From Pristiophorus japonicus (taxonomy: Eukaryota): a stretch of 64,000 nt of DNA. The position numbers were made by a program, and so were the translations under genes. This document shows, one piece after another, positions 1 to 64,000 of this stretch; position 1 is the first letter of the stretch, and each line of letters opens with the position of its first letter. Location: the NCBI RefSeq assembly GCF_044704955.1, contig NC_091999.1:10788001-10852000 (forward strand), written 5' to 3'. The notes below the pieces were generated by a model. The model saw nothing but the letters and a program-made list of their open reading frames with translations. It made no database searches and was not told the origin of the DNA.

Positions 1-234
1 GTCTGCAATAACTGGGCGACTGGCTCCACAGGTCGATTCTTTAGGATGTGCCTGCCAATATCTCTGATCAAATCCACGATCAACTGGGAATGATAGAGAC
101 AAGCCTTGCCGAAACAATGCCTGTGGCAGCCCCGCCCACAGCTTCCATTTTCTGCTCTCGTTGTGAACCGCCTTGCCTGCCCTGTGTTTTTGGAGAGATT
201 GCTGCAGCTGTTACGGAACTGTAAACAGGATGGA

Positions 235-273
235 GGTTTCTGCAAAGTGACTGCTGCATTTCCTCTCAGTGTG
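235..273 (-). promoter_or_regulatory. 23-RSS of V1
   Basis: CACACTG-23 bp-GCAGAAACC. Confidence 0.85.
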
Positions 274-679
274 TGACTCTATCGCACAATAATACACAGC
301 GGTATCCGAGCACTTCGAGCGCTCAATTACCAATTGGACGCGTTTGTCCCCAGTGGAGTGATCCAAATCGGTCTGTGCTTCCTTTGCCATGCGATGCTCG
401 CATTTTTACCCACTCGATTCGCTGACTAGATCTCTGTGTATACCAGTGCATGGCGTAAATGCTGGACGTGTCATAGCTGCAGTTTATCAACACTGATTCA
501 CCCCTTCGGAATGTTATCGCAGCGGGAGACTGCAGCAATTGGTCCGAGAGACATCGACCTGTAAAAATATTCAGATAATAAAAAACTTGAGCAAAGCAAA
601 TAAAAAGCACTGTGGGTTATTGAGCTCAGCTCCTGGACCTACATGTTAGGAGCAGCAGAATAACGAGTAATAGCTTCAC
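274..679 (-). pseudogene. TCR alpha/delta V pseudogene (V1): leader 643-679, V exon 274-558
   Basis: Reads DQLLQSPAAITFRRGESVLINCSYDTSSIYAMHWY, then a frameshift after STDRF, then SDTAVYYCAIE. Leader (G)TG-KLLLVILLLLT with GTAGGT donor; start codon is GTG. Confidence 0.9.
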
Positions 680-779
680 TTGTACCGAGAAATACTTCGT
701 TGGGAATGCAATGTGAAGAATAACGCGTCTCACAGCTCGCCTCAGAAGACTCCGAACCGAATCAAAGAGCTGCAGGTAC

Positions 780-2921
780 CCATTTATGGAAGTGAGACAA
801 TGGTTACAGCAATGGAAGGCAGAAGGGCCTGATTGGACAAATCCCGCGAGTTGTCGCATAAAAGGAGCAGGACCAGGTGGTGCCTGGATCCTGACCAGTC
901 AGTTGATCGAGAACAGGGATAGACTGGGAAAGAATTGGAAAAGTTAAAAGGAAAATTGAAGAATCAGGACAGAGAAGCTAGTGTCACAGTCAGGAATGAT
1001 ACCTCAGTTCAGTTGCTGAGGTTGGGGTAGATTCCGCAGGTGAGGGAGGGTAACTATCGGGATGCCGCTCCTCGACTACACATGTCGTTTCTCTTGGACC
1101 CTTACTTCAGGAAATGGGTGGCCATGCCCTTATCGAGGCATGTGTGGAATGGCAGCGGGTGATTGACACAGGGTCTGTCAGACAAATGAAGGTTGAGGTG
1201 CTCCTGGAGGAAGGCAATTCCCCTCTTCAAAAGCAGTATGCCATCACCCCAGTTTCACAAAGAACAGTTACTGAACAGTCGGAGATGAAAGCAGAAGCTT
1301 GTTCAGAAGCATTTAAAGTTTGTGCAGTAAATGGCTGTCTCAGAACTGATGAGATGTTCAGTGAAAAGCTCAAATGTGGAAGTTATAATCATGCTCTTAA
1401 AGGATGCGAAATAGAAGTTTTGAGCGTTGCAAATGTCAAGAGAGGAAATTACAGTGGTTCCGAAGGGTGAACTGAGAGAAGGACTGGGACACTCGACTGA
1501 CTATTCAATATTTCCGTCATCCTTTACTCTGTGTTGTTACGCTTCTCTCACAAAGCAGAGAACATTGTTAAAAACTGTGCAGAGGGCAACAGACTTGGTC
1601 GAAGGCACCGATTGCGTGTTGACATTTCTGAATGCAAACAGCATGGAATTCAGTCGAAATCATCAAAAATTGAAAGTTGACGTTTAATTGAAAATGGATA
1701 TCGAGATCACAGACCACCGGACTTTAAAATGGCATACCGATAATTTGAATCTACAGCAACCATATTTTGACCCCAATCATGCTGCTATTTGGAAGAAGGA
1801 AATGTGGAAATTGAGTACAAGATTTCAACAGCTAAAGAGTTTGAATCAAGGAATCGTTGTGGACATTAACCATCACAGTACTCAAATCGAGAACGTTCGC
1901 ACAACTTTGGACCAGCATGGACATGTAAGCTGGTGGGCGTTATTGTTGGATGGCGCCCGATGGCAACAGGCGCGATGGACACAATGATACACCCTGACTT
2001 TATGCTGGTGCTATTTCAGCTGATCGTGCTGGTCATTTTGATTTACTGCAGATGGTTTGTTGAAAAAAAGGACGACAACTGGACAATGCCGTTGGACGAG
2101 CTCTAGCGACCATGCAAATGTATGTTACCCAGATAAGACCTACAGAGAGGCGAGGAGAAGAAGTGGGGGAATGTGAGATCGCAGTCCGGCATTTCTGAAC
2201 TCTTAGCTTCAGCACGCGGTCTGAAATTTAGATTAAAAAACAAGAAGATTGGAAGTTTGGATCGAAAAAAGACTGTTAGACAATGTGGTGCCTTCCAGCC
2301 AATGAGATGAGTGACTGGTCATTGTCTGGGTGTTAAATATTTGAGTACCTTGTACGGGGGGAATAATGTAAACTCATGACTAATGGATTTGTTGAATTCT
2401 GTATGTTGTATTTGAGTATAACTGTTTTAATATGCTAGGAAACGATTCTCTATGTTCAGTACTTTATTATACATTTTTAACTACTTAATGACATCTGCAG
2501 GTTAAACAAGCAATGTTAAGTATTTGAATACTTTGTTACGGTGGGAATAATAGTGTGTATGTTAAACGCTTCAGAAAGCTGTTAGTCTTGATTGTCTAAA
2601 TGCAAAGAATAAGAATTAAAGGCCTTGTAGATATAAAAGATTGAACCGGCTTTTGTCACACAGACACATGAATTGTAGAAACTCTTATGGACTGTAGAGA
2701 CTCTTATGGACTGCAGAGACACTTGGACTGTAGAGACACTGGGATCTTGAAAGGTCTGTAATTCTGGAAGAGCTGCCTTTGCAAGTCGAGTTGTTGGCCA
2801 GTGAATATCTGAATGTCTAAATAAATATCCAGCCTTTAATACAACTGAGTGTGTGCGGGTAATTCGACGTTAAAAGCAATGGAAGCGAAAAGATTAAGAC
2901 AGCCGTTTACAACACCCCACA
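780..2921 (+). mobile_element. Internally deleted LTR retroelement/ERV relic: env-like TM fragment, polypurine tract, 3' LTR 2172-2921
   Basis: Coiled-coil followed by SWW..GWRPMATGAMDTMIHP and a hydrophobic TM. GAAGAAGTGGGGGAA precedes TGTG; AATAAA near 2820; ends CCCCACA. Confidence 0.6.
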
Positions 2922-4109
2922 GCAGTAACAGCAAATATCCAGCCTTAACTTTTGAAGTAGGGCTATCGAGCTCTGTTGTAATTAAAGGGTAAGAATGGAT
3001 CTTCCAACTAAAACGAGCTGACATTGGCTTTTGTAGTGGTCAACTTCCTAAAGGTGTTTAAAGGGAAATAACATATCACAATGATGAACTGTTACAAACT
3101 GTGTAAACTGAGGACAATTGCAGGAGGGCAAACTGTTGATCCACAGGAAGCCCAGAGGGGCAGCTAAACAAGGCAAGGGGTCAAAAGTGCCAAAAAGGAA
3201 AAACTCCATCTGGTCAAGGCAAGAAAGATAAGAAAACATTCCAATGTACAATTGAACTTTTGGGATACAGTGAGTTTTCTTTAAAAGTATTGGAGATAGG
3301 CGTGGTCAGGATTGTATCTTTACTTTGAGTGACAAGGGTGTTGAACATTCAAATCTATGCATGTCTCATGTATTGAATGCCAGGCCATTATAGGCCGACA
3401 AACTGTAGAAAAACCCGATGCTTTCTTTGTTCAGGGAGAGCAATTGAGCACAGCTCAGCAACAGGTTGACTGCAGACATGACCTTCACTTGCAAGCAAAT
3501 TAAAGACTGCTTGAATCGTCCAATCCAGACCTGGTGTTGAGTGTTAATATTAAATACAACACTACACTTTACAAGCAGCAGCAGCAATGGGGCTACTGTG
3601 CGGCAGCTGTACTCCCTTCTGGCAGCAGCAGAATAATTACGCTTCTCTGGCAGGCATTTCTGACACCCGAGCTGGATTACAGTCTGTGTCCCTTTAGGAG
3701 AATGGTTCTGCTATAGAGCGGGAAAGAAAGGAACATACTGTCTGGTTATTATGACCTGAAATCTGAAGAATTGTTATTAGTTTGGTTTATTCTGAGGTCG
3801 ATTCATTGCCTATAGTTCCGTTACCTTTACTGTTAGGACGCTGTTAACTGTGACTCCAATGACCATTTCCTCACAGTCAGTTAAGGAGTGAACTAACAAT
3901 GATTAATAAGAATACTCCCTCCAATTTAAACAGCGTTTGAATCACCGTCCCCTTCTGTGGTTTGCATTTAAAATGCTGATTAAATTCTATCTGATGAGTC
4001 CTGATCTTTATATCAGTAATGACTTATTTAATGATCCATAATCTTCAGAACTTTGAATTGTCATGAGGGAGAATGGAGTGAACAACCGAGCGGAGCCTTT
4101 CACAAATTA

Positions 4110-4845
4110 ACGTAAATCTTTTAAAGTTGCAGCAGGACTTCATTGCTTTTATATTATAACCCCTTGCAATAAAGGCCAACATTCCATTATCCTTCTTGAT
4201 TCCCTGCTGTACCTGCATACTAACTTTTTGTGTTTCATGCACAAGGACCCCCAGGTCCCGCTCTACTGATTAAATTCTTGTGCATGAAACACACAAGTTA
4301 GTTTGCAGGTACAGGAATTAATTAGGAAGTCATATGGAAGGTTGGCTTTTATTGCAAGGGGAATACAGTATAAAAGCAGGAAAGTCCTGGTACAACTTTA
4401 CAGGCTATTGGTGAGGCCACACTGGCGTACTGCGTAAATTTTTGCTATCCTTATTTAAGGAAGGATATATTTGGATTGGAGGCAATTAAAAAAAGTTCAC
4501 TCGATTGATTCTGGCGATTAGGGTGTTGACTTCTGAAGAAAGGATGAGCTGGTTGGGGCTATATTCATTAGAGTTTAGAAGAATGAGGTGTGATTTTATT
4601 GCAGAGGGTTGTACATCTGTGGAATTCTCTGCCCCGGAGAGCTGTGGATGCATGGTCATTAATCAAATTTAAGATGGAGATAGACAGAATTTTGAACGAT
4701 AAGGGAATTAACATTTATGGGGAGCGGGCAGGGATGTCAATTGGAGCCCAAGATCAGATCAGCCATGATGTTATTACATTGGTGGAGCTGGCTCGAAGGG
4801 CCAAATGGCCTACTCCTGCTCCAAATTCTTATGTTCTTAAGTAAA
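4110..4845. mobile_element. CR1 LINE 3' fragment with inverted (fold-back) 5' part
   Basis: KVSMQVQQ..NGMLAFIARG on minus 4110-4270; the same segment on plus from about 4277 continues to the CR1 3' UTR. Confidence 0.8.
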
Positions 4846-5280
4846 TAATCTGTCCGCCTCCAGAATTTTCGGATCGGTTGTAGATTTTTTCGATTTCTCA
4901 CCGTCTTTCAGCCATTGGTTTTAATCCTTCTAACTAATGAAGATGACGGCAAGTATTGATTAATTTAATAAATCTGAAATTTATCAACTATAACACTAAC
5001 CGAGCCCTTAGAGAGGCGGAGTTATATAGTTTGCCAAAGGGATCATTATTATTGAATTCTGACCTCCCAAGTGGATCCTACGTGTGACAACACTGCCCGC
5101 AGCAGCCCCGCCCACAGCTTCCGTTTGCTGCTCTCGCTCTGACCGACCTTACCTGCCCTGTTTTATTGGAGAGATTTCTGCCGCTGTTCCCTGTTTGGCA
5201 TTTGTTGGGTGAGCAGTGCAGTGGAGCTTGGATTAGTATTGCTGCTCCGACAGAGCATTTCCCGGACTGCAGGGAGCATC

Positions 5281-5770
5281 ATGCTGGACCATCTCGCACC
5301 ACTCCTCATCATAATATCACTTCTCAGTAAGGTTTTCTTTCCCAGTTATAGTCCATTCTCCCCCCTGACTGCTGTAATCCAGGTGTTGACTGTGGTAAAA
5401 TTATGATGCTGATGATGGTGACTATTACAATTATTTTGTGTTAGTATTGAGCCACCATGACACAGTGGAACAGCCGATCGCTGCGATGATGGTTGAAGAG
5501 GAAAGTGATGCCACACAAATCTGCACATTGAAAACAAGTGTTACAAAACTTACAACAGTAATATAATGCGGATGCTGGAATCCGAAATCTCTGCGGGCAG
5601 GCAGCATCTATGGAGAGAAACAGATTTAATGTCTCGGGTGTATGACCCTTCGTCAAAACTGGAAAATGTCAAGAAGAAACCGATTATAAGCCTTATGAGT
5701 TCTGCTACATTCAGTACCTCGGGCAGCCTCCACAGTATTTGTTTTATTTCAATGGAGGGATAGTCTTGAA
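5281..5770 (+). pseudogene. Truncated TCR V pseudogene (V2), same family as V6/V8, interrupted by a short repeat (about 5554-5680) and cut off by an L2 insertion
   Basis: Leader MLDHLAPLLIIISLL/GTAAG at 5281-5326; exon from 5445 reads HDTVEQPIAAMMVEEESDATQICTLKT..GQPPQYLFY. No YYC or RSS. Confidence 0.8.
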
Positions 5771-5789
5771 CGTGTTGTCGCCTCCCAAA

Positions 5790-6932
5790 TTGGTGAAAAT
5801 CTTTCCCGCAACTCCTTGTTTGAATCGATCCAATCAGGTTTCCACCCCTGCTGCCGTGCCAGAATAGCTCTCAACAAAGACAGAAATTACATCCTATGTG
5901 ACTGACCCTCCTCACTCTGCTTGACTTGTCTGCCACCTTTGACGCGGATGGTCACTCGATGCTTCTCCAACGCCTCTCCAAGTATGTCCAGCTGAGAGGA
6001 ACTGCAATCGCCGAGTTCCATTTTCATCTCTTTCAGAGTAGCCAGAGAATCACCAGCAATGGCTTCATTTCCCACTCCCGCATCTTTACCTCTGGTGTCC
6101 TCCAATGATTTATCTTTCCTCTTTCCTATTTCTCATCTACATTCTACCACTTAGCGACATTATTCAAAAGCATAACGTCTCTTTCCACATGTATGCTGAC
6201 GATGCACAGCTGTATCTCATCACCACTTCTCTCGACTCCTCCACGGTCTCTAACTTGTCAGACTGCTTGTCCGACATCCAGCAGTAGATGAGCAGAAATG
6301 TCTCCAATTCAATATTGGGAAGAACAAAACCATTGTTTTCTGTCCCCGGCACAATCTGAGTTCGCTGGCCACTGACAGCTGCCGCCCCACCCCCAAATTG
6401 TAGCCGACATAAACTTGAGGTCATCCAACCTGGCTTCGCATATCCTAATTCGCACCAAGTCCCGTTCGACCATCACCCCTGTGCTCGCTAACCTACATTA
6501 GCTCCCGGTTAAGCAACGCCTGCATTTCAAAATTATCATCCTTGTTTTCAAATCCCTCCATGGCATCGCACCTCCATATCTATGTAATCCCCTCTGGCCC
6601 CACTTTCTCTTCGAAATTTCAGTGCTTCTCGACTTCTGCCCTCTTGATCCTTCTTGCAGATAATCGCTCAACCATTTCGTGGCTGTGCCTTCAGTTGCCT
6701 AGGCCGTAAGCTCAGGAACTCCCTGCCTAAACGAAACAGTCCCTTTACCTCTTGTTCCTCCTTTAAAACAATCCGTATAACGTACTTTTTGAACAAGCTT
6801 TTGGTGATCTGCCGGAATTACTCGTTAATTGGCACGGAATCAAATGTCTGTCTTATAACAGCAGCAAGAAGCGCCTTGGAATATTTTACTACTTTCATGG
6901 TACTGTATAAATACAAGTTGTTGTTGTTGTTG
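5790..6932 (+). mobile_element. L2-clade LINE fragment (RT, 3' end)
   Basis: [11 protein letters not shown] motif; (TTG)n tail near 6917-6932. Confidence 0.8.
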
Positions 6933-7284
6933 ATATCGCCGACAGTTCGAGTTCCAATTAATGTTAAGCAGATGTTGCTATCATGCCGCTTAACAAAAGA
7001 AATAATTCAGCCTACGCAGTGCTTCGTAAGGAACTTCCTTGAAGGGCAACAAATCACATAAGACTCAACAAGATCAGGTGAGGTTCACTGGCACAATTGT
7101 ATTAGTTGGTGATTTCAATTCACGTTAATAATAAAAGATAACAATTACAGCTCAGTGACAAGTTGAAAATGGCAGCAGTTACATTAAGTAATCTGACAGT
7201 ATATTGGACTGGTGGGAATCATGAGACAAATCTCCATCCTCTGCATGTGGCACGGTAATTACATTCGGCACTTCTGTGGTTTCA

Positions 7285-7602
7285 TACCTGATAAATTGCA
7301 ACATCCACATTGACATTTGGGTGTCCCTGGCCAAAGACCGCCCTCAGTGGAGGAAGTGCATCTGGCAGGGTGCTGAGCACCTCGAGTCTCGTCGCCAAGA
7401 CCATGCAGAGACCAAGCACAGGCAGCGTAAGGAGCGTGCGGCAAACCAGACTCCCCGCCCACCCTTTCCTTCAACCACTGCCTGTCCCAACTCTGACAGA
7501 GATTGTCTTTCTCGTATTGGAATGTACAGCTACCTAAGCACTAATGCTAAGAGTGGAAGCAAGTCTTCCTTGATTCCGAGGAACTGCCTATGATGATTAT
7601 GA
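7285..7602 (+). mobile_element. RTE-clade LINE 3' end
   Basis: WVSLAKDRPQWRK...CPNSDRDCLSRIGMYS C-terminal C2H2-like motif; TGA-repeat tail. Confidence 0.7.
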
Positions 7603-7931
7603 AATGAGCTTCAATCAAATGGTTTCCCTGAGAAATGTACAAAGCTAGTGAATCAGCACGAGTTAAACTGAAGTGGACCATACATGTTTATCGACATCTG
7701 TGTTTAATATCGCAACAATATATCTCCAATCAATGGGCGCTGGAGGCTGCTCCATAGATACACTGACTGTGATTTAATTCCTTCTCTGAACAGTGTAAAA
7801 TGTCCAATCAAAACCGCCAGAATGATCCATAGTCACATGTTTCCCTCTGCTCCCTCGCGACTCGGTTTACCTCTGATCTCCAAAGTGGCAGGAGTTTCTA
7901 TACGAGAGTTCAACGGGTTTCCCTCATCGGG

Positions 7932-8383
7932 AGACTCAGAGCACAGTAATAAACTAGAGTGTCGGTCAGCTGCATCTTCGAGCTGATTAATAGTGAATTT
8001 ATTCGTGGTTCAGGAGCATTGCTGTGAAGCGGGTTTCAGCAAATGCTGCTTTAGCTTCATAACCGCTCGGGGTTTTCATCAGAATAAACTCGGGCTGTGT
8101 GTCTAGGAATTGCCGGTACCAGTATATATTATAGCCTCTTGCGCAGTATCATAGATGCAGCTTAAAGTCATTGTTTCTCCTTCTGTCTTAACTCCTGAAG
8201 ACAGTGGCTGAGTGACAGAAGCTCCATGACTCAGATCTGAAAGTTATGTTCAATAGGAGAGATACGATGTTTAAAATTCAGATTTAAACCATATCATAAA
8301 TGGAATAAAAGAAGAAGTGTGTACGATCCACAATTACCTGTCAAAAATGACCCACATACAACCCAGATGCTAAGGAGCCACAT
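7932..8383 (-). pseudogene. TCR alpha/delta V pseudogene (V3): leader 8338-8383, V exon 7932-8236; not captured by the ORF track
   Basis: Leader MWLLSIWVVCGSFLT/GTAATT. Exon ASVTQPLSSGVKTEGETMTLSCIYDT..IYWYRQFLDTQPEFIL..RF..MQLTDTLVYYCALS with frameshifts. Degenerate RSS CCCGATG-23-ATAGAAACT at 7893-7931. Confidence 0.9.
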
Positions 8384-9104
8384 TGTCGCTGTATGCTCTG
8401 TAAAGTGGTGGTTGGATATTTGCAGACACCCGTTAGAATCCCCAGCCTCAATAATCTGCCATCATGTCTCAGGCTGCTCTCATCTCATTTCCTTGTGTTC
8501 CCAGTTGTGCTGTGAACTGCCTGCTCGTGAATGGAATCAACCAGAACTGGAGTACTGTCAATGTATTATACTGGAATAGTTCTGTTCTTAGAGACTTGAG
8601 TTGGAAATGAAATTCTTGTCTGGCTATTGTAACCCGGAAGCTGAGGGTTAATGCTGGAAGAAAATATTCCAGAATTTAACAAACAATCAGAAGGGCAGTG
8701 GAAAAGTAGGAACTCTGTGCTTGGGACTTGTTTGGAATTGCACAGTCATTACCTTGTAAACTCTGTGCCTTGTGTATGAATAGTCTCTGACCCAGCAACA
8801 TATTCTGTTCAAATAAACCCTGTGTGCAGGCCGCGATCAAAGGGTCTGGAACAGCGGTGCTTAAAAAGGGCTGCACAATATTGCAGGCAGGCACGAGTTG
8901 AGGTGCCACAGATGGATTTGTGATAATTGCGCGTTGCACTCACGAACTAACATCATGCCTGAAGAGGACCTCACCTGCTCTGGTTGCGTGCTGTTTTATG
9001 TTGCAAGTTTAAGAATTTCCCCGCTACTCTCACGTTCAATTATTGAATCTGTTCATCAGGTGTGAACGGAAGTTCGGGTCATATTGGCAGCATTTTCGTG
9101 ATGG

Positions 9105-9718
9105 CACTGGTTGAGCTGCTACTGATGTCTATTGCAATTGCTAAATTGTGGAATGTGTTCCCTCTGCTGGTGTGAATGCTCCTGATGGCCATTGTATAAT
9201 AGGTAATTAGTAAAATATGTTCCCTGTGCTTGTGTGTATGCTCCTGATGGTCGTTGTAATAGGCAATAAGTAAAATGAGTTCCTTCTGGTGTGAATGCTC
9301 CTGATGGCCATTGTACAATGGATAGTTATTAAAATGTGTTCCTCATGCTGGTCTGTGTGCTGCTGATAGTCATTTAATAGCTAATTAGTAAAATGTGTTC
9401 CCTATGCTGGTGTGTATGCTCCTTATGGTCATTGTAATAGGTAATCAGTAAAATGTGTTCCCTTCAAGTGTGAATGCTCCTGATGGTCATTGTAATAGGT
9501 AATGAGTAAAATGTATTCCCTCTGCTGGTGTGAATGCACATGACATCCATTGTAATAGTCAATTAGTGAAATGTGTTCCCTCTGCTGGTGTGAATGCTCC
9601 TGATGGCCATTGGAAAATAGGAAATTAGTAAATGTGTTCCGTATGCTGGTGTGTATGCTGCTGATGTCCATTGCAATAGGTATGTTGTGCTACATATTCC
9701 CTATGCTGGTGTGAATTT
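9105..9718. repeat. About 60-bp minisatellite (9 full units) in the presumed leader intron of V4
   Basis: Unit approximately CTGGTGTGAATGCTCCTGATGGTCATTGTAATAGGTAATTAGTAAAATGTGTTCCCTATG. Confidence 0.95.
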
Positions 9719-9766
9719 TCCTAATTAAGAACGGGACTAACTAATGATTTAAATACTTTTACGCAG

Positions 9767-10068
9767 GTAATATCCAATGCAGTTCGGTAATGCAGCCTCA
9801 ATATGAGCTGAAGGTATATGAAGGAGATAAGTCTCATTGAACTGCAATTACAACACCAGTTCGGACGATCCGAATCGTTACTGGTACGAGCTGTACTCGA
9901 ACTAGGTTTTGCAGTTTATTTTGTACCGTGATAACACCAGGGGAAGGATTGCATGTTTTGTGAAAGGAAAATTCGATGCTCATCATTTCAATCGATATCA
10001 AGTTTTCCTTTGTCAATTTCTGCAGCAGAGACTGAAGACAAACTGGTCTATTTCTGCGGACTCAGGAT
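9767..10068 (+). pseudogene. TCR V pseudogene (V4), related to V5
   Basis: SVMQPQYELKVYEGD..CNYNTSSDDPNRYWY..(TAG)..QFILYRDN..FPLSISAAETEDKLVYFCGLR, with frameshifts. Degenerate RSS CACGGGG-22-GCAAAAATC at 10069-10106. Possible decayed leader near 8955-9006. Confidence 0.88.
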
Positions 10069-10209
10069 CACGGGGCTTCAAAACTGCTCGACTCTGAGCA
10101 AAAATCTCACCAAACCACAGTCCATCCCAAGAGCTAATTAAAGACATCTGTCATCGAGCGAGTCAAGAAAAAACTATTTGTCATTGAGGGAATGAGGAAA
10201 AAAGATCTC

Positions 10210-10860
10210 GCATTTTTACAAGAAGTGTACAACGGTTGAAGTCCATCATGTCCGTGGAGAGACTCGAGAAACGGAGGTTGTTGTCCTTGGAGCAGCGAAG
10301 GTTAAGTGGAGTTTAAATAAAGGTGTTTAAAATTATGAAGAGTTTTGATAAAGTAGATGTGGAGGAAATGTTTCCACTGCCATGAGGCTCGATTACCAGA
10401 CGACACAGATTTATGATAAAAGGCCAACAAAATCCAGGCGGCAAATGAGGAGAATATTTTTCTGCAGAGAATTGTTACAATCTAGAATGCATTGACGCAA
10501 AGGGTGTTGGAAGTAGATTATATAATAACTTTCAAAAGGGAATTAGATAAATACTTGAACAGGACAAGTTTTCAGCGTTATGGGCAAAGAGCAGGTTCGT
10601 GGGCCGAATTGAATCGCTCATTCATAGAGCGAATACAGACACAATGGGTCTTCTTCTGTGCTGTACGTTCTTTAATTCAATAAGTCGTTCGCCACCCTGA
10701 ATTTGACGTAAATCGTCGTTCCTTTACTGTCTCTGGGTCAATTACCTGGAAGTCCCTCCCTCACAGCACTATAGTGACACCTTCAGCAAGGGCAGCTAGG
10801 GATGGGCAATTGAATCCGGCCTTGTCATCGACGCCCATATCTCGAGAATGGATAGAAAAA
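10210..10860 (+). mobile_element. Old CR1 3' fragment plus the 3' end of a second LINE/SINE
   Basis: CR1 C-terminal remnants (ITFKRELDKYL); GGGATGGGCAAT..GACGCCCATATC 3' motif. Confidence 0.6.
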
Positions 10861-11139
10861 ATTAAGAGAAACAACCGGTACAGTAGGACAATCACCAGGT
10901 GAAATGTTGCTTGTTTCTGTCACACATTCTTTCTTTCACTATTTCAGTTTTTCTCTCTTCTTTCGCGCGTTCTCTGGTTCACGCATTTTCATTACTTCAA
11001 TTTCTTCCTTTCCAATATTAAAAAACATTCAACAGTTATATTACATTTCTCGATTTTTTTTGATCATGAAGAATGATGTGAGGAGGGAGGGGTGAATTGA
11101 TACAAAGAAATCCCGTTCAGGGCGGTGTTATCTACATAG

Positions 11140-13790
11140 GAGCACGAGTAGTTCAGTTATCCCCTCCAGCCTGCTTCGCCATTCAGAGACCATTGCTGTG
11201 ACGTAACTTCATATGTTTTGCGCCATATCCCTTAATAAATTTGGTTAACAAAAACCTATCAATCTCAGACTGAAAATGAACAATTGACCTGCCAACAATT
11301 GCCGTTTACAGAAGATAGTTCCAAACTTCTGCCAAACCTTGAATGTAGAAATGTTTCTTAACTTCACTCCAGAAATGCATGGCTCTAACTTCTAGGCTAT
11401 TTCCCCTAGTCCTAGAGACCCCACGCGATGGAAATAGTTTATCTCTATCTAACCATTAGAAGCTTGAAAACTTCGATCAAATCACAACTGAACCATATAA
11501 TTTCCAGCGAATTCTGCACTAGTTTGTGCAATCTCTCATCGTAATTTAATCCGTGAAGTCCAGTTTTCATTCTGGTAAATCCACGCTGCACACATTGCTG
11601 GGCCAATATATCCTGTCAAAGATGTGCTGCCATGAACTACTCACAGTACTTCAGGTATAGCCTAACCAGGGATTTTTTGCAGCTGTAGCAGAATTTCGAC
11701 CCCCTTGTATACGAGTCCTCTAGATATAAAGGCCAGCATTCCAATAGACGTTTTGTTTATTTTCTGTGTCTGTCCATGACATTTTAATGATCTAGGTGCA
11801 TTGACCCCAAGAATCTTTGTACCTGTATTGTTTCTAGCATTTCACCATTTCGAAAATACCCTCTTCTAGCGGTTTTAGGTCCAAAAGTGGATGAACTCAC
11901 ATTTACCTATATTGAAATCCATTTTCCAGAGTTTTACCCATTCGCTTAATCTAGTAATATCTCCTTGTAATTTTATGTTTCCATATAACCTGCTTACAAT
12001 GGCGGCTATCTTTGTGTTATCGGCAAATTGTTGCTTTTTTATCCCATCATCTCAGTCATTAAAAAATATGGTGAATATTTGAGACCATCACTGAACCTTG
12101 CAAAAAAACTATTATCGTGACTCTTTTTCTCCTGCCGCTCAGCCAGTTTCGTAACAAGGTCAATAATTTGTCTTCACTTCCACGAGCTTCAATTTTAGCT
12201 AGCACTCACTTATGAGAGACTTTATCAAATTCCTGAAGGAAGTCCATATAAATGACATCCATACACACTTCCCTGTCCACTACATTAGTCACCTCTGCAA
12301 AAAATTCAATGAGGTTCGTCTGATATGACCTACCTGTCACAATGCATGCTGGCTGTCTCTGCGCAGCTGAATATTTTTATGGTGTTCATTCACTCTATCC
12401 TAAGTTATAGATTCTAGTAATTTTGTGACAACACATGTTAGGTTACTTGCATATAATACCCTGGCTTTCCTCTCTCACCTGTCTGACATAACGGAGAGAC
12501 AAGCACACTTTTGCCATCGAAATGAACAGTTCCTGAATCAAGAGAAATTTGGTAGATTATAGTTAGGGCATCTGCAATATTCACACCTGCATCCTTGAAA
12601 ATCCTGGCTTGGAAACCATATCGTCCTCGGGATATTTCACACTTTTTGCCATTATTTTATTCATTACTGTTATTTTCTTTATGTTAATTTTTTGAGCTAC
12701 CGACCCAGCTTCAGTTTCCTTTGTATTTCCGGATTGCTGTGCACTTGCTATTTCCAAACAGTGACGCAAAGTGATACTCAACATGTCCTTATTTTCGATG
12801 ATACTTTCACCGTTATCAATTTTCAAGGGACCCACATTGTTCCTGAACACCTATTTTTCTTGATATAATTGCAAAACAAATTGCGTTGATTTTTATATCC
12901 CTTGAAGGTGCACTTACATACTCATTTTTTGTAGATCACTATCTGTTTTGTCACCCTGTGCTTTTCTTTGCATCTTTGCCATTCACCAGGATCTGTGCTA
13001 TTTTTTGCTTTATTGTATGCGTTTTCTTCTCATTTCATGTGGTCTCTTACCTCTTTAGTCATCCATAGTTGTGTATGGCAAGTACAGCTCTTAGCCCTTT
13101 GGGGTATAAACTTATTCTGTGTCACATTAAATTCTGTTTTGAACAACTCCCATCGGTGTTCTGTCATTTCACCCATTAACAGATTTCCACAGTTTCCTGT
13201 GGACAGTCTCTGTCTCATTCTATTGAATTCAGCCTTATCTAAATCTACAATGTTAGTAGCTGTTTCGCGTTTCTCCCTTTCACAGGCTATGATGAACTTG
13301 ATCATACTAAACTCGTTATTAGATAATTATTCATATACCGTTAGGGTGTTAAATAAATCTGGCTCATTACTCATTGCAAATCGAATATGTCATGCCCGCT
13401 TGTTGGTTCCAGTACATATTATTCCAGATAACTCTCCTGACACACTCAGGACACTCACTACCTTTCCAACATTAGTTGGTCAGCTTATCGCAATCTACAT
13501 GAAAGTTACAATCACTCATTAAAACCAATCTGTCTTTGCTACATGTTTGTCTAATCTCTGCATCTGTACATTCTACCACTTCACAACCGCTGTCAGGGGG
13601 CATATAAACAACTCTCACTAAAATCTTAAATCCATGTTATTTCTTAATTCTACCCATTAAGTCTCCACGATCTGCTTAAATCTCGTTTCTCCTCTCTTAT
13701 CATTGATGTGATTTCATCCTTATTCACTAAGGCTACCTGTCCTCCTCTACCATACTCTGCAATCTCTGCTTCTCCTCCTTTAATCTACTG
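11140..13790 (-). mobile_element. Degenerate CR1 LINE (EN-RT ORF2 remnants)
   Basis: NVGPLKIDNGE, KAEFNRMRQRLS and GMLAFISRG-type remnants with many stops. Confidence 0.8.
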
Positions 13791-14029
13791 AGTGACGTTT
13801 TGAGTGTCGTAGTCGGAAGTAGAGAAACTACATCCGATGAGATGTTAAAATGCTCTTACCCAATTATTGCATTCGTTAGTTTTACCAGAAACAGATTGCA
13901 TGAGATAATTCCTCACTTTCTGTTATATCGTCCAGTCGAACACTTTCTCACTTTACTCAGTATAACGCATCGCAACAGTAGGCAGAACTGTTATTCCAAG
14001 CGATTGTTGGTGAAGATAGAGTGGACCCC

Positions 14030-14482
14030 ATGTCTTACTGTCACCTCATCATATTGTGGCTCGTGATTCTATGTATGGACATGCCTTTAACAGTTTGCAC
14101 TGATTTGAAGTGACTAGACATTCTAAGTTATTAGACTTTCTATCTCTGTACTTTATTCAAAGTTAACTTTTATTTCAGGGGAGATTCAGGCAGATTCGGT
14201 GTCACAACCTCAGACCGCGCTCTCCATCGCTGAAGGAGATGGAGTGAAAATAGATTGCAGTTACACAACAAGCCTCGCAAACCCAGATCTGTACTGGTAC
14301 CGGCAGCACACGAACCAGGCTCCGCGTTTTATTTTGTACCGGGATAACAACAACAAAGATGATGCAGATTTTGCTCAGGGAAGATTCGAGGCTGGCCAAG
14401 CAAACGCAGAAAATAAGTTTCCTTTAACAATCAATCGAGCGGAAATACAGGACTCTGCCGTTTATTTCTGTGGGTTACGCTA
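14030..14482 (+). CDS. Functional-looking TCR alpha/delta V segment (V5): leader 14030-14072, V exon 14179-14482
   Basis: Spliced protein MSYCHLIILWLVILWEIQA-DSVSQPQTALSIAEGDGVKIDCSYTTSLANPDLYWYRQHTNQAPRFILYRDNNNKDDADFAQGRF...DSAVYFCGLR. GT-AG phase-1 intron; no stops. Confidence 0.93.
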
Positions 14483-14520
14483 CACAGTGTTTAAAGCTCA
14501 TCTCTCACTGTACAAAAACC
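14483..14520 (+). promoter_or_regulatory. RSS of V5 (consensus heptamer and nonamer, 22-bp spacer)
   Basis: CACAGTG-22 bp-ACAAAAACC. Confidence 0.95.
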
Positions 14521-14639
14521 TGAGTGAAATAAAACTGTCACAGACGGTGCCTCAACCCTCTGATTCAGAGGCGCGAGTGAGACTGATTGAGCGACGGCTG
14601 ACACAGACAGACAGTTGAATAGAACCGTTCCTTGTCTGC

Positions 14640-15025
14640 AAGTGTCAGCCGTGGCTCAACCGCTCTCACTGATGCCTTGGGTCAGAAAGTTTTCATGTGA
14701 AGTCTGACTCCATGGACTCGGGCTGCATAATCCAGGACCGACACTATCGATGCTGGTACTGAGGGAGAACTGCACTATCCGAGGGCATAGCGTATTTCAG
14801 TGAGATGTTAAAAGAAGAGCCTCTTTGCTTTTGCAAGTGGATGTGAAATATTCCACGGCACTATTTTGAAAAAAGCATCAGAGCTCACCCAGGTGACGTG
14901 GGCCAAATTCATCCGAAATTCAGATAATCGCAGTGCTCTTTGTGGGATCTTGACGTGCAGAAATTGGCCAGCGTGTTGCGTGCATGACACAGTATATTTT
15001 TAAATTACTTCGTTGGCATTTTGGG
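14640..15025 (+). mobile_element. tRNA-derived SINE (degenerate)
   Basis: GTGGCTCA A-box-like head; body resembles the minus-strand copies at 28630-29035 and 48985-49442. Confidence 0.6.
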
Positions 15026-15691
15026 ATGTGTGCTGCAGTCTGTATGGACCAGGGCGCCTTTTCCTATCTGTCATTGTTCCTATATAAAGCATTTTATACA
15101 TTGCAAATCCTGGAGTGGTCTCTCTTCCAATCTGGCTGCGATGATGTCAATTATTTTATTGGCCCTGGCACCTGGCCATTGGCGCATTGCGCCTTTCAAG
15201 GGACCGGATTTGAGGCTCTTTGCAACAATCCGCGTACAGCACTTGAGCCCAGAACCATCAGGGCACATTTTCTCAGGAGCATCGGCTCAGTTTAAGAGTT
15301 GTAAGCTTCATTAAATTGCTCAATTTCTTTGTTCCATTTTCTCTCTTACCCACATCCTGCAAAACGACTTTTGATGACCTAGTTTTTTGGATGCGAATAA
15401 AACATCGAACCGCAGGATTGTCAGTTATATTTATAAAAATAAATAACTTGCATGATGAAAAATCTTGCGGTTGCTAACCGACAGCAACGGTTTATATTTA
15501 GTGCTTTTTAAGGCAAGTGGAATATGGTAGCATAGCCTTAGATTCTCAGTTATTTTAAATTTTCTGTAAACATTTCTGTGCTCGGTGTGTTTTATAGTGG
15601 GAGAAGGGAAGTTGTAAAGCCAGAATAACAGTGGAAAAAACAGAGAGAATAGCAATCCCTGAAATATTATCATCAGAAAGCGACTGAAATG

Positions 15692-16030
15692 CCTTTTGAA
15701 ATTCCAAATACTCCACATTCCCGGATTCTCCCTTGTCCACTCTACTAGTTAAAAACAAAGTAAGGAGGAATTTCTTCTCTCAAGAGGTCGCGAATCTTTG
15801 GGATTCTCTACCTCAGAGAGTTGTGAAGTGTCGTTCATTGGATGTATTTAAGGTGGAGATATACCGATTTTTGAACGATTACGGAGTCAAAGGTTATGGG
15901 GATCGGGCGTGGAAGAGGGGTTGAGGCCAGAATCAGATCTGCCATGATATGTTTGAATGGCGGAGCAGGCTCGAGAAGCCAATTGGCCTGCTCCTACTCC
16001 TATTTCTTATTTTCTGATGTTGTGATGTTT
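15692..16030. mobile_element. CR1 3' fragment with an inverted 5' piece, at the duplication breakpoint
   Basis: Minus-strand YLEFQKAF at 15692-15750, then plus-strand RRNFFSQEVANLWDSLP and 3' UTR. Confidence 0.7.
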
Positions 16031-16579
16031 TCCTTACTTAATAATTCTCGTGAGGTCGCTGAGGATCCCAGGATTTATTGGCCATTCCGCAGATTCCCCT
16101 TGATAAGCTGATGGTGGTCCTTTTTCTTGGACTGCTCATTTCTGCTCTTTACACCCGTTTGATACAATTGACTGGCTTACTAGGCCACTTCACCGAACAG
16201 TCAAGAGATAACTATGTTGTGTATGGCACTGGAGTCCCATAAGGGACAGAGGCGGATAAAGCGGCAGTTTTCCTGCCCAATTAAGAACGTTGGTGATGTA
16301 GTTGGGGTTTTACCACAATCCGAGTTTCAGGATTATTTTTACCAACAACTGCTTCTTATTTATTTGTAAAACATTTGAATTCAAATTTCTAAACTAGCAT
16401 AGTAGAAGTTGAACAAGCACACTCGAGAGTATTAGCTCACACCTAGGGATTATTTGTTGAGTAACAGAAGCAGCACACTACTACACGCCTTAAAACTTCA
16501 TTTTCTTTGCATCAACCAATCGATATGACAGTGTCAAGTGTAATATAAACAGAGAGTTGGTTTAGTGCAGCCATAAATC

Positions 16580-16950
16580 AGACAGGTACAAATGTAATGT
16601 AATAGGAGATATTTAGATAGAGACAGATGGAAAGAAATAGATAGAGAATCAGATTGAAATGAAGAGAAGGGAAGAGAGTAAGAGATAATGAGAGAGTGAA
16701 ACAATGCGAGGTTGAGACAGAGAGAGATACAGAGCGAAGAACAGAGAGAGTGAGAGCGAGAGAGATACAGAAAAAGGGATATTGTGAGAGACAGAGAGAC
16801 AGGTAGACAGCGAGATAGGCAGACAGAGACACGAAGAAAATGAGATACATACAGTGAGAATCAGATGGAGACGAGAGACACAGAGATAGTGAAAAAATAG
16901 ACAGTGGCATAGAGTGACAGAGAAAGGACCACAGCGAGAGAAACAGATAG
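16580..16950. repeat. GA-rich low-complexity repeat
   Basis: (GA)n/(GACA)n-like tract. Confidence 0.85.
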
Positions 16951-17263
16951 ATGAGCTGAAGCAAAGGTTTTACATCGTTAAACTAAAAAAAGGAAGAAGA
17001 GATGTCAATTAATTATGAATAAAGACTGGATACAAAGGGTGAGATGGGACAGGCATGCAAAGAAAGGGCATTGAAAGAAAATGTGCCACAGATGCCGTTG
17101 CGCCGTGTATTTCTATTTTAAATGTGCTTTAAATTCACCAGCTAATTACACCACTGACCGTCACCGCTTCTTGTTAAGAATTGTGTTTTATTTGACTTTT
17201 AAGAAAGTCCCTGTGAGTCTCACTGTGGAGGCTGAATTATCGCTTTTGTTTATCAGCGTGAGA

Positions 17264-17277
17264 GCGCCCTCTGGTGA
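17264..17277 (-). promoter_or_regulatory. Candidate CTCF site 24 bp downstream of the V6 nonamer
   Basis: TCACCAGAGGGCGC versus the core consensus CCACCAGRGGGCGC. Confidence 0.65.
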
Positions 17278-17301
17278 GCACTGACTGGAATTCACAGTGA
17301 G

Positions 17302-17341
17302 GGTTCTTGTACGGGCTCTGCCATAGATCTGCACCAGTGTG
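17302..17341 (-). promoter_or_regulatory. RSS of V6 (24-bp spacer)
   Basis: CACACTG-24 bp-ACAAGAACC. Confidence 0.85.
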
Positions 17342-17788
17342 GGGCTCATGGCACAGAAATACACGGCGGTGTCTGAGATCAAGGCCTTGCTGATCGTTAG
17401 CTCGGTAATCTTAGTCGTTTTATGAAACACAGAAGAGAATCGGTCAGTGAAGTCGGGGTTTCGATTTACTGCCGTTCCAATAAGGTAAAACACGTACTGA
17501 GGGTTCTGCCCGTGGTGCTGACTGTACCAGAACGCAGAAGGGTTAGGATAGCTGGTTTTCAAGGTGCAGTTTAATGTCACATTCCTTTCCTCTTCAATCT
17601 TCATTTCGAGAACCGACTGTTCCACTGTGTCTTGTTGGCTCCATTCTAAAAAAAAATAATAGTAATTGTCATCATCACATTATCAAATTACCAATAATAA
17701 CATCAGGGGAAGAATTATTATTTATTCAAAGGAAATACTTACTGAGAAGTGATATAATGATGAAGAGCGGTGCGAGACGGTTCCACAT
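17342..17788 (-). CDS. Functional-looking TCR alpha/delta V segment (V6): leader 17743-17788, V exon 17342-17645
   Basis: MWNRLAPLFIIISLL-KWSQQDTVEQSVLEMKIEEERNVTLNCTLKTSYPNPSAFWYSQ...RF...DTAVYFCAMSP. GTAAGT donor, TTAG acceptor. Confidence 0.92.
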
Positions 17789-18332
17789 GATGCTCCCTGA
17801 GTCACTAACTCTGCAATCCTGGAAATTCTCTGTCGGAGCAGCAATACAGATCCCTGCTCCACTGCACTGCTGGTCCAACCAATGTGAAGCAGGGAACAGC
17901 GACAGCGATCTCTCCAATTACACAGGTGAGGCAATGCGTGGCAGAGCGACAGCAGCAAATGGAAGCTGTGGGCGTGGCTGTCACGTGCAGTGTTTTCATA
18001 GGTAGGATCCATCTGTGAGACACGAATTGCAAAATGATTACATTATTCGACAGTTACCGAAATCTTCAACAGTGATCGGTTAAAACTAGGTGCTGAATTC
18101 AGCGATGGGAAAGAGAACAAAACTGTGAGGAAAAGTATAACATTAATGAGCTGAAATGTGAAATCAAAAGGAATTTTATCCTAATTTATATTGAATAATA
18201 TAATTGCGGATTGACCACTGTCCTTTGACTGAACTGGCCGTTTTCGGAACCGATTTGACTGTTACCCAATCAATTCACACTTTGCTCAGAGAGGAGAAGT
18301 TGTACGAGAGCGGGACTTTTCCGCATACTATG

Positions 18333-18600
18333 GCACTCAGCACAGCAATAGGTTCCGGTATTCACAAACTCTGCATGGCCGAAGCCCAGTATGTTCAGAC
18401 TTTGATCCCGGTTGGTACGGATCTTAAACCGGATTTGATCGCGTTCTGATTTGATTCCACAATAGATGTATCTCGGGGCCGTGCTCACTAGCCGGCTGTA
18501 CCAACAGATGTTGTCGGTCTTGCTCAACCCACGCTGGATTCTGACAGGATTTCCTTCCACGGACAAGTCTCAGGCAGGTAGAGAATCTTGGCCAAATTCG
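18333..18600 (-). pseudogene. Decayed V pseudogene (V7), distinct short family
   Basis: FGQDSLPA*DLSVEGNPVRIQRGLSKTDNICWYSR..APRYIY..RF..NTGTYCCAE. Degenerate RSS CATAGTA-22-ACAACTTCT at 18295-18332. Confidence 0.75.
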
Positions 18601-19060
18601 GTGCAACTTTCGACAAAATGTAATAATTACCTGGAATGTATAGCATAGAAACAGCTCATAGAATCAGAGACCAATTGCGAAATAGAGAAGAGAAAGAGTT
18701 AAAGAAATTTCGAAATGAACAGGGTTCAAACATAGGTGGAGGAAAATAAAGTGAAAGTACGAAAGCAAGAATGAGAAAGACAAAGAGACAAAGCCCTGCA
18801 ATACTGAGAGTGTAGAGGACAGCAAATGAGAAAAAGGGAAAGAGATGTGAAAGAAGGTGATAAGTAATGAGAGAAGGACAACACTAACAGGTAAAACATG
18901 TTCTTTCCTTTATATTCCCTCACATTTCAGTTCCGCCTATTTAGACAGTTGAATTGTCTGAAACAATAGTCTCAAATAATAGGCCACTGGAAACCACCCA
19001 ATCGATGAACTCACACTTTGCTCTGCCCATTATCCAGACTGTGTGAAATCCTCAGATTCA

Positions 19061-19074
19061 CCATCAGAGGGCGC
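19061..19074 (+). promoter_or_regulatory. Candidate CTCF site between V7 and the V8 promoter
   Basis: CCATCAGAGGGCGC. Confidence 0.55.
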
Positions 19075-19337
19075 TGGGGTCACATGTTTCTCTCCATCAT
19101 CTCCCGGAAATTCTAGAGACAAATCTTGCTGTAACACTGTCCAAGGCAGCCCCGCCCACAGCTTCCATTTTCCGCTCTCGCTCAGACCCACGTTGCCAGC
19201 CTTGTGTTATTGGAGAGATTGCTACCGCTGCTCCCTGTTTGCATTGGTGGGATCAGCTTTGCAGTGGCGCGGGGATCTGTAATTCTGCTCCCACAGAGGA
19301 TTTCCCGGACTGCAGAGTTACAGACTGAGGGAGCATC

Positions 19338-19840
19338 ATGCGGAACCGCCTCACAGCACTCCTCATCATTATATCACTTCTCAGTAAGTCTTTCCTTGTC
19401 ATTAAAAATCCATTTTCACCTGGACTGCTGTAACTCAGCTGTTATTATTGGTAAAATGATGTTGATGATTATGTTGATTGGGATTATGGTGATGTTGATG
19501 AAGAAGATGGTGATGATTACAATTATTTTATGTTAGAATGGTGCCACCAAGACACAATAGAACAGCTGGTCCCTGAAATGATCATTGCAGAGGAAAGTAA
19601 TGTCACACTAACCTGCAACTTGAAAACAGGCGATACTGCCCCTTATGTGTACTGGTACAGTCAGCACCCCGGGAAGCAGCCATAGTACGTGCATCACCTT
19701 ATCGGTGGGGATGTATACAGGAACACTGACATCACTGATGGATTCTTCTCAACGTTTACTAAAATTAACAAGATTACTGTGCTCACGATCGCCAAAGCCC
19801 TGATCTCCGTCACCGCCGTACATTTCTGTGCGATGGAACC
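19338..19840 (+). pseudogene. TCR V pseudogene (V8), inverted paralogue of V6: leader 19338-19383, V exon 19537-19840
   Basis: MRNRLTALLIIISLL; DTIEQLVPEMIIAEESNVTLTCNLKTGDTAPYVYWYSQHPGKQP*(TAG 19683-19685)..TAVHFCAMEP. RSS CACACTG-24-ACAAAAACC at 19841-19880; CTCF-like GAACCAGAGGGCGC at 19905-19918. Confidence 0.92.
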
Positions 19841-20169
19841 CACACTGCTACAGAGTTATTGTGGATCCCTTACAAAAACCCACGCTGAGAGTTCCAGTTG
19901 CTGCGAACCAGAGGGCGCTCTCATACCGATAATCAGAAGCAATAATTCAGCATGCTCTGTCAGTATCACAGGGAGATTCTTTAAAGGCGACAAAACTAAA
20001 CCAACGACGAGTCTGCCCTTCTGCTTCTGTCTTCCTGACAGCGTCGGAGTGACACAATCTCCATGATTTAGGTCTTAAAATACATGTTCCATCGGGGAAA
20101 GAACAAACCATCGAGTGTTTGCAATTCAGAACCTAAAAATGTTGCAAATTAGAGAAAAGAGGAAACGTG

Positions 20170-20510
20170 TTTCATGCAAAATCATCAGTGCCATCGATTT
20201 ACCCATAATAACAATTGGGTCACAACAGCCCGGGGGAGGATGGATTTTTTTCTGGGAATGCAATATCACTGCGAAGTGATATAATGATGAGGAACTGTAC
20301 GAGACGGTTCCGCATGATGCCCCTGAGTCTGGATTTCTGCAGTCTGCGAAATTCATATTCGGAGCAGAAATACAGATGTTCGCCCAACTGCAGAGTTAAT
20401 CCAACCAATGTCAAACAAGAAACGGCGGGAGCAATATCTCCAGTAATTCAGGGCAGGCATGGTGGGTCAGAGTGTGTGGAGCAAATGTAAGCTGTGAGTG
20501 GAGCTGGTAA
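20170..20510 (-). pseudogene. Orphan promoter plus leader exon (20270-20315) of the V6/V8 family, with no V exon
   Basis: MRNRLVQFLIIISLR followed by a partial intron; upstream matches the family promoter module. Confidence 0.75.
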
Positions 20511-20600
20511 AGTGGGAGGGAGAATAAATAAATAGTCACCTGACCCCTTCGTCTGATCCATCTGCACCTCATCTCATCGCATTTTGCTGAAACATGTCAG

Positions 20601-21602
20601 TCATAGAAACATAAAACATAGAAGCAGAGAAAATAGATGCAGGAGTAGGCCATTCGGCCCTTCGAGCCTGCACCGCCATTCAATGAGTTCATGGCTGAAC
20701 ATACAACTTCATTACCCCATTCCTGCTTTCTTTGCATACCCCTTGATCCCCCTAGTAGTAAGAACTACATCGAAGTCCTTTTTGAATATATTCAGTGAAT
20801 TGGCGTCAACAAATTTCTGTAGTAGAAAATTCCACAGGGTCACCACGCTCTGAATGAAGAAGTTTCTCCTCATCTCGGTCCTAAATGGTTTACCCCTTAT
20901 CTTTCGACTGGGGCCCCTGGTTCTGGACTTCCTCAACATTGGGAATATTGTTCCTGCATCTAATCTGTGTAAACCCGTCAGAATTTTAAACGTTTCTATG
21001 AGATACCCTCTCATTCTGCTGAACCCCAGTGAATACAAGCCCAGTTGATCCAGTCTTTCTTGATATGTCAGTCCCGCCATCCCGGGAATCAGTCTGGTGA
21101 ACCTTCGCTGCACTCCCCCAATAGCAAGAAAGTCCTTCCTCAAGTTAGGAGACCAAAACTGTACACAATACTCCAGGTGTGGCCTTACCAAGGCCCTGTA
21201 CATCTGTAATAACACCTCCCTCACCTATACTCAAATCCCCTCGCTATGAAGGCCAACATGTTATTTGCTTTCTTAACCGCCAGTTGTACTTGCATGCCAA
21301 CCTTCAATGGTTGATGTACCATGACACCCAGATCTCGTTGCACGTCCCCGTTTCCTAATCGGTCACAATTCAGATAATAGTCTGTCTCTCTGTATTTACC
21401 ACCAAAGTGGATAACCTCACATTTATCCACATTATACTTCATCAGCAATGAATTTACCCACTCACTTACCCTATCCAAGTCACTCTGCAACCTCATAGCA
21501 TCCTCCTCGCAGCTCACACTGCCACTCAACTTAGTGTCATCCACAAATTTGGAGATACTACATTTAATCCCCTCGTCTTAATCATTAATGAGCAATGTAA
21601 AC
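20601..21602 (-). mobile_element. 5'-truncated CR1 LINE, low divergence
   Basis: DDTKLSGSVSCEEDAMRLQSDLDR..LVRPHLEYCVQFWSP; CATAGAAA-type tail. Confidence 0.95.
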
Positions 21603-22209
21603 ATTATTCCCAATTTCATTCGTATAACAGGTGGCGTTTTTATAATTTACCATATCGTTGTGTTCGAATACCCCGGGACCAGCTTGCTGTCTATATTAAC
21701 CTTTATATCACCAGTGTGCAGAACTAATGGTCAGTGAGTAGCTCCTGTAGTTAGAGCCCTTTCTGATACGTGTACAACAGTAACTGTTTCCCTTTCCTGC
21801 CTCAAATTGATAGATTGCACCAGTTTAGAGAATTGAGACCCCATTGCATCTGAAAACAGTGAGCGATTTGCTGTCGAATCAACGTGAAATTTATATTTCT
21901 ATCCGTTCAAGGACCTGTACTCATCAGTTCAAGGCGGCAGCAAATAGATTGCACCGAGGGAATGTGGCTGTGCTGATTGTGTCCAGAAAGGGAAGCAAGA
22001 TATGAAAAACAACCTATGACTCAGGAATGAGTGGGTGCAGCTTGTTATATGATCTTCTGGAATTGTCGGACGGATTGTTAAAAGTGTTGGCGCATTGCTG
22101 AGAGGGAAGGAAGCCAATTCTGGAATAGTTTGCATCGAGTCTGTTCCTCATTCATCTCAAAATATTGACAACTGAACATACATCAATATCCTCCTCAAGA
22201 TATCAATCA

Positions 22210-22470
22210 TTGTGTGCCCGTCTGTGTTTATTCTGGTATGTGTGTCTGTGTGTGTTTGAGCGTGTGTCTATCTATTTTTCTCTGTTTCTGTGCATTTCTG
22301 AGTGTGAGTGTGTGTGTGTGTATGCCTATGAGTGTGCGCGGTAGAGAGAGAATGTGGTTGTGTGTTTGAGTGTGTGAAAGGGTGTGCATGTGTGCCTGTC
22401 TGTGTTTGCGTGTGTGTGTATGTCTATGTGAATGAGTTTGTGTGTGCGTCTGCGTGTGTGTGTGTGTTTC
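22210..22470. repeat. TG-rich microsatellite
   Basis: (TG)n-like tract. Confidence 0.9.
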
Positions 22471-22744
22471 AATGTTCCTGTGGCTGTGCCGGTGGTAATG
22501 TGTTTTTTCCTCCAATGCTCTGCATGATGCTTGTATTTGACAGAAGGGTGCGCATCTGATCACTTGTTAAAGAACTTGCATCTCAAGCAAAGTACAAGTA
22601 AATATACGTCATTAAGCTCCAAATATGTCAAACATTGTGTGTAGTTTTGTTAATGTTGGTATGCGTGTGTAACCTATATTTTTATGACTGCAACTATTAA
22701 TGAGACGCATTGATGGCAGGAATACCTTCACTTATTACCTTAAA

Positions 22745-25700
22745 AACATAGAAACATAGAAAATAGGTGCAGGAGCAGACTATTCGGCCCTTCGAGCCTA
22801 CACCGCCTTTCAATATGATCATGGCTGATCATTCAGCCACTGTACCCCACCCCAGCCTTCTCTCCATATGCCCTGATCCATTTAGCCGTAAGGATCTAAT
22901 TCCCTTTTGAATAGGTCCAATGAACTGGACTCAACAAACTACTGTGGCAGAGAATTACACAGGTTCACAACTCTTTCGATTAAACAGTTTCTCCTCATCT
23001 CGTCCTATGTGACTTACCCCTTATCCTTAGACTGTGTGCACTGGTGCTGGACTTCCCGAACATCTGGAACATTCTTCCTGCATCTAACCTGTCCAGTTCC
23101 GTCAGAATTTTTATGTTTATAAATTCCATTAAGTATAAGCCTAGCCGATCCAATCTTTCCTCATATGTTAGCCATCCCGGGAATCAGTTTGGTTAATCTT
23201 CGCTGCACTCCCTCAAAGGCAAGCACGTTCTTCCTCAGATTAGGAGACCAAAACTGCACACAATACTCAAGGTGTGGCCCCACCAATGTCCTGTACAACT
23301 GCAGTAAGACCTCCCTGCTCTTATACTCAAATCCTCTCGCTATGAAGGCCAGTATGCCATTTTCTTTCTTCACCGCCTGCTGTACCTGCATGCCTACCTT
23401 CAATGACTGAAGTACCATGACACCCAGGTCTAGTTGCATCTCCCCTTTTACTAATCTGTCACCATTCAGATAATAATCTGCCTTCCATTTTTTGCCAGCA
23501 AAGTGCATAACCTCACATTTATCCGCATTATACTGCATCCACCATGCATTTGCCCAATAACCTAACGTGACCAAATGCCCCTGCAGCTTCTTAGCATTCT
23601 CCTCGCAGCTCGCATTGCCACTCAGCTTAGTTTCATCTGCAAACGTGGAGATATTACATTCAATTCCTTCGTGCAGTTCATTAATGCATTTTGTAATTGC
23701 TGGGCTCCCATCACTGAAACCTGCGGCCCCCCACTAGGCACTGCCTGCCATTCTGGCAAGGACCTCTTTATTCCCATTCTTTGCTTCCTGTCTGCCAACC
23801 ATTTCTGTATCCACGTCAATACATTATCACCAATACCATGTGCCTTAATTTTGCACACTACTCTCTTGTGTGGGGCTTTGTCAAAAACCTTTTGAAATTC
23901 CAAATACACCACATTTACTGGTTCTCCCTTATCTACTCAACTAGTTACATCCTCAAAAAACTCTACAAAATTTGTCAAGCATGTTTTCCCTTTCATAAAT
24001 CCATGCTGTCTTGGACAAATCCTTTCACTGCTTTCCAAATTCGCTGCTATTACATCTTTAATTATTTACTCCAGCATTTTCCCCACCACCGATGTCATGT
24101 TATCTGGTCTATAATTCCCTATTTTCTCTCTCCCTCCTTTTTTAAAAAGTGAGGTTACATTAGCTACCCTGCAATCCATTGGAACTGATCCAGACTCCTT
24201 GTAATATTGCAAAATGCATTTACTATTTCTAGGACAACTTCCTTAAGTGCTCTGATGCACACTATCAGGCCCCGGGGAATTTATCGCCCTTCTGTCCCTT
24301 CAATTTCCCTAACTCCATTTCCTGTATGGTAAAGATTTCCCTCAGTTCCCCCCTCTCGCTAGACCCTCGGTCCCCTAGTATTTTCAGGGCATTATTCGTT
24401 CTTTCATTAGTGAAGACAGAAACAATGTAATTGTTTAATTGGTCTGCCATTTCCTTCTTCCCCATTATGAAGTCAGGTGATTCTGACCGCAAGGGACCCT
24501 CATTAGTCTTTACTAAACTTTTTCTCTTCACATATCTTTTGACGCTTTTGCAGTCAATTTTATGTTCAGTGCAAGCTTACACTATTTTCCCCCTCCGAAT
24601 TAAACCGTTAGTCCTCCTCTGCTGAATTGTAAATTTTTACCAGTCCTCAGGTTTGCTGCTTGTTCTGGCCAATTTATATGCCTCTTCCTTGCATTTAACA
24701 CTTTCCCTAATTTCCCTTGTTAGCAACGTTTGAGTCACCTTCCCCGTTTTATTTTTACTCCAGACATAGAAGTAAAATTGTTGTAGTTCTTCCATGTGAT
24801 CTTTAAATGCCGGCCATTGCCTATCCAGCTTTAAATATCATTCGTCAGTCTATCGTAGCCAATTCACGTCTCATACCATCGAAGTTTCCATTCTTTAATT
24901 TCAGGACACTATTCTCTGAATTAATTGTGTCAGTCTCCAACTTAATGAAGAATTCTACCATTTTATGGGCACTCTTCCCCAAGGGCCCTTGCACGATCAA
25001 ATTGTTAATTAATCCTCTCTCGTTACACAAGACCAGTCCAGATGGCCTGCTCGCTGGTTGGTTCCTCAACATAATCGTCTAGAAAACCATGTCTTATACA
25101 CTCCAAGAACTCCTCCTCCACAATATTGCTCCCAGTTTCGTTACCCCAAGATTAAGGTCACCCATGATAGCTGCTGTATCCTTATTGCACACGTCCCAAA
25201 TTTCCTGTTCCATGCTGACCCCAATCTCCCTTCTACTGTTTGGTTGTCTGTACACAACTTCCACGAACGTTTTCTGCCATTTGGTATTTCGCAGCTCTAC
25301 CCATATAGATTCCACATCATCCCTGCTAATGTCCTTCCTTACTATTGCGTTAATTTCATCTTCAACCAGTAACGCTACCCGCCCCCCACTCCTTTTCCTT
25401 CTTGTCCATCCTTCCTGAATATTGAATACCCCTGGATGTTGAGTTCCCAACCTTATTTACCTTAGAGCCATGTCTCCGTAACCCCAATTACATCATATCC
25501 GTTAACAGCTATCTACGTAGTTAATTCATCCACCTCATTACGAATGCTCCTCGCATTGAGACTCAGAGCCTTCAGGCTTGTTTTTTTAACACTCTTTGTC
25601 CTTTTAGAATTATGTTGTAATCTGGCCATTTATGCTTTTTGACCTTGATTTGATTGCTTTCCACTCTTGTTTTTCTCCTTATCTTTTGCTTCTGCCCGCT

Positions 25701-26155
25701 TTTGACTTCCCTCTGCCTCCCTGCATTAATTCCCATCCCCCTGCCATTTTAGTTTAACCCTCCCCAACAGCACTATCAAACATTCCACCGAGAACATCGG
25801 TTCCAGTCCTGCCCAGGTGCAGACCGTCAGGTTTGTACTGGTCCCACCTCCCCCAGAACTGGTTCCAATGTCGCAGGAATTTGAATACCTCACCGTTGCA
25901 TCCTTCCTCAAGCCACATATTCTTCTGAGCTATCCTGCGATTTCTACTCTGACCAGCACATGGCACTGTTAGCAATCCTGAGATTACTTCCTTTGAGGTC
26001 ATACTATTAAATTTATCTCCTAGCTCCCAAGATTCAGCGCATCCCGTTTGTTATCTATATGGTTGGCACCAAAATGCACCACGACAGCTGGCTGTTCACC
26101 CTCCCCTCCAGAATGCGCTGCATCCGCTCCGAGACATCCTTGACCCTTGCACCAT
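22745..26155 (-). mobile_element. CR1 LINE with ORF2 (EN+RT) and partial ORF1 (SGNH esterase-like), degenerate
   Basis: YLEFQKVFDKAPH; ESIWVELRN..IMGDLN; ORF1 DGLHLGRTGT and VVVHFGANHI. Confidence 0.93.
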
Positions 26156-26426
26156 ATTGAGAGCGCGGCAGAGATAGAATGCATGTAAAAGACACAGAGA
26201 AGGAGACCGAGAAGGTGGTGGGGAGAGAGATCCTGCAGCAATTGGTCACAACTAACATTCATTGGTGCAAAGCTGAATACAGTTGTAAGAGACCAGACAA
26301 GCCTTTCCGTGGGAAACACCACTCAGTTTGTCAATAAGTGAAGCCGTCCTGATTTGGGTTTAATCTTTAATATCGCACATATTTAGAACATTCTATTATT
26401 TTTTGTCGGATTCTAAACCAGACACC

Positions 26427-26861
26427 ATGTACTCCCCATGTCCTTATTGATAATAATGGCCGTACTGCCCGGTGAGTCTATGTTTAAATGACCAGTGTAT
26501 GTTTCATGCTTTAAATTCACTCCCAGACTTAGGACGCATTCTGTATTTTGTAACAGGAATGAATGGCGAAGATTCAGTGTCCCAGGATCCGTCAGAATTA
26601 ACGGTTCAGGAAGGACAGGCCATAATACTCAACTGCAGTTACTCCACATCCGAACCTATCCTTACCTCTTCTGGTATATCATCATCCCGGGAAAACTCCG
26701 AGATATTTACTGAAGAGATACGGCAAGCGGCAGCGGGATCAGTCTCCAGATCTTCCAGACCGGATCTGTGATGATTGGGACCAAGACAAGAAATCGGTTT
26801 CATTAAATGTCTCCGGGTCTTTCCTCTCTGAATCCGCCGTATATTAATGTGTGCTGCGCCT
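26427..26861 (+). pseudogene. TCR V pseudogene (V9): leader about 26427-26471, V exon 26557-26861
   Basis: MSLLIIMAVLP/GTGAGT; EDSVSQDPSELTVQEGQAIILNCSYST..YPYLFWY..SESAVY*CVLR with frameshifts. RSS CACACTG-23-ACAAAAAAA at 26862-26900. Confidence 0.9.
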
Positions 26862-27522
26862 CACACTGTTACAGAGATACAGTCAGCTCAAACAAAAAAA
26901 CAGGAATAGATTATACTCTCAATTAATCAGATCTGTGACCGAGATTGTGAACTAACAATGAGACTTAAACCAAAATATTCAGACTAGTTTCGTCAAATGA
27001 CGAATCTCTCTGCTGTAGACTCTGTGAAATTCTATGTAAGCTGCTTCTAATGGTGAGTGAGCAGCTCTTTTAAATGGAATATCCGGCACTGATACCAGAA
27101 TAATATTAACTGTATCCCTTCACTGCCTCCACGACACATACTGACCTCGTTAAAAGGCAATATTGGGTTTAATTACCTGTTAAAGGATCAACATTGGCTT
27201 TAATCCCAGGCACTTCTCTGTTGTAAATATTTTTTCACTGCTTTCCCTGCTGACGCTTTGCAGATCAAATGAGCTGTGAGCTGATTTGATGAATTGGAGA
27301 ACAAAGCACAGTGAGCAGATTGGTTGACTTGGGGAACAAAGGGCTGTAAGATGATTGGATAAATTGGAGAACGGAGAACAAGTGAGTTGATTGGATATCA
27401 CCTGCGAACTTTGTCAAGAACGATCCAATCAGCAGAGAGGCCGGATATTCGTCAACCTCTGCCGACTCTTGACGAAAAACAATTTCAGGTTCAACCCGTT
27501 CTGTTGAAATCCGCAATCCAGC

Positions 27523-28426
27523 ATGTTGGATGTTACTTTTTATTTGTTCGTCACATCTACAACTCTCTTAACTGGTAAGTTCACAATTTGCACAACACTG
27601 TGTTGCACATCTGCATTATCCATTATATTTAATCGGTCACTATCATGAAATGAAGAATATCAATAGATTGATCTAAAGTGAAGATGAACATTAGGATTCT
27701 CCTTGACTCACCGCTGAGAACTGTTTGGGAAAACTCTCCAAAATCTCCCAGTGAATGAAAGCGCTTGAGTTCCGATGAGATTACAGGCTAATGACAGGCA
27801 GATTCACCAGGCCCACCAGGGCCAATGACGGACTTTGACAGACATAGGGGTCTTAAACCCGTAGACCGTTTGGAGTTTTACATTCACATCACAAGATATG
27901 AAGGTGAGGAACTGATCCCGCTGAAGGTTCATTGAAGGAAAATTTATTCAGTTGATGCAAGCACCTTCCATTTGCAGCCTTTGAGGTGTGTGGAAATATA
28001 TTTCTGTTTAATTGCCCAGAGTTACTTCTCGGCAAGTGTTGGGGGTGACGGAATCATTATGGGTGATAGACACAATGAAGTGACACTGTTTAATTTATTA
28101 TCACTCTGGGCTCTTGCAGGACATTGTCGAGGAGACTCCGTTTCACAGACACCGGCTGTAACCAGAGTAAGTGAAGGAGACGATGTTCAGTTGCACTGTA
28201 ATTACACAGCTACAAGCGGGGGCACTCCTAACCTATTCTGGTATCGTCAGTATCCCAGCGGATCAGTAGAATATCTGCTGCAGATTAACAAATATACCGA
28301 GCAAAAAGAGAGACCTCCAGGGCACCGTTTTTCAGCGAAGCTGAATGATTTGAGACGAACCGTCCAACTGAATATGTCTGAAACACAACTGACAGACTCC
28401 GCGGTGTATTATTGTGCACTGAGTCC
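27523..28426 (+). CDS. Functional-looking TCR alpha/delta V segment (V10): leader 27523-27574, V exon 28120-28426
   Basis: MLDVTFYLFVTSTTLLT-GHCRGDSVSQTPAVTRVSEGDDVQLHCNYTATSGGTPNLFWYRQYP...RF...DSAVYYCALSP. GTAAGT and TTGCAG splice sites. Confidence 0.92.
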
Positions 28427-28465
28427 CACAGAGACACGGTGCAGGGCTGATCCTGTACAACAACT
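28427..28465 (+). promoter_or_regulatory. 23-RSS of V10
   Basis: CACAGAG-23 bp-ACAACAACT. Confidence 0.85.
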
Positions 28466-28629
28466 GTCAGAGCGTCGCTCAACATATCAGCGCATCGGGG
28501 TAACATTGTGATCAGGGGCGAGTCTGAGATTGGCACTGTATTTTTGATCAGATATGTTACTATTAATTTTCACCTGTAGTCACGTTTACTCAAACAATAC
28601 AGCCTATTGGCACACAAGTGAAAGGGAAG

Positions 28630-29035
28630 GCAAGAAAGCAAGAAGAAAGACATTGCATTAATACAACATCTTTCATGACCTCGGGACGCCGAAAGCCTTT
28701 TACAATGATTCCACTCCATTTTAATAGTGCAGTCACTGTTGTAATGTCGGAAACATGGCAGCCAATTCGGCGCATAGCAAGATCACACAAACAGCAATAT
28801 GTTTATGATAGTCTGGTTTTAGTGATGTTGATTAAGGGATAAATATTGGACAGGACACAGGGGAGTACTCCTCTGCCCTTTTTCGAAATAGTAGCTTTGG
28901 GTTATTTTACAAATACCTGAGAGAGCAGACGGCATTAACATCTCATGCGAAATTATTCTGTATTCCCGGACTTCTGCATTGAAGTATCAGCCTAGATGAT
29001 GTGCTCAAGTCTCTGTACTGAGCCGTGAACCCTCA
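28630..29035 (-). mobile_element. SINE (degenerate)
   Basis: Similar to the 48985-49442 copy; T-rich tail on the minus strand. Confidence 0.6.
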
Positions 29036-29745
29036 ACAGCTAACACCAAACACTTGCAGATTCGACCTTGTTTAGTAACTCTAGCACATCGATATCTTTA
29101 TTAATAATAAATATTATACATATATGTATATAATATATATATACAGAGATGCAGATCGATAGGCGAAATTACATTATAGAGGGAACTGGCTGATAACTGA
29201 TACAGAGATGTAAAACGGCCTCTAAGGGCCTCGGTTCCTGTCAATGAACAGGGCGACAAGTTAGTATCAGGGTTACCTCAATGCAACTACACATAGAAAG
29301 GAATCACTGGAATCGGGAAATGCAAACATGAATGTTAAAGGAGAATGAAGCTAATGCTCTCGATGAGTCGTCACAGGCCAGCATAAAATAAACCAACACT
29401 CAATAAAGTCATTGGCTCAGGTCTGGTGAATATAATCACACAATTTAGCAATGCTCAAGTTTTCCCCACAATAAAGTCTGCACTCATTGAGCGACTGGCT
29501 CCACAGGTCGATTCTTGAGGCTGTGACTGACAATATCTCTGATCAAATCAACTATGAACTGGGAATGATAGAGACAAGCCTTACGGTAACACTGCCTGTG
29601 GCAGCCCCGCACACAGCTTCCGTTTGCTGCTCTCGTTGTGACCCGCCTTGCCTGACCTGTGTTTTTGGAGAGATTGCTGCAGCTGTTACGGAACTGTAAA
29701 CAGGATGGAGATTTTTGTAAAGTGACTGCTGCATTTCCTCTCAGT

Positions 29746-30147
29746 ATCGCATAATAATACATAGCGGTATTCGAGCTCTCCGAGCTCTCAATGACCAATT
29801 GGCAGCGTTTGTCACCAGTGGAAAGATCCAATTCAATCGGGCTGTGCTTTCTTTGCCATGCGATGCTCGCATTTTTACCCACTCGATTCGCTGACTAGAT
29901 TTCTGTTTGTACAAGTGCATGGCATAAATGCTGGACATGTCATAGCTGCAGTTTATCAACACTGATTCACCCCTTCAGAATGTTATCGCAGCGGGAGAAT
30001 GCAGCAATTGGTCCGAGAGACATCGACCTGTAAAAATAGTCAGATCATAAAAAACTGGAGCAAAGCAAATAAAAACACTGTGGGTTATTGACCTCAGTTC
30101 CTGTACCTACTTGTTAGGAGCAGCAGAATAACGAGTAATAGCTTCAC
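29746..30147 (-). pseudogene. V1 paralogue (V1'), pseudogene with destroyed heptamer
   Basis: W to L in FR2, C to Y at YYC, frameshift, and a 10-bp deletion across the heptamer/coding border. Confidence 0.9.
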
Positions 30148-30249
30148 TTGTACCGAGTAATACATCGTTGGGAATATAATGTGAAGAATAACGCGGCTCA
30201 AAGCTCGACTCAGAAGACTCCGAACCGAATCAGAGAATTGCAGGTATCC

Positions 30250-32407
30250 CAGTCATGAAAGTGAGACAAGGGTTACAGCAATGGAAGGCAGAAGGTCCTG
30301 AGTGGAAAAATCCCGTGAGTTGTCGCATAAAAGGAGCAGGACAACGTGGTGCCTGGATCAAGACCAGTCAGTTGATAGAGAACTGGGATTGACTGGGAAA
30401 GAATTGGAAAAGTTAAAAGAAAAATTGAAAAATGAGGAAAGAGAAGCTAGAGTCACAGTCAGGAATGATACCTCGGTTCAGTTGCTGAGGTTGGGGTAGA
30501 TTCCACAGGTGAGCGAGGATACTTATCGGGATGCCGCTCCTCGACTACACATGTCGTTTCTTTCGGACCCTTACTTCAGGATAGGGGTGGCCATGCCCTT
30601 ATCCAGGCATGTGTGGGTGCCAGCGGGTGGGCAACGGGTGATTGACACAGGATCTGTCAGACAAATGAAGGTAGAGGTGCTCCTGGAGGAAGGAGATTCC
30701 CATCTTCAGAAGCAGTGTGCCATCACCCCAGTTCTACAAAGAGCAGTTACTGAACAGTCGGAGATGAAAGCAGTGGGAGAAGCTTGTTCAGAAGCATTTA
30801 TGTTTGTGCAGTAAATGGCTGTCTCAGAACTGATGAGATGTTCAGTGAAAAGCTCAAATGTGGAAGTTTCAATCATGCTCTTAAAGGATGCGAAATAGAA
30901 GTTTGAGCGTTGCAAATGTCAAGAGAGGAAATTACAGAAGCTTCGAAGGGTGAACTGAGAGAAGGACTGGGACTATCGACTGACAATTCAGTATTTCGGT
31001 CATCCTTTACTCTGTGTTGTTACACTTCTCCCACAAAGCAGAGAAAATTGTTAAAAACTGTGCAGAGGGCAACAGACTTAGTCGAAGACACCGATTGCGT
31101 GTTTACATTTCTGAATGTAAACAGCATGGAATTCAGTCGAAAACATCAAAAATTGAAAGTTGACGTTTAATTGAAAATGGATATGGTGATCACAGACCAC
31201 CGGACTTTAAAATGGCAAACTGATAATTTGAATCTTCAGCAATCTTACTTTGACCCCAATCGTGCTGCTATTTGGAAGAAGGAAATGTGGAAATTGAGTA
31301 CAAGATTTCAACAGCTAAAGAGTTTGAATCAGGGAATCGTTGTGGACATTAACCATCACAGTACTCACATCGAGAACGTTCGCTCAACTTTGGACCAGCT
31401 TGGACATGTAAGCTGGTGGGAGTTATTGTTGGATGGCGCCCAATGCCAACAGGCGCAATGGACACAATGATACACCCTGACTTTATGCTGGTGCTGTTTC
31501 AGCTGATCGTGCTGGTCATCTTGATTTACTGCTGATGGTTTGTTGTGAAAAACAAGGACTACAACTGGACAATGCCTTTGACGAGCTCCAGCGACCAAGC
31601 AAATGTATGTTACCCAGATAAGACCTACAGAGACGCAAGGAGAAGAAGTGGGGGAATGTGAGATCGCAGTCCGGCATTTCTGAATTCTTTGCTTCAGCAC
31701 GCGGTCTGAAGTTTGGAGCAAAAAACAAGAAGATTGGAAGTTTGGATTGAAAAAAGACTATTAGACAATGTGGTGCATTCCAGGCAGTGAGATGAGTGAC
31801 TGGTCATGGTATGTGTGTTAAATATTTGAGCACCTTGTTACGGTGCGAATAATGGAAACTCATGACTAATGGATTTGTTGAAGTCTGTATGTTATATTTG
31901 AGTTAACTGTTTTACTATGCGAGGAAACGATTCTCTATGTTCTGTAGTTTATTATAACTTTTTAAATATTTAATGACATCTGCAAGAGAAACAAGCAATG
32001 TTAAGTATGTGAGTACTTTGTTACGATGGGAATAATAGTGTGTATGATAAACGATTCAGAAAGCTGTTAGTCTTGATTGTCTAAATGCAAAGAAAAATAA
32101 TTCAAAGGCTTTTTAGATATAAAAGATTGAACCGGCTTTTGTCACACAGACACATGAATTGTAGAGACTCTTATAGACTGCAGAGGCACTTATGGAATGT
32201 AGAGACACTTGGACTCGAGAGACACTGGAATCTTGAAAGTTGTGTAATTCTGGAAGATCTGCCTTTGCAAGTAGAGTTGTTGGCCAGTGAATATCTGAAT
32301 GTTTAAATAAAGATCCGGCATTCAATGGAATTGAGTGTGTGCGGGTAATTCGACATTAAAAGCAATGGAAGGGAAAAGAGTAAGACCGCTGTTTACAACA
32401 CCCCACA
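30250..32407 (+). mobile_element. Duplicate of the LTR/ERV relic (LTR 31657-32407)
   Basis: Colinear with 780-2921. Confidence 0.6.
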
Positions 32408-33599
32408 GCAGTAACAGCTAATATCCAGCCTTAACTTTTGAAGTCGGGCTATCGAGCTCTGTTATAATTAAAGGGTTAAGAATGGATCTTCGAACGAAAA
32501 CGAGCTGACATCGGCTTTTGTCGTGGTCAACTTCCTAAAGGTGTTTAAAGGGAAATAACATATCATAATGATTAACTGTTACAAACTGTGTAAACTGAGG
32601 ATAATTTCAGGAGGCCAAACTGTTGACCCACCGGAAGCCCAGAGGGGCAGCTAAACAAGGCAAGGGGTCAAAAGTGCCAAAAAGGAAAAACGCCATCTGG
32701 TCAAGGCAAGAAAGATAAGAAAACATTCCAATGTACTATTGAACTTTTAGGATACAGTGAGGTTTCTGGAAAAGTATTGGAGATATGCGTGGTCAGGATT
32801 GTATCTTTACTTTGAGTGACCCGGGTGTTGAACATTTAAATCGATGTATGTCTCATGTATTGAATGCCCGGCCATTATGGGCCGAGAAACTGTAGAAAAA
32901 ACCTATGTTTTCTTTGTTCAGGGAGAGCAATTGAGCACAGCTCAGCAACAGGTTGACTGCAGACATGGCTTCACTTGCAAGCAAATTAAAGGCTGCTTGA
33001 ATCTTCCAATCCCGATCTGGTGTTGAGTGTTAATCTTAAATACTACATTACACTTTACAGAGCAGACAGCAGCAATGGGGCTACTGTGCGGGAGCTGTGC
33101 TCCCTGCTGGCAGCAGCAGAATAATTACGCTTCTCTGGGAGGCATTTCTGACACCCGTGCTGGATTACCGTCTCTGTACTTTTAGGAGAATGCTTCCACT
33201 ATAGAAAGGGGAAGAAAGGAACATATTGTCTGGTTATTATCACCTGAAATTTGACGAATTGTTATTAGTTTGGTTTATTCTGAGGTCGATTCATTGCCGA
33301 TATTTCTGTTATCTTTACTGTCAGGACGCTGTTAACTGTGACTCCAATGACCAATTCCTCACAGTCAGTTAACGAGTGAACTAACAATGATTAATAAGAA
33401 CACTCCCTGTAATTTAAACAGCGTTTGAAGCACCGTCCCCTTCTGTGGTTTGCATTTAAAATGCTGATCAAATTCTATCTGAAGAGTCCTGATCTGTATA
33501 ACGGTAATGACTTATTTAAAGGTCCATAAACTTCAGAACTTTGAATTGTCATGACAAGAATGGAGTGAACAACCGAGCGGAGCTTTTCAGCAAATTAAC

Positions 33600-34335
33600 G
33601 TAAATCTGATAAAGCTGTAGCATGACTTCTTTGCTTTTGTATTCCACCCCCTTGCAGTAAAGGCCAACATTCCATTTTCCTTCCTGATTCTCTGCTGTAC
33701 CTGCATACTAACTTTTTGTGTTTCATGCACAAGGACCCCTAGGTCCCGCTGTACTGATTTGAATCCTTGTGCATGAAACACAAACGTTAGTTTGCAGGTA
33801 CAGTAATTAATTAGGAAGTCAAATGGAATGTTGGCTTTTCATTCAAGGGGAATCGAGTATAAAAGCAGGGAAGTCCTGCTACAAATGTACAGGGTCTTGG
33901 TGAGGCCACACCGGCGTACTGCGTACAGTTTTGGTCTCCTTATTCATGGAAGGATATATTTGGATTGGAGGCAATACAAAGAAGTTTGACTAGATTGATT
34001 CTGGCGATTAGGGTGTTCACTTCTGAAGAAAGGATGAGCTGGTTGTTCCTATACTCATTAGAGTTTAGAAGAATGAGATGTGATTTTATTGCAGAGGGTT
34101 GTACATCTGTGGAATTCTCTGCCCCGGAGAGCTGTTGATGCATGGTCATTAATCATATTTAAGATGGAGATAGACAGAATTTTGAACGATAAAGGAGTGA
34201 AAGCTTATGGTGAGCGGGCAGTGATGTCGATTTGAGCCCATGATCAGATCAGCCATGATGTTAGGACATTGGTGGAGCAGGCTCAAAGGGCCAAATGGCC
34301 TACTCCTGATTCAAATTCTTATGTTCTTAAGTAAA
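33600..34335. mobile_element. Duplicate fold-back CR1 fragment
   Basis: Colinear with 4110-4845. Confidence 0.8.
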
Positions 34336-34784
34336 GAATCTGTGCGCCTCCAGAACTTTCGGATCGTTTGTAGATTATTTTCTATTTCTCACTGTCTTTC
34401 AGCCATTGGTTTTAATCCTCCTAAGTAATGAAGATGACGGCAAGTATTGATTAATTTAATAATCTGAAATTCATCAACTATAACACTAACGGAGCACTTA
34501 GAGAGGCAGAGTTATATAATTTTCCAAAGGGATCATTATTATTGAATTCTGACCTCTCAAGTGGATCCGACATGTGACAACACTGCCCGTGGCAGGCCCG
34601 CCCACAGCTTCCGTTTGCTGCTCTCGCTCTGACCGGCCTTGCCTGCCCTGTGTTATTGGAGAGATTGTTGCCGCTGTTCCCTGTTTGACATTTGTTGGGT
34701 GAGCAGTGCAGTGGAGCTGGGATTAGTATTTCTGCTCCGACAGAGGATTTCTTGGTCTGCAGTGTTATATACTCAGGGACCATC

Positions 34785-35260
34785 ATGCTGGACTCCTCAG
34801 CATAATATCACTTCTCAGTAAGCTTTTCTTTCCCAGTTATAGTCCATTCTCCCCCTGACTGCTGTAATCCAGGTGTTGATTGTTGTAAAATTATGACGCT
34901 GATGATGGTGACTATTACAATTATTTGTGTTAGGATTGAGCCACCATTACACAGTGGAACAGCCGATCGGTGCGATGACGGTTGAAGAGGAAAGTGATGC
35001 CACACTAATCTGCACTTTGAAAACAAGAGATACGAAGCTTACATCAGTAATATAATGCGGATGCTGGAATCCAAAATCTCAGCGGGCAGGCAGCATCTAT
35101 GGAGAGAAACAGATTTAATGTCTCGGGTCTATTAACCTTCGTCAAAATTGGAAAATGTCAGGATGAAACCGATCCTAAACCTTATGAGTTCTCGTACATT
35201 CAGTACCTCGGGCAGCCTCCACAGTATTTGTTTTATTTCCATGGAGGGATAGTCTTGAAC
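34785..35260 (+). pseudogene. V2 paralogue (V2'), truncated pseudogene
   Basis: Leader with a deletion, the same internal insertion and the same L2 truncation as V2. Confidence 0.8.
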
Positions 35261-35279
35261 GTGTTGTCGCCTCCAAAAT

Positions 35280-36420
35280 TGGTGAAAATCTTTCCCGCAA
35301 CTCCTTATTTGAATCGATCCAATCAGGTTTCCACCCCTGCTGCCGTGCCAGAATAGCTCTCATCAAAGACAGTAATTATATCCTTTGTGACTGACCCTCC
35401 TCACCCTTCTTGACTTGTCTGCAACCTTTGATGCGGATGTTCACACTATCCATCTCCAACGCCTCTCCAAGTATGTCCAGCTGGGAGGGACTACAATCGC
35501 CGGGTTCCATTTTCATCTATTTCATGGTAGCCAGTGAATCACCAGCAATGGCTTCACTTCCCCCTCCCGCATCGTTACCTCTGGTGTCCTCCAAAGATTT
35601 ATCTTTGACCTTTCCTATTTCTCATCTACATTCTACCATTTAGCGACATTATCCAAAAGCATAGCGTCTCTTTCCACATATATGCTGACGATGCACAGGT
35701 ATAACTCATCGCCACTTCTCTCGACTCCTCCACAGTCTCTAACTTGTAAGACTGCTTGTCCGATATCCAGCAGTAGATGAGCAGAAATGTCTCCAATTGA
35801 ATATTGGCAAGAACAAAACCATTGTTTTCGGTCCCCGCCACAATCTGAGTTCGCTGGCCACTGACAGCTGCCGTCCCACCCCCACATTGTAGCCTACATA
35901 AACTTGAGTTCATCCAACCTGGCTTCCCATATCCTAACTCGCACCAAGTCCCGTTCGACCATCACCCCTGTGCTCGCTACCTACATTAGCTCCCGGTTAA
36001 GCAACGCCTGCATTTCAAAATTATCATCCTTGTTTTCAAATCCCTCCATGGCATCGCACCTCCATATCTATGTAATCCCCTCTGGCCCCACTTTCCCTTC
36101 GAAATTTCAGTGCTTCTCGACTTCTGCCCTCTTGATCCTTCTTGCAGATAATCGCTCAACCATTTGTGGCTGTGTCTTCAGTTGCCTAGGCCGTAAGCTC
36201 AGGAACTCCTTGCCTAAACGGAACAGTCCCTTTACCTCTTGTTCCTCCTTTAAAACAATCCTTAAAACGTACTTTTTGAACAAGCTTTTGGTCATCTGCC
36301 CGAATTACTCGTTAATTAACTCGGAATCAAATGCTTGTCTTATAACAGCAGCAAGAAACCCCTTGGAATATTTTACTACATTCATGGCGCTGTATAAATA
36401 CAAGTTGTTGTTGTTGTTGA
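35280..36420 (+). mobile_element. Duplicate L2 fragment
   Basis: YADDAQVY; (TTG)n tail. Confidence 0.8.
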
Positions 36421-36769
36421 TATCGCCGACAGTGCGAATTCCAATTAATGTTCAGCAGATGTCGCTATCATGCCGCTTAACAGAAGAAATAATTCAGCCT
36501 ACGCAGTGCTTCGCAAGGAACTTTTTGAAGGGCAACAAATCACACAAGACTCAATAAGACCAGGTGAGGTCCACTGGCAGAATTATATTAGTTGGTGATT
36601 TTAATTCACGTTAATAATAAAAGATAATAATGAGAGCTCAGTGACAAGTTTAAAATGGCAGCAGTTACATTAAGTAATCTGACAGTATATTGGATAGGTG
36701 GGAATCATGAGACAAACCTCCATCCTCTGCATGTGGCAGATAATTAAATTCGGCTTTTCTGTGGTTTCA

Positions 36770-37087
36770 TACCTGATAAATTGCAACATCCACATTGACA
36801 CCTGGGTGTCCCTGGGCAAAGACCGCCCTCAGTGGAGGAAGTGCATCTGGCAGGGTGCTGAGCACCTCGAGGCTAGTCGCCAAGGGCATGCAGAGACCAA
36901 GCACAGGCAGCGTAAGGAGCGTGCCGCAAACCAGACTCCCCACCCACACTTTCCTTCAACCACTGCCTGTCCCAACTTTGACAGAGATTTTGTTTCTCGT
37001 ATTGGACTGTACAGCCACCTAAGCACTCATGCTAAGAGTGGAAGCAAGTCTTCCTCGATTCCGAGGAACTGCCTATGATGATTATGA
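36770..37087 (+). mobile_element. Duplicate RTE 3' end
   Basis: CPNFDRDFVSRIGLYSHLSTH. Confidence 0.7.
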
Positions 37088-37405
37088 AATGAGCTTCATT
37101 CAAATGGTTTCCCTGAGAAATGTACAAAGTTAGTGAATCAGCACGAGTTCAATGGGAGTGGACCATATATGTTTATCGACATCTGTGTTTAATATCGCTG
37201 CAATACATCTCCAATCAATGGGCGCTGGAGGCTGCTCCATAGATGCACTGACTGTGATTTAATTCAGTCTTTGAACAGTGTAAAATGTCCTATCAAAACC
37301 GCCAGAATGATCCATAGTCACATGTTTCTCTCTGCTCCCTCGGGACTCGGTTTACAAGGTGGCAGGAGTTTCTATACGAGAGTGCAACGGGTTTCCATCA
37401 TCGGG

Positions 37406-37857
37406 AGACTCAGAGCACATTAATAAACTACTGTGTCGGTCAGCTGCATCCTCGAGATGGTTAATAGTGAATGTATTCGTGGTTCAGGAGCTTTGCTGTG
37501 TAGCGGGTTTCAGCAAATGCTGCTTTAGCTTCATAACCGCTCGGGGTTTTCATCAGAATAAACTCGGGCTGTGTGTCTAGGAATTGCCGGTACCAGTATA
37601 TATAATAGCCTCTTGCGCAGTATCATAGATGCAGCTTAAAGTCATTGTTTCTCCTTCTGTCTTAACTCCTGAAGACAGACGCTGAGTGACAGAATCTCCA
37701 TGACTCACATCTGAAAAATATGTTCAACAGGAGAGATACAATGTTTAAAATTCAGATTTAAACCATATCATAAATGGAATGAAAGAAGAAGTGTGTTCGA
37801 TCCACAATTACCTGTCAAAAATGTCCCACATACAACCCAGATGCTAAGGAGCCACAT
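37406..37857 (-). pseudogene. V3 paralogue (V3'): leader 37812-37857, V exon 37406-37710
   Basis: Same frameshifts as V3 plus a TAA in YYC; degenerate RSS at 37367-37405. Confidence 0.9.
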
Positions 37858-38579
37858 TGTCACTGTATGTTCCGTAAAGTGGTGGTTGGATATTTGCAGA
37901 CACCCGTTAGAATCCCCAGCCTCAATAATCTGACATCATGTCTCAGGCTGCTCTCATCTCATTTCCTTGTGTTCCCAGTTGTGCTGTGAGCTGCCTGCTC
38001 ATGAATGGAATCAACCAGAACTGGACTACTGTGAATGTATTATACGGGAATAGTTCAGTTTTTAGAGACTTGAGTTGGAAATTAAATTCTTGTCTGGCTA
38101 TTGTAACCCGGAAGCGGAGGGTTAATGCTGGAAGAAAATATTCCAGAATTTAACAAACAATCAGAAGGGCAGTGGAAAAGTAGGAACTCAGTGATTGGGA
38201 CTTGTTTGGAATTGCAAAGTCATTACATTATGAACTCTGTGCCTTGCGTATGAACTGTCTCTGACCCAGCAACATGTTCTGTTCAAATAAACCCTGTGTG
38301 CAGGCCGCGATCAAAGGGTCTGGAACACTAACAGCGCTGCTTAAAAAGGGCTGCACAATATTGCAGGCAGGCACGAGTTAAGGTGCCACAGATGGATTTG
38401 TCATAATTGCGCGTTGCACTCACTAACTAACGTCATGCCTGAAGAGCACCTCACCTGCTCTGGTTGCGTGCTGTTTTATATTGCAAGTTTAAGAATTTCC
38501 CCGCAAGGTTGAATTATTGAATCTGTTCATCCAGGTGAGAACGGAAGTTCGGATCATATTGGCAGCATTTTCGTGATGG

Positions 38580-39315
38580 CACTGGTTGAGCTGCTACTGA
38601 TGTCTGTTGCAATTGCTAAATTGTGGAATGTGTTCCCTCTGCTGGTGTGAATGCTCCTGATGCCCACTGTATAATAGGTAATCAGTAAAATATGTTTCCT
38701 ATGCTTGTGTGTATGCTCCTGATGGTCGTTGTAATAGGCAATAAGTAAAATGAGTTCCTTCTGGTGTGAATGCTCCTGATGGTTATTGTAATAGGTAATG
38801 AGTAAAGTCTGTTCCCCATGCTGGTGTGAATGCTCCTGATGGCCATTGTACAATGGATACTTATTAAAATGTGTTCTCATGCTGGTGTTTATGCTCCTGA
38901 TGGTCATTGTAATCGGTAATTAGTAAAATGAGTTCCATATGCTGGTGTGTTTGCTGCTGATGGTCATTGTAATAGGTAATTAGTAAAATGTGTTCCCTAT
39001 GAAGGTGTGTATGCTGCTGATGGTCATTGTAATAGGTAATTAGTAAAATGTGTTCCCTATGCTGGTGTGTATACTGTTGATGTTCATTGTAATAGGTAAT
39101 TAGTAAAATATGTTCCCTTCAAGTGTGAATGCTCCTGATGGTCATTGTAATAGGTAATGAGTAAAATGTGTTCCTTATGCTGGTGTGAATGCTCATGATG
39201 GCCATTGGAAAATAGGAAATTCGTAAAATGTGTTCCCTATGCTGATGTGTATGCTGCTGATGTCCATTGCAATAGATATGTTGTGCTACATATTCCCTAT
39301 GCTGGTGTGAATTTT
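38580..39315. repeat. About 60-bp minisatellite (11 full units)
   Basis: Same unit as 9105-9718. Confidence 0.95.
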
Positions 39316-39362
39316 CCTAATTAAGAACGGGACTAACTAATGATTTAAATACTTTTACGCAG

Positions 39363-39665
39363 GTAATATCCAATGCAGTTCTGTAATGCAGCCTCAATAT
39401 GAGCTAAAGGTATATGAAGGAGATAAGTCTCAATTGAACTGCAATTACAACACCAGTTCGGATGATCCGAGTCGTTACTGGTACCAGCTGTACTCGAACT
39501 AGGTTTTGCAGTTTATTTTGTACTGTGATAACACCAGGGGAAGGATTGCATGTTTTGTGAAAGTAAAATTCGATGCTCATCATTTCAATCGATATCAAGT
39601 TTTCCTTTGTCAATTTCTGCAGCAGAGACTGAAGACAAACTGGTCTATTGCTGTGGACTGAGGAT
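39363..39665 (+). pseudogene. V4 paralogue (V4')
   Basis: In-frame TAG after WYQLYSN and an FR3 frameshift; RSS CACGGGG-22-GCAAAAATC at 39666-39703. Confidence 0.88.
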
Positions 39666-40729
39666 CACGGGGCTTCAAAACTGCTCGACTCTGAGCAAAA
39701 ATCTCACCAAACCACAGTCCATCCCAAGAGCTAATTAAAGACATCTGTCATCGAGCGAGTCAAGAAAAAACTATTTGTCATTGAGGGAATGATGAAAATA
39801 GATCTCGCATTTTTACAAGAAGTGTACAAAGGTTGAGGTACATCGTGTCCGTGGAGAGACTCGAGAAACGGAGATTGTTCTCCTTGGAGCAGCGAAGGTT
39901 AAGTGGAGTTTTAATAAAGGTGTTTAAAATTATGAAGAGTTTTGATCAAGTAGATGGGGAGGAAATGTTTCCACTGCCATGAGGCTCGATAACCAGACGA
40001 CACAGATTTATGATAAAAGGCCAACAAAATCCAGACGGCAAATTAGGAGAATATTTTCTGCAGAGAATTGTTACAATCTAGAATGCATTGACGGAAAGTG
40101 TGTTGGAAGTAGATTATATAATAACTTTCAAAAGGGAATTAGATAAACACTTGAACAGGACAAGTTTTCAGTGTTATGGGCAAAGAGCTGGTTCGTGGGC
40201 CGAATTGGATCGCTCATTCATAGACTGAGTACAACACAATGGGTCTTCTTCTGTGCTGTACGTTCTTTAATTCAATAAGTCGCTCGCCACCCTGAATTTG
40301 ACGTAAATCGTCGTTTCTTTACTGTCTCTGGGTCAATAACCTGGAAGTCCCTCCCTCACAGCACTATAGTGACACCTTCAGCAAGGGCAGCTAGGGATGG
40401 GCAATTGAATCCGGCCTTGTCATCGACGCCGATATCTTGAGAATGGACAGAAAAAATTAAGAGAATCAGCCGGGTCAGTAGGACAATCACCACGTGAAAT
40501 GTTGCTTGGTTTCTGTCACACATTCTTTCTTTCTATATTTCAGTTTTTCTCTCCTCTCTCGCACGTTCTCTCGTTCACTCATTTTCATTACTTCAATTTC
40601 TTCCTTTGCAATATTAAAAAACATTCAACAGTTATATTACATTTCTCGATTTTTTTGATCATGAAGTATGAGGTGAGGAGGGAGGGGTGAATTGATAAAC
40701 AGAAATCCCCTTCAGGGTGGTGTTATCTA

Positions 40730-43700
40730 CATAGGAGCACGAGTAGTTTAGTTATCCCCTCCAGCCTGCTTCGCCATTCAGAGACCATGGCTGTGACGTA
40801 ACTTCATATGTTTTGCGCCATATCCCTTAATAAATGTGGTTGAAAAAACCTATCAATCTCAGACTGAAAATGAACAATTGACCTGCTAACAATTGCCGTT
40901 TACAGAAGAGAGTTCCAAACTTCTGCCAAACCTTGAATGTAGAAATGATTCTTAACTTCACTCCAGAAAGGCATGGCTCTAACTTCTCGGCTATTTCCCC
41001 TAGTCCGAGAGACCACACGCGATGGAAATAGTTTATCTCAATCTAACCATTAGAAGCTTGAAAACCTCGATCAAATCACACCTGAACCATATAAATTCCA
41101 GCGAATTCTGCACTAGTTTGTGCAATCTCTCATCGTAATTTAATCCTTGAAGTCCACTTTTCATTCTGGTAAATCCACGCTTCACACATTGCTAGGCCAA
41201 TATATCCTGCCAAAGGTGTGCTGCCTAGAACTAGTCACAGTACTTCAGGTAATGCCTAACCAGGCATTTTCTGCAGCTGTAGCATAATTACGACCCCCTT
41301 GTATACGAGTCCTCTAGATATAAAGGCCAGCATTCCAGTAGACGTTTTGTTTATTTTCTGTGTCTGTCCATGACATTTTAATGATCTATGTGCATTGACC
41401 CCCAAGAATCTTTGTACCTGTATTGTTTCTAGCATTTCACCATTTCCAAAATACCCTCTTCTAGCGGTTTTAGGTCCAAAATGGATGAACTCACATTTGC
41501 CTATATTGAAATCCATTTTCCAGAGAGTTTTACCCATTCGCTGAATATGGTAATATCTCCTTGTAATTTTATGTTTCCATATACCTGCTTACAATGGCGG
41601 CTATCTTTGTGTTATCGGCAAATTGTTGCTTTTTTATCCCATCACCTCAGTCATTAAAAAATATGGTGAATATTTGAGACCACCACTGAACCTTGCAAAA
41701 AACTATTATCGTGACGCTTTTTCTCCTGCCGCTCAGCCAGTTTCGTAACAAGGCCAATAATTTGTCTTCACTTCCACGAGCTTCAACTTTAGCTAGCAGT
41801 CACTTATGAGAGACTTTATCAAATTCCGTAAGGAAGTCCATATAAATAACATCCATACACATTTCCCTGTCCATTACATTAGTCACCTCTGCAAAAAATT
41901 CAACGAGGTTCGTCTGATATGACCTACCTGTCCCAATGTATGCTGGCTGTCTCTGCACAGCTGAATATTTTTATGGTGTTCATTCACTCTATCCCAAGTT
42001 AAAGATTCTAGTAATTTTGTGACAACACATGTTAGGTTACTTGCATATAATACCCTGGCTTTCCTCGCTCACCTGTCTGAAATAACGGAGTGACAAGCAC
42101 AATTTTGCCATCGAAATGAACAGTTCCTGAATCAAGAGAACTTTGGTAGATTATAGTTAGGGCATCTGCAATATTCACACCTGCATCCTTGAAAATCCTG
42201 GCTTGGAAACCATATCGTCCTAGGGATATTTCACACTTTTTGCCATTATTTTATTCATGACTGTTATTTTCTTTATGTTACTTTTTTGAGCTACCGAGCC
42301 AGCTTCAGTTTCCTTTATATATCCGGATTGCTGTGCACTTGCTGTATCGAAACAGTGAGGCAAAGTGATACTCAACATGTCCTTATTTTCGATGACACTT
42401 TCACCGTTATCAATTTTCAAGGGACCCACATTGTTCCTGAACACCTATTTTTCTTGATATAATTGTCAAACAAATTGTGTTGATTTTTATATCCCTTGAA
42501 GGTGCACTTACATACTCCTTTTTTGTAGATCACTATCTGTTTTGTCACCCTTTGCTTTTCTTTGCATCTTTCCCATTCACCAGGATCTGTGCTATTATTT
42601 GCTTTATTGTATGCGTTTTCTTCTCATTTCATGTGGTCTCTTACCTCTTTAGTCATCCATAGCTGTGTTTGACAAGTACAGCTCTTAGCCCTTTGGGGTA
42701 TAAACTTATTTTGTGTCACATTGAATTCTGTTTTGAACAACTCCCATCGATCTTCTGTCGTTTCACCCATTAACAGATTTCCACAGTTTCCTGTGGACAG
42801 TCTCTGTCTCATTTCATTGAAGTCAGCCTTATCCAAATCTACAATGTTAGTAGCTGTTTCGCGTTTCACCCTTTCACAGGCTATGATGAACTTGATCATA
42901 CTAAGCTCGTTATTAGATAATTATGCATATACCGTTAGGGTGTTGAATAAATCTGGCTCATTACTCATTGCAAATCGAATTGTACATTCCTGTCTGGCAT
43001 AGAAATAAAAAAGGGAAGGTGGCTCAACCGAGGCTATCAAGGGAAATCAGGGATAGTATTAAAGCCAAGGAAGTGGCATACAAATTGGCCAGAAATAGCA
43101 GCGAACCTGGGGACTGGGAGAAATTTAGAACTCAGCAGAGGAGGACAAAGGGTTTGATTAGGGCAGGGAAAATGGAGTATGAGAAGAAGCTTGCAGGGAA
43201 CATTAAGACGGATTGCAAAAGTTTCTATAGATATGTAAAGAGAAAAAGGTTAGTAAAGACAAATGTAGGTCCCCTGCAGTCAGAATCAGGGGAAGTCATA
43301 ACGGGGAACAAAGAAATGGCGGACCAATTGAACAAGTACTTTGGTTCGGTATTCACGAAGGAGGACACGAACAACCTTCCGGTTATAAAAGGGGTCGGGG
43401 GGTCTAGTAAGGAGCAGGAACTGAGGGAAATCCTTATTAGCCGGGAAATTGTGTTGGGGAAATTGATGGGATTGAAGGCCGATAAATCCCCAGGGCCTGA
43501 TGGACTGCATCCCAGAGTACTTAAGGAGGTGGCCTTGGAAATAGTGGATGCGTTGACAGTCATTTTCCAACATTCCATTGACTCTGGATCAGTTCCTATG
43601 GAGTGGAGGGTAGCCAATGTAACCCCACTTTTTGAAAAAGGAGGGAGAGAGAAAACAGGGAATTATAGACCGGTCAGCCTGACATCGGTAGTGGGTAAAA

Positions 43701-45470
43701 TGATGGAATCAATTATTAAGGATGTCATAGCAGTGCATTTGGAAAGAGGTGACATAATAGGTCCAAGTCAGCATGGATTTGTGAAAGGGAAATCATGCTT
43801 GACAAATCTCCTGGAATTTTTTGAGGATGTTTCCAGTAGAGTGGATAAGGGAGAACCAGTTGATGTGGTATATTTGGACTTTCAGAAGGCGTTCGACAAG
43901 GTCCCACACAAGAGATTGATGTGCAAAGTTAGAGCACATGGGATTGCGGGTAGTGTACTGACATGGATTGAGAACTGGTTGTCAGACAGGAAGCAAAGAG
44001 TAGGAGTAAATGGGTACTTTTCAGAATGGCAGGCAGTGACTAGTGGGGTACCGCAAGGTTCTGTGCTGGGGCCCCAGCTGTTTACACTGTACATTAATGA
44101 TTTAGATGAGGGGATTAAATGTAGTATCTCCAAATTTGCGGATGACACTAAGTTGGGTGGCAGTGTGAGCTGCGAGGAGGATGCTGTGAGGCTGCAGAGC
44201 GACTTGGATAGGTTAGGTGAGTGGGCAAATGCATGGCAGATGAAGTATAATGTGGATAAATGTGAGGTTATCCACTTTGGTGGTAAAAACAGAGAGACAG
44301 ACTATTATCTGAATGGTGACAGATTAGGAAAAGGGGAGGTGCAAAGAGACCTGGGTGTCATGGTACATCAGTCATTGAAGGTTGGCATGCAGGTGCAGCA
44401 GGCGGTTAAGAAAGCAAATGGCATGTTGGCCTTCATAGCAATGGGATTTGAATACAGGGGCAGGGAGGTGTTGCTACAGTTGTACAGGGCATTGGTGAGG
44501 CCACACCTGGAGTATTGTGTACAGTTTTGGTCTCCTAACCGGAGGAAGGACATTCTTGCTATTGAGGGAGTGCAGCGAAGGTTCACCAGACTGATTCCCG
44601 GGATGGCGGGACTGACCTATCAAGAAAGACTGGATCAACTGGGCTTGTATTCACTGGAGTTCAGAAGAATGAGAGGGGACCTCATAGAAACATATAAAAT
44701 TCTGACGGGGTTAGACAGGTTAGATGCAGGAAGAATGTTCCCAATGTTGGGGAAGTCCAGAACCAGGGGTCACAGTCTAAGGATAAGGGGTAAGCCATTT
44801 AGGACCGAGATGCGGAGGAACTTCTTCACCCAGAGAGTGGTGAACCTGTGGAATTCTCTACCACAGAAAGTTGTTGAGGCCAATTCACTAAATATATTCA
44901 AAAAGGAGTTAGATGAGGTCCTTACTGCTAGGGGGATCAAGGGGTATGGCGAGAAAGCAGGAATGGGGTACTGAAGTTGAATGTTCAGCCATGAACTCAT
45001 TGAATGGCGGTGCAGGCTAGAAGGGCCGAATGGCCTACTCCTGCACCTATTTTCTATGTTTCTATGTTTCTATGCCCGCTTGTTGGTTCCAGTGCATATT
45101 ATTCAAGAAAACTCTCCTGACACACTCAGGACACTCACTACCTTTCCAACATTAGTTGGTCAGATTATCGCAATCTACATGAAAGTTAAAATCTTTCATT
45201 AAAACCAATCTGTCTTTGCTACATGTTTGTCTAATCTCTGCATCTCTACATTCTACCACTTCACAACTGCTATCAGGGGGCATATAAACAACTCTCACTA
45301 AAATCTTAAATCCATGTTATTTCTTAATTCTACCCATTAAGTCTCCACGATCTGCTTAAATCTCGTTTCTCCTCTCTTATCATTGATGCGATTTCATTCT
45401 TATTCACTAAGGCTACCTGTCCTCCTCTACCATACTCTGTAATCTCTGCCTCTCCTCCTTTAATCTACTG
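40730..45470 (-). mobile_element. Duplicate degenerate CR1 (host of the young insertion)
   Basis: Colinear with 11140-13790 on both sides of 42981-45071. Confidence 0.8.
42981..45071 (+). mobile_element. Young 5'-truncated CR1 LINE with uninterrupted ORF2 (RT domain) to TGA at 44972-44974
   Basis: 668-codon ORF: KSPGPDGLHP, NYRPVSLTS, YLDFQKAFDKVPH, GVPQGSVLGP, KFADDTKLG. (TTTCTATG)n tail; absent from copy 1. Confidence 0.97.
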
Positions 45471-45710
45471 AGTGACGTTGTGAGTGTCGTAGTAGGAAGT
45501 AGAGAAACTACATCCGATGAGATGTTAAAATGCTCTTACCCAATTCTTACATTCGGTAGTTTTACCAGAAACAGACTTGCATGAGATACTTCCTCACTTT
45601 CTGTTATATCGTCCAGTCGAACACTTTCTCACTTTACTCAGTATAACGCATCGCAACAGTAGGCAGAACTGTTATTCCAAGCGATTGTTGGTGAAGATAG
45701 AGTGGACCCC

Positions 45711-46163
45711 ATGTCGTACTGTCACCTCATCATATAGTGGCTCGTGATTCTAAGTATGGCCATGCCTTTAACTATTTGCACTGATATGAAGTGACTTGAC
45801 ATTCTAAGTTATTAGATGTTCTATCTCTGTACTGTATTCAAAGTTAACTTTTATTTCAGGGGAGATTCAGGCAGATTCGGTGGCACAACCTCAGACCGCG
45901 CTCTCTATCACTGAAGGAAATGGAGTGAAAATAGATTGCAGTTACACATCAAGCTTCGCAATCCCAGAACTGTACTGGTACCGGCAGCACACGAACCAGG
46001 CTCCGCGTTTTATTTCGTACCGGGATAACAACAACAAAGATGATGCAGATTTTGCTCAGGGAAGATTCGAGGCTGGCCAAGCAAACGCATAAAATAAGTT
46101 TCCTTTAACAATCAATCGAGCGGAAATACTGGACTCTACCTTTTATTCCTGCGGGTTACGCTA
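45711..46163 (+). pseudogene. V5 paralogue (V5'), pseudogene
   Basis: TAG in leader, TAA at 46090-46092, YFC changed to YSC. RSS CACAGTG-23-ACAAAAACC at 46164-46202 remains perfect. Confidence 0.93.
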
Positions 46164-46321
46164 CACAGTGTTGTAAAGCTAATCTCTCACTGTACAAAAA
46201 CCTGAGTGAAATAAAACTGCCACAGATGGTGCCTCAACCCTCTGATTCAGAGACGCGAGTTAGACTGATTGAGCGACGGCTGACACTGACAGACAGTTGA
46301 ATAGAACCGTTCCTTGTCTGC

Positions 46322-46705
46322 AAGTGTCAGCCGTGGCTCAACCGCTCTCACTGATGCCTTGGGTCAGAAAGTTTTCACGTGAAGTCTGACTCCACGGACT
46401 CGGGCTGCATAATCCAGGACCGACACGACCGATGCTGGTACTGAGGCAGAACTGCACTATCCGAGGGCATAGCTTCTTTCAGTGAGATGTTAAAAGAAGA
46501 CCCTCTTTGCTTTTGCAAGTGGATGTGAAATATTCCACAGCACTGTTTTGAAAAAAGCATCAGAGCTCACCCAGGTGACGTGGGCCAAATTCATCCGAAA
46601 TTCAGATAATTGCAGTGCTCTTTGTGGGATCTTGACGTGCAGAAATTGGCCAGCGTGCTGCCTGCATGACACAGTATATATTTAAATTACTTCGTGGCAT
46701 TTTGG
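46322..46705 (+). mobile_element. Duplicate SINE
   Basis: Colinear with 14640-15025. Confidence 0.6.
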
Positions 46706-48519
46706 GATGTGTGCGGCAGTCTGTCTGGACCAGGGCGCCTTTTCCTATCTGTCATTGTTCCTATATAAATCATTTTATACATTGCAAATCCTGGAGTGGT
46801 CTCACTTCCAATCTAGCCGCGATGATGTCAATTATTTTAGTGGCCGTGGCGCCTGGCCAATGGCGCATTGTGCCTTTCAAGGGACCGGATTTGAGGCTCT
46901 TTGCAACAATCCGCGAACAGCACTTGAGCCTAGAACCATCAGGGCACATTTTCACAGAAGCATCGGCTCAGTTTAAGAGTTGTAAGCTTCATTAAATTGC
47001 TCAATTTCTTTGTTCCATTTGCTCTCTTACCCACATCCTGCAAAACGACTTTTGATGACCTAGTTTTTTGGATGCGAATAAAACATCGAACCGCAGGATT
47101 GTCAGTTATATTTATAAAAATAAATAACTTGCATGATGAAAAATCTTTCGGTTGCTAACTGAGAGTAACGGTTTATATTGAATGCTTTTTAAGGCAAGTG
47201 GAATATGGTAGCATAGCCTTAGATTCTCAGTTATTTTAAATTTTCTGTAAACATTTCTGTGCTTGGTGTGTTTTATAGTGGGAGAAGGGAATTTGTAAAG
47301 CCAGAATAACAGTGGAAAAAACAGAGAGAATAGCAATCCCTGAAATATTATAATCAGAAAGTGACTGAAATGTAAAGCAAGACAGTCAATATCTGAAAGT
47401 GAAGGACTGCGCAGAGCTTTACTGGGAGATCTCAGCAGCCAAGATCTTTTAAGAGTCGGCAATTGTCGTGCTGCTCTAATCAATAATTTTTGGTCTTTAT
47501 ACCATGAATGGACTTTGGACAAAATAGTCAAGTTCAATTGAAGGGAAGTCTCTGATGTAAATAAAATCATTTTCAACGATTTAATATCACGTTTTGTCCT
47601 TCAACCTCAAAGTGATATATTTTATTTGAGATGCTGTTTTACAATGCATGCATTTATTCTCTGATAAACTTAGCGCATTTGCCTTCGCGTTAAAGCACTA
47701 TTTAGCAGCGGGGTGCACTGAAGACAACTTTTGCTGACACTTTCAGTTGACCATCAGTAACTGTTACCCTTTATCCTGGTCCGAAATTTCCCCGAATCAT
47801 ACCGGATGTTTTAACTAAACTGATTTGTGCAGATTTTGTTCGAATAGCACCGTGGACACAGCAGGATAATACGATAGGGCTTTCGTAATCTGCATGGACA
47901 TTAGATGTGGCGATCGGAGAAGTTATGTAGAGAGCATTAGACAAAATGCTTGATTATAAATTCCATAAAATGCATGTAAATTGAGGAGAAATGTTGCTGA
48001 CCAAAATGCGGAGAAAAATCAAGAATCTAATGGGATGTGGCAGAGCCAAAGCTCAGCTTAATTTTGAAACTTATATTAATTTCCAAGAAAGGTGATACCA
48101 CGTTTTAACATGATTAAAATCTGAAGAATTTCAGTACAAATGAAGTGAAGCAGATTGTCATTCGCAGTGCTGTAACCCGTGTACAAACTAATGCAGAAAG
48201 CTCTACATTCAAAGCCGAAATTCACAGTCGGTTCACAAATACCTCGGCACAGTAACGAACAAGGGCTTTTAACAGAAAAGTGATGAGGAAAACTCAAAAC
48301 TTTTCGGTTGTACTTAAAATGATTCATTCAGACAAAGGTTAAAGCAATGTGCTTTCTGCTGGTTGTACCACCCTGAGAGTCGCGTTTCTGAGAGGCCGTC
48401 TTTGCCGTCCTGGATAAGGAACAATGGTAATCAGAATAAGTGGAAAAACAAGATGTTCGGAGTAATAAAAACAATTTTTTGGGGGGTTTTGCTGAATATT
48501 CAATTTTTAACATACTTTA

Positions 48520-48690
48520 TTTTCCTTTCTCTCTGTCACTTTCTCTAACTCCAAATCTTTCTCTCCCTTTGTTTCTGTCTCTCCTCTCTCACAGTCTCTC
48601 TCTATTTGTCTGTGCGCATATCTCTCTCTCACTCTGCGTGTGTCTGTGTCTCTTTTTCCATTTTTCGATCCCTATTTCTCTCTCTCCAGC
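48520..48690. repeat. CT-rich low-complexity repeat
   Basis: (CT)n-like tract. Confidence 0.8.
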
Positions 48691-48984
48691 GATTATACAC
48701 CATTTATCACATGCCAAAGTGAAGTGTAATGCTTCAACTGCACTACACCACCAACCATTCCAAGTTCCCATACAACAGCGGTGAGATGCAGGGTAAACCA
48801 TCTTTATGCTGCCACACTAAAGTCTCAGATGTCAGATGTAGCTTGGGCGAAATGTAATCTAAATTCAGATTTGTACCATTCCACTAGACACTCAAATATT
48901 GGGTTCAGAAAATGTTGCAAGACAGGTAACCTTCCTCGACACTTATGCAACAAACTCTCATCGGGAAAGGATAGCACATGTTCG

Positions 48985-49442
48985 ATAAAGAAAGAAAGAA
49001 AGACTTGCATTTATATAGCGTCATTGACAACTACCAGACGTCTCAAAGCGCTTTACAGCCAATGAAGCACTTTTGGAGTGTAGTCGCTGTTGTAATGAAG
49101 GAGACACGGCTGACAACTTAGGCACAGCAAACTCAAACAACTAGCAATGTGATAATGACCAGAAATCTGTTTTTGTTATGTTGATTGAGGGATAAATATT
49201 TGCCATGGACACCGGGGATAACTCACCTGCTCTTCATCTAAATAATGCCATGGGATCCCACCTGAGAGAGCAGACGGGATTTCGATTTAACATCTCATCT
49301 GAAAGACTGCACTTGAGACAGTGCAGCACTCCCTCAGCGCTACAGTAGATTGTCAGCCTATAATTACGTGCTTAATTCCATGGAATGAGACGTGAACGAA
49401 TAACCTTCTGTATCAGCGGTGAGTGTGCCAACCATTGAGCAG
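48985..49442 (-). mobile_element. tRNA-derived SINE
   Basis: Minus-strand GCTCAATGGTTGGCACACTCACC head; (TTTC)n tail. Confidence 0.65.
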
Positions 49443-49499
49443 CGGGAGTTAGAAAAAGGCGCGAGAGAGCCTACCAGAGGCAGTAAAATAACAGCGTGA

Positions 49500-50480
49500 G
49501 ATAGCCGATCAGCGCGAGTTCAAAATATATTAGAGACGGCAGGGGATGCGATGTGTTGCAGCTGCAGCATGTGGGAGCTGGTGGACACCAATATGATCCA
49601 TGGCGACTGCATCTGCAGTAAGTGTTGGCTGCTCGAGGATTTCGGCTCCATGTTGATGAGCTGGAGTCCGAGCTTCAGACAGTGTGACATATCACGGAGG
49701 GAGAGAGTTACCTGGACGCTGTGTTCCAGCAGAGAGTCACGCCCCTTAAGTTGAATAAGTCCGTGCTCACGGCCAGTAGGATGTGACTACGAGTGAGGCA
49801 GATATGGGGACCCAGAATGTCGTGATGAAGGAGCCTCAGCCCTTGCAATTGTCCAACAGGTATGAGATTATTACTCCATTTGTGGACGAGAGAATGGGCT
49901 GCTGTGAGAATGAGCAAACTGAACACAGCACCTTGATGGAGTGGACCTTTCAAGTGTAGGTACAAAGAGAAACGTGCTAGTGGTAGCGGGCAGTATAGTT
50001 CTGGGGATATATACTGTTCTCTGCAGACGAGAGAATGTGTCCGGAAGGCTCTGTTGCCTTCTTGGTGCCAAGCTTAAGTGGACCTCCTCTGTGCTGGAGA
50101 GGAACTTACAGTGGAAGGGGAAAGATCCACTTGTCGTGGTCCATGTCGGTACTGATGACATCGGTATGTCAAAGAACTTGGTGATGCTGAGGGAGTATGA
50201 GCAGCTAGGAGAAAAATTAAAAATCAGAACAACAAACATAGTAATCTCTGGGTTATTACCGTAGCCACGAGCAAATTTGCATAGGGTAAATGAGATCATA
50301 GAGATAAACGCGTGGCTGAAGGACTGGTTTGGGAGAAATTGGTTTCAATTGATGGGACACTGGAATCAGTCGTGTAATAAGTGGAAGCTCTTCCATCAGG
50401 ACTGGCATCTATTGAACCAAGCTGGGAACAGTGTCCTAGCGAATCGAATAACTAGAGCTTTAGCTAGAGATTTAAACTAA
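49500..50480 (+). mobile_element. CR1 ORF1 fragment (zinc-finger plus SGNH esterase-like)
   Basis: CCSCSMWE..CICSKC; VVVHVGTDDI; NIVISGLLP. Confidence 0.85.
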
Positions 50481-50489
50481 TCTTGGACA

Positions 50490-53400
50490 TGCGCCAAACC
50501 TGCTCAACCTTTCTTCATAAGTCAAACCCTTTATCTCAGGAATCAAGCGAGTGAACCTTTTGTGAACTGACTCCAATGCAATTATACCCTCTTTAACTCA
50601 GAACAAAACTCTACGCAGTACTCTAGGTGTGGTCGCACCAATACCCTGTACAGCTGTAGCAGGACTCCACTGCTTTTATACTCCATCTCCCTTGCAATAA
50701 AGGCCAACATTCTATTGCCTTCCTGATTATTTGCTCTATATGCATGCTATTTTTTTTTGTTTCATGCACAGCGACCCTACTTCCCACTGTACAGCAGCAT
50801 TGTTTCATTTCTTGCCATTTAAATAATAATAATAACAATAATCATAGAATAATACAAAGAGTTACAGCACTCAAGGAGGCCATTCGGCCAGTCGAGTCCG
50901 TGCTGGCTGTCTGCAACAGCACTCCAGCCAGTTCCACTTCCCTGCCTTTTCTCCGCAGCCCCTGCAAAACTTTCGCTTCGGCAGTTATCCGACTCCATTT
51001 TGAAAGCCACGATTGAATATGCATCCACCATCCTCTCAGGCACAACATTCCAGATCCGAACGACTCGCTGTAAACATATGTTTTCCCCATGTCACCTTTT
51101 GTTCTTATGACAATTACCTTACATCTGTGTCGTCTGGTTCTATAACCTTTCGCCAATGAGAACAATTTCTTTCCAGCTCCACGCCTCATGATTTTAAACA
51201 CCTCTATCAAATCTCTTCTCAAACATTGCTGCTCTAAGGAGAACAACCCGCGTGTCTCCACTCTATGCACGTAACTGAAGTCCCTTAAGCCTGGATCCAT
51301 TCTTGTATATCTTGTCTGCACCCTCTCTAAGCCTTTCACATCCTTCCTAATATTTGGTGCCCAGATTTGGACACATTACACCAATTCAGATCGGACCACT
51401 GTTTTATAAAGATACATCAAAGCTTCTATGGCTCTGTATTCCTTGCTTCTCTTTAAGAGGCCGAAGATCACGTATGCTATGTTACATGCTTTCCCAAGCT
51501 ACCCTGCAAGTTTCACCGATTTCTGCAGATATACACCGACGTCTCTCTGTTCATGCATGCCCTTTAGAATTATACCCTTTAGTTTATATTGCCTCTGCTC
51601 GTTCTTTCTCCCAAAATTTATCATTTCACGCTTATCTGCGTTAAATTTATGCTGCCACGTGTCCGCCCATTCCACCATCCTGCCTGTGTCCTCTTGAAGT
51701 TATCACCATCCTCCTCACTGTTCAGTACACTTCCAGGTCTTGTTTGTTCTGCATGTATTGAAATAGTTCACTGTACACCCAAGTCCATTTTACCAATATA
51801 TATCAAGAATAGCAGTGGTCTGAGTGCCGGTCGCTGTGGAACCAAATTGCGTACCATCCTGTATTCTGAAAAGCAACTGTTCACCTGTATTATGTGTCCT
51901 GTCACGCAGTGAATTTCGTATCCATGATGCCACTTTCACTTTTGTTCGATGGGCTTCTATTTTGCTGGCATGTCTGTGACGTGGCAATTTATCAAACGCA
52001 TTTTCTGAATTTCATGCACACTACATAAACGCATTACTTTCATCAACCCTCTATGTTACCTCGTCAAAGAACGTAATCAAGTTAGTTAAATTCGAGTTCC
52101 CATTAACACATCCGTGCTGCCTTCCCTTAGTTAATCCACGTTTGACCAAGTGACTGTTAATGTCATCCCTGATTATCGTTTCACAAAGCTGCTTCATTAC
52201 CGAGGTTAAACTAACTGACCTGTAGCTACTGGGTTTATCATTACAGCATTTTTGATCAATGGTGTAACGTTTTCAGTTCTTGAGTCCTCTGGCACAATCC
52301 CCGTTGCGAAAAAAGATTGGAGGATTATGGCCAATACTTCCGCAAATTCCACTTTTGCATTTCTCAGCAACCAAGGATACATCTCATCCCGTCCTGGTAA
52401 CATATCTTCTTGAAGTACAACCAGTCTTTCTAGTACCTCCTTTTGATCAAATATTATCCCAACCAATATCTCCACTATCTCCTCTTTCACGACAATTGGG
52501 CAGCATCTACTTCCTTGATAAAGACAGATGCAGTGTACTCCTTTCGGAACTCAGCCATAGCTTCTGCCTCCATGGTATCTAATTGGCCCCATCCTCTTAT
52601 TACTATCCGTTTACAATTTATTCACATATTGAAGACTTTTGAATTCCCCTTTATTTCATCTGCCAACTTAATCTCATTTTCACTCTTTGCTCCTCTTATT
52701 TTCTTTTTCACTTCCTCTCTGAACTTTCTGTATTCAGCCTGATTTTCCCTTGTATTCTCAAAGTGATACACGCTCTTTTTCTGCTTGAGCTTACTTTCTA
52801 TCGCTTTCATCATCCAGTGAATGGTGCTTTCAGTTGTCCTAACTTTCTCTTTCACGGGAGTGTTCCTCGACTTTAGCGAACCAACTCAACTTTAAAGTCA
52901 GCCAATAGTTTGAATGCAGTTTTGACAGCCAATTATGAATTATATTTATCCGGGCCTGTTCGCCTCTCAGCCAACTGAAAGTGCCCTTCCTCAAATTAAC
53001 TACTTTAGACTACATTGCTCCTGTCCGTTTCCATAGTGAATCTAAAACTTATGATGCTCTGATCACAGTTACCTATATTTTCCCTGACTGAAACTTGGTC
53101 CACTTACCCCACCCATTCCTCAGAACCAGATCGTGCAATGCCTCCTTCCGCATGGGGCCGGAGAGGTACTATATTTAGTCGTTCGTGGGATGTGGGTGTT
53201 GCTGGCAATGACAGAATTTATTGCCCACCCCTAATTGCCCTTGAAAAGATGGTGGTTAGCCGCCATTGAAACATAGAAACATCGAAACATAGAAAATAGG
53301 TGCAGGAGTAGACCATTCGTCCCTTCGACCCTGCACCACCATGCAATATGATCATTGCTGAACATACAACTTTAGTACCCCATTCCTGCTTTCTCTCCAT

Positions 53401-56400
53401 AAACCTTGATCTCGTTAGCCATAAGCACCTTTGAATATATCTAACGAATTGGCCTCAGCAACTTTCTGTGGTAGAGTATTGCACAGGTTCACAATTCTCT
53501 GAGTGAAGAAGTTTCTCCTCATCTCGGTCCTAATTGGCTTACCCCTTATCTTTCGACTGAGACGCCTGTCTCTTGACTTCACCAACTTCGGGAACATTCT
53601 TCCTGCATCTAACCTGTCCAATCCCGTCAGAAAGTTATATGTTTCCATTAGATCCCCTCTCTTTCTTCTAAATTCCAGTGAATATAAGCCTAGACGATCC
53701 AGTCATTCTTCACATGTCAGTCCTGCCATCCTGGGAATCAGTCTGGTGAACCTTCGCTGCACTCCCTCAATAGCAAGAATGTCCTTCCTCAGATTAGGAG
53801 ATCAAAACTGCACACCATATTCAAGGTGTTGCCTCACCAAGGCCCTGTACAACTGCAGTAAGGCCTCCCTGCTCCTATACTCAAATCCTGTCGCTATGAA
53901 GGCCATATTGCCATTTGCCTTCTTCACCGCCTGCTGTACCTGCATGCCAACTTTCAATGTCCGAGGTACCATGACGCCCAGGTCTCGTTGCACCTCCCCT
54001 TTTCCGAATCTGTCACCATTCAGATAATAATCTGCCTTCCTGTTTTGGCCACCAAAGTGTATAACCTCACGTTGATCTACATTACACTACATCTGCCATG
54101 CATTTGCTCACTCATCTAACCTGTTCATTTTAGCCTGCAGCCTCTTAGCATCCTCCTCACAACTCATACTACCACCCAGCTTAGTGTCATCTGCAAACTT
54201 GGAGACATTACATTCAATTCTTTCATCTAATTCATTAATGTATATTGTAAATAGCTGGGCTCCCAGCACTGAACGTTGCGGTTCCCCACTAGTCCTTGCC
54301 TGCCATTCTGAAAAGGACCTGTTTTTTCCTACTCTTTGCTTCCAGTTCTCTATCCACATCAATACATTACCCCCAATACCATGTGCTTTAATTTTGCACA
54401 TTAGTCTCTTGTGTGGGACCTTGTCAAAAGCCTTTTGAAAGTCCAAATACAGCACATCCATTGGTTCTCCCTTGTCCACTCTACTAGTTACATGCGCAAA
54501 ATATTCTGGAAGATTTGTCAAGCATTATTTCGCCTTTATAATTTCATGCTAACTTGGACCGATCTTGTCACTGCTTTCCAAAAGCGCTGCTATTTCATCT
54601 TTAATAATTGATTCCAACATTTTCCCTACTACAGATGTCAGGCTAACCGGTCTATAATTCGTTGTTTTCACTCTCCCTCCTTTTTTTTAAAAAGTGGGGT
54701 TACATTAGCTACCCTCCAATCCATGGGAAATGATCCAGAATCTACAGAATGTTGGAAAATGACGACCAATGCAACCACTATTTCTAGGGCCACTTCCTGA
54801 AGTACTCTGTGATGCAGACTATCGAGCGCTGGGGATTTACCGGCCTTCAATCCCATCAATTTCCCTAAAACATTTCCCGGACTAATAAGGAGTTCCTTCC
54901 ATTCCTCCTTCTCGCTAGACCCTCGGTCCCCGAATATTTCCAGAAGGTTGTTTGTGTCTTCCTTAGCGAATCAAATCAGTTTGTGTGGTGAGGGTACTGT
55001 TAGGGAGGGAATTCAAGTGTTTTGACCCAGTGATGGTGAAGTAACGGCGATATACTTCCAGGTCCGCTTTATGTGTAACTTGGAGTAGAATTTGGCGACT
55101 GCCATTGACATTCTAGGCTGTAAAGTCACGGGTTTGGAATGTGCTGCGGAAGAAGCCTTGGCGAGTTGCTGAATTGCACCTTGTACATGGTGTACAGTGC
55201 AGCCATGGTGCACCGGTTGTGGAGGAACTGAATGTATAAGGTGGCGGATGGGCTGCCAATCAGGCGTGCTGCTTTCTCTTGGATGGTGTCGAACTTATTG
55301 AATGTTGTTGGAGCTGCACTCATTCAGGAATGTGGGGAGTATTCCATCACATTTCTAATTTGCGCATTGTAGATGGTGGAAGTACTTTGGGGAGTCATAA
55401 GTGGTGCAGTCCCCACAAAATACCCCACCTCTAACCTGCACTTGTTGTGACCGTTATTTATGTGGTTGGTCCAATTAGGTTTCCACTCAATGGTGATCCT
55501 CAGGTCGTTCATTCGATTCTGGTTATATCCTCGCTTGTTCCAGATAGTGATTTACAGGCACGTATGTGGAGCAAATAATGCTTTTCACTTATCAGCCCAA
55601 GCCTGAATGTCATCCAGGTCTTGCTGCAATTGGGCATGGACTGGTGCATTTTCTGAGGAGTTGCGAAGGCACTGAACATTGTGTAGTCATTAGCAAACAT
55701 CCACACTGCACAATTCTGAACTTATCATGGAGGGAAGATCTTCGATGTAGTCGCTGAAGAAGGTTGGGCCGAGGACAATACCCTGGGCAACTCTTGCACC
55801 GATGGCCTAGTGCTGTGATGATTGTTGTCCAACCACCATAACCATTTTTTTTTGGCTGGAAATGTCTCCAGCCAGAGGAGAGCACCCCGCGATTTCCACT
55901 GATTTTCATTTGCTTGGGCTCCTTAATGTCACACTAAGTCAAATGCTGTCTTCATGTAAGTAGCTTTCATTCTCACCTCATCTCTTGAATTCAGCTCTTT
56001 TGTCGATATTTCGACCAAGGCTGTAATGATGTCTGGAGCCGAGTGGACCAAACTGGGCATCGGTGAGCAGGTTATTGGCGAGTAATTGCCATTTCATACA
56101 CTGTTAACGATAACTTCCATCATTTTGACGATGATTGAGAATAGACTGCTGGGCTGTTAATTGGCCGGATTAGAATTGTCCTGCTTTATGTGGACAGGAC
56201 ATACCTCTGCAGTTTTCCAGATTGTTGTAGCTGTATCAGAAGTGCTTGACTAGAGGCGCAGCTAGTTCTGGAGCACAAGTCGTCAGGACGACAAATAGGA
56301 TGTTGTCGGGACCTATAACCATTGCAGTATCCAGGGAGCTCAGACTTTTCTTGGGCTCACGTGGAGTGAATCGAATTGGGTGAAGACAGGCTTCTGTGAT

Positions 56401-58135
56401 GGTGGTGACCTCAGGCCGATATGGATCATCCATTTGACACTTTTCGCTGAAGATTGTTGCAAACGCTGCAGCCTTGCCTTTGCACTGACGTGCTGGCTCT
56501 GCCATCATTGCAGATGGGGATGTCCATGGAGCCACCATCTCCCCTTAGATGTTTAATGCACCACCACCATTCACGACGGAAAGCAGCAGGACAGCAGAGA
56601 TTTGATCTGATCCTTTGTTTGTGAGTTCGCTCAGCCTTGTCGATGGCATGCTGCTTCCACGTGTTAGCGTGCATATAGTCTGTGTTGCAGCTTCCCCATG
56701 GAGGTACCTCATTTTTACATATACCTGGTGCTGTTTCTGGCATGCTCTTTACATTCAACTCTGAACCAGGGTTGGTCCCATGACTTAATGGTATTGGTAG
56801 ATTGAGCGATATGCCGGGCCATTAGGTTACAGTTTGTGATGGAATACAATTCTGCTGCTGCGTCATGGATGCTCAGTTTTGAGCTGCTTGACCTGTTCTA
56901 AATCAATCCCATCTAGCCCGTTGGTGGTGCCAAACAACACGATAGAGGATGTCCTTAGTGTGAAGATGGGACCTCGTCACCACAATGACTTTGCAGTGAC
57001 CACTGCTGTCAATGCTGTCATGGACAGATGCATCTGCGAGAGCTGGTTTGTTGCAGACGAGTTCAAGTCGTTATTTTTCCTCTTGTTGTTTCACTCACCA
57101 CCTCCCGCAGGCCCAGTCTGGTAGCTATGTCATCAAGACCAGGCCAGCTCAGCCAGTATTGGTGCTACCGAGCCAAACTTGGTGTTGGACATTGAAGTCT
57201 CCCACCCAGAGTACATCTGATCAAGAAAATTCTCCTGAACGCACGATGAAATTCTTCCCCCTGACTGCCGTTCATACTATTACTATCCCAGACTATATTA
57301 GTACAGTTCAAGGCCTCCGTTATCAATACTCTATACTTCTTTTACTTCTCTGTAATTTAACAGCGAATGCCCCCGTCTTCCTCCTTCCCGCTATTTGGCG
57401 GCCTACAGAAAACACCCAGTAGTGCAATTGCAGCTCTATTATTTCTTATATCTAACGATAGAGAGTCTGTGCGTGATCTATCCGGTACATAGCCACCCTC
57501 CAACACTGCAACATTCTCCTGAACTAATACTGCCAACAATACTCCTTTCTTTCCTTCACATTCCTGAACACCTATATTGAGGACTAATTAATAGCCAAAT
57601 CCGTCCCTTTTGTCAGTCACTATCGCCAAAATTTCATATTCACATGTGGCTCTTTCCACCTGCTGCTCACCAACCTGATTAACCAAGCATTGTGCGTTTA
57701 TCTATGTGAGATATCCTTGTATTGTCTCTTCGTGTGACCACCATCTACTAAATTAATATTTCTTGCTCTAGTGCTATCTGCATTCTGACATCTAATGGTA
57801 TATTCTGGCGTCAACCTTCTGCCAAATTGGTTTAATGCCTCCCAACATAACTCGCAACCCCCACCCCCTAGCTGGGGAATATTTGTCCCAGAAGTTGAGA
57901 TGTAACCCTTCCTGCCTTTACTGGTCCCACTTTAACTGGAGCGGGTCCCAATGTACCACGAATCTAAAGCCGTCCCTCTTGCACCATCTCTCCAGCCAGG
58001 CATTGCTCTGCTCCATCCGACTTTTGCTATATTCAAAAGCTCGGGGCACCGAGAGTAATCTGGAGATTATTAGCTTTGTGGTGATGCTTTTTAATCTCGT
58101 TCTGAGATCCCGAAAATATGCAGGAACTCATCCCT
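50490..58135 (-). mobile_element. Nested LINE cluster: old CR1 pieces (50490-53170 and 57219-58135) containing a second CR1-clade family (53180-57215), itself containing a younger CR1 (53268-54968)
   Basis: The endonuclease region breaks at about 53170 and resumes at 57219. The middle element has a WMFANDYTMF-type RT. The inner element has YLDFQKAFDKVPH/KFADDTKLG and a CATAGAAA tail. Confidence 0.8.
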
Positions 58136-58140
58136 GATTA

Positions 58141-58928
58141 CGTTTTTCAACAGCTGTCTCCGTGCTCTGCTTCATTGTGCCTGTGATACCCACCACGTCC
58201 AGGTTTGTGAAGTCTCTTTATGCATTCTATCACTGTGTGTCTGTAATCCCCACTATGTTTAGGCTTTTGAACTCTCTCGGTGCTCTGTATCACTGTGTGT
58301 TGGTAATCCCCAACATGTTCCGGTTTTAGTAGGACTCTCCCTGCTCTCTCCTTCCCCATTTTCTCCCCCTCCCCTGGTTCTCCACGTTCCCGCCCCAGCT
58401 CTCCCCCTCCCTTTGCTTCCTCCCTGCCCGTGCTCTCCCGTTCCACTTTCTCCCACTGCTCTCTCCCTCTCATTGCTCTCCCCGTCCTTCCTTTCCTCTC
58501 CATGCTCTTAACAGATAAGGGAATAAGGGTTTAGGGGAACCGGGCAAGGAAGTGGACCTGAGTCCATGATCGGATCAGCCATGATCGTATTAAATGGCTG
58601 AGCAGACTCGAGGGGTCATATGGCCTATGCCTGCTCCAATTACTTATGTTCTCATGTTCCCTCCATGGACTATATCATTGCGTATCTGTAATCGCCATCA
58701 TGATCAAGTTTTAGTGTGGCTCTCTCCCTGCTCTGTACCACTGTGTGTCTGTAATCCCCACTATGTCCAGGTTTTTGAACTCTGCGTGCTCTTTGTCACT
58801 GTGTGCCTGTAATCCCCAACATGTTCAGATTTAATACCGCTCTTTTCATGTTCTGTATGACTGCGTATCTGCAATCCCGACCATGATCAGGATTTTGTAC
58901 GGCTCTCTCCGTGCTGTGTAGCACTGTG
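58141..58928 (-). repeat. Tandem array of about 60-bp units, each containing a heptamer-spacer-nonamer (RSS-derived); interrupted by a pyrimidine tract and a CR1 3' fragment (about 58340-58660)
   Basis: Perfect CACAGTG (minus) at 58231-58237, 58291-58297, 58739-58745, 58797-58803 and 58922-58928, each with a nonamer-like motif 18-23 bp away. Confidence 0.88.
58890..58928 (-). promoter_or_regulatory. 23-RSS of V11
   Basis: CACAGTG-23 bp-ACAAAATCC. Confidence 0.93.
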
Positions 58929-59234
58929 CTGTGCGCCGACTCGGTGCACAGTAATACACAGCGGAGTCACTCAGTTGCAGTTTTGCAATGTTTAACCGGC
59001 TGATTTTCTCGGCAGGATCGATCGTAGCAGAAATTCGGCCACCGGCAGTGTTTTCTTCATTCCCCTCTCCTGAAGTGTGTCTCTGAAGCAGGTATTTTGG
59101 AGGCTGCCCTGGGGACTGACAGTACCAGTGTACGGTGTACTGACAGGCACCTGAATATTCACAGCTTAAAGTAATGGTGTCACCGACAGTAGAGGTTTGT
59201 AGAAGCGGACTCTGGGACACCGTGGAACTGGAAG
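58929..59234 (-). CDS. Open TCR delta-type V exon (V11) with extra CDR1 cysteine and no intact leader; candidate NAR-TCR supporting Vdelta
   Basis: SSSTVSQSPLLQTSTVGDTITLSCEYSGACQYTVHWYCQSPGQPPKYLLQRHTSG...RI...DSAVYYCAPSRR; CCTCCAG acceptor, phase 1. Confidence 0.85.
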
Positions 59235-59698
59235 CTGGAGGGCAAAAATGGGAGAATGTTATTTATTTGGCTGCTATTTACCCGGGGACTGTGGTCAATC
59301 ACAGAAAAATTCTGCCTCTCACGGTAATGCTATTTTCATTTGAAGCCTGCTGCAAATTTATTCACTCTCAATGTGGAAAGAATAAGAGGGGGAGTTCAGA
59401 ACATTTTTTAAGCAGCAAGTTTTTATGAACTAGAATGCACTGCCTGAAAAGGTGCTGAAACCATATTCAATTGTTACTTTCAAACTGGAATTGGATCACT
59501 ACTGCAAAAGAAAACATTTGAAGCGCTATGGGGAATGAACAAAGGGCTGGGACCAAGTGGCAGCACCTTCACGAGCCGGCAGAAGAAATGACCTCCTTCT
59601 GTGCTGCATGATGTTATGATTGCTAGTAACTTTATCTTTCTATTTTTCTTGGTGCAAGATAAACCCGAGGTAACATTGTAATTCTCCTCCTCACTTAC

Positions 59699-59757
59699 AA
59701 TGATGATTGACCCATAGGAGCACTGCTGCGTTATTCCACTGAGCACAGCAAATCCAT
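59699..59757 (-). pseudogene. Frameshifted leader-exon relic of V11
   Basis: ATG GAT TTG CTG TGC TCA GTG GAA TAA; the shifted frame reads AAVLLWVNHH into a GTAAGT donor. Length 59 nt is not 3n+1. Confidence 0.55.
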
Positions 59758-62359
59758 CAAGAAGCAGTGTGGTTCATCAGCACCGATTGAGCCAAACTGA
59801 AATTTTGTGGGTCAAAGCCCAAGCGTTCAATGTAACCTTACTCTTACCGGGAGCTCCTGCCTGCCTTTAACTCTGTTTCACTTTTCTTCCGTAAATTGGG
59901 CAAATATTACGCCATTTAAATTTAAGTTGAATTATTTCCAGTTAGTTTCATTTTATTTCCACATCTGGGTCGCTCACTTTGTGCTGTTTGTGGTTTTCTT
60001 CCCAGCCTGTGAACTTGTCCTAAAGTGACTCAGTTATCGGTTGGTTTCAGTCTGTGCAGCTTCTGCAGTGGTTTTACTGTTATTCACTGGAAACTGGCTC
60101 TTCAAACACTCTGACAATTGCTGTTCCTGACGCCCATTGGATGAGTCAATCCGACTTGCTCCGGGTGGAGTTTTCTCTGAGTTTTACATTGTACAGAATC
60201 TGCAGAAAAGGAACAGTCCATTCGACTCAACGAGTCGGTTTTGGTGTTTATACTCCACACGAGGCTCCTCCCACTCTAATTCCCCCTTCCCACTGTGAAA
60301 CCCATGTTCATCCATTCCGTTCTTATCATGTGTTTTCCAAGACGCGCCTTAATTGCATCAAAGCTCTCTGCTCCAACTTGTCCATGTAGAAACATAGGAA
60401 CATAGAAATTTACAGTGTAGAAGTAGGCCATTTCGGTCCATCGTGTCTGCACAGGCCGACAAAGAGCCGCATGGACCTTGGTCAGCAGCCCTAAAGGTTA
60501 TGTATAAACCAATGAACAATGACGTAGAGGGAAAGAACACCCAGCCAAACCAATCAGCCTCACACAACTGCCACACCCCTTATACTGTACCATTCTACAC
60601 TCCACCCCAACCGGAGCCATGTGATCTCCTGGGCGAGGCAAAAACCAGAGAAATTCCCAGGGAGAAAAAATGTGCAAAAACTTTCTCTCGGGGACATCCA
60701 GGCGATCGAAACTAGTCCAGGAGATCATGCTCGCGGTATTCTTTTCACTGCAGTACTTACCATAATATCTGCGTCGTCCAACAAAAGGTCATCCAGTCTA
60801 ATCCCAATTACCAGCTCTAGTTCCGTAACCCTGCAGGTTATGGCACTTGAAGTGTCCATCCAACCATCTCTTAAAGGTTGTGAGTGTTTTTGCATCCACC
60901 ACTCTTCCAGGCAACGAGTTCCAGATCCCCACACCCATCTGTGTAAAGAAGCATCCCCTCGAATCCTCTCTAAATCTTCCACCATCCCCCTTAAATCTAT
61001 GCATCTCGTTATAGAAAACTCCCTCAATGGAATTAGGCCCTTACTATCTACTATGTCTAGGCCCCTCAATATTTTCTACACCTCAATAAGGTCTCATCTC
61101 AACCTCCTCTGTTCCAATGAGAACTAATCCAGCCTATCCAATCTGTCCTCATATCGAAGATTCTCGGTTCCAGACAGCATCCCAGTAAATCTCTTCACCC
61201 TCTCTACTGCAATCCGTCCTTCCTATAATACGGCAAATAGAACAGCACACATTACTCCAGCAATGGCCGAACCAGAGTATTTTACAATTTAAGCATAACC
61301 TCACTGCTCTTATATTCTATGCCTCGGCCAATAAAGGCAAGCATTCCATATGTCTTCTTAACGATCTTATCCGCCTGGCCTGCTGCATTCACGGATCTGT
61401 GGACAAGCACTGCAAGGTCCCTTTGTTCATCTACCTAATAAGTGACCTATCGCCTAATGTGTATACACTTTCCTTGTTACCCCTCCGAAACTTCGTCAAC
61501 TCACATGTCTCTGAATTAAATTGCATTTGCCACTACTCTTCTCACCTGACCAGTAGATTGATATCCTCCTGTAGCCCATGACTTTCCTCCTCATTATCAG
61601 CACACAGCCAATTTTAGTGTAGTCTGCAAATTTCTTAATCATACTCCCTATGTTCAAATCTAATTCGTTGATATTCACCAAAAAGCTAGGGAACCAGTAC
61701 TGAGCCCTGCGAAACCCCACTGGAAACATCCTTCCAGTCACAAAGACATCCATCAATCATTACCCTTTGCTTCCTACCTCCAAGCCAGTTTTGGATCCAA
61801 CTTGCTACATTGCCCTGTATCCCATGGGCGTTAACCTTCATGGCAAGTCTGCCATGTGGGAGCTTATCAAAAGCCTTTCCACAGTCCATATGTACTAGAT
61901 TGAAGGCACTAGCATCGTCGATCCTCTTGATAACCTTCTCAGAAAATTCAATCAGGTTAGTCAAACACGATCTTCCCTTAACAACTCCGTGCTGACTCTC
62001 CCTAAATAATCCAAATGAAGATTCATCCTGTTTTTCAGATTTTTTACAATAGTTTTCCCACCACTGAGGTTAGGCTGACAGGCCTGTAATGAATCGACCT
62101 GTCCCTTTTTTCCTTCTTGAACAGGGGTACTACATCAGCAATCCTCCAATCCTTCGGCACTATGCCCAGATCCAAAGATGAGTGGAAAAAATGGTCAAGG
62201 CCTCTGCGATTTCCTCCTTTACTTTGCTCAACAGCCTGGGATGCATTTCATCTGGTCCTCTGGAATTATCTAATTTCAAAACTGTTAAACCACTTAATAA
62301 TTCCTCTCTCACTATATTTATTTCATCCAGAATATCACACGCCTCCTTGATCTCAGTAT

Positions 62360-62456
62360 AGAAACATAGAAACATAGAAAATAGATGCAGGAGTAGGCCA
62401 TTCGGCACTTCTAGCCTGCACCGCCATTCAATGAGTTCATGGCTGAACATGCAACT
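62360..62456 (-). mobile_element. About 100-bp CR1 3'-end insertion, same young family as 42981-45071
   Basis: Near-identical to the 3' UTR of that element; flanked by TCAGTAT at 62353-62359 and 62457-62463. Confidence 0.85.
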
Positions 62457-63660
62457 TCAGTATCTGCATTGTCCCTTTCCTTTCTGAAAGCAGAGCAAAG
62501 TATTCAATAAGAACCAGACCAACATCTTTCGCCTCCACACAAAGATTACCCTCATGGTCACTAAAAGGCCATACCCTTTCTCTAGTTACCCTCTTACTCT
62601 TAATATCTTCATCGAACATCTTAGGGTTTTCCTTAATTTTACTGCCCAAGAATTCCTTGTACTCTCTCTTAACTTTCCTAATAACTTTTTATTTTTTTCT
62701 CTTAACTTTCTATATTCCTCTGAAGATTTTATAGTATTTAGCCGTTAGTATATGACATACACGTCCTTTTTTTCTCAATCCTCCCCTGTAAGTCCCTAGA
62801 CATCCGGCGGGGGAGGGGTGGGGTGGTTTGAATTAATTTTCCAAGCCTTTTTATTTCAGGGAACATATTTGGCCTGAACTTTCCTGATCTCCTCCTTGAA
62901 TGCCTCCCACTGTTCCGACACTGATTTCTCCACAAGTAGCTGTTTCCAGTCTACGATGGCCAAATCAGTCCTTCACTTAGAAAAATTTGCTTTACCCCAA
63001 TTCGGAACATTTATTCCAGGCGTATTCTTGTCCTTATCTATAACCAACTTGAATTTGACTGTATTATGGTCAGTGGCACCCTAGTGCTCTCCCACTAATA
63101 CACTTTTAACCTGCCCAGCTTCATTCCGCAAAACTAAATCTAAGACCGCCTCCTCTCGTGTTGGGCTTGCTACATACTGACTAAAAATGTCCTCTTCAAC
63201 GCATTTCAAGAATTCCGCACCCTCTATACCCTTCACACTAAATTTGTTCCAATCAATATTTGGACAGTTAAAATCCCCTACTTTTACTACCCTAAGGTTT
63301 TTGGACTTCATAGCAATTTGCTTACATATTTCCTCCTCTATCTCTCTCCAACTGTTTGCGGGTGTATAATACAAGCCCAGCAGTGTCATCGCAGCTTTTT
63401 TATTTTTCAATTCGACCCATATGACTTCATTTGATGATCCCTCTAACATAGTATCCCTCCTCACCGCTGCAATAGTTTCTTTAATCAGTACCACAACCCG
63501 TCCCCCTTTTTTACTCCCTCTCTATCTTGTCTAAAAATCCTGTAGCCAGGAATATTGATCTGCCAAACCTGCCCCTCTTCCTGCCATATCTCTGTAATGG
63601 ATATAATGTCATACCCCATGTGTCTACCTCTGCTCCTCGCTCATCCGCCTTACTCGCTAT

Positions 63661-63849
63661 TGTAATGACTCAAGGATAGCTTAATGTAAACTCACTCAAG
63701 TGCAAGCTGATCCATCTTTATTCCAGCTCAATTGTGCCTGCGTGATAAAGATACCCAGCTTTTATACAGGTGACTAAGGGTACAGCCCGATGTCCTCCGA
63801 CCGCAATGCCCTGTGGTGTGTGATGACCCCCAAGCATTAATACATAACA
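63661..63849 (-). mobile_element. Solo LTR (189 bp) with 5-bp target-site duplication
   Basis: TGT...ACA termini; GCTAT at 63656-63660 and 63850-63854; TATAAAA and AATAAA on the minus strand. Confidence 0.85.
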
Positions 63850-64000
63850 GCTATACTCCTTGCATTAAAGTATATAACATTCAGCACAGGAAGACCTCCT
63901 TCCTTATTACATACTAAGCCCTGTAACCTCTGTCTTACAGATTCGCTTTCTGGATTCTTGCTATCCAATTTCTGATTTACTTCCTTCCCTTTTGAATTCG

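Follow-up and report, generated by a model that had tools for sequence, protein, structure and literature searches.

What receptor chain is served by a V exon that carries a recombination signal of its own but no credible leader is the question raised by the minus strand of a 64,000-nt stretch of the genome of the sawshark Pristiophorus japonicus (hereafter the window), a TCR alpha/delta-type V region with V segments on both strands, many of them broken. The initial annotation proposed that the exon at 59234-58929 is the supporting Vdelta of a NAR-TCR cassette, in which two rearrangements contribute to one delta chain. The placement of the exon among supporting Vs and a gene model with a NAR cassette upstream of it both support this identity, and the same stretch of DNA also contains, directly behind the exon, a tandem array of RSS-like units that the initial annotation did not mention.

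An open V exon with its own recombination signal

The open V exon, the CDR1 Cys, the intact acceptor and the perfect heptamer described in the initial annotation were all confirmed from the minus-strand sequence (Table 1). The reading frame runs uninterrupted in phase 1 from 59234 (...CEYSGACQYTVHWYCQ...YYCAPSRRTA) and matches the Pfam V-set with E=9e-16; a PDB sequence search returned generic antibody matches. Four Cys codons are present, two canonical (59163 and 58950), one in CDR1 (59145) and one in FR2 (59121). The exon ends at a 23-RSS with its heptamer at 58928 and its nonamer, which has one mismatch, ending at 58890, and it therefore has its own recombination signal for independent rearrangement. 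The acceptor is predicted from sequence to be the recipient of a NAR J donor, and it is supported by the junction of TVTA with ASSSTV in the gene model P0003 and by a tblastn match that starts at 59235.

Table 1. Features at and around the supporting Vdelta exon, in window positions
Feature	Position	Strand	Remarks
Supporting Vdelta exon of NAR-TCR cassette	58929..59234	-	Open, leaderless, phase-1 acceptor
Polypyrimidine tract and AG splice acceptor	59235..59260	-	AG at 59236-59235
True 23-RSS	58890..58928	-	CACAGTG, 23-nt spacer, ACAAAATCC
Non-canonical CDR1 Cys (CEYSGACQY)	59143..59145	-	In 55/57 other relatives of at least 50% identity
FR2 Cys (WYC), polymorphic position	59119..59121	-	Cys 5, Ser 19, Arg 30 of 57 relatives
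Leader-like ATG..GT	59478..59517	-	Chance, inside repeat; rejected as real leader
Decayed LINE in putative J-to-Vdelta intron	61689..63521	-	RT and endonuclease fragments
Head-to-tail array of seven extra RSS-like units	58141..58889	-	Period 58-63 nt, ~24-nt linker
Best-preserved extra unit	58707..58745	-	Perfect heptamer, 23-nt spacer, 2 nonamer mismatches
Interspersed repeat splitting array	58514..58658	.	7 further window copies, 71-78% identity

The surrounding V locus includes a segmental duplication of ~15 kb at an offset of ~29.5 kb (1-15691 vs 29476-47372, 92-96% identity), with duplicated V pairs at 273/~29750, 7931/37405 and 14483/46164, several pseudogenes, and two copies of a 60-nt minisatellite of ~10 units (9117-9716 and 38627-39275). 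The V copy at 29650-29790 (-) has no heptamer at its 3' end, in contrast to its duplicate at 273. Two related Vs at 17341 (-) and 19841 (+), 62% identical, face apart and both have the heptamer CACACTG; the former is open and its partner carries a stop. An open conventional V at 28120-28465 (+) has the heptamer CACAGAG, with its best leader candidate 545 nt upstream.

The upstream NAR cassette and the relatives of the exon

The public P. japonicus gene model P0003 includes the exon and its read-through at 100% identity over 129 residues and gives, in order, a NAR-type V, a J ending DGSGTVVTVT and then exon 59234-58929. Both the NAR V and the J of P0003 are open, and the NAR V keeps a Cys in FR1 (ECQ) and has FFRQ in place of WYRQ, with no FR2 Trp. 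The cassette that had been predicted upstream, beyond position 64000, is thus borne out by this model, its DNA lying outside the window. A profile search of the whole window found no NAR V or NAR J (best scores of 25.8 and 1.8 bits, vs 163-165 and 30-47 bits for the controls), in agreement with the earlier statement that no such cassette is visible in 59235-64000. It follows that the J lies more than 4,766 nt from the exon, across the decayed LINE, of which the Pfam matches are RVT_1 (E=2.5e-9, 61689-62069) and Exo_endo_phos_2 (E=1.3e-7, 63084-63521). Two points that count against the explanation preferred here are that the sole source for the upstream cassette is an automatic gene model and that no D segment was seen.

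A search against longer proteins gave 58 matches among 160 candidates, 56 of them shark, ray or chimaera types at at least 53% identity and two of them distant. A NAR V was present upstream in 53 of the 56 shark-type relatives and a J motif in 52, and 48 of the 53 relatives having a NAR V have the FR1 Cys. The expectation in the initial annotation that the J itself would contain a Cys had to be dropped, as an FR4 Cys was found in none of the 52 models with the J motif, and the likely partner sits instead in FR1 of the NAR V. The only model flagged for a J Cys, P0034, has this Cys in the N-terminus of the supporting V, the flag being an alignment artefact.

The exon is 55-84% identical to 12 supporting Vs vs 25-44% to nine conventional Vs. 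Trees were built with 12 to 21 of 57 relatives, chosen for species coverage. In a 22-row tree, the exon fell within a 13-row supporting-V clade (100/99) that includes elephant shark, as the sister of the sawshark paralog P0009 (96/91), and joining it to V28427 or to V14483/V46164 was rejected (p-AU 0.002 and 8e-5). The phylogenetic comparison with supporting and conventional Vs that had been suggested as a check therefore groups the exon with the supporting Vs and rejects a conventional grouping. Its position within the supporting-V clade is loose, since the AU test did not reject a tree in which the remaining 12 supporting Vs group to its exclusion (p-AU 0.112). In a 49-row tree that included NAR Vs, the supporting group had support of only 80/71 and took in two long Ig branches, and the bootstraps were unsettled.

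Among individual relatives, P0022, the white-shark LOC121270138, is 74% identical to the exon over 99 residues and is labelled NARTCRdV (PMC12227049, Table S1). P0045 and P0046, 70% and 67% identical to the exon, contain a whole leader-NARV-J-V-CDR3-J-C chain and read as fully rearranged, with a second CDR3, an FGxG J and a C domain, and these two may be cDNA products. P0006, P0008 and P0004 have two tandem NAR V(-J) units ahead of one supporting V, and a white-shark row 'NARTCR V(gj)V(gi)V' carries the same NCBI description as P0008 (PMC12227049, Table S1). Of the 27 loci found by a metagenome scan, 26 were 32-43% identical and one was a short match at 88% that had only one RSS; none was a supporting V, and these loci were used solely as RSS controls.

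Given these results, exon 59234-58929 is almost certainly a member of the NAR-TCR supporting-Vdelta family. We also consider it highly probable that this leaderless exon with its CDR1 Cys stands behind the annotated IgNAR-like V and J in a cassette that likely undergoes double rearrangement and splicing into a three-domain chain. By comparison with the known system, the NAR V-D-J would join independently, the supporting V would join Ddelta-Jdelta through its own 23-RSS, and the NAR J donor would be spliced to 59234, so that the chain would use the leader of the NAR V. A bond between the CDR1 Cys and the Cys in FR1 of the NAR V would then brace the unpaired antigen-binding domain, and the supporting V domain itself may pair with Vgamma. 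The likely outcome of the two rearrangements and splicing would be a single three-domain delta chain.

The CDR1 Cys is predicted to form a disulfide with the Cys in FR1 of the NAR V; it is absent from all five conventional Vs of the window that were translated and are open or have a single stop. A two-domain model (pLDDT 76, pTM 0.51, FR1 loop <50) returned no distances for this pair, and with a fold search it gave two Ig V folds of unresolved orientation with a TM-score of at most 0.44. The FR2 Cys, which the initial annotation took for possible private decay, is common to P0009 and four Hemiscyllium models (5 of 57 relatives), and small residues seem to be tolerated at this position, given that Ser occupies it in 19 of the 57. 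Four exon residues are rare among the relatives, namely A29, E59 and T70 (each in 1/57) and P97 (0/50). Eight supporting Vs, from Scyliorhinus (P0034, P0035, P0038, P0040 and P0049) together with P0020, P0024 and P0051, have no first canonical Cys, which is replaced by Trp in five and by Tyr in three, and keep the CDR1 Cys.

Judging from the sequence, we lean slightly towards this sawshark cassette being expressed. The main alternative, to which we give a somewhat lower but still substantial probability, is a dead cassette of the same family, in which the upstream NAR V has lost its leader or RSS and the open supporting V is never part of a receptor; this bears on the status of the cassette and not on the identity of the exon. 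P0003 is without the leader of its NAR V and begins with a conventional-V fragment (57% identical to 26541-26651), which together with the four rare substitutions, the LINE within the intron and a duplicated neighbourhood rich in pseudogenes favours the dead cassette. The missing leader is tempered by the observation that a NAR V leader, counted by eye, is present in 37 of 53 models and missing from 16, indicating that annotation misses are common. Further points against loss of function are the intact exon, acceptor and RSS, the short end branch of the exon (0.079 vs a median of 0.17), and the open NAR V and J of P0003 with the FR1 Cys in place.

A tandem array of RSS-like units behind the exon

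The seven extra units behind the true 23-RSS have their heptamers at 58865, 58803, 58745, 58682, 58297, 58237 and 58179, and the array, which also holds one nonamer-linker remnant near 58330, has a mean column identity of 78%. A 20-nt linker-heptamer pattern matched four times vs 0.02 expected, with all matches inside the array, which Tandem Repeats Finder overlooked. The unit at 58745 is a plausible 23-RSS by sequence, and the one at 58179 shows 1+3 mismatches at a spacing of 23 nt. Three of the other extra units have spacers of 18-20 nt, which are unusable under the 12/23 rule, and two are without CAC. Loss of CAC sharply lowers recombination, according to the accessible portion of PMC2193808. 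The array is split both by the interspersed repeat and by a purine-rich tract at ~58340-58500 that adjoins it. The units were rejected as D segments, since a D-oriented heptamer or nonamer is lacking on their 5' side, and lengthening of CDR3 by the array was rejected for the sawshark copy, in which the V frame stops at 58848, within the first extra unit. Because of this stop, recombination at a distal unit would yield no productive chain.

No array was present behind the seven other RSSs viewed in the window or behind 44 fish RSSs, of which two had a lone perfect heptamer within ~330 nt, both at offset 331. Other shark species were checked indirectly, by asking whether the protein read-throughs of gene models can encode a second heptamer-plus-spacer unit. 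Many models end right at the heptamer and fall outside this test, and synonymous freedom inflates the read-through matches, the shuffles having the same freedom. Seven of 15 tails beat at least 199 of 200 shuffles, these being P0055, four of the five Hemiscyllium models tested (P0013, P0019, P0030 and P0026), P0047 from Rhincodon and P0048 from Stegostoma. A second unit was not found in the tails of P0037, of white-shark P0008 and P0010, of three spliced-looking models and of two distant controls (8 of the 15). P0055 would accommodate five 23-RSSs spaced exactly 61 nt apart (offsets 7, 68, 129, 190 and 251; 0/300 shuffles). An exhaustive comparison of its read-through with 1.84 billion proteins gave one other match, the whale-shark P0063 (E=2e-4), likewise a model of the form NAR V-J-supporting V, whose second RSS-like unit lies at offset 72; in a word-indexed protein set the read-through matched itself alone. 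From these read-throughs, epaulette, whale and zebra sharks would appear to have the same array behind supporting Vs of their own.

Most probably the array arose long ago by tandem duplication of the RSS with ~24 nt of flank and is now decaying; the decay seen in the sawshark copy favours such an origin, with slippage and erosion. We think it unlikely that the array is a selected cis-element, in which the extra 23-RSSs would catch or load RAG at supporting Vs, or in which joining would take place first at a distal unit and then again at the proximal RSS, which is still intact. Its confinement to supporting Vs, against the seven other RSSs of the window and the 44 fish RSSs, and the regular five-unit array of P0055 leave room for such a RAG-loading or retry-join role, as do the further units suggested for Hemiscyllium, Rhincodon (P0047 and P0063) and Stegostoma. 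The sawshark copy argues in the other direction, as just one of its seven extra units combines a perfect heptamer with 23-nt spacing, three have the aberrant spacers, two are the ones without CAC, and a repeat has been inserted. In 25 of 56 relatives the V frame also stops no more than one codon from the V end, which excludes CDR3 extension there, no second unit was found in the white-shark (P0008 and P0010) and P0037 tails, and the support from other species is indirect, coming from protein read-throughs. It is likewise doubtful that an ancient 23-RSS array common to sawsharks and carpet sharks tunes recombination and so helps to coordinate the two NAR-TCR rearrangements; such tuning, itself improbable in either form, might recruit or stall RAG or might proceed through a first join that is sacrificed and a further attempt at the proximal RSS. 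No description of such an array was found in the literature by titles and abstract openings, and key subscription papers or supplements may mention it.

The leader and comparison with known receptor systems

The statement in the initial annotation that no in-frame leader lies upstream stands in that no credible leader was found, but not in its literal form, as one weak stop-free phase-1 ATG..GT is present upstream, inside a repeat. This candidate (59517-59478) falls within an interspersed repeat at 59398-59541 and would leave an intron of 243 nt to the exon, with a donor of 5/8. An equally good candidate was found within 1 kb at 147 of 1500 random points, and the best score of a NAR-leader profile in the window was only 0.8 bits. 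Eight of the nine other Vs tested in the window have a leader 83-153 nt upstream, the candidate of the ninth being at 545 nt, and exon 59234-58929 has no such leader with a good donor at ~80-150 nt. That the exon is a conventional TCR alpha/delta V, with the ATG at 59517 as the leader of an ordinary two-domain chain, is very improbable, for although this ATG..GT is in frame and equals the V7931 leader in hydrophobicity score, it is repeat-borne, has a weak donor and is readily matched at random points, the tree tests rejected joining the exon to conventional Vs, and P0003 shows a NAR V-J upstream.

NAR-TCR was described in 2006 by Criscitiello, as cited in the accessible text of PMC1845163, PMC5931798, PMC6795676 and PMC12227049, and a doubly rearranging chain with an unpaired outer domain is described in the available parts of PMC5931798, PMC6795676 and PMC3457774. 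In the portion of PMC1845163 that is accessible, the NAR-TCR V has a leader and an a-b loop Cys and is without the Trp of WYRK, the associated Vdelta has no leader and has a CDR1 Cys, and the interdomain disulfide is termed putative. The sawshark exon resembles this supporting Vdelta in its missing leader, CDR1 Cys and own RSS, and the locus resembles the system in having a NAR V (with FR1 Cys and without FR2 Trp) and J upstream, amid TCR alpha/delta V genes oriented in both directions. Table S1 of PMC12227049 lists seven NARTCR rows for white shark, with spans of 3.8-12 kb and lying in either orientation among TCR V genes, which fits the long intron and the mixed orientation in the sawshark. 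Its differences from the described supporting Vdelta are the FR2 Cys, a minority variant, CAP for CAL at the V end, a LINE-containing intron of more than 4.77 kb, and the tandem RSS array, of which no description was found.

With conventional shark TCR alpha/delta Vs, the exon shares a V-set exon, a phase-1 acceptor, a 22/23-nt RSS and the same locus; these differ in having a leader, mostly 83-153 nt upstream, no CDR1 Cys and a single RSS, and those neighbouring it in the window are 25-41% identical to it. The supporting V of TCR mu in marsupials and monotremes is also a second V domain beneath an unpaired antibody-like V in a three-domain chain, but it is VH-related, germline-joined or D-less, and in a separate locus, and TCR mu is treated as convergent with NAR-TCR (accessible part of PMC3457774). 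A TCR mu supporting V was rejected for exon 59234-58929, which is an unjoined shark V with an RSS in the supporting-Vdelta clade.

With this exon, a family recorded in nurse shark, elephant shark, white shark and stingray gains a sawshark representative, one that is already present, though unnamed, in the public gene model P0003. We know of no account of the means by which the order and timing of two V(D)J events serving the same chain are set within one locus. If an array of RSSs restricted to supporting Vs does act in recombination, it would be a concrete cis-element bearing on the ordering of the two rearrangements, and if it is neutral, it would be a marker for locating supporting Vs as well as a trap for RSS-based annotation.

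What the first reader, a model, noticed from the sequence alone, without database searches (positions are those of the whole stretch)
58141..58928. Tandem array of recombination signal sequences downstream of a Vdelta: an RSS-derived minisatellite
Seen: the RSS of V11 plus about 24 bp of flank has been amplified into roughly 8 head-to-tail units, all in the same orientation as the V RSS. Minus-strand readings: real RSS CACAGTG-23-ACAAAATCC (58890-58928); CGCAGTC-23-ATTAAATCT (58827-58865); CACAGTG-18-TCAAAAACC (58770-58803); CACAGTG-23-ACTAAAACT (58707-58745); one unit split by a CR1 fragment; CACAGTG-20-TCAAAAGCC (58262-58297); CACAGTG-20-TCACAAACC (58202-58237); CACAATG-23-TGAAAAACG (58141-58179). 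Four extra heptamers are perfect although spacers have drifted. Known: RAG needs CAC and a spacer of about 12 or 23 bp, and V-less RSSs such as deltaRec act as deleting elements in the mammalian TCR alpha/delta locus. Inference: the two extra CAC-bearing 23-spacer copies could be decoy or deleting RSSs met before the V RSS, or the array could concentrate RAG at this V. Cutting at an extra RSS would leave the V and its own RSS available for a later rearrangement.
Basis: partly seen in the sequence, partly recalled or inferred. Interest (0 to 1): 0.85.

Follow-up and report, generated by a model that had tools for sequence, protein, structure and literature searches.

The report
RSS-derived minisatellite behind a shark V gene
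The recombination signal behind one T-cell-receptor V gene has been copied head to tail about eight times into a decayed minisatellite; one extra copy still looks usable by the RAG recombinase, but nothing here shows that the array has a selected function.

Summary
On the minus strand, eight units of 58-63 bp run from the V gene's own RSS (58890-58928) down to about 58120. A profile built without the real RSS unit still finds it (E 7.5e-13) and finds no other V RSS in the window. The unit is locus-specific, not a genome-wide repeat. Contigs 85-90% alike, read as paralogues or alleles, cover both the V and the array, and some skip a unit.

The array looks like a drifting minisatellite. Two units have lost CAC, three have 18-20 bp spacers, and one is split by a high-copy repeat plus a GA-rich expansion. 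Nonamers are no better conserved than other columns. The heptamer is nominally the best-conserved 7-mer, but the perfect heptamers trace to only two or three unit lineages.

By a published sequence filter, U4 (58707-58745) is a strong 23-RSS. It is the closest copy of the real one. U8 (58141-58179) passes only at the limit. The decoy or deleting role is neither tested nor favoured. Orthologues, joints and RNA could not be obtained. I found no description of an RSS-derived minisatellite in the library searched.

The parts
58929..59220 (-). V exon of a leaderless V with a CDR1 cysteine, a candidate NAR-TCR supporting V-delta. The second Cys codon ends at 58948.
   Evidence: Open frame. Pfam V-set E 1e-15. 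70% identical to P0001, which shares the CDR1 Cys. Leaderless plus CDR1 Cys is the published mark of NAR-TcR-associated TcR-delta V genes (PMC1845163).
58866..58928 (-). U1: the V gene's own 23-RSS, CACAGTG-23-ACAAAATCC (58890-58928), plus a 24-nt linker.
   Evidence: 15 of 16 consensus matches. Hit by the U2-U8 profile at E 7.5e-13. Related contigs carry ACAAAAACC here (58892).
58804..58865 (-). U2: CGCAGTC-23-ATTAAATCT. CAC is lost.
58746..58803 (-). U3: CACAGTG-18-TCAAAAACC. Perfect heptamer, wrong spacer.
   Evidence: 88% identical to U6.
58683..58745 (-). U4: CACAGTG-23-ACTAAAACT (58707-58745). The only strong extra 23-RSS.
   Evidence: 14 of 16 consensus matches, equal to or better than three genuine V RSSs of the window. 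Two mismatches under the filter of PMC11153149. 81% identical to U1. An 82-nt repeat at 79% identity and spacing 183 (D2).
58658..58682 (-). U5a: CGCAATG plus the start of a spacer, cut by the insertion.
58505..58660 (-). Fragment of a very high-copy interspersed repeat inserted in the U5 spacer. It is flanked by CATGGAGGGAA and CATGGAGAGGAA, a likely target-site duplication.
   Evidence: Sequence. Summed depth about 2.7 million against 30-100 in the array. Family not determined.
58335..58504 (-). GA-rich secondary expansion of the purine-rich spacer core (GGAGAGAGC-like short repeats).
   Evidence: D3, D5. Lenient TRF periods 28-72.
58298..58346 (-). U5b: 3' half of a unit, with nonamer ACTAAAACC and linker.
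58238..58297 (-). U6: CACAGTG-20-TCAAAAGCC. Alternative register CACACAG-22.
58180..58237 (-). U7: CACAGTG-20-TCACAAACC. Alternative register CACACAG-22.
58120..58179 (-). U8: CACAATG-23-TGAAAAACG (58141-58179). A borderline 23-RSS, and the most diverged unit.
   Evidence: 12 of 16 matches, the level at which background sites appear. Related contigs carry CACAGTG and TGAAAAACC here (58175, 58141).

Best explanation
This is a locus-specific minisatellite seeded by tandem duplication of about 63 bp: the 39-bp 23-RSS of a leaderless V gene plus about 24 bp of its downstream flank. It then grew by unit duplications, probably including a three-unit 183-bp step. It has since decayed by point changes, spacer deletions, one interspersed-repeat insertion and a GA-rich expansion. 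It is older than the duplication that gave this V its relatives, since related contigs also carry it. The array as a whole is most likely neutral. A by-product is one sequence-competent extra 23-RSS (U4, 183 bp beyond the real one), one marginal one (U8), and several same-orientation CAC heptamers. RAG should use these at low frequency. A joint made at U4 would carry V, the real RSS and 183 bp with a stop codon, so it would be non-productive but would leave the V's own RSS in place. Shown here: the structure, the homology to the real RSS, the low copy number, the presence in related contigs, and the RSS grading by sequence. Inferred: the neutrality and any RAG use.
For: Eight in-register units. 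The real RSS unit belongs to the family, by a leave-one-out profile at E 7.5e-13 and by a masked-motif hit to U4 at E 2.5e-4. There is no other copy in the 64 kb. Array depth of 28-100 equals that of the V exon and unique flank, whereas repeat pieces reach 9e4 to 2.7e6. Contigs 85-90% alike span 57812-58433 and 58135-58371, and 6-10 contigs share differences at 58846, 58872 and 58892. Joints skip 60, 83 and 167 nt. Signs of decay: CAC lost in U2 and U5, spacers of 18, 20 and 20, the repeat insertion with its target-site duplication, and the GA expansion. Nonamer conservation is average, p about 0.55. U4 is the unit closest to U1 (81%), with an 82-nt repeat at spacing 183, so recency is enough to explain its quality. 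Another unrelated 60-bp minisatellite with a 178-bp higher-order period sits in the same window, so such arrays arise readily here. The reading frame from the V runs into a stop at 58846-58848.
Against: The heptamer is the most conserved 7-column window: pairwise identity 0.84, rank 1 of 57, next independent window 0.76. Random sets of 7 other columns reach it in 0.4-0.8% of draws. Four of seven extra heptamers are perfect. This could reflect constraint on CAC heptamers. However, the perfect ones fall in only two or three unit lineages, the alignment is anchored on the heptamer, and the spacer holds a CpG and the gaps. The array has also survived the duplication of the V, which neutrality allows but does not predict.
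Confidence: 0.72

Rival explanations
1. One reading: the extra RSSs are functional decoy, deleting or second-chance signals. RAG meets U8 and U4 before the real RSS, and cutting there makes a non-productive joint that keeps V and its RSS for a later attempt, or the array concentrates RAG at this V.
For: U4 has a perfect heptamer, a 23-bp spacer and 7 of 9 nonamer matches. It passes the strong-RSS filter of PMC11153149, and U8 passes at the limit of 4 mismatches. All units share the orientation of the V RSS. The heptamer is nominally over-conserved. The array is retained in related contigs, where U8 is closer to consensus (CACAGTG, TGAAAAACC). RAG scanning can use cryptic signals as simple as a convergent CAC (PMC11153149).
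Against: Five of seven extra units are disabled. Nonamer and spacer length are not conserved. There is a repeat insertion and a GA expansion inside the array. U4's quality is explained by recent descent from U1. In this copy both the real nonamer and the U8 heptamer have moved away from consensus. No joints, RNA or orthologues could be examined.
Confidence: 0.12
2. The array is kept for a non-RAG reason, for instance as a row of protein-binding sites in the well-conserved linker core (GGGGATTACAG) that affects chromatin or accessibility of this V. This would be analogous to CTCF sites behind mammalian VH RSSs.
For: The linker core is the second-best conserved block, identity 0.76 at columns 49-55. 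Two other V RSSs of this window have a CTCF-core-like 14-mer 24-25 bp beyond the nonamer, which is the length of the linker here.
Against: The linker resembles no flank of the other V RSSs. No binding factor is identified. Conservation of the linker is no more than expected for the unit.
Confidence: 0.07
3. Assembly artefact: the array, or its unit number, is a mis-assembly of related V loci.
For: Several contigs 85-90% alike and several unit-skipping joints exist in the runs. No single listed contig spans the whole stretch.
Against: A 212-nt contig matches 58753-58964 exactly, across V end, U1, U2 and U3 (record 5). Units differ enough (49-88%) to be placed uniquely. The runs are probably from the assembled individual, so this is not independent support.
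Confidence: 0.03

Closest known systems
Cryptic RSSs, including those inside tandem repeats (mouse gamma-satellite cRS, Cowell et al. 2003, PMC2193808)
   Same: RSS-like heptamer-spacer-nonamer sites with no gene segment of their own, carried on tandemly repeated DNA. They are graded by sequence and are possibly cut by RAG at low level.
   Different: Here the repeat unit descends from a genuine V RSS and lies directly behind it inside an antigen-receptor locus. It is low-copy and locus-specific, not a genome-wide satellite. RIC scores were not computed.
V-less deleting elements: deltaRec in the mammalian TCR alpha/delta locus and KDE/RS in Ig kappa (from general knowledge)
   Same: Isolated 23-type RSSs without a coding segment that can recombine with a 12-RSS partner.
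   Different: Those elements are single, conserved and placed so that their use removes a constant region or a whole sub-locus. Here the extra RSSs lie 60-790 bp from a V RSS. They would therefore delete the same DNA as an ordinary rearrangement of that V and merely give a non-productive joint. No use or conservation is shown.
Ordinary vertebrate minisatellites
   Same: Head-to-tail units of about 60 bp, higher-order duplications, variation in unit number between related copies, a purine-rich core prone to slippage, and decay by substitutions and insertions.
   Different: The unit happens to be a recombination signal, so the copies are potential substrates of a site-specific nuclease in lymphocytes.
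CTCF-binding elements just downstream of VH RSSs in mouse Igh (from general knowledge; loop-extrusion papers listed)
   Same: A conserved element placed a fixed short distance behind a V RSS. Two other V genes of this window show a CTCF-core-like 14-mer 24-25 bp beyond the nonamer.
   Different: The array units contain no CTCF-core-like motif.

Membership tests
Functional 23-RSS (RAG substrate) | Heptamer begins with CAC | tested here: met
   Met by U1, U3, U4, U6, U7 and U8. Not met by U2 (CGC) or U5 (CGC).
Functional 23-RSS (RAG substrate) | Spacer of 23 bp, plus or minus 1 | tested here: inconclusive
   Met by U1, U2, U4 and U8 (23). Not met by U3 (18), U6 (20) or U7 (20). U6 and U7 reach 22 only with the weaker heptamer CACACAG.
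Functional 23-RSS (RAG substrate) | At most 4 mismatches to CACAGTG / ACAAAAACC with CAC intact (operational filter of PMC11153149) | tested here: met
   U1 has 1 mismatch, U4 has 2 and U8 has 4. All other units fail on CAC or spacer. About 3-4 sites of U8's grade are expected by chance per window (my estimate), and far fewer than one of U4's grade.
Functional 23-RSS (RAG substrate) | Cleavage or joining by RAG (joints in lymphocyte DNA, or substrate assay) | not testable with these tools
   Only assembled contigs of DNA runs were available, and no run on record as RNA holds the stretch.
Minisatellite | Head-to-tail units of 10-100 bp at one locus | tested here: met
   8 units of 58-63 bp. No copy elsewhere in the 64 kb. 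Depth equals that of single or low-copy flank.
Minisatellite | Unit-number variation between alleles or related copies | tested here: inconclusive
   Joints skip 60, 83 and 167 nt, and one links 58309 to 58764, each seen in single contigs. Allele and paralogue cannot be told apart, and all DNA runs come from one sample.
Deleting element of the deltaRec / KDE type | RSS without its own coding segment | tested here: met
   Units U2-U8 have only a 24-nt linker upstream of the heptamer.
Deleting element of the deltaRec / KDE type | Position such that its use removes a constant region or sub-locus that V rearrangement would not remove | tested here: not met
   The extra RSSs lie 63-790 bp behind the V RSS in the same orientation, so they delete essentially the same interval as the V itself. 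No 12-RSS partner is in the window.
Deleting element of the deltaRec / KDE type | Conservation across species and documented use | not testable with these tools
   No orthologous DNA could be fetched.
NAR-TCR supporting V-delta (the gene that owns the RSS) | V-set exon, no leader, cysteine in CDR1 | tested here: met
   Pfam V-set E 1e-15. The motif SGACQYTVHWY carries a Cys. A polypyrimidine-AG lies directly upstream in place of a leader. The criteria come from PMC1845163. Linkage to a NAR V-D-J cluster rests on an unchecked scan note.

The most novel reading that the evidence does not exclude
The array is a working part of NAR-TCR assembly. A row of same-orientation heptamers, with U4 as a competent 23-RSS, would engage RAG as chromatin is scanned towards this supporting V. 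That would either give a recoverable first cut that leaves V and its RSS for a second attempt, or tune how often this V is used. A related possibility is that the array was seeded by RAG activity in the shark germline. The evidence here does not exclude either reading.
Probability: 0.1. Interest if true: 0.75.

Novelty: new variant of a known kind. Interest (0 to 1): 0.4.

Why it matters
A naturally occurring row of graded RSS copies sits directly behind a real one. The copies include a perfect heptamer with spacers of 18, 20 or 23, heptamers that have lost CAC, and drifted nonamers. This is a ready-made test bed for how RAG chooses among neighbouring signals and for whether scanning RAG is trapped by cryptic signals before it reaches a V. 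It sits at a gene that must be rearranged together with a second V(D)J unit (NAR-TCR), where rearrangement efficiency may matter. If the array is neutral, as the evidence favours, it is a curiosity: it shows that RSSs can seed minisatellites and that annotation pipelines may call spurious RSSs there.

Tried and rejected
- **Default TRF** missed the array. Only lenient parameters find it.
- **Rfam** gave nothing in 56000-61000.
- **Genome-wide repeat or transposon tail:** rejected, because array depth equals that of the unique flank and the window holds no other copy.
- **Signal-joint reinsertion:** rejected, because there are no head-to-head heptamers and all units are direct.
- **Homology to the other 60-bp minisatellite** at 9107-9725: none.
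- **Orthologues and paralogues:** A two-unit DNA pattern found nothing in metagenome contigs, and neither did a V-protein scan.
- **RNA evidence:** no run on record as RNA holds the stretch.
- **A possible ninth unit or original flank at 58101-58125** (72% to the U1 linker, D4): left open, because that stretch is already inside a high-copy repeat (depth about 985 at 58112). I therefore make no claim that the array boundary coincides with the RAG cleavage site.
- **Literature:** searches for tandem or duplicated RSSs and RSS minisatellites found no precedent. The original NAR-TcR paper and a 2021 review were not held.
- **RIC scoring:** the model was not available. I used consensus matching and the filter of PMC11153149 instead.

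Full report
**What is there**

On the minus strand a V-set exon (Pfam V-set E 1e-15; open frame) ends with YYCAPS. It is followed by CACAGTG-23-ACAAAATCC at 58928-58890. The V has a cysteine in CDR1 and a polypyrimidine-AG in place of a leader. These are the published marks of NAR-TcR-associated TcR-delta V genes (PMC1845163). An unchecked scan note places a NAR V-D-J cluster about 2 kb beyond the window's end, upstream of this V.

The RSS plus the next 24 nt then recurs head to tail:

| Unit | Coordinates | Reading (minus strand) |
|---|---|---|
| U2 | 58865-58804 | CGCAGTC-23-ATTAAATCT |
| U3 | 58803-58746 | CACAGTG-18-TCAAAAACC |
| U4 | 58745-58683 | CACAGTG-23-ACTAAAACT |
| U5 | from 58682 | CGCAATG, interrupted, resuming with ACTAAAACC and a linker at 58346-58298 |
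| U6 | 58297-58238 | CACAGTG-20-TCAAAAGCC |
| U7 | 58237-58180 | CACAGTG-20-TCACAAACC |
| U8 | 58179-58120 | CACAATG-23-TGAAAAACG |

**Is it more than chance, and is it really derived from the RSS?**

- The repeat finder gives seven in-register 63-nt copies with spacings of 58-63 nt.
- The eight units align with 76% mean column identity.
- The linker-plus-heptamer 21-mer occurs four times against 0.00 expected.
- A profile built from U2-U8 alone hits the real RSS unit across all its positions at E 7.5e-13. No other V RSS of the window scores better than E about 1. The resemblance is therefore homology, not generic RSS likeness.
- With heptamer and nonamer masked, U1 still finds U4 at E 2.5e-4.
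- Default TRF misses the array. Lenient parameters find period 60-63.

**Copy number and relatives**

I laid contigs of four runs of the same species on 57600-59400 at 80% likeness. All the DNA runs come from one sample, probably the individual that was assembled.

- Summed depth is 28-100 over the array, the same as over the V exon (45-112) and the unique flank.
- The piece inside U5 (58515-58636) reaches about 2.7 million, and a piece at 57966-58026 reaches about 9e4.
- So the unit is not an interspersed or satellite repeat, and the interruption of U5 is a very high-copy element.
- The insertion is flanked by CATGGAGGGAA and CATGGAGAGGAA, a likely target-site duplication.
- It is followed by about 170 bp of GA-rich short repeats that resemble the purine-rich spacer core.
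- Several contigs only 85-90% alike cover the array (records 3 and 4: 57812-58433 and 58135-58371).
- Six to ten contigs share the same differences from the window at 58846, 58872 and 58892.
- Single contigs skip 60, 83 or 167 nt, or join 58309 to 58764.
- I read these as paralogues or alleles that also carry the array, with varying unit number. The array would then predate the duplication of this V.
- In those relatives the real nonamer is ACAAAAACC, and U8 reads CACAGTG ... TGAAAAACC. The window's copy has therefore moved away from consensus at three RSS positions.

**History**

- U1 is closest to U4 (81%) and U3 to U6 (88%).
- U2 and U5 share the CGCA start.
- U3, U6 and U7 share a spacer deletion.
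- An 82-nt repeat of 79% identity links U1-U2 to U4-U5 at a spacing of 183 nt (D2).
- The simplest history is a short array of already diverged units that was duplicated three units at a time. Further single-unit changes, the repeat insertion and the GA expansion followed.
- An unrelated 60-bp minisatellite with a 178-bp higher-order period is present twice in the same window, at 9107-9725 and 38582-39321. Arrays of this geometry evidently arise readily here.

**Are RSS positions protected?**

- Pairwise identity is 0.84-0.88 for the heptamer, 0.63 for the spacer, 0.67 for the nonamer and 0.67 for the linker.
- The heptamer is the best of 57 seven-column windows. The next independent one, the GGGATTA core of the linker, has 0.76.
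- Random sets of seven other columns reach the heptamer's value in 0.4-0.8% of draws.
- The nonamer ranks 27 of 55, p about 0.55.
- Spacer length is not kept: 18, 20 and 20.
- There are caveats. The alignment is anchored on the heptamer. Gaps and a CpG fall in the spacer. The perfect heptamers belong to only two or three unit lineages (U1/U4 and U3/U6/U7), while the other two lineages (U2/U5 and U8) have changed theirs.
- I take this as a weak hint of heptamer constraint at most, and as evidence against selection for complete RSSs.

**RSS competence by sequence**

I counted matches to CACAGTG and ACAAAAACC, requiring CAC and a spacer of 22-24.

- U1 scores 15 of 16.
- U4 scores 14 of 16. This equals or beats genuine V RSSs of the window at 17341 (14), 273 (13) and 28427 (13).
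- U8 scores 12 of 16. Thirteen sites of the window score exactly that, five of them inside the array, so this is the grade at which background appears.

A published operational filter for strong, bona fide-like RSSs requires CAC plus at most four mismatches with a 12- or 23-bp spacer (PMC11153149). U1 (1 mismatch), U4 (2) and U8 (4) pass it, and the other units fail. The same paper states that scanning RAG makes very low-level joins to cryptic signals as simple as a convergent CAC.

It is therefore reasonable to predict some RAG use of U4, and trace use of the other CAC-bearing units. The V frame runs into a stop at 58846-58848, so a joint at U4 would be non-productive while retaining the V and its RSS. 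This follows from the sequence. Whether it happens, and whether it matters, is untested.

**Other readings**

Two other V RSSs of the window do have one 24-25 bp beyond the nonamer (17264-17277 and 19905-19918).
- There are no head-to-head heptamers that would indicate reinserted signal joints.
- An exact 212-nt contig across the V end, U1, U2 and U3 argues against mis-assembly, though it is probably from the same individual.

**What could not be done**

- The protein search found only one 70% relative, whose product stops before the RSS.
- Two metagenome scans found nothing.
- No run on record as RNA holds the stretch.
- The RIC model was not available.
- Searches of the held literature for tandem or duplicated RSSs or RSS minisatellites found no precedent. 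The nearest is cryptic signals inside mouse gamma-satellite repeats (PMC2193808).

**Verdict**

The array is best read as a decaying, locus-specific minisatellite that incidentally supplies one good and one marginal extra 23-RSS. A selected decoy or deleting role remains possible (about 0.1) but is not favoured.

Noticed in passing
window 9107-9725 and 38582-39321 (+): Two paralogous 60-bp minisatellites (about 10-12 units, 178-bp three-unit higher-order period) lie just upstream of a V exon (splice acceptor near 9767). Each unit carries CCAGCAGAGGGAAC on the minus strand, a CTCF-core-like 14-mer with 1-2 mismatches. They are unrelated in sequence to the RSS array.
   Followed up: partly
window 17264-17277 (-) and 19905-19918 (+): CTCF-core-like 14-mers (TCACCAGAGGGCGC and GAACCAGAGGGCGC) lie 24-25 bp beyond the nonamers of the V RSSs at 17341 and 19841. 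This matches two unchecked scan notes about other parts of this genome.
   Followed up: partly
window 5461 vs 34950, 9107 vs 38582, 14483 vs 46164: A segmental duplication with an offset of about 29.5-31.7 kb carries V genes and their RSSs. The two RSSs differ by one spacer base, 22 against 23.
   Followed up: no
window 58892, 58175, 58141: In related contigs the real nonamer is ACAAAAACC, the U8 heptamer is CACAGTG and the U8 nonamer is TGAAAAACC. This copy has private changes away from the RSS consensus, and the V has WYCQ in place of the usual WYRQ. It may be a less-used or decaying member of its family.
   Followed up: partly
window 58335-58504 (-): A stretch of about 170 bp is G/A-rich on the V's coding strand (GGGAGAGAGCAG-like repeats). 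It was generated from the RSS spacer core and is in principle prone to unusual DNA structures.
   Followed up: no
window 57905-58130 (-): A second high-copy repeat (summed depth up to about 9e4) abuts the last unit. It reads through a protein-like stretch...NAWLERWCKRDGFRFVVHW..., probably a retroelement ORF fragment. It hides the distal boundary of the array.
   Followed up: no
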